A DNA stretch of 64,000 nt, taken from the NCBI RefSeq assembly GCF_001186125.1, contig NW_014040248.1, positions 12,045-76,044 of the forward strand, given 5' to 3'. How positions within the stretch are numbered: the stretch's first letter is position 1; each line of letters starts with the position of its first letter. The notes below the pieces were generated by a model. The model had not been told where the DNA came from. It did not search any database and saw only the letters and a list, made by a program, of their open reading frames with translations. The position numbers and the translations under genes were made by a program. This document shows, piece after piece, positions 1-64,000 of this stretch. This DNA comes from Sphaeroforma arctica JP610 (Eukaryota).

Positions 1-1009
1 AATCCACGTTTAAATTTGAGTATGGAGTCTGGTGGGTATCATTCGAGTTTGGTTACGCTTTTTGGTAGATACATGTAGACGGGTATGCCTAGTTTGGCGT
101 ATAAGTATGCAGAAACATCAAAGTAATGAACCGTCATATTTTTGTATGTAGCTGTGGCGAAGAGCGAAGTGCTACGGAGGAGGCGGCGGGTGCGCACGTC
201 TTGTTGGTCGAGTGATCACGCGAACCTTGAAAATAATAATAATAATAAAATTCATAGCGTAGCCGTCAGGAAATTGAAAAGGTTTTAGGGTTTTTGGGTG
301 GAGGTTTTTTCATAGCCCCTTGAAAAAGAAACAGGTTTTTTTGACATGTTTCTCGAGTTTCTTTTTCCGGGGGGTCACATATGGTTTTCTGATTTTTGAA
401 ATGTGTAGGGATAATAATATGTATTTTAAAAATGTGTAGGGATAATATTGTTCATTTCAAAGGTTAAGTTACAATGTTTGTACATATGGTATGGCTCTCA
501 TAGCCGTTGTAGTGGTTCGGGGAAGATCGATGGGAAGAAGTGGTCAGTAATTTCCCTGTTGAAGCTTGGACCAAGTGATTCGACAATGGAGGATATGCGC
601 TGGGTCAATTCAGGCCAGTGGTGACAAAAAACTGACACCATCGAGTGTGCCACGTATTCTCTTTCTGACCTACTAAATAGCGTACCCACCTCTGTGGTTC
701 GGATCGGGTCTTTATCGTGTAGTGCTGTGGAATGGGTTAGTGAAGAATACGAAATGCCAAGTAGGACCAGGTTATCCGTCATAATTCGGTTGAGGAGGGA
801 GGTTGGGGGTGAACCGATGCCGCACCAGACCACGGATGCACTCGGTATGTGCTGGTTTGCCTGTATTGGAAGTATCAAAGGCGGAACCAACAGGCGCGAT
901 GAATTGGTTTGGACCAAAATTTGGAAGTAGTACTTCAACAGTGTGATTAGCCGGGGTATAGGAAATATCTGTTGATATGTCAGAGACAGGTGTGGGTACA
1001 GAGGTTGTT

Positions 1010-2800
1010 CTACATGCTGGGGAATAGATCCAAGGTGTTCGTGAGGGTCCAGATACCATGGAAATCATGGCACTTCTGTAGTTGCTGGAGGAGATCAGGG
1101 CCAATGAGAGGCAGTTTTGAGCCTACCAGGATGCATTGGATCAGTTGCTGAATGCAGGCAATGTGGCTGGTGGTGAATTTTTGGCCACCGGGGCAGACAG
1201 GGCAGAGACAGTCGTCAGTGCGGTAGTCGAGCAATGTGAATATGTAAACATTTATTACAATTATAGCACAGAGCCGGATTGGTGTAGGCTCGAAGCAGCG
1301 GTTAAAGCTGTCGTGTCGGGCTTTGTCCCGATCTGAGGTTGGCGGTTTGCCCATGACCAATTGGTAGTAGTATTGACGCCGGGCCATTGCGGCGATCTCC
1401 TTGTTGGACCAGCGTTTCATTGAATTCTTTCTATTGTCGTCACATTGTCGGTGGAGGGCTACATGTTCTGGTGTACGCCCGTCCGTAGTTTTGTATACAG
1501 TCTTCAAGTGGGCATACTACGGAAAGCGCGGTGTTGTCGTGGACCCAGGCGGGTTGCGTCAGAGGGGTGAGTGGGTTTGTGCTAGCCATTGAGTCGAGTT
1601 GCAGTCCCAGGCAACCTCCGAGGTAGTCCGCGAATGCTCGCGTGGGGAGCAGGCCACAAAAAAATGGAGTTGGTTTGATGTTTGGGAAACCTAGGGTGTT
1701 TGGTGCCCGTGATGATGGCTGCTGCTCGAATGAGTGCTGAGTTATGGCGCTCAAACAAGGGGTCCAGCGCATCCTTCCATATAGGTGGAGCCCATGCAAT
1801 AATGTTCAGGCCATATGTAGCCGTGGATAAGATGAATGTTTTGAACAACACCAGCCTGGTGCTAGGGTGTCGCCAGCTGAAGCCATGGAAACCATAAGCG
1901 TGGAAAGAGGCGATACCCAGAGACAATGCTGTAACCAGGGATTCCATATGTGGGAAACCCAGGTGTTTGGAGAGTTTAGGCTTAACATGTGTTCTAGGTG
2001 ACATGTGTTCCAAGGGGCATCTGCAAGTATCGGCGTCATAAGCTCACCATTTATACGGAGGGTTGGCGCCGCGTGTCGCAAGTTGGTAGATCGTACTCGG
2101 GGTTTGATGACACCATGTTTGAGGCCAGATTCGCGTCCCCAAGCATCAATGTCGTCTAAAAAGGGCTGGAGCGAAACCAGTTGGGGGGCTTGGATTCGTG
2201 TGTCATCGACAAATAAATAAAAGCGGAAAAGCTTGGGCCGAAATTGTACTAGTGTGACAGCCAAAAAAAATCCATGTAGATAATAAAGAGCTGGGAGCCA
2301 ACGATTGAGCCTTATGTGATGCCATTTGTTCTATGAAATACATGCGAGAGCATGCTGCGGTATGTCACTCGGGTAGGGACCCTCTCAAATAGCGCGCGGA
2401 GGCAGTTGATCCGGTTTTCGGGCATTCCAGCGTGGCGCAAGAGTATCCACAGGCGCGGGAGAGCAACCTTGTCGTATGCCTTGGTAATGTCCAGACATAC
2501 GCCGTTCCACTCTTCTTTCGACTGTGTCTTAGATTCCATGGTGGCGAGTGCTTTTGTGGCACTTGAAATTTGAAAACGAATTGGAAGGAGAGGGTGGGAG
2601 AAGCCCAAACGGACTCTTTTAGAGGGCATTTTAGAGGTATTTTTAAATGATATAATTGATACGGCATTCATTTATTTGTGTACAGTTCTTCGGTCCATAG
2701 TATGTCTTGTGAGCAGCTTCAGTGTATATATAGTAATATATATATAGTAAGTAGTAAAGATATAGGATCGAATGGAGGTGTTATCGGATCTTGAATTGGA
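1010..2800 (-). pseudogene. Non-LTR reverse transcriptase domain plus C-terminal zinc knuckle, disrupted
   Basis: Motifs in order: FDPISLLLTIY (RPISLL-like, ~2750); GVCLDITKAYDKV (2312..2671 ORF); NGIT*GSIVGSQLFIIYMD (conserved Q read as TAA at 2312-2314); after a frameshift in a T-run, FYLFVDDTRI (YxDD box, ~2200); CPVC..FTTSHIAC at ~1150-1200. Confidence 0.9.
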
Positions 2801-3399
2801 GTCAGATCATGAGTACGATGCTGGCCCCCTCCACTTTCTAGAAGAAGATGACGATGTTCTTGAAGATCAGCTGTCCGGTGATGATCTCTTGATCTTAAAA
2901 GAGGTAGACGAGATGTATGCAGATACACCTCCACCTGAGCTTGATAAAATAAGTGCGGAACTATCGGAGGAAGTTTTTGTTCTTGGAAACGCCCTCTGCG
3001 ATATAAAACTTATCCCGCTGAAGAAGAAACATTATTGTTTCCGTGCCTTCATGCGCTACTACTCGAATGCTGTGCTTATAGTTCATCCCGCTATTATGAA
3101 AAGAAAAAAAAAGTGGAGTAAGTTTTAGTCACAAGATGCAGTTCGTTGGTGAAGAAGAAACTCTAATCACCGCGCGGAAGGTCTTTTTTCAGCGGCGTTT
3201 AGTACGCATATTTCCAGTCCCACCTCGCATCAGTCGTCGTGTAAAACTTGTATGTGTATATTGTTGCGATCAAAACTACGTTAAGACCGGAGATACTTTT
3301 TTTTACCGGCAAAGGTGAAACAACAAGCAAAACACATTGTACAGATTTATAGGCAGGGCTACTATTCTGATCCACCTGGAAAACGCATGTACTTGGCAA

Positions 3400-4300
3400 G
3401 GATAAAGATGGTTTATATCTATATGGATACAGGCGCGGTATGTACGAGTGGTGGGGAGGGTGCGTGATACCAATAGTTTAATCGTAGGTTTGGGATGTAT
3501 TGAGTGGTAAGTAGAGCGATATGATCCTATCAAGCTTTGTAACATTGCAGAATTATCGGATCATCGGTGTGGAAAATCGAGGGTTGTTGACTGCAAACAT
3601 CGCGACCTTGCCTTAGAAGATACAATTGCATCTGCTTACATGGAGCTTACAAGAGATGTATATAAAATAGATAATGTGCCCTGAAATTTAGCTAGTAACT
3701 TATTGAATATTGGCGAATCAACTGGAATATCGAGTATTTGGCATATGACAGACCAGCCTTAACTAAAGAACACTGAAGAGCGGTTGAAGGTTTCAAAGCT
3801 TACGCCAGATCGTACCTACGTTGCTAGCACGCAAGAACTTTCTACAAGTTTTGTTGGAACTTCCGATGCACGTATATTGCTATAATGATATGTTTTCCAA
3901 AGTGGCACTTGATGACACGTGTTATATTACCGAATACTCTCAGCACGTGATAACCCGCTGAGAAATGGGGCATGAAGAATGATCCCCCCTAGCCAGCCAA
4001 CTATATGTGTCCGTCTATGCCTTCAATGGGATGGAGAGCTAGGTACCTTGTGATGGGGTATTGGTGCAGATATTTAACTGCACCAACAGGGTGTTTTTGA
4101 TTTCTTAAAGTTGGACTTAGAGTTATTACTGCGATTGGAGAATAGTTTCGACGCATGAAACGATAAGAGAATAAAATATCGTGCATCCGATGAAATTAAA
4201 TCTGATCTTAGTTACTGACACCAAATAAGTCTAGACCGAAGTACTGAGCGATTAGAGCGGAGCATATAGACAATAGCCTCAGTCTAAAATCCTCTACTTT
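3400..4300 (-). pseudogene. Probable APE (exo/endo/phosphatase) endonuclease remnant of the LINE ORF
   Basis: Manual translation gives GLDLFGVS (~4210-4240), GKHIIIAIYVH (~3866-3900) and S-L-I-D-H-I with a one-base frameshift (~3515-3535), in APE order and upstream of the RT. No intact GDFN or SDH motif seen. Confidence 0.5.
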
Positions 4301-4336
4301 TTAGCTCAGTATATAGGGCTGAAGCTACACTTAAAT

Positions 4337-5439
4337 TGTAATAGCCGGGCCTCCACATTAGACTTTATGTTATAAAGGTACTCTTAAAAAGTACGTAAAC
4401 TATAAACGCACTTTTAATAGTACAAGGAACTTAAGTTTCCTAAATGGTTTTTGACGGTTTTATTAATTAATACCTTTTCCATTTTACATATCAGATATTT
4501 GGACAAGGCCATTAAAGGGCCCCAGTAAAATACCAAACCTAAGATTTGGTCTAGTTCCATTAATAGAACTATATTTACTTTCCAAATCTATTTATATCTG
4601 AATACTTCGGTAGCGAGATGGCTCAACCGAATATAGGTTTCTAGGGACTATTAACGTTCCCTAGTTGATCCTCTGATCAGCCAACCAGATGTGCCAGTCT
4701 GATGAAGGCTAAGTCGGTAATTCTTGATAAGTGGCAAGTTATTGGTTAAGACAATAACTAGGGACATAAAGAGTATTTTTCTTTCTTTCTTTTTAATGGT
4801 TTTATTAATTAATACCTTTTCCATTTTACATATCTTTGGACGAGGCCATTAAAAGGCCCCAGTAAAATACCAAACATAAGAGTTGGTCTAGTTCTATTAA
4901 TAGAACTATATTTACTTTCCAACTGTATTTATATCTGAATACTTCGGTAGCGAGATGGCTCAATATAGGTTTATAGGGTCTATTAGCATTACCTAGTTTA
5001 ACCTTCGTTCAGCCATCCAGATGTGCCAGTCTGATGAAGGCTAAGTCGGTAATTCTTGATAAGTGGCAAGTTATTGGTTAATGCACTAACTATGGACATC
5101 AAGAGTTTTTTTTCTTCTTATTTTTCTTTTCTTTTCTCTGAAGATAAGATTTTATGAGTCTCTCGGATTCGCCCCAACGATACATACCATAGTTTCTAAT
5201 AGAGCGACAACGAAACTCTAAATAAAATCCCTTCGGCGAAAACAGTGCTGAGAGGATTATATATAGGCAATGTCTCAGCCTCACAGTGCCTCAGAGTATT
5301 GCTGTTTTCACGAGGCATACCTAACTTTACCAAAAGATTCATTTCGTTTATTTACTTCGAATTTCACGATACTTTGACTTAACCTAAGCGTTTAATTACT
5401 CTAAGGCGTTAATATCGCCTTGATCGACCGAATCTTACA
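4337..5439. mobile_element. Solo LTR (family A, copy 1) with internal tandem duplication of its 5' ~350 bp
   Basis: Starts TGTAA, ends TTACA, flanked by 4-bp TSD AAAT (4333-4336 and 5440-5443). Homologous to 6013..7061. About 4441-4790 is repeated at ~4791-5125. Confidence 0.88.
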
Positions 5440-5499
5440 AAATTACATTGTTCAAATTTACTTCTATATCGTACTTTCTTTCATTACAGTGGCTGAGCC

Positions 5500-5850
5500 G
5501 TATCGCAAGATTGTGAAAGACGTATTCTGTATAATATATGGTAAGAGTTTGAATTCGTGCAATGAATTTATCCCACTGTTTTGCGTGAGGACGAAGGGGG
5601 ATCAATACGGCGCCAATGGTTCTGGTAGAAATGACGCTGTCGATAAACTCTGAGGTATCTGACTAAATAGGATTAGCGTACGCTTTCTTTTTAAGCCAAT
5701 CAGTCTTACGTTGATCTGTGGCAATGTTGCCACCGGATGGACTGGCAACGTGGTAAGTGAGTCGTACGTTATGATGTGAACAAGTCAACAGTCGGATCAA
5801 AGTTGATGCGGGCCATGTCGTTTTGAATTCGGCAGTGCTTATTATACATT
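5500..5850 (-). pseudogene. Dam/DIRS-type amino-DNA-methyltransferase-like domain, disrupted
   Basis: MARINFDPTVDLFTS /frameshift/ NVRLTYHVASPSGGNIATDQRKTDWLKKKAYANPI*SDTSEFIDSVISTRTIGAVLIPLRPHAKQWDKF. Shows DLF(A/T)S..N, D..W, YANP(P)(W) (TAG in place of TGG) and VLIP....W with the expected spacing. Confidence 0.65.
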
Positions 5851-6012
5851 ATTCGGTGGACAATCATCCGACAGGTAGAATTTGGGTGGGGATGATAACT
5901 TTCTTTGCGACCATATTGAGTGTGGTCGTGGAATTAGACATAAGTTTGTATGATTGATGGAGTCGTAGGAAACGGTTCAGGAGAATAATCAGTAGCTGGC
6001 GCTACGGGAGGC

Positions 6013-7061
6013 TGTAAAATCCGGGCCTCCACATTAGAATCTTGTATTATAAACGTACTCTTAATAGTACGCAAAACGTACTCTTAAAAGTAAGTAAACT
6101 CTTTAATGGTTTTTAACGGTTTTTATTAATTAAATATCTTTTCCATTTTACATATCAGATATTTGGACAAGACCATTAAAAGATCCCAGTAAAATACCAA
6201 ATATAAGATTTGGTCTAGTTCTATTAATAGAATTATACTTAACCTTCCAAATCTATTTATATCTGAATACTTCGGTAGCGAGATGGCTCAACCGAACATA
6301 GGTTTCTAAGGACTATTAGCGTTGCTTAGTTTATCCTCCGTTCAGCCAACCAGATGTGCCAGTCTGATGAAGGCTAAGTCGGTAATTCTTGAGAAGTGGC
6401 AAGTTATTGGTTAATGCAATAACTATGGACGTCAAGAGTATTTTTCTTTATTCTTTTCTTTTTTTCTAAAGATAGGATTTTATGAGTCTCTCGGATTCGC
6501 CCCAACGAAACATACCAAAGTTTCTATTAGAGCGACAACGAAACACTAAATAAAACCCCTTCGGCGAAAACAGTACTGAGAGGATTACATATAGGCAATG
6601 TCTCAGCCTCGATTATTAGCGTTGCTTAGTTTATCCTCCGTTCAGCCAACCAGATGTGCCAATCTGAGGAAGGCTAAGTCGGTAATTCTTGATAAGTGGC
6701 AAGTTATTTGCAATAACTATGGACATCAAGAGTATTTTTCTTTATTCTTTTCTTTTTTTCTAAAGATAGGATTTTATGAGTCTCTCGGATTCGCCCCAGC
6801 GAAACATACCAAAGTTTTTATTAGAGCGACAACGAAACACTAAATAAAATCCTTCGGCGAAAACAGTACTGAGAGGATTACATATAGGCAATGTCTCAGC
6901 CTCACAATCCCTTAGAGTATTGCTGTTTTCACGAAACATACCTAACTTTACTAAAAAAACTCATTTCGTTTATTTACATTGAATTTAATTATACTTCGAC
7001 TTAACCTAAACGTTTAACTACTCTAAGGCGTTAATATTGCCTTGATAGACCAAAACTTACA
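6013..7061. mobile_element. Solo LTR (family A, copy 2) with internal tandem duplication of its 3' ~300 bp
   Basis: Starts TGTAA, ends TTACA, flanked by 4-bp TSD AGGC (6009-6012 and 7062-7065). About 6311-6610 is repeated at ~6611-6903. Confidence 0.9.
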
Positions 7062-8798
7062 AGGCAGGACAGGTGTCGTTGTACGCACATGTGGTGGTGA
7101 CGGACAAGTTGCGGCTGCCGTCTAGTTTGGGTACTGGTGTGATGGGTGTGACCCGCGCGGCTGATGCCGTGAGAGCAAGTTTTGTTACTTCAGTATCAAT
7201 CAACTTATGCCCCCATTGAGTGCTTGGTATGGTAAGAAAAATTGTGCCATTGGAAAAGTCATGTGACGTTGTGTGCCCCTTGATGTATATGTCGTAGCCA
7301 CTGTCATGAAATTTATATTGAGTGATTAATTGTTGTTTGACTGTTGGCCTTATATACGTAATACCAAGTTGTGGTAGTCGTCCGCGTTCTGTGACCATGC
7401 ATTCGCTGATGTCGACGAGCAGAAGTGGAAAGCGCCAGCCTCCATGTTGAAATGAATATAGGACGACTAAGGATATAGTAGTGGTAGCCTGGGTAGAATG
7501 ATCGGGGTTGCCTGTTGGTATAAGCATTAATACCCTCGATAGCTTAAAAAAGTACCTCTAGCATCACTATCAGTTATTTTCTCTAAAAGCACTAAGGGTT
7601 TATAGCCCACATAGCCTCATTGTAGATAAGCAGTTGTATGTGAGCCCTGCTAATACTTCAATAGCTATAAAGAAAGGTCCTCATGAAGGAACGTTATAAA
7701 AGAAAACGACATTGAATTTTGGAGATTGGCGGGAGGACCAAAATCATCAGGACAAGCAATATAACTAGTTACAGAACCGTGATTTGGGAAGTAAACATGT
7801 CTGATTGGAAAGATATGACTAAATCTGAGTTCTTGTTTTGAGATAAGACTGAATATGGGTTGTTGCTTGTTGTAAAGGAGTATATTGTGTTGAGACGAAT
7901 TTTACCCTAAAACCGAGGGACCCATAATATATTACCGCTAATAATTTGGCCGAATAATTGTCAGAATATTTTAGGGGCAAATGGTAGTTATTATATTCTA
8001 TAGATAGTTTACACTATTGTAATACATTAATTTTACGCAGGAAAGGTAAGCAAAATTAGAAATGTGTACATTGTAGTAAGAAAAGGATATATTACAAAAT
8101 ATGGACGCAATTCATCATATTATTTTATTGTAGAAATTCGTATATACAGAGAGTGAAAACGTAAAATAAAAGTTGTATGGCCAGAGGGCATACGCAGACA
8201 ATCCATGCCTGAACACCATGGCAACTTTTAATAGATAACCATTAAATGTCATGGTTGCTGCGGAGGACGTAGATTTCTTTGCAAATTTCAATGTGATGGT
8301 TGGCTTGATTTCTTTTCATGGTTTTGTTCCCAAATGACGTGGACTTACATGAATCGATCTGGGCAAAGTCTTCGTCGGACGCAGCAACTTCAGGGGGATC
8401 GGGAGCATAAGTGTCAGTTCGGGGGACGGAACGACATCACAGTGGAGAGTTAATGGCCACAGATCGTTAAGGGAGAGGACTAGATGGAGAACAGGTCTCG
8501 AGTCCGATTGAAACTCGGGACGCGGCGCAGGACACGGCATAGCAGGGGAGGAAGCACAGGTAGACTTTTATTTGTCCACAGACGCAGTAAAGGCGTCGGT
8601 GAGGTTAGTGAGGATGTCGTTGATCTTGATACCAGGAGCGATGCGCTCGCGCTTTACATAGCTGGCAGAAGAATCAAGAAAGGCAGAAGGGCTTCTTTGG
8701 GAGCAGGGGAGGAACCTGTATTTGGACTGGTCCGACAGCTTCGAATTAGGATCTATTTCAGACTTGGGGAATGGTGAATTTGCGTTCACCAAGACATA

Positions 8799-9147
8799 TG
8801 TAGAGTATGGAGAGTAGCTGAAAGATATGACCCAAAAGATACAATAGACCTCTTTTCAAATACAGTTATCTCAGCAAGGAAAAATCCCTAGTCTGAGACA
8901 TCCGAACTGAGTCTTATTTGCGTCTTCTAATTCACTAGACTCGGGGTTTTACTTTTCTAATTCACTAGACTACGGTTTCTACTTGAATGCTTCTCTCACA
9001 CGCGGGGTCCCGGTATATCTCTACCGCTAATAACACATATGACTAATATTAGGAATATTTGAATCCTCATTCCAACACTCAGTATTTGATGATTCTGTGG
9101 TTTTGGGTTTTGTATTGGCTTTTTGATAATCTGGTCCCTAGACTACA
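8799..9147 (+). mobile_element. Solo LTR (family B)
   Basis: TGTAG...CTACA termini, near-TSD CATA/CACA. A full-length inverted homolog at 15170..15488 confirms both ends. Strand is given only relative to that homolog. Confidence 0.75.
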
Positions 9148-9149
9148 CA

Positions 9150-10050
9150 CACGAGGTTTAATTTTTAAACTGTAAGTCTCTTAACCATTTTGAACAGGAA
9201 TTCACATCATGCTGGGCAACAATAAAAGCGGTAGCCCGATACCTCATTCATGAATGTGGTCTTGAACAAGGCATGCGCGTCTGAACGGAGATAACTACAA
9301 TACTGCCCATTAAAACTAATCAATTTATGATGATTGAGAATGGTGTATTCAACCACCAATGAGTCGTTCATGGCCTAAAGAGGTGGATAGCGCACATTTT
9401 TTCCAGTATCAGCAGAGATCTCTTTGGTGATGGAAACGAGTTTGTCATAATACAGGGAATTAGGGCGCATGAAAATATGACTGATCTTGTATTTGTGATG
9501 TACATCCGCCGTAGCCTCTTCTGCAACCCTGACAGCATTCTGAGGTCTTGACATTCAGAAGGTTAGCGACGGAAGCTACATTGACGAGAGGGACGCGATT
9601 AGTGCCTATTGAAATGTTGGTGGCTATAATTCCAAAGCCAAGTAAAAGAGGACGTTGTTCCTTAATTGGACAATATCAGTAAGATCCAGGGTAAAATGAT
9701 TTATTTGTTTTTTGCGGTTCTGAATTTGGCTCCCCAATTGATTGAGAGATTCGTCAGAAGTCCGTTTGGGGTAGAAACTTGTGGGAGACACTGTAGATTG
9801 TAGAAGTTATAAGGTTAACCGAACATTACCAGGGTACGATCCTGTAGTTTTTTTAAACTCGTATATAGCAATTGGAACAGTATCAGCACGTGTTATATCG
9901 GTTGGCAAGGCACAAATTCGTCATGGTTCCTTGACTGCAATTTGTTTAAGTGCGCTTATAGCAGCATGACCTAAAATAGTCGCATTGGAATAACAGCTAT
10001 GCTGTGTACGACCAGCATCTTGCTTGACTACATTACCTGAAGAAGATTGT
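9150..10050 (-). pseudogene. Degenerate ORF of unknown function, probably transposon-borne
   Basis: Long protein-like minus-strand reading with few stops (..QHSCYSNATILGHAAISALKQIAV.., ..KISHIFMRPNSLYYDKLVSITKEI..). No family recognised. Confidence 0.3.
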
Positions 10051-11244
10051 ACAATATGGATTTATTTGCCTCCAGAAACTACTTTAAAGTTTTGTAGTAA
10101 TGTGTTAACAAAGGATAGTATTATGTATGTCGTTTCTGCTTTAGGTTCGATTATTATATTCATGCAATACCGATTACGATGCTTCAAGAAATATAACTAG
10201 TAGTATATAACTTAGTGATATGGCGGCCGTATTCAGAAAAACGTGTACGCAAATACATTTGTCGACATCTTTTTTAGCTCCAACAAGTATACAATGCAGA
10301 TGCTGTCTTAGCTTTGGATTGGGCAAGGACTTATTGTCGAGAAGTTCTTTGAACTGGTCAGGACCGTTTAATGCAAACGCAATTATATTTTCTTTTGGTT
10401 TTAATGCAACGCTTGAACTGTTAGTAGTTGACGATACTTATAATTGTATAACCGATTTGAATGGATGTGCTAGACAAAACAACGGATTTTCGTATACGTG
10501 TGGAGCAATAAATAACTAGGTATCCGTTTGAGATCAAATCCTGCTCTCTTAGTGTATATTTATAAAGAATCTCCTTCTTATTAGTTTCCTACGCGGTACA
10601 GTCTTCACGCAGAAAAATGATTAGGCATCATTCACATGCTTGCGGTTAAAATCATATAAGTCGTCGTTGTCATCAATGTAGTTGCCACATAAATCGTTAG
10701 CGATAAGTATAGAAGCTCGACCAGCTGGACATTTGACATTTGAAACTGGATAAGTCGGGAATTCAAAATAGCCTGTTCATCAGGACCCAGCATTTAATAG
10801 TAACCCCGCCCGGTACAAGTAATAATTTTAACTCTAGTAAGATACATCCTATGTGGATAGCTGTTCACATAATTCTATATACATACATCAATAAAATCTG
10901 TCACTAGTTTGTTCATTTGTTTTAACGTTGGATTGATATAAATATCCAAGATCAGTAGATCCGTATAACATTTGTACAGCAGAATTGACACTTGATTCAA
11001 ACAAGGTATGAGCGACAATAGACATTGCAGTATACGTATTTTTATCAGAGTCCGACTCATTTGCAGTATTTGTATTAGTGTTCGACGCTGTAGTGTTATT
11101 ACAAGTTGACACAGTGGATACGAGCCGTCTGAAACAGTTGGCATACTATCGCGTAGAAACAGATTACCAAGGTGAACCAAAGGTTTTGATGTAGCTCTTG
11201 CTATACGATGGGTATACTTAAGTATATTTATTTTGTTTCCCAAT

Positions 11245-11650
11245 TATGGTTTTTCTGTACTATATCCCAGTTTGCCCTTTTAATATCTCATTGATTGCGA
11301 TATTGGTGTTTTGAATGCACGTCTGCCTACACAAAGGTGTTTTTGTCCACAAATACGTTGGTCCATGTGCAGTAATATTTACATTTTGGTTCGTATTCGT
11401 CGTCATGTATATATTTGAAATGACTTAGTGATTGAATTTGAATCAGTTGGGAGGGTATCTCTTACTATACGATGAGTACACTAATTTATCTAGTTTACCG
11501 ATAATGATTTTTCTGAACTATATCTAAGCTTGCAATTTTCATGTCTCATTGATTGTGATGATGGTGTTTCTTATACACGTCTGCCTGCACGAAGGACGTT
11601 TGGCACACGTCGGCCCATGTGCAGTAATATATTTCGTTGCCGTGTGCACA
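11245..11650 (-). repeat. Diverged direct repeat (~260-bp period) encoding two degenerate C2H2 zinc-finger-like units
   Basis: 11245-11380 aligns with 11500-11635. Minus strand reads YYCTWADVCQTSFVQADVYKKHHHH and YYCTWTNV..NTFV*ADVHSKHQY. Confidence 0.55.
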
Positions 11651-12499
11651 GCATAGCTGTTGTATATATTATCAATAAGAACACCCATCGAGATTGTATT
11701 CTAAATGTGGCCCACCAATGTGTTTACAATACACCTAAATTGCGAAGAAGTTTGGCTGAGACAACATATTTTTTTGTACCGCAAAACTATGTAGTGGAAG
11801 AAATGTCATCTCGCAGACTTAGATACACAATAACAAGTCTGGTTGTATGAAATTGCTGTATAGTAGCATTACTTAACTATACGACAAGGAAGAGTAATAT
11901 CACGAACTAATTCATGTACTATATTGCTTATTGTATTTTATATTGTATAGCAGTCTGTTTACTTCATCGACTTTTGTCAATGTATGCGCATCAGCATTAG
12001 CCTGAGATCACTGTCCTTTGCTGCCGGAATACAGATGGTGCCTGGTTTGATACTTGACATGCTTCCACAGCTTGAGCTGGTATAACAGGCACGTCGGACA
12101 GTGAATCGTAAACCCATCAAAGTACTTTACGTTGGAATTCGGAGGCGATTGTAGTTGACGATGATTGATGCCCTCCCTTGTAAGCCGCCAAATATTCCGA
12201 CGTTGATGAATCAGTCTTTCAGCAAAAGTCGGGATTCTGGGATTGGCCAGCGCATATTAGACTTGAATAAGAATTAATCGGACGATAACATGTTATAGTC
12301 ACTTAAGCCTTCTGAAGGTGAAGCAAGGGATAAGGTACTGCGCTTCACATATACAATTATGGACTCAATTGTACAGAACAGAAAGAATAAATCACTGACT
12401 GGTGTATGTATAAGTTCTCTAATGAGTTTGTAAATCTTGACTTAACTAACATTGACTTCTCAAGTGAAAGTCTCCTTCGCATAAATATGCAAGTTGGAG

Positions 12500-15100
12500 A
12501 CTTAATGACACAGACAAGACCCAAATTGAAGTCTTGCTAAAGCAAAGTCTAATTGAGACAAACTACGATGTAGCCCCTGTTAACCTTGCGCACTTTGCGG
12601 TCGATAAATATAATTGTGATGTATCGGTTGGTAAAACAAGAGTGACATTGTACCGGTCTCCGATTAATAAATTGATACCGCAACACATGTTTCCCTATCC
12701 TAAAATAAGTGAGATACTACGTAAGATGGAAGGCCAAGAGATATTTAAAAGCTGCACTTCATCAATTACAAATCCACGAGCCACATAGAAAGTACTAAGT
12801 AAGAAGCATCAATTTAAAGATGTACATGAAGGATTACGTATATTAACTTCATTCTTCCAACAAGTAATTGCAGACCTGTCGGAAAACGGATCTGTCTATT
12901 AAGACGCTATGTAAACTTTACTATGACAGCTCAAGAATACTTTAAACTCGTTAAAGAAGTTTTAAATTAATGAGAATAAATGCTCATTTGCTAAAGATAC
13001 TATCCACTTACTTGGTTACAAAGTATCTGTAGCAGGAGTAGATATTGATTATGGCAAGAAGCAATTTCTATTGGACTTATCTACACCGATAGCGGGAAGA
13101 GTGTATATAAACTCTGTGTGGGGTTGCTAGCTTCTTTTCGGATTCGGCACACTACCTTTCCTACTACCTACTACCTTTCACTTATTTACGACTTCACAAA
13201 GGGCTGTTGGGAAAGCTACGGAAATGTGATAAGTATTCAAATTAAGCAAAAGTAAAGAAATGAATGCACCGATCATGCAATACTCGGTAGACGGTGTTTC
13301 ATTCCGAGTAGCCACTGACGCTTCAGATCGAGCGATTGGATGCGTACCATATCAAGCTATAAATGTAAGCCACACTACATTCAATTTTTTAGTAAAAGTT
13401 ACAACAAGGGTCAACGGAATTACTCTACAGTTGAACGAGAACTTCTTGCTATTGTAGCTGCGCTAAGTCAATTCAAAGAGTACCTATACGGAAACTATTT
13501 TACTGCCACCTGTGATCAAAGTCTTTAAGATACTTAAAAGATATGAACTCTGATTCGCAATTGGTGAGCCGCTGGCATGATATAGTTGCTAAGTTTGCCT
13601 TCAAATTACACACATTCCAGGAATAAATAACCCTCTTCCTGACATGCTCTCTCGACTTGTCCCGGACTTTTAGACAAATGTGTTCCCGTTTGACCTGTCT
13701 AAACATAATGCGTGAGCAAACTCGCCATGGTAACTAATATTCCAGTTGTTAAATTATGCTAATGTATAGCTTCATCTACCATACCGTTGTGTTGTCCCTT
13801 ACGTAAATCCGATCGCTGGCAACGTGAACTTATTAGTATGATACAAAACAAACCTGTATAGGTTGACCGTGAAACCAAACAAGTGCTCGTATCCAGGATC
13901 TCATTTTGATAAAAAGACACCACAGAGACAAGCCATGACTTGTCGCATTGGTCTTACAGGTACTACTAAATGAAAACCCTCAACCGATTTCTTATCTAAA
14001 CTAGAAGAATCTAAACAGTTTGATCTTAAACTCCAGACTCGCAGAATACCGTCGAGATTACGCCGATTGAAACTGCATTAGATCGTAAAAACGTGGAACT
14101 AGCTAAGGCCATGGAATTTAGACTCTAATCACTAAGTAATCCTAAAGCTCGCACTCAACTGCCTAATGCGCTGCTTAAAGAACAGCCAGGAGTTGCGAAA
14201 CAACCAGTGTAATTTGTTATCTATTAATCGCAGGAAACTACTACTACTGACATTGAAGTTGCCCTAAGTATCGGGGAGATGGTTCATTCCCAGTGTTTCT
14301 CAAAATCTGACATTCTTAGAATAGCTTGAAAGTAAAGTCAGGCTCATTCATAATTTAAATTATCAAGCTTACGAGCATAGTTACAAAACGGATATTTGTG
14401 AAGGCTTGATCGTCTGGCGCTGAAAGCAACCACACGTGTGCGGTATATCGACGCTGCACAGATTATGAAAAGTATCAGGTCAAGCGCTTCGATTGGGCAC
14501 CTCTAAAAAGTGTGCCAAAAGACGATCCAATGCGCCGAGTATAAATCAATTTGGTCAAACTTCCGCGATTCATGCATGCGGGCGATGTATATATCTGTCA
14601 TTTCTTGTGTGTGGCTTCGGGTTACAATTTGTTTTGTGATAACGAACAAACGTCCGCAAACAATTGCAGAATTATGCTATCCCGTCTTTAATGACTTCGG
14701 CTTTCCTCGAGTACTATATTTTGATTATGGTAGTGAGTTCTCTACCGATGTAATGAAGGCACTCATAATTGTATCTGGTATGACCCAAAGGCATGTAGTC
14801 CATATAGACCTCAACCGCAGGGCGCGTACGAGACACGTCATACAGAACTCAGAAACTCTTGTAACCCGTACTAGAGAACGTTGAGGATATCCGATATATG
14901 GCATTACCATTTGAAATAGTTTCAAACTGAAATGAATAGATGCATCCTCAAACTGGAACACTTACGTTTCACAATTAATTTTTTTGGCCGCCATAGTAAA
15001 TTGTAAATGCAACATTCGATACTAAAACAAAAGATCGAGCATATGCAAAACGTTTGTTACCCCTTTTACTCGAGCAAACAAAACTCTCGTCTTGCTTTTC
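12500..15100 (+). mobile_element. Highly decayed Ty3/Gypsy pol (RT, RNase H, integrase)
   Basis: PINKLIPQHMFPYPKISEIL (RT start); FRVATDASDRAIG and FFSKSYNKGQRNYSTVERELLAIVAALSQFKEYLYG (RNase H); FNDFGFPRVLYFDYGSEF (integrase core). Order RT-RH-INT. Confidence 0.9.
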
Positions 15101-15169
15101 AAAACTAGAGATTATGTTAACATCATCAACAGAAACATCAACGCTACATATCATCTCTCTAAGACAATC

Positions 15170-15488
15170 CTAGTATCTAGGGACCAGATTATAAAAAAAG
15201 CCAATCCAAAACCAAAGGATTATCAAATACTGAGTTCTGGGGTCTGGATCCAATATTCCTGATAATAGAGTCATCAGTAATATATGGGGATTACCGGCAG
15301 ATGATAACGGGACCCCCGTGCGAGAATAAAACACCCAAGTATAACTTAAGTCTAGTTCAGGATCACAAATCACAAATAAAGACTCAATGTCCTTCAGCCT
15401 AGGGCTTTTACCTAGCTGGGAGATCCGCACTTGAGAAGTGGTCTATTGTTTCCATTGGTCGTGTCCTGAGCTACTCTCAAACTCTACA
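15170..15488 (-). mobile_element. LTR family B copy, inverted relative to 8799..9147
   Basis: Reverse-complement alignment along the whole length (tctagggaccagattat...caaatactgagt...agctactctcaaactctaca). No TSD seen. Confidence 0.75.
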
Positions 15489-17629
15489 TTTTTAACAATA
15501 TTTTTACTGCGTGAAGTCAAACAATCTAAGCGGGCTAGAACATAGCACTGAGCTTTATTAATATATCAGAGAAAGATAGTAAGAACGAGGAAGGCAGAAG
15601 AATGTGGAGATCCCTGGAGCCCGGAAAGTTGAGAGAAAAGAAGAACTGGTGTGGTGTTAACTAACTTGCACACTGGAACTGGAAAAGAAAGAAGAAGCTC
15701 CCTCCTTGAGAACAGACACCAGGAGCCGACCAACAAGGTAGTGGAATGAACTAAGCGGAAATTTAACACGACGGGGTAACCCTCACAGGATGGCCCATGT
15801 AAATAAGCACCAAACGTGATTAAATTATAGTAGTTGGGAGAATTCAAATCCTAGTAGCAAAGTGAAGATCAGTGTCAGTGTTGATTTAATTGATTGATGT
15901 TAAGAGAATTCAATCCCCATGAGAGACATCAATGTATGGACAATATATAATCAACAGTACATGTAGAACATTTCATGTCTAAAATATATGAGGTACACAA
16001 TAACACATACACAAACATGTGCTACTAAATTAGGTAGACACATGAACCTTGCCACAAATAAATTGTTGAGGTACAGGGCTGTTCTTCTAAACTCCATAGA
16101 AGAAAGCCATCAATAGTTATCCTTTTGGGGCAATTATACACGACGAGAATAAGGACATAAACGACAACACAATGTATAAACGAGCCTTCTATATATAATA
16201 TTTTAGAGATAAGAATAATGAAGGAAGAGTCTTTTGGGTGCCTACACATGTCTCAGAAACATCCATGGAATCTGATTGATGGCTATACATGGATGATAAT
16301 AATAAGTATATATGATGCAGAAGTTAGAAATAAGTAACACTGTAGAGGATGTCTAAACTGATACAGAATAGATACAGGACGTACATTTAAAATACTGAGT
16401 AACATCTACCAAGCACAGGCACAAAGCGTGAGATGCATATATTCTGGAATACAAAATAACACAATTATCTAGAAATATAAATATCCTGGCGCACAAGATA
16501 CCAACATCAATTGGACATAGTTCACGTAATCAGATAAGCAGCCATCTAGAGATAGCTTGAACATTCAGAAAAGCCTTAGTATACATATATGCTTTTGATC
16601 GAATTAGATGCGAGTATGTGAATCAAGAAGGCAGGAACAGAAACATCTATAAGAGCCCAGAACATCTCAATTACAGGGATGACGTAGAAGTGCACAGAGC
16701 AACTCTATTGCAATGATATAATATACATAGTAATACTCACACACCTATAGATCAGAAACAAGATAAGGGAACATATGTTACAAAAATATACATGACAGGT
16801 AACAAAAATACACATATTGATACACAATATACAAGATACAGATTTCGTTTAAAAGCATGTATAAACCCTGCAATGAATAACACATTGCACATATCAACAA
16901 CAGTGATTACACACACACTCACATCTAGAATTCATAGATGTAGATTTTTCATGAACGAATCAAATGACCAAACCACTAGGCACGAATAGATAGACATACA
17001 CAAGCACCATATCAAGCAGTTAGGTATAGAATACTATCAGGAACAATATACCTACTTAGATGACACAATAAATGTATCGACACATCGCATTTCGATACAT
17101 GACACACACAAAAAAATGCATCCAACAGTAACAAATAAACATATATACTCACATAGGCCTAAAATACATAGAGAGACACATTAATGTGGACACGTCACTT
17201 AAAAGGAATATATTAAATCTAAACACAATAAATACAGGATGAGGCACGCGTGAGAAAAAAAACCCAACCGACATCCCGCAATGCACGGACGAAACGGTAA
17301 ATGTGTATATCAATCACATACATACCCATGCACAAACCTATAAGTTCACACATATGTGACATATAATAAATAGATATATTTTATTGATTGATCTATCGCA
17401 AATTACAATAGAGAACGCTAACTACCAATCTATAAGGACGACTATATACAGCGGCTATAAGAGAACGAGATACAAAACTCGGAGTCGAGATTCTTGGCAA
17501 CAAGAAACTAGATTAGAGAGTGCACAAATAACCACATTACTGACCTTCTGAAAAACAAGAAGTTCGGAACAAGACGTATAGTAATATTCACAATACAATA
17601 AACCAAAACAAGAATTGTGTTCCTTGTGA

Positions 17630-19960
17630 ATTATGATAACTTCCTTTATTTTTAGTAGCACAAATTTGTCTTGCTCGAATTGGTAATTAATTGGTCTAAG
17701 CATATTCTTACTTTCTTGAGGAGACTTGTTTGGGCATGTTCACCTGTGGATAAGAATGCTAAATACACCGGTGTTGGTGTTGTGCTTTTGTACATTGACC
17801 ATCTGTAAGCCACCTGTTCACATTTGGATCCGTTTGTGGAATGTACTTACGTGGTACGAGGTTTTCTTTGGCATGCCTCATTTATCCGACATTGATTTCA
17901 TTTGTAGGCACAGTGGCTTTGGTGCCTGACAGGTTGCAATGTACGTCAGGATGTATATCTGCATTGGTTTCTAAGATGTCTACAAGTGAATCTCTGAACC
18001 CTTCTTGTTCGTGCTTTGGATCTTCCTCGTGTGAAATGAGTAATTACTCCCATTTTGCGTATGTTGGAAAAAGGGATTTATAAATCCTGCTATGTATACA
18101 CCTATGTATGGAAGAATGTTCATACCTTTCAAACAAGAAGTGTTGATGCCTTCTTAACTGGTAGATCCAACACTTTCGAAATAGTGAGAGGTTTTTCTTC
18201 CTCTGTAATTAATGTCGCATACTTCGGTCGATCCTGCACTTTGTATTCTCGCACCTGTTTGTGCTAATCGTATGTAGCCTGATTGCGCTCTGACTGATAG
18301 ATATAGTTCAGCTACTATACTTTTGTCCATACATGAGCGTTGTGCGCCTGAGTCTTCGAGTGCCCGGTATGTATTGCCATTAATTTGTATGTCAATGGAT
18401 AAAGGTTGGTAATTTATAATTTGTATCATTCGCATTTATTAAAGTTTCTTCATTTGTATTTACATTTGATCTGTCAGCCAGAGCAATCACGTTTGCTTCC
18501 ACCTACGAGTTGTTTTAGTGCTCGGCACCTTCTGTGATTTCTTCCACCTTGCCAGATGTAATGGACAGTCTTGCTATCTGCACATCCTTCTTGGCCCGCT
18601 CCTCAGCCTGCTTGGCTTCATTCACTTTTTTGTTGTTGTTGGGACATTTACTGTACCGATGTGGGGCTGGCATTACCAGGCAATAAGGACATGGACGCTC
18701 TTCGCGTGCCTCCTTCTTCTCCTGTGCCTGTCCCACTGGCTTATTTTGGTTGGGTGCACCATTGTCTGGTTTATACCGTTTGTTAGCATTGGTAGTGCTA
18801 TTTTCTGCTTGGACGGCTGTTTGTGCGTTATGCTTGTTTTGCGCTCACAACTGATCCTTCAACATACGCTCTCCTTGCAACACTGCCGCCATTCTTATGT
18901 GTGACTCAGTCATTGTATGAAACTTGGTGTGTTCCATAACTGACAAGTACCCTTCACTCCCAAAAGGTCGCTTATCTCCTTTGATTAGAATATCCACCAG
19001 TGTTTGCTGTCCGTAGTACTTAAGTGCTTGGTACCTTTGTACCTTGAGGAGTTGAAAGTGTATGCGTGTCTTGTCTGAGTTGCGGTAACGCTTCTCTAAC
19101 ATCGCCTTTGCCTTACGCGCACGCTCTATGCGCACTTCGACGTTCAGTTTCTTATTTTGCATGTCATTGAGAAACTTCTTCAACAGACAGTCTACTGGAT
19201 ATGGCATAAGTCTGTCAATAATGATCCTATTGAATTGCACAGGTTCCTTGAAGTGCTTAGTTTCATGCGTCTCAGAATCTCTTAAGTTTTTGAGTACTGA
19301 TTTGGTCTTCTCCGTTGCATCAGTGGAATCTATTAGGTTTCTCACTAGTGCTGGGTACTGACACAGTGGCATGGACTTTGCTAAGAATAGGTTGCTACAT
19401 TGTATAGTAAACTTTATGATATCTTCACAGTTTTCCATTCTAAAGTAACTATCTTTTGGCATCTTAGGAAATTCTGAAGTCTTTAGTAGTTTTGCAAGAG
19501 GTGGTTTATTTATCTGGTCGCCTAACTGTGAACGGATGAGCTCTAACTCGCTAATGTACTGACTTATTTGAATGAGATCATCTTCCTTATCGTCACCACA
19601 GTCGTTGATTGCCAGATCATATCGTCGTCTGAGTTCTGCATCCACTAGTGGTATGCGTCGCTCTGGCTGTTGGTCATGTATGCCTACCCTCATCTTGTGT
19701 AGAGTTGGTATAGGCACCGGCACTGTTTGTTCCAACTTGGACACAAACCGACTCACCAGAACATAATTGCCTTGACAGATACTCTTGTCTATTTCTAGAC
19801 GCATTGATGATACTATGGGTACCCCAGCCGGTGTAGGCTGGCCAGAACCACTGCCTGGGCTTGCCCCCCCCCCCCCCCCACCTGGGTTGGCTCCCACGTC
19901 ATCCGCGCCTTCACCTCCTTCCCCACCACCATACACGCCTGCTCTGGTTGATGTTAGCAT
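17630..19960 (-). mobile_element. 3'-truncated Ty3/Gypsy-like element: gag, aspartic protease, start of RT
   Basis: 371-aa ORF 18845..19960 continues in frame past one TGA into CPYCLVMPAPHRYSKC (zinc knuckle, ORF ends 18515). Protease ALEDSGAQRSCM in 18154..18435. RT N-terminal RPINYQFEQDKFVLLKIKEV at ~17640-17700, after which similarity stops. Confidence 0.85.
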
Positions 19961-20301
19961 TTTTAGATGTCTGCGTTGGTGTGTGGGTGTTATGGGTTAT
20001 CAATAAAGACTCTTGTTATATTTTGTGCGAAAGCGCGCGCTTCACCCCCCTTTTCTTTAGTAATAATTCATATAAAGTAAGTAAATTGGGATATATTTTA
20101 CTTACTAATGCAGTGTTGTTGCTTTGCTTCACTTCCGCGGGAAGTGTTTACCGTTCTGTCTAGTACGGTAGCTTGTTGCTTTATTCCCTGTATTTAAGAG
20201 GGGTGAAAACCGTGTTTGTTAGTCAAACTTATTTCGTCACGTGTTGACTTACTTGTGCTTATTCCGTCATATGAGAAATTAATTTCTCATGTGATCTCAA
20301 T

Positions 20302-20470
20302 GAGATGTTCGGTCCTAGTGACGTCACCTGGAGAAGTTCGGCCCTAGTGACGTCACTCTGGGATGTTCGGTCCTGTACCGAACTGTGTCGATGTTGACGT
20401 CACCAGTTGATGTTCGGGTCTGTGCCGAGATATGTTTATGTGTGTTTGCACTTGATGTTCGGTCCTTTGC
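20302..20470. promoter_or_regulatory. Short repeat cluster (GATGTTCGGTCC core) with three TGACGTCA palindromes upstream of the minus-strand gag
   Basis: About five GATGTTCGG(T)CC-like copies. TGACGTCA at ~20318, ~20348 and ~20395; GTCACGTG at ~20236. Lies 340-500 bp upstream of the gag ATG at 19960. Confidence 0.4.
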
Positions 20471-23400
20471 ACTATGATAGTGTGTCAGTGACCATTAATT
20501 TTGTTTATATTTGTACCACCGTATTTGTACCAAACTTTGGATTGGTTGCGTACGCGTTGTGTGTTAGTGTCTTCATGTTTTTAACCCTCTACTGTGTTCG
20601 CACTGTTTGTTTGAGCGAGCTCCTGTGTGTGCTGCGGATGTTCTGTATCCTTAGTGCTATGTCTCGCTGTTCCAATTAGTATGTGCTTAGTATCTCTTGA
20701 TAGCTTATCATGTACTTCTTATTGAATCAGTGATGATACTGATCGCATATGTTGTCTCATTTTGTTAATGTTCGACTATTCTTGCCGGAGTGGCTAGCCT
20801 TAAAAGGGTTTTAAAACCCTAAAGTGAATGCTGATCGCTTTTTATGTCGAATTCTTGAGCTTATCGACTATTTTTGCCGGAGTGGCTAGTCTTAGCGTTT
20901 ATAATAACTTAATCTTGTTGATAGTCATCTCATTGAATCTTACTTGTGAATTTAAGGTCTTATTCTTGTGTGTCCACTTGTAATGGCTGTGCTTTATGTA
21001 ATATTTGGCTATTCATTGCTTTATTTTAGCATTAACAACCAGTTGTGGTTCGTATATGCTTTGAGTTTCTATGCCTTAATTTTCAGATTACTTGTGATTT
21101 CTTGTTGATCAATCGTGGTCTCGTGTTGGTCACGTAGTTTGTGTTTATGCGTGAGTACTCGTGTATGTTCTTTAGTCTTTCTAGATATCTGTGGCTTGTG
21201 ACCTTGATATAACTCCAGAGTTCATGGGCTGCCTTCTTGTTGCTATTGATTTCACATTGACTTGTTATCTCGTGTGCTTCTTGAAGCAATTCGTGTTTTT
21301 AAAGCAATTCGTGTCTTTATGTGTCTAGGGTTACGTGTTTATTATTACTTCTCAGTGTAGTTGTTTGAGTCGTGTATAATTGTTCTAATGCTTGTGTAAT
21401 TATGTCGTTGTACATGCACTTCTATGGTGGTCTGTGTGCGATCAATCTCTGAGCTATTTCAGCTTTGAAATGGTTGATCTCTATGCAATTTCCACTCTGG
21501 AATGTTTATTGTATACTTCTTGTTAGTGTGTGTGTTTCTTTGTTGCCGTATACTGTTGTTTTGCAGTTGTTTTGGGTACTGTTCGTCCCTTGCCAGTAAA
21601 TGCTGATGTGTTGTACTGCTATTGCACTTCACGTGTTCATGTATTATTGCATGCGTGATCTGATCGATCTCCGCTAATTTCCTTCGTGTTGTGACTGTTT
21701 TATATTACGTGTGTTGTTTTTATCTCACAAATATTGTATAGGCTTCTTGTTCTTGCTTCTTACTTGCCCTTCTGCCTTATTAGCAATAGGTACCACTTGA
21801 TCCTCTATGATTCTATGTGAACCTAATCTTGCGATTCTATCATCATACTTGGCCACCCTCCTAGATTTTCACTGCTCTTGTTGTTAAGCCTACGAGTGAC
21901 TCTCTTACTGTGTGTCAAGTTGCGCTATATTCAAGTGCCAATGCAGTTTCTCTATTCTGAGATGTCTCTATTGTTTCTAGGTGATTGCTTATGTTGCGGC
22001 AGGTGATATGTTGTAGTTCGGGGCCCTCTCTCTAAATCCTAGCATTGAGTGACACTTTTATATATAGATTTTTGATGTCCCCAACATTGCTAATAAATCA
22101 CTCGTGACTGGTTGGTGTTATTTTCATTCACTCGTAGAACACTCTTTCCCTCTTGACTCACTTCCAGTTGGGTTATTTACATAAGTTCTTCTCTGTCTGT
22201 TTCTTGTTATCCGGTTTGAATTCTGCTCACCGGTTCTTCTGTGTTTGAGGTCTCGGCTGAGTTCTCTTAATCGCTTGTAATTCTTTCTTCTCCTCTTCGC
22301 CTTTCGTTGGTGTTTGAATCCTAGTTTATATAAATAAAGATTTCTATCTCTTTATCTTGTTGATTCAAATGTTCCATTCCTAATTCCAAACTCAGTATTT
22401 GATTACTCTGGGTTTTGGCCAGCAGTCCGGGATCCGCTGTTGTATGTTTACAACCAGGATGCGGTGTTGCTAGCAGCTCGGCTCCAAGAGCTTCATGACT
22501 TTATGCGAACGTTTATAATAACAGCGTATACTGGTTTGTTGGGAGAGTTATTGTTGGATGATCTGGATAAAAATGGGTTATCGTCGGCAGCAGCAACATC
22601 AACAACGATGTTAACTGCTGTTATATACAACCGGGAGGGGGGGTTCGGGGAGGAAGGAACTTCGAAGTACAGGGAGCAAACTCATTTAAAGGAGAAAACT
22701 CCGCTTACACAAGGGGGAACCCTCACCAACCTGTGATGGGTTCGGCTGGATATCAGTACAGTCATAATGACCGTTATACTACACCCCCACGTGGTGACTC
22801 ACGTGGGTTTGACGGATCCAAAGAACGTTCTTACACCCCTAATAGGGCATATAGGCCGGTGGATGAGAAGACACCGTCCCCGGCACCGCCAGCGTGTGGT
22901 AAGTGCTCGTTGAGGCATCGGAGTGCATCTTGTCCGGTATGTGGCCTTTGTAACAAACTGGGCATTGGCGAACAGACTGCCCATCGAAGGTAACTACGGT
23001 TGCGGTGGCGCAGACTAAGTCTAAATGACTAGTCAGTAACGGTTGGAGTGGTCCAGTGACCCATGTATTCTGCGAGGATTAAGCGCTAAGTATTTATAAT
23101 GATACTGGGGCTAGACCAGCCATGTTGTCCACAGAGTTTGCGATGCACCATCGGTTTGAAGTGACGGATATTGACCCTATCTTTATTACGGGATATGGGG
23201 GTGATGGTCGTATGTCTTTGACTCAACAAGTAGAATTACCCTGCTGTTGGAAGTTTAGGATTCACACGGGGAGGCTACATATCATGAAGCAGAGGAAATT
23301 ACGTTTCTTCTGGCGCCATGGATACCTCATGATTGTACTATTTTGGTTGGTCTGGATGTCATGGAACACGAGAGGTTGGGAGCGACTTGGGGTACATCTA

Positions 23401-25249
23401 CGGACCCAGCTACATTTCGGTTGCAGCTTTCACGGGTTTCCAATGATAATTTCCTACAGTACCGACCTCCTGAGGTGATTTATAAGCTTGAATCTTTGAA
23501 GCGTAATAAGCATGTACCGGATATACATGATGAGTTAGATGAATATGACTTTACTGACTTAAAATATCATGCTCGTATATGTAATTTTACTGTGGCACAA
23601 TTACCAGATCTTAAGGATAAGTATAATCGTAATCGCATTAATAAGAAAGCTCCTAAGTTTATTATGGAAGTCGAATGTGAGATTATGTTAAAGCCAGATG
23701 CCATGCCCCAGCGGCGGGTATATGAGACAAAGGATCCGGTCAAGGTGGGTGTGGAGACGCGTAAATGTGATGACCTTCAAAGTGTGGGACTCGTCGAGCC
23801 GGGCAACAAGTATAGCAAGTGTTGCTTCTTGCATCTTCGGGTGGTTCCACAGGATGACAAAGGATATCGATTGTGTATCGACTGGAGTCCTCAGAACTTG
23901 GAGTTCCATGTGCTGCCTGTGACACTCCCATTGGAAGCGGACTTACTTAACCATGCACGTAGAGCGGTGATACAAACGGTTGTGGATTTAGGTACGGCTT
24001 ACCATCAAATACGTTTGTCTGAGGATTCTCGGGGAGTTATTGACTTTCTACTCAGCGGACGGGCGATACTGGCAACTGTTATGTTTGATGGAAGGTGTTC
24101 TGGGTGTTATGATAAGCAACACTCACCCAGTCGTTGTTTCAATCAGAACGGACGTTGATGCTTTACATTGATGATATGATTATTGCACAGCATCGGCTAG
24201 CACATAAATCGTATATAGATACATTGCGTAATCATTGGCGGGAACAGCATCGGAGACCAAACATTTGTGAGGCAAATGATGTACAGTTGCAGCCCCATAA
24301 GAGTCAAATATCGGTTGGCCGGGATATTTTGGATCATGGGAGTATGATAGATATTGAACGATTGCAGGCGCTTCTTACGGCACCAGCGCCAGTGAGTAAA
24401 CCAAAGGTGGCATCGTTGTTGGCAATGCTTGCGTGGTGGTTAGGTATGATACCCAATTACTCCATAATCATGGAACCAGTGATTCGTTTAACCAGGAAGA
24501 ATGAGGTGTTCAAATGGGATACGGCTTTATGTGCCTACTCAAGATCAAGAATTTGTTGAATATAACCTTGGAGTAACTACAGAAACCAGATGTCATCAAT
24601 GGAGTCGAGAATACGAGGCTGCAATTGTCCACGGGGGCTACAGTTCTAGAAGTTTCGGATTTGGAAACGGGCACTCCAGCAATCCGGTACCAGACGATGG
24701 ATTCTGGCGATTTCTCGCGAATTGAGGAAGTGGTTGAAATCCGACGACGAGCTGAGTCACTGGGGTACGTGGTCATCAAAGAGTTAGTGCTGGATAAGGG
24801 TATTACAGTACATGACCATGATTGCTTGTTCCCAGTGATGTTGATGTCTAGTACATTTAGTGCGGCTCAGAAAAATTATAGCACCACAGGCCGTGAATTT
24901 ATGGGGTGTGTATATGCCACGAAAAAGGTATTGCATATATTACAGCGTTCGAAGGTGCCGTGTGTATTGTATACAAATTACATGTATTGTGCGTAACCCT
25001 TCTCGATATACACAGGAGGATACTATACAGACTCGGCGATGGCTCAGAGCATGCAATGTGCTGCAGGAAGTTGAGTATGATTTCATATATGTACCAGGGA
25101 AGGTCAACTATTTCTGAGATTATATGTCCCATTGTGCCGACAAGATGGATGAGTTGATGACCCCACTTGATCGACGAGCTCAGTGGAAGGACCCGGTAGA
25201 ACAGGCAAGCGATACTGTATTTTGTGGAGCTGTGTTACAATTTGATCTT

Positions 25250-25670
25250 TCGGATTGGCAACTGAACACGCGCTTGGTATACCACTCGCAAGCTATCTTT
25301 TGGGTTGTGTTACAGGTGGAAATGTTTGCGTCGGAAGCTAACCATGTGCTTGCTAACTATCCTAGCATTGAACCTGGTGGCGGTGCGATGAGATGTGATA
25401 CGCTTGCATTTGAAGGGCATTGTTAGTTATACCAATCCGTCATGGAAGTTGACTGCTAAATTTGTTAATCATGTAGCAATGACTGATGGTGCACAGGGTG
25501 CCTTTGTGTCCTCTTTTGGCCGAATGAGCCTTGGATGAGGGATTTGGTTCCGATGTTGCAGGCTTGGCCGTCTGTGATTCCTCATGCAGAGGATGCCTTT
25601 TTGTTAAATGGCCAGTATGCAGTTGAGGTTCCCCCGTGGGATTATACGTTGTTGGTATATATTAAAGGGG
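25250..25670 (+). pseudogene. Dam/DIRS-type amino-DNA-methyltransferase-like domain within Gypsy pol (two frameshifts)
   Basis: SDWQLNTRLVYHSQAIFWVVLQVEMFASEANHVLANYPSIEPGGGAMRCDTLAF / GIVSYTNPSWKLTAKFVNHVAMTDGAQGAFV / WPNEPWMRDLVPMLQAWPSVIPHAEDAFLLNGQYAVEVPPWDYTLLVY. YTNPSW is at 25428-25445. Confidence 0.8.
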
Positions 25671-26452
25671 GCCATCAGGATTGTCGCTTTGTTTACAATT
25701 CCTCCTATTTATTTTTTTTGGCCGGAGGTAGGACGTGCTGGCCCACCTGCTAACATGTGCATGGTTGATTATCGGCCAGTGGTTTTGTGTTTTGCGCCTA
25801 TATCCGTGTCAGTAAGTCGTCAGTTGGATGAGGAAGCGGCAGCACATAATACACTCATGCAGGAGACGACCGAACGTTTGGAGGCCCATGAACATGTAAC
25901 TGATAAAAAAGTGGCGACTAGCCGTAGATGGAAATGACCATCGGCTAAACGTAGCCCTAGCCCGGTGGATCGTACGTGGCGATAGATATCGCAGAAGCGC
26001 AACCCCAGCCCTTCTGTGAGTAAGGAGGATGCTCGGGACCTGCCCCTTTCGGAGGTACTGGGCATGTTGGTTCCTCTGGAGTTCCTTCCGTCGGGAGTTG
26101 AGGGTATGGTATATAACGAGGAAGATAAGGTGTTGTCTGTTCATAGTGATGTGTGTTGTTTGATATACCAGTTCCTTGTGATTGTCCTCATGACGCGGTT
26201 GTTGTTAGCGGGAGGATCCCTTGTTTGAATGGAGATGTTAGTGATGTGGTGGACGACGATTCTGCACCCAATGCATCACCTAAAGACCTTAATTTAGATG
26301 ATATGCTCGTAGAGTCTCGGTTGTCAACCGGCATGATTAACGACAACATAGATGATGATGATGTGTGTGGACAAAGCTACAAACACGGACGCGTTGTTTA
26401 TTACGTGGTTGTGAAGACTTAAATCCCAGCCACAGTGAATTTCAGGAAGTTC

Positions 26453-26633
26453 TGTAGTAAAAGTCCCCTTAAAACACTATCAGTGTGGAGTTAAAAATTA
26501 GTTTACAATTAATTCACACGAGGTGAATTATTTGTAGACCACGTAGACAATCAAATATAAGAATAAATACACCGCACTGAGCCTCAGGGAGACTCAGTAG
26601 ATTTTAGTATCGTATTTTGATGTGTTTACTACA
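26453..26633. mobile_element. 181-bp nested solo LTR or MITE inside the Gypsy pol linker
   Basis: 9-bp inverted termini TGTAGTAAA / TTTACTACA, near-TSD GTTC/GCTC, internal AATAAA, more AT-rich than its flanks. Confidence 0.65.
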
Positions 26634-28493
26634 GCTCCCTTAGGCACAGGGGATTTGGTATACAGGGCTGGCTTAGAGGTGGAGGCTCAAGTGGATTCAG
26701 CAGATGTCTTTCAGAATAATCAGCAGTATTTGCCGGTGGAGCCTTAATCTGTTCGGTACTCCATTAGCCACTGCCCGTCGACGGACAACCCGTTGTCATC
26801 CAGGAAGCCACGTATGCGACGATCGGAGGAGATACCGGATGAACATATACCAGTATGTCAGGATGGGGAGGACATTTATTGCAGACTCCCGTTTACAACT
26901 TTGATCGGTAGGTAGATTAGTATCCCCGCAGATACTTTTTCAGGTGATCTGGAAATACCACATGGGGTTTAGTCATGTGTTGGTAGCGGACCATTTGAGA
27001 GTTCTTATACGGAAAAAGTACAGTTGGCATGTTCTTCGTACTTTGTTGGATTTGATTATTGGTAATTGTGAGTGGTACATTCGTTTTAGTATGGGTTATG
27101 GTCGAAAGCGTGGTCTTCTCCGACAACCGGATCGTGCAACACGCCTTGGGAAGCTGATGGACCTTGATGATTTGGTACCCACGGGGAATGCTGATGGGTA
27201 TAAGTATGTGTTGGCTGCCCAGGATGGTTATTCCCTGCGGGCATTTACCACGTGTTTAAAAAGTGGTGATCATGTAGCTGACACGTTGATCAAGATTTGT
27301 GACGAGCAGCTGCGACCACATGTGGCGGTCAATGACTATGTGATGAATAAAGATAATGTTTTTTTATTGTGAGAAGTTCTCTGCGTATGCCAAACAGACG
27401 GGAGCCACCATTCATTATGTGTCTACTAATGAGCATGCAGGTAATGGATGTGTGGAAGTGTTTCTAAGCACGGCTAAATATTGGTTACCTCGATCATTGT
27501 GTGTTGATATGCATCACGCATGGCGACATGAGGCCCCCTATTTCACTACAAATTATAATGCTACTTATTCGTCGGTTATTCAGATGGAACTGCATACCCT
27601 TGATGCTGGCCGATTTTATACCGTTTATATACTCATATTGTGGATCATCAAATTGAATTTATGCTTGATGAATACCTTGTTTTTGATACCTCTACAGTTT
27701 GCATGGGTGACCCCTTTGGAACGCACGGCGTCGGAGAACATTCAGATGGCGCGAGCGGCTCAGAAATGACATGCTGATCTCATTCGGGTGGATTGCTCAA
27801 TGATTGGGGTAGGCCGACAGGTTTTGTATCGGCTGATAAAAACCCCTGACCATAAACTGTCCAAGAATTGGGTGGTACCTGCTATTGTGATAGCGCTATT
27901 ACCCCTGGTGATTCAATATATCAAGGATGTGGGGTTGAACAAGGAGTATAGGGTTTACATCAAGAACCTCAAATCATATCGACCTCCGGTCGGTTTGGTT
28001 GAGAAGTTGCCTCAGGGAAATGTGTCGACGTCGGTGTTTGGTTATTACATGTTCTTTGATTCGAATACGCAGTCTATGGAACGGTAGATGTTGGTTGAAG
28101 CATTCTGGGAATACCCGGTAGCTATTCGTTTTTAGGATAGCATGAATAGTAACTATCGTTGATGGGTGCGTCTTAACACAGGCAAATATAAGCATAAGTG
28201 TACACATCAATGGTGGAAAGAGGATGAAGATTTTCTCCCACAGCGCCCTGCGGAAGTTACAAATATTCAAGGAATGCGCACTGCACTTAATCGACTTTAT
28301 CGTTATGTTAGAGACCCTTTATTAAGACAGGATTCGTTCGAAGCATGGCGTTCAAAGTATGAGGCCGAACGGTTGACTCAGCACTCGGTGGATGCAGAAC
28401 ATTGGGATTTGTATGCTATTATGGACAGGGAGGATTGAGCTCAATTCCATAGGTTTTAGTCCTGCGTTTCGATATCGCATAATCTGGCGGGGC

Positions 28494-28909
28494 TGTAGTA
28501 TGGAATAGGCTGATGACCCCTGCCCTCCCTCTGTTAGGACAGAACCGATGGACAGGACAGTAGGACCGAATAGTGATGACTACGGAGACCCTTGAGGAAT
28601 AGTAATATAGATTTAGGGTTTTTAGGGTTTAGGGTTTTTAGAAGACTAGGACATTACTGGATTTGTCAGATAGACTACTAGTAGTGGCCAACTGACCATG
28701 CGGACTATGGATGAGACCTTCTCTGGCCCTAAGGATAGGAATAAGGACTGGATGGTGGAACTTAGAGTCTGTCTCTTCTACTCACTACTCACTCACTGCC
28801 TTTGAGGACCTGAGTCCTGACTCTCCTGAGACCGTCGTTATTTTAGCAACAGGTAATATATGGGTAGTATTTATTATCCTCTCTAGCTCACTATCCTATA
28901 CATACTACA
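28494..28909 (+). mobile_element. 3' LTR (416 bp) of the MTase-bearing Gypsy element
   Basis: 9-bp inverted termini TGTAGTATG / CATACTACA, preceded by a PPT-like tract, 55 bp after the last pol-frame stop. No flanking TSD pair, as expected for a non-solo LTR. Confidence 0.8.
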
Positions 28910-31547
28910 GCAACTTCATTTTTTTTTAAATAAGTATATAGTGGGCGCTATGAAATTCAAAATAGCAAAACAGGGAGTGAGAGGAGCCGGGAGGGCCAGG
29001 GGGGGAAGGGGAGTAAATATTTAGGGACAGTTCTTGTTACTTTTTGATTGTTTTTGTTTAAAAAAAACAACAATTTGACTTAAAAAGCGGCAGATCGGCA
29101 ATTCGGCAGTCGAGATTCGAGAACTCTCGGGATATTTATAATACTTCCTGCCCCCCCCCCCCCCCCCCACACTAGTCGGCCAGCCACCAAAAGGCCCCAG
29201 CCCGCAGGGCCAAGGGCCCAGGGCCCAGGGCCTAGGCCGCCTGAGTTTACTTCAGAATTTTCTTCTTCGCTACATCGTCGGCGGTATTAACGCCGGGCGG
29301 TTGTCGCGCTTGCCGCCAAGCGTCCGCCCAGCGTCCGCCCACCAGTCAGCAGTCGCCCACGCACCGCAGTCCGCAGGGCGCATAGCCGCATAGCCGCAGG
29401 CCCACGCCCACGGCCCTATAACAGGGACCCACAGTCCCACACTGCACAGTCCCGTGTGTATTTACTCCGAATGGTTTTAACGCTGTCATAAATTTTTAAA
29501 TAAGTTCAATTAGGATTTAGGAGCCTATAATACAGTCAACAAAATTTAAAAAACAAACAAACAAAATGTATTGGGCTTTAAAAAAAATAGAAAGTATTGG
29601 TTATTTTTATAGCCCTCTGAAATAATACATCATTTTGACGCTCGCGGCTCGAATATGCATTTTTTTAAATGCAATACTCAATAGAGCTATATATGTACAG
29701 TATAAAAAGGTTAGAGGAAACGCTTTAAAAAAAAAAAATTTATTTACTCAATTAAAAGTTGCTTTTTATTTAGAAATTATAAAAAACAAAACAATACAGG
29801 AATCGGCTGAGGGGCCCTGACGCCCCAGAGCCCCGAGGGCTTGAGTCTTAAGGTTAGCCGTTATTTATAAAATAGCGGACCCCGCCAACAGGACAGGGCA
29901 CAGTCTCTCGCAGGGCACTGTGAGACTGTGAGTCTGTGACTGTGTCAGGGACTCAGGGCACTGAAGCCTGAAGGCACTGAGGGCAGTGCTGAGGGAGGCC
30001 GGGCACATCTCAACTTTAAAATACATATGCCCCCAGGGGCACCAGTAGCCCACAGACCCACAGCGGTACAGGCTCAAACATTCACAATCACATCATGTGA
30101 CTCATCATCTCCTGCTCTACATGTCCAGAGCTTATATCACCAAATCAAATCATATACACAGTTATGTAGTATTTGTTTTAAAAAAAAATCTGAAATTTTT
30201 TATATCTTGAATAATATTTAGTATTTTAATTTTTTTATACAAAATACACACAGCAAACAGAGTCAAAACTGAAAACTGAGTCACAGACTGTCCCGAAGTC
30301 AGCACTCAGCAATCAGCATTCAGCAAACTCAGCATAGTCCACCGCTACTGCGTGAGAGGACGATTCCGGGACACAGTCTGACAATTCACACTTCGGCGAC
30401 AAATAAAAATCAACACTAGGTACATATGTATTAAAATACTACATATTTGATATTTCACACCTCCACAGCAGAGAGCCAGAGACTCACAAGTCACAAGTTG
30501 CAAGCAGATCTGGTCGCATGTCAAAATTCATAACGCAAAGAGAGTGAGAGAGAATAGAGAGAGAAGTCACGATTCACGAGTCACCACTCATGACTCACAG
30601 TCACCATTCACCAGTCACAAGTAGTCACAACTCACAATTCAACTCAGTTACAATTCAAGACTGACAAGTCACAATATTTACACAAAAGAAGAGAGAGAGA
30701 GAAATCGCGATTCACGACTCACGACTCACGACTCATAAGTCACAAGAATTCACAACTTACACAAGTCACAAACTCAACATAGTCACAATTTCAGAGACAC
30801 AGTTTGATACACACACACACACACACTATCACAGTCACACTCTGGCAATCTGGCTTATAGGCTGACTATATTTATTATTCCCACACTGAACAGTCAGTCA
30901 GTTACAGTGTTAGTGTTACACACAAGTTCACAACAAGAGAAGGTAGTTTTACAGCAAGCAGGGAATAGTCTCGGAGGTTCAGAGGTACACATAGTGAATA
31001 CATATTGTGTTTTGTTTTGTCACTTTAAAAAAAAAATGAGTAAGTACTACATATTTTAGGAATCTAAGGATAATATTCGCAGATTCTGAGATTCGTTATA
31101 TGAGCAGGCTGACGGCCTGAAGGCACGATTTGAGTCCCTTGACACGAGTCAATGAGGCATAAGTCTCGACTTGCGAGTCACACGACTCACAAGTCACAAG
31201 TTACAAATACTCACAATACGCTCGAATCACTATTGTATCTCAGTAATTTTTATAAAATGAGTACAATCAGTACGTACCATACAACGGACTGGGACAGTGG
31301 GACTCTGAGTCTCTGGGTGGGGTACACGAGCAGCGACTGTGAGACTGTGAGACAGTGAGAGTGAGAGTACTGTCTACTAGTGCGCGTTGACGACTTAACG
31401 TTTCTTGAAACTGCTTGTTGTGTCAACTGTACTCGAATCACGAGTCGACGTCTCGACGACCATTCTTCTAAAATATTTACTATCCTCTCCTAGTAGTAGT
31501 AGAGAGTATGTAAATAGCCCCTACTCTAGTCTACTACTAGGCCCTCT

Positions 31548-32438
31548 CCTAACTTCATTACGTTCCCCGTTAATACGCAAAAAAGCGTTTACGTTCAAAG
31601 TTTATCCTAAATATAGTCAATAGTTTTTGAGGCGGCCTAACTGTCACGAATAGTCCTATTTTTCACTTTGTGTCAGTTATGAATAGTTTCAAATCGCTTT
31701 TTCATTAAAAAAGGTCAATTTCTCAGGTGCAAATTTGGAAAATTTTCATGGTCGATTTGCCCCCGATATACTTTAAACCGCTTAAAAAACCAAACTTTTT
31801 GCGTTTGCGCTTAAAGTTTATCGCATATAGGCAAAACGTATTGAGCTTAGGGACCACTCTCTACTAGAGAGAGAGAGAGAGTAAATATGTACATAGAGTC
31901 CTAACCTCAAACCGGTTCCCGTTAAAACTTTTACAAATCGAATAAAAATACGTTTACGTTCAGCTTTTATTCCTAATGCGGTCCTTTGAACCCATAGGTG
32001 CAGCTTGTGGGTCTACATTTAAGTGCGTATAATGTTTACGATACGAACTAGTCCTATATAAGAACTTAGGTAGGCCCTTCTGATCACATTATAACCGATA
32101 TAACATTTAAAAGTGAATATATATGCGTTTACGTTACACTTCTATCCCGTACCCACATAATGTTATGAGCTTAGCCCTGAGCTCATTGCATTACTTGGGT
32201 ACAAAATAGAAGTTGAACGTAAATACATACTTATTCAATTTTTCAACGTTATAACGGTTATAATATGATCAGAATTTGTAGGACTGGGTCATATAGTCAA
32301 AATGGTACTCACTTAAATGTTTAGACGCTCAAGGTGCACCTGTGAGCATACAAAGGACCGTATATGGAATAAAAGTTGAGCGTAAACGTATATCTATTAG
32401 AAATATAAGGTTTTAACGGAATACGGTTTGAGGTTAGG
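31548..32438. mobile_element. Three MITE-like ~270-300 bp units (31548..31851, 31900..32175, inverted 32176..32438)
   Basis: Each has CCTAA(C/G)CTCA...TGAG(C/G)TTAGG-type terminal inverted repeats and two internal CGTTTACGTT-like motifs. Units 2 and 3 abut and form a ~540-bp imperfect palindrome. Confidence 0.7.
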
Positions 32439-34202
32439 CTTAGCCTGAGACTCTGAGAGAGCGGCTCCAACTTCCAACTCTTGAACTCACCGCCAAGAGG
32501 CTCCAGCGGTCTAGTAGCCTCACGGCCCTCACAATGCCTCAACAGCCTCACTCTTTTGCTAATAGAGAGAGTAGAGGACTAGTAGAGGACTAGAGCCTAG
32601 ATGTCCCAAGTCCCAACCTCCCCAGGTCCTCTAAGAGGTGACTAAAAAGAAAAACCTTCTTAGCTCCTCTCAGTCTTTTTTAAGTCGCAACTCTTTAAGT
32701 CTCAACTCTCAAGTCTCATCTATTTTCTCTATATAATCATTGATCTGAATCTCAGTGAAACTCTTCTTGAGTTTTCTCAGTTCTCACTCTCTACTCTTGT
32801 TGTGACTTGTCATTTGTACCTCTTCTCAGTGGACTCTTAATACTACTCTGTACTCTACTACTCTCCACTAGAGACTAAGTCTCTAGACTCTACTCTATAG
32901 AGAGAGTAGAGATAGATATGTAGAGAGACTGAGAGGGAGAGAGTGAGAGTGTGTGTGAGACTGCTGACTTGTGGGAGACTGAGAGACACTGAGACAGAGA
33001 GAGGGAGTCCATCATGAAGAGTGTGTCACTGTCTCACAAACCAGAGTACATAGCCCCCAGAGTGAGGCAGTGACCACTGTTCAGTGTTCACTCACACTGT
33101 AGTCGTCGCTCTTTACTCCTTCCGAGACTAGTGTCATGTGACTCTGTGAGTTGTACATAATTAAATATATGGACTAAAAGCCTGGGCCCTGAAGGAGGTG
33201 CCGAACTACATAGCGAACGCCGAACTATGTACTGAAACTACTGAAGCCTGAACTTCTGAAGGCTTAGGGGCTCTGCCTGAAAGCTGAAGCCTATGATACA
33301 AGCTCACTGTTAGCCGTTTAGCCGTTAGGCCCTCTCTCTTGTTGTCAAGATATGTAGGACTCACAAGATTTTTGTTTTTAAAAAGGAGTCGGATTGTTAT
33401 TTTATAAGTCGTCAGGAGTTCAGGACTCATCTATTTTCTATAAAAAACAAAACAAAACATGTATGTATGCATAGTGTACATATGTACACATGTATATATA
33501 TATATATATATATAATTTTTTTTATAGTACACTGTACAAATGTACATATGCCTGAAGAGTTAAGAGTCATACATAATTACTCTATTCTATATTGGCAACC
33601 AGTAACCAGTTGACCAGCTACAAACATTATAGAACTATAGATGTCTCTTTAACTGCTCTAGGAGTACTATATACACCATAACTTATATTTCAAGCATTTT
33701 TATTGCTTCCTAAGAAGGCTCTATACTTCCACTGCTCGACTATGATTTTATCAGGTTTCACAGAAAATGGTAAATACAAATAGGTCAATGACTGACTAGA
33801 CTGGGCACAATTTTTGGAAGGGATTCATTTTTCTATACTTCTGTTCTAGCTTTTGTTTTAGAAATAATAGAAAACGTACATTTTAAATAAATATATATCC
33901 AAATGTTCATGTGTTGGCTATTTTATAAAAACGGTCCAAACTTCTCCAAAAGAATTACTGATTGTTCCAAAAGTCCTGTTTAAAAAAAGTTTCTGGGAAG
34001 CACCAGAAATGGAACGGTAGAAAAGGTTTATTTTTATAGTATTTACAGTTTTGTCTCTGTAAATACCTAATTTACTGTTGTTTCAAATATTTATACCACT
34101 TCTAATTCTCAGTTTCCAATTTTCTCACTTCCGAATTTCAAAATAACATGATTTTTAAAAACAACGTGTGTATGTATTTGATCTTTATTTTTTGATTTAC
34201 AA

Positions 34203-34233
<31 letters not shown>

Positions 34234-35864
34234 CAAAACAAAACAAAAGGCATTTTTTTTGAGGCGAAGAGCATCGTGATTCGCGCGTTATTTATTCCGT
34301 TTGCGTCTGTGCCAGCACTCCAGCAGTGTGTGCCTGTGTGGAGTGTGCACGATATTTATATTATTGTTTTTCATAAAAAACAAATATATATACATCGACT
34401 GTATTTATCTACATATTACATTTATTTTTAAAACCATCGACATACATATTGTATTATTTTATTTGAAAACAAAAAGCTATTTGTATGTACATACAGTACA
34501 AACACCACTTGTTTTTAAAAATAAATAAATAAACTTGATTTAAAAAAAAAGCCAGCATTTTTTAAATTTTATACTCGGCGTCAGTGTGCCGCGTGCGTAT
34601 GGCAGACTGGATGTATGTACATATTTATTTGGGGTTGTTCCTTCAATAATTTTGTTTAAAAAAAACAAATATAAAAAAGAAACAAATATGTAGTATACAA
34701 AAAACAAAAAGAAACCCGACGGCCTGTGAAGCTGCGAGGCTCCGCTGCGCCGCTGCGGCCAGAGGGCCTGAGGCTTTGAGACTTGTCCGTTTATTATCTT
34801 TTTTTTTATAACTCTCCGCTACTCTCTGAGTGAGTCTGGAACTCTGAGTCTGTACTAGGGCCATACAAAATTAATTCAAAATACAATAAGAAATCTCATA
34901 ATCATAGCCTCGGACCTCGACTCCTCTCGTCGAGGGACGACTGACGCGTCACAGACTCACATAGAGTCATAGAATAGACTTATAGCCTCGTAGGTCATAT
35001 GTAGCCCATAGTGACAGTCATTAGAGAGAGGGAGTTAGGGATGTACATAATTACATATATAAAGATGATAGACCTTATAGGCTTATATTTACATAGAGAC
35101 TATATTTATAAATTAAAAAAAAAGTTGGTCACATCCTTTTTTAATAAAAAAATAGTATGTATGTACGTTTTACTATTTTTACTCTGTATTTTTGTATTTT
35201 ACTAATAAATAGATTGTTTTCAAAAGAAATATGACACTAATCAGTATTCAGTATTGACTATAGGTATAAAATGAGGACTATTGAAGAGCACCGATCAGGT
35301 GACAATACGACATTCCCAACATTCAACTATTCCAATAAAATGTCACCCTGGCTTGTGCTCTCGAAACAGTGAACAATGATTCGGTGATTCATTCTTCCCA
35401 CAACAACTTGCGTCAAATTATCGCTTCACACGCACAGCAAAATGCCAAAAACGGTAAAACAAAAAGCCGTGAACCGGTTTTAAGTTCCAGTCATTTCCAG
35501 TTTTTGAAATTCTGCTGGCCGGGCCTATGTTTTTTTAGCACCCTGAGTCCCTGACTGCATCTGACAAGCAAGAGTATTATATCTGTTTATTGTGGTGACG
35601 GTGACAGAGAGTCAGAGGCACAGGTCACAGAGTCACAGAATCACAGACTCTCACAGCATAGTGATTGATTTGCTTTTCAGCCTTTTCTATTTGTGGTCTG
35701 CGTCACCGCGATTTTATACCATCGGGGAAGACGAGGATAGCTCGATTCACACTTTCAGGCGAGAATTGAGATAAATAATAGCCACTGTTTTGTACATTTC
35801 ATCATTCTATCCAGATTACAACCACATAAACGGGCATTGGTCGCGTGAACCCACAGCCAAAACT

Positions 35865-36545
35865 ATGTTTAGCCTAGGTAAGAAATCGCCAACACCTGAT
35901 AAGAAAGCATCTAAATCACCTACACCTGCCAAGAAAGCACCCAAGACACCAACAACTGCCAAGAAGGCACCCAAGACACCAACAACTGCCAAGAAAGTAC
36001 CTAAGTCACCAACACCTCCCAAGAAAGCACCCAAATCACCAACTATCAGCGAGAAGGACTCGAGACGAAATGAACCTGCAAAATCACCTAGGGCGAACTT
36101 GAAAGTACCGAAAGCGACTACTGAGAAACCAAAGGAGGTCACTCCAATACAGGCGCGTCCTTCTGTCACCGGTCGCAGGGCAGTCACATTCAACCGACGG
36201 GTAGAGGTAGCAGACACCTTCCCACGTGCAATGTACAACCGAAGACCTGGAGATGAGACTGTCACCAGCTATGCAGCACTGAGCTTTGCAGCGAACGAGC
36301 TTCAAACGTTCAAGCGTACTGATATGCTTGTTGCCAACCGATGCCCGTGCGAGGTGGCTCAGTTGCAAAGACCCTTCAGGGAGATCAAGAACCGCGATGG
36401 TTACTACGTGAACAACTTCCACCAGGTCACATCATATAATGTGTGCTCCGGAGTGTGTGCATTCAAACAACCGAAGTTGAAGGCTACTCAGTCTGATCTG
36501 TCCTCGGTCTCGCCTATCACTAGTACCATGGTTGTTGTACTTTAA
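35865..36545 (+). CDS. Intronless PP1-interacting protein with a PHACTR/neurabin/Bni4-type C-terminal motif and N-terminal KKAPK(S/T)PT repeats
   Basis: ATG at 35865, 226 aa. RAVTFNRRVEVADTFPRAMYNRRP...ANELQTFKRTDMLV follows the RVxF - VEV - Y(D/N)RR - EL..FK..M.V pattern. About six 30-bp repeats. AATAAA at ~36686. Confidence 0.8.
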   Translation: MFSLGKKSPTPDKKASKSPTPAKKAPKTPTTAKKAPKTPTTAKKVPKSPTPPKKAPKSPTISEKDSRRNEPAKSPRANLKVPKATTEKPKEVTPIQARPSVTGRRAVTFNRRVEVADTFPRAMYNRRPGDETVTSYAALSFAANELQTFKRTDMLVANRCPCEVAQLQRPFREIKNRDGYYVNNFHQVTSYNVCSGVCAFKQPKLKATQSDLSSVSPITSTMVVVL

Positions 36546-38592
36546 GACTACAACTTTAGGTGGCAATATAGACTGTAAATATCTGATATATATATACAAT
36601 AATGTCAAGACCCGTCCAGCAAATATAGTTGGCGGCTAAATATAGAGTTAAGTGTGTTAATATATTATATAAGTATACATTTTAAAATAAAAGAGTTTAA
36701 ATATCGAATCAATCTGCCTCTCCTCGACTTCATTCTGATGACATTCCCGTCTATTCTGACTAGGCTTTGATAAACCATTGTCTAACATGTATGTAAACGG
36801 TGTTCGGAGTACTAGATCGCCGTTTCTTTAATCGACGATATAGTTTAACCATTATTACACATCAGTTCAACGAAGTGGTGCTTTGGTCATGTAAAGATCC
36901 GCAAATATCGTGATAAGATTACCAATATCCTACATTTTAGGGTCTCAAAGCATAACAGTTTCATAAAAAGTACCATCGTAACTTGGCACGGTTGTTTTAC
37001 GATGCTATATGTTTTAATCATCATGAATACACTGAGGTGTTCAGAGTGCACTGTACAGGGCACAAAGTCGATTAATTACTTGATAGCTATTCACCGTACT
37101 AAAAACAATTGTCGATTGAACCAGAAATCATGTACCTAGAGTGTGTAACCGTCATCAGCAACCTGCCGTAAGCTTCTTATATAATAAAGCAGTTTCATCT
37201 CGTGGATTAAAGCTGTGTTGTTACGGTCCACTTGATGTCTGAAGGTGAGCTGTATCCAACCGCGAGACCATTTTCGTCACGGTTTGATCGAGGCACAGTG
37301 ATGTATTAACGGTGTAATCTTGCATGTCCTATATGATCTCGACCAGGATAATGAGAACCAATATGTATATAACTGTATGTTCATATCCGCATTTGGCTTC
37401 AATTCGTATTATTTACAAATTATAACAAACACTAATCGAAATCTGGACCCTTATCGAACCTTCAGACTCTTTGTGTGCACACATCTACCGCGGAAGCACC
37501 TTTGTGCTTTCGGAATGCGCACCGATTATGAAAACGTATGCGCATGCGCATCCATCCCAGCTCTAAGGATGTGTATCTGCGAAACCACAAACTTATCGTT
37601 CGCACACGCATGTTTGGTTGCAATCGACATGCTGGGTTGCCGATACAATCCAGTCATACGCCTCGCCAGAGAAGTATATACGAAACCCAACTCACTCCCT
37701 GGTAACTACGCGCCCTCTTATGTCACCTAACGCCTTTGCTCATTGAGACCAATAAACGTCCGGATTATGCAGATGGATGCCATCTGATGCGAATCCGAAC
37801 CGCTTCCGTGTAGATGAAGGACCCCCCACACATGGCCAACTACCTTGCTTGTGCCAACGAGTGGTTGGTAGGTGCTACACACACTTGTTCTAGGCGTGAC
37901 CAGACCGCCCGTGTTCTAGTTATGCTTGTTAGTGCATGTGAAATTCATACTCGTTCAGAGGTGCCATGGACATGTAGATGTGGATGTAGATGTAGATGTA
38001 TAGTATCATGTAGATGTATCATATAGATGTACATGTACATGTATAGTATCAGGCCAGAAGGTGTGATTGGTGTGTCGACGGTCGGGCACACCGTCTACAC
38101 AAACATTTCACGTTCAGCGATTAGAACTCCCTGCGGCTGTCGAGACACCCCCTATCCGCATACTTATCTATTTGCGAAGATAGTGTACTATTGTTATGTC
38201 ACAGAATGTCATCCCGTTGCATAGATGACCCATAGAGTCCCCCCCCCAGTCGAGTGTGGCAGGTACTCATCCACTTGATTGACAACAGGTGTCTAGAATC
38301 CACTACGTTCATGTGGCAACAGGCGCTCAGGACCCGGTGCGCTAACTCGGCAGCACGTGCTAGTATGACTCATTCTGTCTGCAGCCGTCAGTCAGTATGC
38401 ACATCCAACGTAGCTCTCCAGTTCGACAAAGTTGTTCTTGTAACCAGTACGCTTATTTAACTAATACGCTTATTTAACTAGTGTGCTTATTTAACTAATA
38501 CGCTTATTAAACGACGGAGGCCTAGAGCTTGGTGACACCCGTCGACAAGGTCCAAAGCCTATTCACATCGGCGAGAGGTGCGTACAATTAAT

Positions 38593-38928
38593 CCTATAAC
38601 GAATTCCACAGCGTCTATAACTAATCTCACAGCGCCTATAACTAATTCCACAGCGTCTATAACTAGTCTCACAGCGCTTATAACCAATTCCACAGCGTCT
38701 ATAACTAATCTCACAGCGCCTATAACTAATTCCACAGCGTCTATAACTAGTCTCACAGCGCTTATAACCAATTCCACAGCGTCTATAACTAATTCCACAG
38801 CGTCTATAACTAGTCTCACAGCGCTTATAACCAATTCCACAGCGTCTATAACTAATTCCACAGCGTCTATAACTAGTCTCACAGCGCTTATAACCAATTC
38901 CACAGCGTCTATAACTAATCTCACAGCG
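38593..38928. repeat. 21-bp minisatellite, ~16 units, three unit variants in a higher-order pattern
   Basis: Units AATTCCACAGCGTCTATAACT, AATCTCACAGCGCCTATAACT and AGTCTCACAGCGCTTATAACC. A 17-bp repeat (x4) lies at ~38448-38510. Confidence 0.95.
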
Positions 38929-39145
38929 TGTGCCTATGCCGCAATGCGCTTCAAGAGATCCCACCAGTCAATCGAGCCCATCGGCCCACCCGGAAATAGG
39001 GATATAAAACCCAAAACCTTAGAAACCCTCACTACGCTGTTGAGTGTGGCCGACTCCCCGTGTGCGGCCCCAGTTCCCAGACCGCCCCAATCGCCACAGG
39101 TTAAACACTACTATGACCCTCTACTCGAGAAAATAATATATATAA

Positions 39146-39176
<31 letters not shown>

Positions 39177-39543
39177 TATCCTGTCTGACTAAAGCCCAAG
39201 AGACCGCTTCGATTGTCCGACAGCCTGTGATAGAAGTAGGTAGTTCGCCGGGTGTGAGTAGCATTCACTGTGCTACTTCAGACCTCAAATACCCATGAAC
39301 TGAGCCAAACTCCAGTTAGCTTATTTGGCGGCACGTGGTCGCCATTCCTTAATCCGTCACGTGAGATTATAATCCATTGTGGTCTCTTGAGATTATAGTC
39401 TATCCGCTTGCGCCAGACTCCCCAGTGCGTATTCGACGGTGTGTGATTGGTTTCAAGCGTACCATACGCTGTGATATGCGCCTCTACAGCATCCCTTATT
39501 CGGCGGCACGTGGTTGATAATGGTTATTCCGTCACGTGTGATT

Positions 39544-51716
<12,173 letters not shown>

Positions 51717-54410
51717 GGTATGTGTATAAACTATTGAGAAAGAGGATTAGTATAATCTACCGGTCAGTGGCCGTGCCTATGTATACGGTGCTTCTAAGCT
51801 AACAACAAGCCTGGTGCTGTCTTCTATTGGGATCCCACTGGGGTGTATTTATATTAAGGCTTATGCGTCTATGGAGTTCCGGTTCTGCTTGTTATCCAGG
51901 CGACCGACTATTCCCCTATGTTTCCAAACTAAAACCTTACACATGGGATGGTGCAAAGTACTTTGGAACGGGGGTGTCCTGGTTGTCTATATGGTAACGT
52001 AAATGAAAAATGTATCTAAAAAATAAATAGGACAATCAGCTGATCTCTGAGAATGACACATTGCCAGAATGCCACAGATTCCGTCATAACTTTGACTCGC
52101 GCAAAATGATATCAGATTTAGTCTTCAGAGACACGTGATATTGCCCAGTCGCCCACGTCTTTCGCAGCATAAACTGCAAATTGCGTGATGAATAATTGAA
52201 TACCCGTTAGAATATAAATAGAAGAGGCGAGCAGTTCTGTATCTTTCAATACGGGTGAGAATGAGTCGCAAAACACGAGGTGATATATTTAAATAAGCGG
52301 ACGCATCTCAGAACTTGATTGCCTGGGCAGGTTGTAGGTGCTTCCTGGGGTCAAATGGCCAGCGGCAGAGTAGTTTATACGGTCGGGATTACTGGAGTAC
52401 AACATCATAATGTAGTCAGTGCTTCGCCCTTTTCAAAATTACATCTACGCTGTAACGGATAGCTTTAAATCGAACGACTATGCTGACACCATTCAGGATA
52501 TATCTGGGTGCTAATAAATGGTTAATAAAATTGTGAAAGACAATGGACTTCATCTATGTTTTTGATGCTGTTGTCTTGTTTGAAAATCCTGAAGTATATG
52601 GTGTACAACAATATTAAGGAAAGGTTTGTACTTCATATTTAAACGCCCCCCTCCGTAGTTTGTAAACCGCTATAGCAGTGTCACCATGGCAACGGACTGT
52701 CCCGTTGGTATGGCTACGGTAGCTATACTCGCAGTTTCGTAAAGGATGTAAATATTGTTAAGCGCCTACTTGCCGATAAGTCACTAGAAAATTACATTTG
52801 GTATCTGTGTCTAATTTAGAAAGCTATGTATCTACCATACATGATTTATAACATGATACGAGAAGTGATTTTGCCTAGTTTATTATAGTTTTTTTGTTTT
52901 ATTCTATAATTAAGTCCTAGTTTACCTTGTTTTTACACTGTAGGAAATATAAGGTACGTTCCTTTATAGCTTTGCGTCAGTCTGACCATTTTCTGGCATT
53001 TTTCTCGAGTATCCATATATCTCTGGTCGTGGCTATCGTAGGTTCAACGCCCTTGGAATGTGTACAAAGCATAGGCTCAACAAACGGACTTTGTGCATCA
53101 TTGCTGAATATGGCCAGAGATTCGGCAGAGGTTGAGGAGTCTGAGAAAATCGATATGTACAAGAGTCATGATGTATACTGAGTCAACGGCCAGTCGATTA
53201 CATAGGTACTGCGTGCATGTGCAGTTGTGTATATGGTATGTATTTGAGTTTTTGTATTTGTTACGTCGTTGACAAGCACCTGCCAAGAACTTGTACTACC
53301 CACCAGGACTTTCTTCGCTACGAACCATGTAACTTTGGAAGGACAAAGAACATCGGTTGTATAGCTGGTGAGCATCGTGTACAGTCTATCGGCGGGATAT
53401 CGCCTATTCTCTTCGTACACATGAGATTGTGATATATATTTAAAAGCGCCGTGGGCCATAGCCTATGAGACCGTTACCATATGAGAATTAACATAGTCTT
53501 CTAAAAAAACAAATTATGATCCTATGTTTATTGAAATTTGTCATGGCCATTGTCCGTTCTCCCATATATTTTACACTTATCTAGTCAAGGGGATCATGAA
53601 TTTGTACAAATATTCATAGCCTTCTTCAAAAGACAAAATATTGTGGGGAAGAAAAAATGCTGTCTCAGGAGTCAGGTCAATAGTAAAAAACCTTTATACC
53701 ATACATCAAAAACTCTCTCTCTCTCTAAAAGAGAGCATATGCCACCAAAGACTCAGATTACCCGGAGGCGTTACCAAGACACTCCCGATCTCTAAAGATG
53801 TGGGACGGAATTCGTATTTTGGGGTGTCTTGGTACAGATTACCGCCTCATAACGAGCAATTTGGATCCTTTATAAAGCATAGGCCACTACGGAAGGTGAT
53901 ATTAATACTAATAAGACTCCTCAGATCAATAATTTTGTCACATCTCCAAGAGCATAGGTCACCAAGGACCCAGATTACCCCGCAAGAGTTACCAACTCAG
54001 ATCATGCTGATATCGTGGACTAGTGCGTATTGAATCAATTGCCTGATATGTAGCCTCATGAAACAAAGGTACAGCAGAAGGTCATGTCTGTAGGACTGGA
54101 ATACATCATCACAGGAGTACCTCGAAATATACTCTAGCGAGTCCACCTTTAGTGCCCATTTTATTTATTAGAACTTAAAATCGACCCATCCCGTGGGGAT
54201 CACACCGTAGCCTTCTAAATGAAACATATGATCACACGGTATATATCGGCAACCCAACGGCTCTCATGAGTGTGTAGTGTATACCGTGTGTACACTCCAT
54301 TGGCTATAACCCTAAACCCTAAAACCCTGCATCCAACCAATTGCATCAATACCAGGGGAAACCACTTGTATCTATATCCGCGGGGCTCCGTAGTCCGTAT
54401 GTATGTGCTA

Positions 54411-55286
54411 CTAAAGTTCATCCTTCACTACTTCAGCCTTGTCGGCCACTACAGTTTTGGCATCCACATCAATCCCTTGGTCTCCGAACCACTGCAGCCT
54501 GAACCTCTGTTCCTCCACTTTGGCTTCGAGGCTGGCGATTTTGTACTCGATACGCTCTCGCATTGAGAACTGACTCTTATCCACCTGAGGGGAGGCAGCA
54601 CATACCATTTAACGCGTTGGCCGTGCGTGTCATTGTGTAGGTAGCATACCATTTAAAGCGTTGGAAATAAGTGTCAAGGTAGGTGTTTCACTATGGGTTT
54701 CAATCAGACACGGATTCATATGCAAGTGGATAGGAGCATGGGCATCTACGTGACTAAATGCGTAGAAACTCAGGAATATATATATATAGATTCGAAAGCA
54801 TGCAACTACGGTTCATCAGCAGACATCAAGGTATACGAGACTACACGAGACATATGAGGAGGATCATTTGTAATACGGGAAACCACATACGTGCGCATAG
54901 AAAGATACAAACAATTTGTTCTGTTATGTTAATCTGAGTGTTCTTCCCCGTCTCTGGTATATGTATTACCTTAGCCTTGGCGGTTTCCTCGGCCTCTCGT
55001 TCTAGGCGGGCCTCTTTCTGGCAGCCACACTCATTCGCTGGTGCCTCGCGCTGTAAGATGATATGAATACGTACATGATTACTTTTCAATGTGAGTAAAA
55101 ATGATACACACATATACACACACATACACATACACGTACACACACACACACACACACATATGTGTGTGTGGATACATACATATACACATACACATACACG
55201 TACACACTCACACGCATGTTTATATATATAAATATATATATTATATATATATATTGTATATGCATATGCATATGCATATGTATATG

Positions 55287-55343
<57 letters not shown>

Positions 55344-56625
55344 GTATACGTATATATACATTTACAAAAATTGTTTTAGATTCATGCGTAAGATTCATGC
55401 ACAACTTCACATGAATATACACACACGGATAATGATAAATTTAAATGGATCTATGTATGGCGAGATATGTAGGGAGTATCGGGCAAAACCGCTAGTTTTA
55501 ATATTTGCAAGTCTATAAACAAGACACATTGGCCAAATACACCCACGCACACACACACATCATATACGGAAAATATGCTTATAAAAACAAAATATACAAA
55601 CAATCCCGAGTACATACGAGTTCAAATATATACACACACACACACACATAACATATATATATATATATATATATTAACTATATAACTAATATACACATGT
55701 ACGTACCCTCGCGAGACCATTGTGCTCTCTCCATGCATCGCTAAACTCTGCTTCCAAATTCTTTAACTTTTCCTGTTGCGCTTGAGCCTTGTCCTCCTGT
55801 TCAGCTTCGGCAGCGAAGTCTATGCCCGCGATTTCCTATAGATAGGCGCATGAGAAATATTAATTGAATATACAGAGACACCGAATATAGATTACTCAGA
55901 TATAATAAATATGGACTACTTTACTACAATAAATATGGACTTTTTCAACATCCAATTGAACTCACAGAGACACCGAATATAAATTACTCAGACATAATAA
56001 ATATGTACTATTTTACGATAATAAATAAGGACTATTTCAACATCCAATTGAACTCCCAGAGACACCCAATATAGACTACTCTGATCTACCATATACACCA
56101 TATATGGACTGCTTTATAATCCAATGGAATGGACAGACACACTACTAAAGATATCAGACTGTGTTGTTTGTAGCTCAGGCGAGACAACATCAGTTGCTCC
56201 GACGTCACATCCGTGTCCTGCTTGCGCTATGTTTGTCAGTTCGTGCGCCCACACGCGACTGCGAACACATGCATCTACTGCATGTGCAGGTATGCAACCG
56301 CAACACACATACATACACTTACAGCTGCATCTGTGCGATTGGTATGTATAGCTCTGTAGATATATACAATGAACCACTCCGTAAGAAATTCATGTGTGCT
56401 CATTAGTTTACATACAGACACACACAGACACACAGACACACAGACACACACACATATATATTTATATATATATGGATATATATATATAATACAATATAAG
56501 GTATACACACGCACCAGCTGCTTCTGGTAGTCTGCGTAAGTGTCCTGCATTCGCTGCAACTTCTGGTTGGCGGTCTTGGACGGCGCTGATTCGGCCTCCA
56601 AGATTTTGCGACGGAGCTTTAGGGT
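54411..56625 (-). CDS. 3' part of a coiled-coil protein ending in KDEL (probable ER-luminal protein); 5' exons unresolved
   Basis: Phase-0 GT-AG exons 56625-56515, 55835-55707, 55050-54970 and 54584-54411 give TLKLRRKILEAE...EKLKNLEAEF...EARLEREAEE...KIASLEAKVEEQ...VVKDEL*. An N-gap lies just upstream. Confidence 0.8.
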
Positions 56626-57599
56626 CTGAGTGTTAACATGAACGCAGGAAGTATAGGAAGACGAGAGAACGGGGTGTGAGGTGGCGTGGCGAGAGAGTAG
56701 GTGGTGTACCTCCAGAANNNNNNNNNNNNNNNNNNNNTCATTCATTTGTTCATCGTCACATTTGTTTATTTCTATCACCTTTGTTTATTTATAGCCCATT
56801 TTATTTATTTCACATTTTGTAATAACATAATCAGGGCACATACATATGTGTGGATTACGGGTCGTATTTGGCTGCGAGTGGCCAGAGTGTAGATGTATAC
56901 AGTATTGTCAAGGAGATGCGAAGCCAGCGACCGGGGATGATCCAGACTGCCGAACAATACCACTTCTGCTACAAAGCACTCAATCTGACATGAATTTTTG
57001 TACGAGGGAACAAAGGCCTGTGACAAGTTGATGATATGCATGAACACACACACACGCAAACACGCATAAATAGCACATATATATATATATATATATACGT
57101 ATACTGTGAACCAGTGTCGACACGGTGTCATATTGATTGGGCTATGGAGATTGGGGAGCATCCGTTGGCGGTCTCAGTGGAACGGCACCCTCGTGCACGT
57201 GTCTGTAGGTTGTTTAAAAACAAAAGTTCAAACATGCGTCATGCTGCACAATGTGAACACTCCGCAATTCAATTGACACGGAGATCCACAGTGTTCACAG
57301 GCATTACGCGGATCCACTTCTTGTCGTACTGCCCCGCCTCCTGGCCTATTGGTGGCGTTCATACTGTCGTGCGAAGATAACGGAGGCCGTGGCCCTGTCC
57401 TCTGTCCATTTTTTAGGGCTAGGGGCAGGTGCGTGTCTCGTATTCTCGATAGTTTAGGTCAGGTGTTGTCTCAGACGAGCGCGTCACGAGATTCGGACGA
57501 CAAATAAACGGCAAGAATTTCGCAAATTCGGTTTTAGGGTTTAGGGTTTTACCCATTGAAACCCCACTTCTGTAGAATCAATCTCTATATTATATACTT

Positions 57600-58400
57600 A
57601 GCCTTCTATGTAAACCACACACATACAAACACATGCGAACACTTAGTCTGATCATTTATGCTATTGCATATACATAGCCTTCAAACACATCAAACACATG
57701 AGAACACTTAGTCTGATCATTTATGCTATTGCATATACATAGCCTTCAAACACATACAAACACATGCGAACACTTAGTCTGATCATTTATGCAAACACAC
57801 ACAAGCACCTGTGGTATACCATCAGAGCACTTACACCGATGGCAGTAAACGTACTTTAATACATACGAATGTTCTTTTAACACTGATAGTAGTAAACGTA
57901 TTTTCATACATACGAATGGTCTTCAATACTGATAATAGTAAACGTAATTTAATACATACTAATGGTCTTTTAACACTGATGGTAGTAAACGTACTTTACT
58001 ACATACGAATGGTCTTTTAGCACTGATGGTAGTAAACGTATTTTCGTACATACGAATGGTCTTTTAACACTGATGGTAGTAAACGTACTTTACTACTTAC
58101 GAATGGTCTTTTAACACTTATGGTAGTAAACGTATTTTAATACATACTGATGGTCTTTTAATACTGATAATAGTAAACGTACTTTAATACATACTAATGG
58201 TCTTTTAACACTGATGGTAGTAAACGTACTTTACTACATACGAATGGTCTTTTAATACTTATGGTAGTAAACGTATTTTAATACATACTGATGGTCTTTT
58301 AATACTGATAATAGTAAACGTACTTTAATGCATACTGATGGTCATTTATACTCATGGTAGTAAGCGGACTTTAAAACATACGAATGGTCTTTTAACACTG
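57600..58400. repeat. Two tandem arrays: ~65-bp unit x3 (57600-57795) and 47-bp unit x~12 (57830-58400)
   Basis: GAACACTTAGTCTGATCATTTATGC recurs three times. CTGATGGTAGTAAACGTACTTTACTACATACGAATGGTCTTTTAACA is repeated head to tail with no spacers. Confidence 0.92.
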
Positions 58401-59118
58401 ATTGTTTTGAACTTGCATGCTATTTCCATTGCCTCTATTTAACTCAGTGTACAGCTACACTATCGCTCCTTGTTAAATGTAGGGGGCTATGATATAGGGT
58501 TCTAGAGTTTTTGGGTTTGCAATTTGTCATGGACCTACGTACATGCTCGATCCCAGGATGAGGGGTATATACACACGAGGATAAGGAGACCCAAACGCCT
58601 ATACATACCCCCCGTACACCCATACATACCCTCCTAAACACTCATACATACGCTCTAAACATCACACATGGTTCGGTACTTGTGGAGACCGTCAGAGGAC
58701 CACTCAACGCTGAGCGATACTAAAACCTTAAAACCCTAAACCCAGGCTACTGAACACTGGGCGATAGTTTAGCAGTACGGTGTGGTGTGCACACAAGAAG
58801 CAGTACGTAGGGTTTAACGATTCAGCGTTGTAATTATGTAAATATATACCATTGCGTGTATAATGAGCGTCGAAGTAATTATATAATATACCATTGCGTG
58901 CATAATGAGTGTCTAAGTAATTATATTTTATACCATGGTGTGTTCTATGAGTGTGTATGTAATAATAAACAATTGTGTGTTTAAGCGTAGAGCTCGGACA
59001 TCAACATCTAAAAATGCGATACGTATGTTCCCAAAGTGCAAGTCATCAGTAGTATATGTGCGTATCCAAACCTGTGTGTACTATATATATATATATATAT
59101 ATATATAGTAGTATATGT

Positions 59119-59607
59119 NNNNNNNNNNNNNNNNNNNNNNNNNNNNNNNNNNNNNNNNNNNNNNNNNNNNNNNNNNNNNNNNNNNNNNNNNNNNNNNNNN
59201 NNNNNNNNNNNNNNNNNNNNNNNNNNNNNNNNNNNNNNNNNNNNNNNNNNNNNNNNNNNNNNNNNNNNNNNNNNNNNNNNNNNNNNNNNNNNNNNNNNNN
59301 NNNNNNNNNNNNNNNNNNNNNNNNNNNNNNNNNNNNNNNNNNNNNNNNNNNNNNNNNNNNNNNNNNNNNNNNNNNNNNNNNNNNNNNNNNNNNNNNNNNN
59401 NNNNNNNNNNNNNNNNNNNNNNNNNNNNNNNNNNNNNNNNNNNNNNNNNNNNNNNNNNNNNNNNNNNNNNNNNNNNNNNNNNNNNNNNNNNNNNNNNNNN
59501 NNNNNNNNNNNNNNNNNNATATATATACATATACATATACATATACATATATATATATATATAATATATATACATACAGACATGCATACATGCATATATA
59601 TATTTAT

Positions 59608-59638
<31 letters not shown>

Positions 59639-59653
59639 CATATATACATACAT

Positions 59654-59685
<32 letters not shown>

Positions 59686-60521
59686 GTATATATATAATAA
59701 ATATATAAAATATATATATATTTATATATAATATTATATTTATATATATATAAATATAAAAATGATAAATATGTATATGTACACATATCTCTCTCCTAAG
59801 TTTTGGTGTTTATTGATGTCTGCCTGCATTGGGCTATGTATACTATACCTATCCTTATCTACCAGTTCTTTCAGTCAACACGTCATCGGCATATTATCAG
59901 ACTCTGACTTTTGTTCTAATGAACCAACGGATATCGCTTCGGTGGGTTGTCTTGTTTCTGTATGGTGGTGTGCACAATAGAGACCAACATTGAGCAGGCT
60001 AAATATAGAACAAGCTAAATATAAAACAAATTGAATATAAACATAGCTAAATATAGAACATGCTAAGTATAGAACAAGCTAAATGCAGAGCAAGCTCAAT
60101 TTAAAATAAGATAGAATTGAACAAGCAAAATATAATACATGCTATATATAGAGCAAGCTAAATATAGAACAAGCTAAATATAAAACAAGCTAATGTAAAA
60201 AAAGCTATATATAGAATAAGCTAAACTTAGAACAAGCTAAATATAGAATAGAAATTAGTATATTGATTATAGAAATGGGCTATGCTACATACAGAAGAAC
60301 AATTTGGTATGCTAAATGTAGTATTAAGATTGACTGTGTTAAATATAAAACAACATTTAAGTATGCTATATGTAGAATACCAATTTACCATACCAAATAT
60401 TGCAGAACAAATTTTATCCACAGCATTTAATAGCATTTAATGGAAGATAATATATATATATATATATAAATATATATATATTACCATGCTTAGATATAAT
60501 CATGACAACATAAATTGAGTA

Positions 60522-60552
<31 letters not shown>

Positions 60553-60573
60553 ATGAATAAATAAATAGAATAA

Positions 60574-60608
<35 letters not shown>

Positions 60609-60873
60609 TATATATATATATACATATATATACACATATATATGTATATATGATAGCATACCAAGTGCGGGCATCTCCTTCTTGCCCTCTGACTCAATCA
60701 CCATTGGGTCTACACTTGATTCGTTGGGGAGATGCGAAGGAACCTCAATAACACTTTTGGTAGTCCCGTCATCTGACGGACCGTCTACGAACTTCTCCTC
60801 AGCCGAGCGCCTGTTTGAAGATCAGTTAAGTGGATAGAAACGGTCTGAATATAGAGAAGAATGCACTTATATA

Positions 60874-60913
<40 letters not shown>

Positions 60914-61855
60914 GAGTATATATAATATNNNNNNNNNNNNNNNNNNNNNNNNNNNNNNNNNNNNNNNNNNNNNNNNNNNNNNNNNNNNNNNNNNNNNNNN
61001 NNNNNNNNNNNNNNNNNNNNNNNNNNNNNNNNNNNNNNNNNNNNNNNNNNNNNNNNNNNNNNNNNNNNNNNNNNNNNNNNNNNNNNNNNNNNNNNNNNNN
61101 NNNNNNNNNNNNNNNNNNNNNNNNNNNNNNNNNNNNNNNNNNNNNNNNNNNNNNNNNNNNNNNNNNNNNNNNNNNNNNNNNNNNNNNNNNNNNNNNNNNN
61201 NNNNNNNNNNNNNNNNNNNNNNNNNNNNNNNNNNNNNNNNNNNNNNNNNNNNNNNNNNNNNNNNNNNNNNNNNNNNNNNNNNNNNNNNNNNNNNNNNNNN
61301 NNNNNNNNNNNNNNNNNNNNNNNNNNNNNNNNNNNNNNNNNNNNNNNNNNNNNNNNNNNNNNNNNNNNNNNNNNNNNNNNNNNNNNNNNNNNNNNNNNNN
61401 NNNNNNNNNNNNNNNNNNNNNNNNNNNNNNNNNNNNNNNNNNNNNNNNNNNNNNNNNNNNNNNNNNNNNNNNNNNNNNNNNNNNNNNNNNNNNNNNNNNN
61501 NNNNNNNNNNNNNNNNNNNNNNNNNNNNNNNNNNNNNNNNNNNNNNNNNNNNNNNNNNNNNNNNNNNNNNNNNNNNNNNNNNNNNNNNNNNNNNNNNNNN
61601 NNNNNNNNNNNNNNNNNNNNNNNNNNNNNNNNNNNNNNNNNNNNNNNNNNNNNNNNNNNNNNNNNNNNNNNNNNNNNNNNNNNNNNNNNNNNNNNNNNNN
61701 NNNNNNNNNNNNNNNNNNNNNNNNNNNNNNNNNNNNNNNNNNNNNNNNNNNNNNNNNNNNNNNNNNNNNNNNNNNNNNNNNNNNNNNNNNNNNNNNNNNN
61801 NNNNNNNNNNNNNNNNNNNNNNNNNNNNNNNNNNNNNNNNNNNNNNNNNNNNNNN
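59119..61855. other. Assembly gaps (59119-59518 and 60929-61855; also 49917-49936 and 56718-56737)
   Basis: Runs of N, mostly flanked by TA microsatellite. Confidence 0.99.
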
Positions 61856-63975
61856 NTATAATGTGCGAGTATATATAATATAATATAATATAATATAATA
61901 TAATACAAATTATATATAATCGTTGCCTACACGTAACCTACTTATATCACTCTCTCCATACATACATACATATACACACGCATACCTGGGACCAAGCTTG
62001 CCCATGAGCGTCACAGTGATCCACCACAGGTGGAATAGGGCCACCATAATCAGTGACCCACAGAACAACCAACCCACTGAGTACCGCAGATACAGTTGCG
62101 AGTAACTGCCTGCGTCAGACGGCCAATGGTACTCTTCGTACGCCTCGTCCGGAAGCTCATCATCGTAATACACCATCTCTCCAATGGCCCACACCTGGTG
62201 GGGCGATATGATATGGGTGAGTGAATGTATATATACATATATGAAGATACACACACACACACATTTATATATATATATTTATATAACGACAAGTTGGTCT
62301 CAGATATCAAGTAGTGCAGACAACAGCGGCGGTAGAGAAGGTACGCATGAGGATGTGGACATGCACGTCCATGCCTGTCTGATAGTAATACCGCACAAAA
62401 CCCTAAACCCTAAAGTAGAGCAACCAATGGGCAAAGTCAACCCCTAAAACCCTAAACAATGCACCATATAAATCTGAACCCTAAACGATACACAATACTA
62501 ATCAGGGATCATTCTGTACCCACGGAGATATGAACATTTCTACAGATGAACTCAAGCGACACTCTCACAGCTCCACAGAGGGCATCATATCCTCTGTTCT
62601 AGTTAAATCTCTTATCCATCATACGCACACTACTACCACTCTATACATAAACCAAAGTATAAGGTACATATACAAATACGCTCATATTATATATATATAT
62701 ATATATAAGGTGACACGCTCTTTAACAAAAAAAAATCGAATCATAGTAAAAATACATGCATATTTATACGTATATACATACATATGTATACAGTTGTAAA
62801 ACAGGTGCAACCATACTCATCTACAGGACATACAGTGTTAGCAAACAACCAAGCCATGACCAAACAGTTGTGGAACAGGTGCAGTAGCTGCCCTCGCCGC
62901 CTCAGACACTTCCAGATCAGATCGGCAAACAGAAAGAAGGTAGGCACCACAAAGATGATGTAGCCTGCATTCGACCCATACGTCCACAGACAATCCTTAA
63001 CCACCCACAGCAGAACGTGCGTGTCCTGTGCATATGTGGGTGGGGATAGAGGAGGTGGGCATGTATATTTGGGATAAAGATGAACGGTATGGAGCCCTAT
63101 GTACGTGCGTGTGGGAGTAGGGGAGGTAGGGATAGGGAGGTGGGAATTGGGGAGGTGGGCATGCATATTTATTTTACCTGAAGAATGGAATGGAACTTAA
63201 AATCTTGAGATAGAGCGTGTGTGAGGAGTGGGGTCGCGCGTCGCCGCTGTGTAACAATACATATGATATCGGGGGGCAATAAGTTAGTTATTGGAAAGTG
63301 GAATAGCAATCAGTCGGCTATTGGAAAGTGTAATGGCTTCGTGACTCCAAATTGTGATCGTGAGTACAAGCCATGTAAGTAGTACAGTACGTGCCTGTGT
63401 GAGTAGACATTTCTAAATTATCCTTCCACTACTACGCAAAGTCCTACGTCCCGGAATACGTCCTGGAATCACACTCAACCGGTTGTCGCTCGACTTCTAT
63501 GAACTGAAGTAATTTTACGCATTCCACCGATGTTTGCCAAAACGTCAAGCATAGACAGACCGTATAGCCTCTCAGAATAGTGTGAGTGTCTGTGATAGGT
63601 ATACGATTGCCCACGCACCTGGCAATCATTCAAACTTGGGGGGTGTGTGTGTGTGTGTGTGTACTACGCTATCCCCTACGCAGCGCTATCCCCTAAAACC
63701 CTACCACACAGCCGCATGCAAGCCTGGCCTTACCTCGTACTCGATGAAGTCGATGAAGTACAGTCCAAAGCGCGTTGGCGGTCTGTTCTTGTTGATCTCA
63801 CGCACAAAGGTGTCTGTGCGAGTGAACCCAGGTAAACTCGGGAAGCACCTGAGCACGTAGTAGATGGAGAGCCAGATGGAGCCTCCCAGAAGGATGTACT
63901 TGGCGTATTCAGCGTATTGGTTGTATACTGCGTCAGCCATCTCGTAGACCTGATCTTCGTCCATACCATCCGTGT
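59875..63975 (-). CDS. 3' part of an uncharacterised multi-pass membrane protein (continues beyond the window)
   Basis: Phase-consistent exons 63975-63734, 63025-62834, 62194-61986, 60810-60662 and 59957-59875. Motifs [34 protein letters not shown]; several hydrophobic helices. The gap at 60929-61855 may hide exons. Confidence 0.8.
59995..60250. repeat. Intronic ~17-bp minisatellite
   Basis: AGCTAAATATAGAACA-like unit repeated roughly 14 times. Confidence 0.85.
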
Positions 63976-64000
63976 CTGTGCAGGATTACATAGGGTTAGG

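What the first reader, a model, noticed from the sequence alone, without database searches (positions are those of the whole stretch)
5500..25670. Two unrelated retroelement classes in one 26-kb block appear to carry the same type of methyltransferase
Seen: the LINE-associated and Gypsy-associated domains share motif order but have no obvious nucleotide identity. Inference: repeated recruitment of amino-MTases by retroelements in this host, suggesting selection for self-marking, for example mimicry of a host 6mA active-chromatin mark or protection from silencing or restriction.
Basis: inference. Interest (0 to 1): 0.72.

Follow-up and report, generated by a model that had tools for sequence, protein, structure and literature searches.

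The report
Adenine methyltransferase inside a Copia retrotransposon
Two dead jumping genes in this block each carry a phage-style adenine methyltransferase domain: one is a Gypsy element of a kind described in 2026, while the other is not part of the nearby LINE but likely belongs to a Copia element, a class for which I found no such domain described.

Summary
Both domains are Dam-like and broken, but the LINE link is wrong. MT1 (minus, ~5980-5480) lies between two solo-LTR-like insertions, 2.7 kb from a separate, 5'-truncated LINE. Its only real relative among 1.84 billion representatives is a Sphaeroforma arctica protein, P0001 (E 2e-10). P0001 has a Pfam Dam match, a Ty1/Copia protease and pre-integrase region in front, and a CxxC-GK motif behind. 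The window repeats the protease-to-Dam order colinearly. MT1 is therefore likely a Copia remnant with Dam set into the integrase zinc-finger region (motif IV NPIW). MT2 (25256-25663) lies between RNase H and integrase of a Ty3/Gypsy remnant and has weaker support (score 80; 120 shuffles reach 61). MT1 and MT2 share 20 of 111 residues. Gypsy-Dam elements and the 6mA-mimicry model are in a May 2026 preprint, and this scan noted them on other genomes. Copia-Dam appears in neither: 0 mentions in the preprint's main text, 0 notes in two look-ups. Limits: two sequences, no intact element, no activity shown.

The parts
490..2700 (-). 5'-truncated LINE remnant, a separate insertion with no MT inside it (ends approximate)
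   Evidence: Pfam RVT_1 E 5.6e-6 at about 2593-2267. Summed contig depth is 10^4-10^5 over 401-2800 in run X10 against about 130-150 on unique stretches. No Dam hit above shuffles here.
4337..5439 (-). Solo-LTR-like insertion just downstream of MT1 (TGTAAG...TTACA, 4-bp target duplication ATTT)
   Evidence: Termini and duplication; 63 of the loose ends in run X10 lie at 5439.
5482..5976 (-). MT1: decayed pre-integrase start (first His) followed by a Dam-like domain; DLF 5786, NPI-stop 5674, PLRP 5599; 4 frameshifts and 3 stops in the alignment
   Evidence: Aligns to P0001 148-312, 66 of 162 identical, score 214 vs maximum 46 in 20 shuffles; phmmer E 2.1e-10; phage-only profile top hit.
6013..7061 (-). 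Second solo-LTR-like insertion of the same family (88% identical to the first), splitting the Copia-like pol between protease and pre-integrase; 4-bp duplication GCCT
7116..7571 (-). Decayed Ty1/Copia-type protease region; probable catalytic remnant DSDA at 7571-7560 (by eye)
   Evidence: 7454-7116 aligns to P0001 15-133, 38 of 113 identical, score 110 vs maximum 46 in 20 shuffles; tblastn E 7e-7; P0001 1-185 assigned to Pol_BBD/gag_pre-integrs clusters; motif seen.
22571..23475 (+). Ty3/Gypsy remnant: gag-like piece with Cys/His motif and protease piece with DTGA (both by eye)
   Evidence: Translations; no Pfam hit.
23259..24556 (+). Ty3/Gypsy reverse transcriptase, frameshifted
   Evidence: Best PDB hits 4ol8 (RT/RNase H) E 4.6e-5 and 7q5b (Ty3-G Gag-Pol) E 1e-4; the second piece had no meaningful hit.
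24577..25130 (+). Ty3-type RNase H
   Evidence: Pfam RT_RNaseH and RT_RNaseH_2, E 1.4e-4, below gathering cut-offs.
25256..25663 (+). MT2: decayed Dam-like domain; EMF 25319, NPSW 25434; broken by frameshifts and a stop
   Evidence: sequence. Single contigs with 0 differences span 21500-26493 in 3 of 4 runs and 22027-26523 in the fourth, so the breaks are not assembly errors.
26453..26633 (.). Short, highly repeated insertion between MT2 and integrase
   Evidence: Depth peak and loose ends at both edges in 4 of 4 runs.
26905..27766 (+). Integrase remnant (zinc finger and core start)
   Evidence: Weak: PFV integrase E 0.7 over 77 residues; no Pfam hit. A paralogous 6386-nt contig is colinear from RT to this region.

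Best explanation
The block holds two dead LTR retrotransposons that each have a Dam-like adenine methyltransferase domain inside pol: a Ty3/Gypsy remnant with the domain between RNase H and integrase, and a likely Ty1/Copia remnant with the domain just after the protease, within the integrase zinc-finger region. The LINE is an unrelated neighbour. In the active ancestors the domain would have been made with Pol and packed into the virus-like particle. In the Copia design it would stay attached to integrase after cleavage and would act on the element's own cDNA or RNA-DNA hybrid, likely depositing 6mA that host AMT1 could maintain as permissive chromatin. Shown here: domain homology, order, decay and separation from the LINE. 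Inferred: Copia membership (from protease and pre-integrase similarity only), packaging, attachment to integrase, catalysis and benefit.
For: P0001 (SARC_09551, S. arctica) is one record holding a Copia protease/pre-integrase region and Dam. For residues 1-185, Atlas feature scores were 0.92-0.94, and 5 of 10 structure rows met the bar for Pol_BBD, in clusters with gag_pre-integrs, rve, RVT_2 or Retrotran_gag_2. For Dam: Pfam E 1.2e-5 over 189-296, PHROG 111 E 0.0021, phage N6-MTases E 2e-3. The window repeats this order colinearly at about 34-41% identity once the intervening insertion with its 4-bp duplication is discounted. Two diverged loci therefore share the design, which argues against a gene-model chimera or one chance nesting. 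MT2 lies between Ty3 RT/RNase H and integrase on one contig. A paralog keeps a similarly long RNase H-to-integrase spacer (1602 letters vs 1858 here, 181 of which are an insertion). The preprint reports a Ty3-type DAM-LTR lineage in ichthyosporeans including S. arctica, with more 6mA and more expression than other LTRs.
Against: Only two Copia-Dam sequences; no integrase core, RT, RNase H or LTR pair was found for that element. P0001 has no Pfam hit for Pol_BBD or gag_pre-integrs, shared-feature counts were 130-154, under the tool's 170 guide, and TM by query was under 0.5. The His-His segment alone does not score above shuffles. Motif IV is NPIW, not the NPP triplet that the preprint finds almost invariant. 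The preprint's E. coli assay showed no methylation. MT2 is missed by all family libraries and the phage profile. No relatives were found in viral, metagenome or prokaryote contigs.
Confidence: 0.68

Rival explanations
1. The Copia-borne domain is a real part of the family but no longer methylates; it binds nucleic acid or SAM and acts as a targeting or shielding module on integrase.
For: NPIW in both P0001 and MT1 departs from the NPP triplet; eukaryotic DAMs gave no 6mA in E. coli.
Against: Motif I (DLF), the Asn-Pro and the aromatic of motif IV are kept in P0001; the negative assay may reflect the wrong substrate, as the authors say.
Confidence: 0.3
2. The Dam piece fell once, in frame, into a Copia copy from a DIRS or Gypsy neighbour and was carried passively for a while, with no function.
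For: Only two sequences and a singleton cluster; the region is a dense nest of insertions.
Against: P0001 reads through protease, Dam and CxxC as one protein, and conserved columns between the two loci cluster at motifs. That would be unlikely after drift to about 40% identity, though part of this divergence is decay of the window copy.
Confidence: 0.15
3. MT1 belongs to the LINE.
For: Same strand, and upstream of the LINE RT; earlier scan notes report LINE-borne Dam in other genomes (untested here).
Against: 2.7 kb apart, with repeats and unrelated unique DNA between. The LINE is highly repeated while the MT1 island has unique-sequence depth. MT1 continues the Copia-like protease region.
Confidence: 0.02
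4. MT2 is a chance resemblance and only MT1 is real.
For: No library or phage-profile hit; hhalign probability 2%.
Against: Score 80 vs mean 47.3, sd 4.6, maximum 61 in 120 shuffles, with motifs I and IV in register; position agrees with published Ty3 DAM-LTRs.
Confidence: 0.07

Closest known systems
DAM-LTR retrotransposons, ichthyosporean lineage (bioRxiv 10.64898/2026.05.21.726589; whole main text read)
   Same: Ty3/Gypsy element with a Dam domain in pol and no chromodomain seen; S. arctica is a named host; same mimicry model. MT2 fits this kind.
   Different: All LTR carriers in the main text are Ty3/Gypsy-like; 'copia' and 'Ty1' occur 0 times. MT1/P0001 has the domain after a Copia-type protease and NPIW in place of NPP. 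Supplementary figures and tables could not be seen.
DIRS retrotransposons with MT (PF05869) (PMC3783388, passages)
   Same: Same Dam family of domain inside pol.
   Different: DIRS have RT-RH-MT plus tyrosine recombinase and lack protease and DDE integrase; both elements here show a protease region.
Phage N6-adenine methyltransferases (PF05869, TIGR01712, PHROG 111; HP1 orf13 type)
   Same: Motif order and 19-25% identity to the P0001 domain.
   Different: Stand-alone phage genes with NPPY; here a pol-embedded domain with NPIW or NPSW.
CopiaMBD (PMC6673714, passages) and retrotransposon DNMTs (PMC5890265, passages)
   Same: Retrotransposons, including Copia, that captured a methylation-related domain in pol.
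   Different: A 5mC reader or 5mC writer, not an adenine methyltransferase.

Membership tests
Dam-like N6-MTase (PF05869), MT1 | Profile similarity to the family | tested here: met
   Via P0001 (Pfam E 1.2e-5, 25.5 bits, under the 28.1 cut-off) and directly by a phage-only profile; no direct Pfam hit on the broken copy.
Dam-like N6-MTase (PF05869), MT1 | Motif IV NPP(Y/F/W) | tested here: not met
   NPIW in P0001, NPI-stop in the window.
Dam-like N6-MTase (PF05869), MT2 | Profile similarity and motifs I and IV | tested here: inconclusive
   Significant against P0001; not against libraries or the phage profile; motif IV reads NPSW.
Dam-like N6-MTase (PF05869) | Methyl transfer to adenine | not testable with these tools
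   Both copies are broken; no assay possible.
Ty1/Copia (MT1 carrier) | Copia-type protease (Pol_BBD) followed directly by the pre-integrase zinc-finger region | tested here: met
   Atlas assignment of P0001 1-185 and colinear match of the window; no direct Pfam hit.
Ty1/Copia (MT1 carrier) | Integrase core, RVT_2 and RNase H downstream in that order; paired LTRs | tested here: inconclusive
   Not found downstream in the window; P0001 ends shortly after CxxC; the genome is not held.
Ty3/Gypsy DAM-LTR (MT2 carrier) | PR-RT-RH-IN order with Ty3-like RT | tested here: met
   Ty3 RT best hits, RT_RNaseH, integrase weak, contig continuity.
Ty3/Gypsy DAM-LTR (MT2 carrier) | Placement in the ichthyosporean DAM-LTR clade by tree | not tested
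   No reference sequences could be fetched.
Ty3/Gypsy DAM-LTR (MT2 carrier) | Paired LTRs | tested here: not met
   No flanking direct repeat in self-blastn of 1-33000 at E 1e-6; decayed or truncated copy.
LINE (MT1 carrier) | MT contiguous with the LINE ORF2 or its 5' region | tested here: not met
DIRS | RT-RH-MT with tyrosine recombinase and no protease | tested here: not met
   Protease regions precede both domains; no recombinase hit in the Pfam scans of 400-4346, 7060-12101 and 18001-30002.

The most novel reading that the evidence does not exclude
A Ty1/Copia lineage captured a Dam methyltransferase independently and inserted it between the His pair and the CxxC of the integrase zinc finger, so the enzyme rides with integrase on the pre-integration cDNA. 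That would make a third retrotransposon superfamily converging on adenine methylation, co-resident with Gypsy DAM-LTRs in one host, and one missed by screens built on RVT_1.
Probability: 0.55. Interest if true: 0.7.

Novelty: new variant of a known kind. Interest (0 to 1): 0.48.

Why it matters
The 2026 preprint argues that Dam domains moved repeatedly from DIRS into Gypsy elements in hosts with 6mA. A Copia carrier would add a transfer across a much deeper divide, in what is probably one of the same hosts, which strengthens the case that the host's adenine-methylation landscape selects for the domain. Its position at the integrase zinc finger points to a testable substrate, the integrase-bound cDNA, which could explain why isolated domains were inactive in E. 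coli. The Gypsy half and the mimicry idea add nothing new, and both copies here are dead.

Tried and rejected
My first by-eye reading, that MT1 lay between Gypsy RNase H and integrase, was dropped after P0001 showed the upstream ORF to be protease-like. Word-based homolog searches found nothing for 7060-7557 (0 of 475 candidates), MT2 (0 of 363) or the Gypsy pol frame (0 of 3282). Two of the three representative hits (P0002, P0003) are repeat-driven noise and were dropped. Locus searches found no confirmed relative: metagenomes, viral contigs, prokaryote genomes. The single-sequence fold of P0001 was unusable (pLDDT 30.7), so no fold search was run. PDB sequence searches gave nothing for 7060-7557 or P0001. 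A tblastn of the MT2 N-terminal ORF against phages gave only chance hits. A DLFASRN-like motif at about 10060 (+) was tested as a third Dam and not supported. No RNA holder was listed. No genome is held, so no census, tree or dN/dS was possible. A degenerate motif scan of viral contigs was not run, so distant Copia-Dam relatives remain unsearched by that route.

Full report
Setting. The first 30 kb of the window are a nest of decayed mobile elements in a eukaryotic genome, and the rest is rich in AT/CA microsatellites. No whole genome is held. The host is probably an ichthyosporean; this is inferred only from the closest protein relative, which is from Sphaeroforma arctica.

MT1 is real. On the minus strand, motif I (DLF, 5786), motif IV (NPI-stop, 5674) and PLRP (5599) are present across frameshifts. 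A phmmer search of 1.84 billion representatives gave 3 hits at E 0.001 or better. One is a true relative, P0001 (E 2.1e-10, 42% identity); the other two are repeat proteins. P0001 residues 189-296 match Pfam Dam (E 1.2e-5, under the gathering score), PHROG 111, TIGR01712 weakly and annotated phage adenine methylases. A profile built from 8 phage proteins without P0001 ranks MT1 first in the 64 kb (61.7; 15 shuffles reach 48.8).

MT1 is not part of the LINE. The LINE RT belongs to a 5'-truncated, highly repeated element at about 490-2700, whereas the 5440-6012 island has the depth of unique DNA in the runs laid (summed contig depth separates repeated from unique DNA but is not a copy number). 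The island is bounded by two 88%-identical insertions, 4337-5439 and 6013-7061, each running TGTAAG to TTACA with a 4-bp target duplication. These are later solo-LTR-like insertions into an older element.

What carries MT1. P0001 15-133 aligns to window 7454-7116 (38 of 113 identical, score 110, 20 shuffles reach 46). P0001 148-312 aligns to 5976-5482 (66 of 162, score 214, shuffles reach 46). The two pieces are colinear across the insertion. For P0001 1-185 the ESM Atlas returns Pol_BBD and gag_pre-integrs clusters by features (0.92-0.94), and Pol_BBD in 5 of 10 structure rows, with clusters that also hold rve, RVT_2 or Retrotran_gag_2. A protease followed directly by the pre-integrase region is the Ty1/Copia order (established knowledge). 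By eye, P0001 reads His-x3-Gly-His at 155-161, then Dam, then CxxC-GK at 354-362, so the domain appears to sit inside the integrase zinc-finger region. The window keeps the first His and lacks the next few codons. Against this: Pfam gives no direct Copia hit on P0001 or the window frames, the Atlas shared-feature counts are 130-154, the His segment alone is not above shuffles, and no integrase core, RT or RNase H was found downstream.

MT2. The element at about 22570-28400 has Ty3-like RT (best PDB hits 4ol8 E 4.6e-5 and 7q5b E 1e-4), RT_RNaseH (E 1.4e-4) and a weak integrase match (E 0.7). Between RNase H and integrase, 25256-25663 matches the P0001 Dam region (tblastn E 4e-4; score 80 against mean 47.3, sd 4.6, maximum 61 in 120 shuffles) with EMF and NPSW in register. 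Libraries and the phage profile miss it, and hhalign finds motif I only. Contigs from 4 of 4 runs span RT to MT2 without a difference, so the breaks are genomic; some of these runs may be the window's source. A diverged paralogous contig keeps a 1602-letter spacer at the same place, though its spacer sequence was not visible. No LTR pair remains.

The two domains. They share 20 of 111 projected columns and no nucleotide similarity. That excludes a recent exchange but cannot tell two captures from an old transfer. They are not pieces of one DIRS element, since DIRS lack a protease (PMC3783388 passages).

Mechanism. Shown: homology, order, decay. Inferred: in active ancestors the domain is part of Pol and enters the particle; in the Copia design it likely stays fused to integrase and meets the cDNA; 6mA laid there could be kept by host AMT1 and favour transcription. 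The last steps are the model of the preprint, which found more 6mA and more expression on DAM-LTRs in S. arctica and A. whisleri but no activity in E. coli. The NPIW motif leaves open a non-catalytic role.

Literature. bioRxiv 10.64898/2026.05.21.726589 (whole main text read; supplements closed) describes DAM in DIRS and in five LTR lineages, including an ichthyosporean Ty3/Gypsy lineage. It also mentions Euglena elements with LINE-like RT but Ty3 structure. 'Copia' and 'Ty1' occur 0 times in its main text. Its supplementary figures may bear on the Copia claim, and P0001 may be among its orphan DAMs. Searches for a Copia-borne Dam (listings, plus passages of PMC5890265, PMC11673190, PMC12344493, PMC6338049, PMC3783388 and PMC6673714) found none; the library lacks most subscription papers and Repbase. 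Earlier scan notes report Gypsy-Dam many times (138 notes held the words), LINE-Dam in other genomes and Copia with a cytosine methyltransferase between protease and integrase. No note held copia, Dam and adenine together, and none lay on this sequence or genome. These notes were not tested here.

Verdict. The Gypsy half and the hypothesis are published. The remaining new point is a likely Ty1/Copia carrier of Dam, supported by two sequences and no complete element.

Noticed in passing
window 2766-4040 (+): Unique-depth stretch with decayed plus-strand coding pieces, including a YSDPPG..MY motif that I recall from some fungal DNA-transposon proteins (recalled, no call supports it); no Pfam hit.
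   Followed up: partly
window 12468-14881 (+): Another Ty3/Gypsy remnant (RT_RNaseH E 5.8e-13) with a shorter RNase H-to-integrase spacer and no Dam hit above shuffles (score 50 at 13876); a Dam-less comparison element.
   Followed up: partly
window 18150-19996 (-): 383-aa open gag-like frame followed by an aspartic protease (Pfam gag-asp_proteas E 6.9e-5), with no evident pol downstream; possibly a non-autonomous or deleted element.
   Followed up: partly
window 10050-10330 (+): DLFASRN and VYANTF motifs resemble a third Dam but are spaced about 63 codons apart against 38 in the others; not supported by profiles.
   Followed up: yes
window 8798-9142 and 15176-15489: Two 67%-identical copies of a roughly 340-bp repeat in opposite orientation, MITE-like.
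   Followed up: no
window 4040-4336, 7740-7888, 26453-26633: Further short, highly repeated insertions inside the decayed elements.
   Followed up: no
window 31900-32438: A 540-bp imperfect palindrome, 73% self-complementary.
   Followed up: no
window 35775-36545 (+): 256-aa open frame with Lys/Pro/Ser/Thr repeats and a TFxxxxYxR-like C-terminal part; probably a host gene.
   Followed up: no

What the first reader, a model, noticed from the sequence alone, without database searches (positions are those of the whole stretch)
25250..25670. Gypsy LTR retrotransposon with a Dam/DIRS-type DNA amino-methyltransferase domain between RNase H and integrase
Seen: right after RNase H, three frameshifted pieces join into DWQL...VEMFASEANH...Y.S...D...YTNPSW...GAFV..WPNEPW..L..M...P..IP...PPW. 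Established: this W.L / DLFAS..N / (Y/F)xNPP(W/F) / V.P.W...W layout is the phage-Dam-like MT domain that follows RNase H in DIRS retroelements, and NPP(Y/W/F) is the catalytic motif of N6A/N4C methyltransferases. Seen: this element has a DTG protease, a DDE integrase, a PPT and a TG..CA LTR, so it is Gypsy, not DIRS. Inference: a Gypsy lineage that packages its own methyltransferase in Pol, possibly marking its cDNA or insertion site with 6mA/4mC. This copy is dead (NPS instead of NPP, frameshifts). I cannot confirm whether this architecture is already described.
Basis: partly seen in the sequence, partly recalled or inferred. Interest (0 to 1): 0.88.

Follow-up and report, generated by a model that had tools for sequence, protein, structure and literature searches.

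The report
Dead gypsy element with Dam-like methylase
This is a broken copy of a gypsy-type jumping gene, in the animal relative Sphaeroforma arctica, that carries the remains of an adenine-methyltransferase domain between its RNase H and its likely integrase; the design is real but a 2026 preprint already described it in this same species, so this copy is ordinary.

Summary
Three collinear pieces at 25250-25680 (the middle one in the +1 frame) match a profile built from 15 non-host Dam/DIRS-type methyltransferase domains at positions 5-58, 60-87 and 85-133 (39, 7 and 32 bits; best shuffle 9). The RT and RNase H are gypsy-type. The integrase is only weakly supported (z 5.8). A TG..CA 3' LTR is likely, but there is no 5' LTR, and the protease and PPT rest on motifs alone. 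A gene model from this locus names the host as Sphaeroforma arctica. Two paralogous host proteins carry the same domain, one behind a gypsy RNase H, and two more remnants lie in this window, so it is a family trait and not a one-off DIRS fragment. The architecture is published as 'DAM-LTR' (bioRxiv 10.64898/2026.05.21.726589), with a lineage in S. arctica. This scan has found the kind before: 23 findings in at least 3 other genomes. The copy is dead: frameshifts, stops, NPSW for NPPW. The substrate is open: the closest solved fold to an intact homologue is the RNA cap methylase PCIF1, and the published E. coli DNA assay was negative.

The parts
22571..22993 (+). 3' remnant of gag with two Cys/His knuckle-like motifs; the 5' part of the element and the 5' LTR are missing
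   Evidence: Sequence; motif recalled, no Pfam hit. 22378-22418 matches 9064-9106, a piece of another element family.
23083..23420 (+). Putative aspartic protease, DTG at 23101, frameshifted
   Evidence: Motif and position only; z 0.3 against the intact element P0024; no Pfam hit.
23790..24556 (+). Gypsy-type reverse transcriptase, YIDD at 24164, one frameshift
   Evidence: z 12 against P0024 and 1.1-6.0 against 4 DIRS-like proteins; Pfam RVT_1 only E 0.21.
24577..25140 (+). Gypsy-type RNase H with a long internal insert, frameshifted, one stop
   Evidence: Pfam RT_RNaseH 28.4 bits, cut-off 24.8; z 19.5 against host paralogue P0009, 10.0 against P0024, 0.0-3.5 against 4 DIRS-like proteins.
25250..25417 (+). 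Methyltransferase piece 1: DWQL and VEMFAS (cofactor-binding motif; role recalled)
   Evidence: 39.3 bits, profile positions 5-58.
25419..25496 (+). Methyltransferase piece 2 (+1 frame): catalytic-motif position, reads YTNPSW
   Evidence: 6.6 bits, profile 60-87; z 5.3 against P0014, 3.5 against P0005, 3.1 against P0018, 1.9 against P0004.
25499..25678 (+). Methyltransferase piece 3: WPNEPW ... DAFL ... PPW
   Evidence: 31.8 bits, profile 85-133; tblastn E 4e-12 with P0005 and 1e-7 with P0024.
25698..25790 (+). Family-specific segment behind the domain, after a third frameshift
   Evidence: z 4.0 against P0005, 2.5 against P0009.
26453..26633 (.). 181-bp insertion of a highly repeated TG..CA element with 10-bp inverted ends
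   Evidence: Summed contig depth about 1000-fold that of the flanks, loose ends at both borders; ends.
26905..27658 (+). Likely DDE integrase: zinc-finger-like start, D 27160, D near 27334, E 27455; one frameshift
   Evidence: z 5.8 against P0024, 0 of 500 shuffles as high; C-terminal half alone not significant; no Pfam or PDB hit.
28494..28909 (+). Likely 3' LTR, 416 bp, TG..CA with a perfect 9-bp inverted repeat, preceded by a short G-rich run
   Evidence: no 5' partner in the window; no other copy at 80% identity in 3 runs apart from an internal TTTAGGG run.

Best explanation
This is a decayed, 5'-truncated gypsy retrotransposon of Sphaeroforma arctica whose pol carries a Dam/DIRS-type methyltransferase domain between RNase H and a likely integrase, and in active relatives that domain likely adds N6-methyladenine to the element's own newly made DNA. 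Shown here: the domain, its place, the gypsy RT and RNase H, sister copies, and that this copy is broken. Inferred: the domain was made as part of Pol and packaged with RT and integrase. Taken from the preprint and untested: it marks the RNA-DNA intermediate or cDNA, the host enzyme AMT1 keeps the mark after integration, and new copies are then transcribed more easily. I put the identity at about 0.9 and the DNA-6mA mechanism at about 0.55-0.6 given the identity.
For: Collinear three-piece match (88.9 bits read through with X at the breaks). 8 of the 15 non-host hits match Pfam Dam at E<=0.05, 2 of them above the cut-off. An intact element with the same order exists: P0024, protease-RT-RNase H-Dam-rve-chromo, with NPPW. 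Host paralogues P0005 and P0009 carry the domain on other scaffolds, P0009 behind a gypsy RNase H. In an 18-row tree the window's domain groups with P0005/P0009 (81/78) and these with P0018 and P0014 (94/95; neither fork starred), apart from the FPP-type DIRS-like rows (99/96). A diverged sister contig aligns at RT, RNase H and integrase with 1602 letters between RNase H and integrase, against 1858 here including the 181-bp insert. The model of homologue P0014 (pLDDT 74) matches N6-adenine methylases: PCIF1 Z 9.9, rmsd 3.2 over 140; T4 Dam Z 7.6, rmsd 3.1 over 107. The preprint reports more 6mA and more expression on DAM-LTRs in S. arctica and Abeoforma.
Against: No direct Pfam or PHROGs Dam hit for the window's pieces. 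0 of 4 readable host copies has NPP: NPSW here, NSPW in P0005 and in the neighbour at 13716, NPI-stop at 5680; P0009's model lacks this segment. I saw no intact S. arctica copy. The sister contig has no piece at 80% identity over the domain, so its 1602 letters are not known to encode it. The preprint's E. coli assay showed no rise in 6mA. Iyer et al. hold the DIRS1 domains to be likely inactive and related to PCIF1. The best structural match is an RNA enzyme, 2.3 Z units above T4 Dam. The integrase is weak and its D-E spacing reads 40 against 35 in P0024.
Confidence: 0.55

Rival explanations
1. Same element, other job: the domain works like its structural relative PCIF1, and either methylates or simply binds the element's RNA (cap-proximal adenosine, or the RNA strand of the hybrid). 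The 6mA seen on inserted copies would then come from host AMT1 acting on transcribed copies.
For: Top fold match is PCIF1/CAPAM in both searches. 5 of 15 non-host hits match Pfam PCIF1_WW weakly. Iyer et al. place the DIRS1 domain in the PCIF1 clade and suggest RNA binding (passages). Negative DNA assay in E. coli. Only 4 of 15 non-host hits keep NPP, and NSPW occurs in two different host copies.
Against: The fold was predicted for a homologue of unknown origin (P0014, 26% identical to the window's domain), from 12 sequences; Foldseek gave no match at E<=0.001, and a shared fold shows no substrate. NPP is reported as conserved across eukaryotic DAMs. The host copies I read are all decayed, so their motifs may be damage.
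Confidence: 0.35
2. A fragment of a DIRS element landed once in this gypsy copy; the domain is not part of the family.
For: The locus is a nest of inserted and truncated elements; the domain is single-copy at 80% identity while RT, RNase H and integrase have a sister.
Against: Piece 1 continues the RNase H reading frame across one stop; P0009 has the same gypsy RNase H-domain order; the neighbouring gypsy has a remnant right behind its RNase H; the domain groups with gypsy-linked rows; no tyrosine recombinase hit at 25700-28500 (plus-strand ORFs, minus-strand frames).
Confidence: 0.07
3. The motifs are a chance arrangement in decayed linker sequence.
For: No direct family hit.
Against: 17 of 20 database hits are independent proteins with this domain, best E 5e-8; 69 bits against at most 6.7 in 30 shuffles.
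Confidence: 0.01

Closest known systems
Ichthyosporean DAM-LTR lineage (Fernandez-Moreno et al., bioRxiv 10.64898/2026.05.21.726589; whole text read, figures and supplements not seen)
   Same: Same host species; Ty3/gypsy RT; Dam-like domain inside an LTR element; no chromodomain detected. The order RT-DAM-integrase is stated in the text for their Chloro-Ochrophyta clade.
   Different: This copy is dead and 5'-truncated, with NPSW and with E for D in the first motif. The text does not give the domain's position for the ichthyosporean lineage (it is in a figure), and I could not check whether this subfamily is in their set.
DIRS1-type retroelements with the MT domain (PMC3783388, passages; PMC4738411, passages)
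   Same: Same domain, same place behind RNase H.
   Different: DIRS lack protease and DDE integrase, use a tyrosine recombinase and have inverted repeats. Here RT and RNase H are gypsy-type, a likely DDE integrase follows, and about 40 residues separate RNase H from the domain.
Intact unnamed element P0024/P0018 (ENA)
   Same: Protease-RT-RNase H-Dam-integrase order; domain 30% identical, neighbouring branch in the tree.
   Different: Open frame of 1492 aa, NPPW intact, weak chromodomain hit; host not named.
PCIF1/CAPAM cap-specific adenosine N6-methyltransferase (PDB 6irx)
   Same: Best structural match to homologue P0014 (Z 9.9, rmsd 3.2, 140 residues).
   Different: A cellular RNA enzyme with a WW domain and a helical insert; 14% identity; a shared substrate is not shown.

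Membership tests
DAM-LTR (Ty3/gypsy with Dam domain) | Dam-like domain (Pfam PF05869 family) | tested here: met
   Indirect: profile of 15 homologues, 8 with a Dam hit, matches all three pieces in order. The window's own pieces miss Pfam Dam.
DAM-LTR (Ty3/gypsy with Dam domain) | Ty3/gypsy-type RT and RNase H | tested here: met
   Pfam RT_RNaseH above cut-off; RT z 12 and RNase H z 10 against P0024, at most 6.0 and 3.5 against 4 DIRS-like proteins. No RT tree was built.
DAM-LTR (Ty3/gypsy with Dam domain) | DDE integrase after RNase H | tested here: inconclusive
   z 5.8 against P0024, 0 of 500 shuffles; no Pfam or PDB hit; C-terminal half not significant. Likely, not proven.
DAM-LTR (Ty3/gypsy with Dam domain) | Paired direct LTRs, PBS, PPT, target-site duplication | tested here: inconclusive
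   One TG..CA candidate at 28494-28909; the 5' end of the element is missing.
DAM-LTR (Ty3/gypsy with Dam domain) | Catalytic NPP motif | tested here: not met
   NPSW in this decayed copy; bears on the activity of the copy, not on descent.
Ichthyosporean DAM-LTR lineage | Host is Sphaeroforma, Abeoforma or Pirum | tested here: met
   P0003, a gene model spliced from this locus, is named S. arctica JP610 SARC_05069.
Ichthyosporean DAM-LTR lineage | Falls in the published DAM clade | not testable with these tools
Ichthyosporean DAM-LTR lineage | No chromodomain | tested here: inconclusive
   No Pfam hit and z -0.3 for the tail 27770-28435, but the tail is decayed.
Ichthyosporean DAM-LTR lineage | 6mA and expression on copies | not testable with these tools
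   Only contigs were on hand.
DIRS1-type elements | Tyrosine recombinase, no DDE integrase | tested here: inconclusive
   No recombinase hit at 25700-28500, but the sequence is decayed; a likely integrase is present.
DIRS1-type elements | DIRS-type RT and RNase H | tested here: not met
   Both score far better against gypsy-type proteins.

The most novel reading that the evidence does not exclude
S. arctica holds several old, diverged gypsy subfamilies in which the domain persisted while changing its active site (E for D in the first motif, NSPW or NPSW for NPPW, and in the neighbouring element loss of the whole N-terminal half). The domain's conserved job would then be PCIF1-like action on the element's RNA, not DNA methylation, and the published 6mA link would be a side effect of transcription.
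Probability: 0.15. Interest if true: 0.6.

Novelty: already known. Interest (0 to 1): 0.17.

Why it matters
As a discovery it matters little: the kind and the host lineage are in a May 2026 preprint, and this copy cannot be assayed. It adds small details: the domain sits between RNase H and integrase in an S. arctica element, decayed copies that escape a Pfam Dam screen are common (three remnants in the first 33 kb of this window), and their catalytic motifs are all altered. The open question is the substrate. A retrotransposon that writes its own permissive DNA mark, or that carries a cap-type RNA methylase, would be a new way for mobile DNA to avoid silencing, but intact copies must answer that.

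Tried and rejected
No whole genome was held, so the genome-wide search for intact copies, dN/dS and an RT tree could not be run. Three word-index protein searches found nothing: the RT piece (525-2000 aa), piece 1 (180-2000 aa) and the three-row host alignment (1069-3050 aa only); these blanks are weak evidence. Pfam and PHROGs on the pieces: no Dam hit. tblastn against phages: only thymidylate synthase at E 3. Viral contigs: no match. ESM Atlas for piece 3: top clusters unnamed (0.91-0.93), a Dam-bearing cluster at 0.81 with 21% of members, a lead only; the Atlas look-up of the integrase did not complete. PDB sequence search of the integrase halves: nothing. A chromodomain in the tail was considered from motif memory and not supported. 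A 5' LTR was sought in 15000-22600: best score 33 against shuffles up to 39. No RNA holder is listed; run X11 is only guessed to be RNA and says nothing on expression. No tRNA gene in the window. One paper search (DIRS1, methyltransferase domain, phage, RNase H, motif) gave 0 papers. Rows dropped before the profile and tree: P0015 and P0019 (unrelated repeat proteins), P0003 (this locus); P0005 and P0009 were left out of the profile but kept in the tree.

Full report
Observation. DWQL (25253), VEMFASEANH (25316) and WPNEPW...PPW (25517-25639) lie in one frame, which also continues the end of RNase H across one stop; YTNPSW (25428) lies in the +1 frame. A further shift near 25680 leads to a short segment shared with host paralogues. 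One contig covers this stretch with no difference in 3 of the 4 runs laid, from three studies, so the breaks are in the genome.

Is it a methyltransferase domain? The pieces hit no Dam family directly. The frame holding pieces 1 and 3, with its four stops read as X, was searched against 1.84 billion proteins: 20 hits at E<=1e-3. One is a spliced gene model of this locus, two are host paralogues, two are unrelated repeat proteins, and 15 carry the W.L / DLFAS / xPP / P.W...W layout. Of the 15, 8 match Pfam Dam at E<=0.05 (2 above the cut-off) and 5 match PCIF1_WW weakly. A profile of the 15 places the three pieces in order at positions 5-58, 60-87 and 85-133 with 39.3, 6.6 and 31.8 bits; 20 shuffles reach at most 9.0. 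The outer scores are biased by selection; the middle piece is independent, weak alone, and fills the gap. Read through with X at the breaks the domain scores 88.9 bits. I folded an intact homologue, P0014, not the broken copy (pLDDT 74). Foldseek gave no match at E<=0.001, with PCIF1 and KsgA on top. The wide search gave PCIF1 Z 9.9 (rmsd 3.2, 140 residues), rRNA methylases at 7.8-8.3, T4 Dam 7.6 and E. coli Dam 7.3. The domain belongs to the N6-adenine methyltransferase fold; the fold does not tell the substrate.

What element is it in? RNase H passes the Pfam RT_RNaseH cut-off. RT and RNase H score z 12 and 10 against the intact gypsy-type protein P0024, and at most 6.0 and 3.5 against four DIRS-like proteins. 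The integrase is weaker: z 5.8, 0 of 500 shuffles, no Pfam or PDB hit, D-E spacing 40 across a frameshift. The protease is a DTG motif in the right place with no statistical support. A 416-bp TG..CA stretch with a 9-bp inverted repeat follows at 28494-28909; it has no 5' partner, and no other copy at 80% identity. The 5' end breaks off near 22420 against a piece of another family. A 181-bp highly repeated element sits between the domain and the integrase. No tyrosine recombinase was detected at 25700-28500.

Host and family. P0003 joins three stretches of this locus and is named S. arctica JP610 SARC_05069. P0005 (SARC_00905) and P0009 (SARC_08162) lie on other scaffolds and carry the domain at 37% and 32% identity; P0009 has a gypsy RNase H in front of it. 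In an 18-row tree the three host rows form one side of a branch (81/78) and join P0018 and P0014 (94/95); these forks are not starred and the window's branch is long, while the FPP-type DIRS-like rows split off at 99/96. A diverged sister contig aligns at RT, RNase H and integrase with 1602 letters between the last two, close to 1858 minus the 181-bp insert; nothing in it reaches 80% over the domain, so its content there is unknown. Two more remnants lie in the window: behind the RNase H of a neighbouring gypsy (11.7 bits in one frame) and on the minus strand near 5.6 kb (17.8 bits), against at most 6.7 in 30 shuffles. The one-off insertion reading is therefore unlikely.

How it most likely works. 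This copy does nothing: every domain is broken. In active relatives the domain would be part of Pol and packaged with RT and integrase (inference from its place, and from P0024's open frame). The preprint proposes that it puts 6mA on the reverse-transcription intermediate, and that host AMT1 keeps the mark; it reports more methylated insertions and more expression for DAM-LTRs in S. arctica and Abeoforma, but no activity in Dam-deficient E. coli. Against this reading: 0 of 4 readable host copies keeps NPP (NPSW, NSPW twice, NPI-stop), though all four are decayed; only 4 of 15 non-host hits keep it; Iyer et al. consider the DIRS1 domains likely inactive relatives of PCIF1 that may bind RNA; and PCIF1 is the best fold match. 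I give DNA 6mA 0.55, RNA or binding-only 0.35, one-off insertion 0.07, chance 0.01.

Comparison and novelty. The first paper search returned the preprint by Fernandez-Moreno et al., whose whole text I read (figures not held, supplements closed). It defines five DAM-LTR lineages, one in Pirum, Abeoforma and S. arctica, and claims the first report of the domain in non-DIRS LTR elements. Whether this subfamily and this domain position are in their set would be in a figure and supplements that I could not see. A second search (15 of 17 listings seen) showed no other title on such elements. From PMC3783388 and PMC4738411 I saw passages only. Earlier notes of this scan list 23 findings of the kind in at least 3 other genomes (8 shown, not checked by me), none for this genome and no look-alike of piece 1. 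The gag knuckle, chromodomain and motif roles named above are recalled unless a call is cited.

Verdict. It is a dead member of an already described kind, in a species where that kind is already reported. Interest 0.17.

Noticed in passing
window 13680-13900 (+), in a decayed gypsy at about 12500-15200: Right behind RNase H lies the C-terminal half of the same domain (ANSPW ... PLRKSDRW...P), without the N-terminal half; 11.7 bits in one frame against at most 6.7 in 30 shuffles, 27 bits read through with X.
   Followed up: partly
window 5480-5860 (-): A third remnant of the domain (DLFTS in one frame, YANPI-stop and the C-terminal part in the next; 17.8 bits). The element it belongs to was not resolved; it lies among tandem duplications at 4337-7062.
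   Followed up: partly
window 26453-26633: A 181-bp TG..CA element with 10-bp inverted ends and about 1000-fold contig depth, a MITE or solo LTR of a small element; no clear target-site duplication. A second TGTAGTA..TACTACA stretch lies at 30165-30443.
   Followed up: partly
window 28612-28641: A short TTTAGGG-type run inside the LTR candidate, matching many high-depth short contigs, probably the telomere repeat.
   Followed up: no
window 23664-25423: A public gene model (P0003) is spliced out of this dead element and is probably spurious.
   Followed up: yes
window 24577-24830: The RNase H has a long internal insert before the NYS motif; host paralogue P0009 has an even longer one at the same place.
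   Followed up: no
window 18154-19996 (-): Another LTR-type element: an open 383-aa gag-like frame and a protease with Pfam hits; no pol was seen behind it.
   Followed up: no
window 500-2700 (-): Fragments that look like a non-LTR reverse transcriptase (motifs recalled).
   Followed up: no
window 31900-32438: A 540-bp imperfect inverted repeat (73%), MITE-like.
   Followed up: no
P0024 (protein of unnamed origin): An intact 1492-aa protease-RT-RNase H-Dam-integrase-chromo protein with NPPW, a ready candidate for an enzyme assay.
   Followed up: partly
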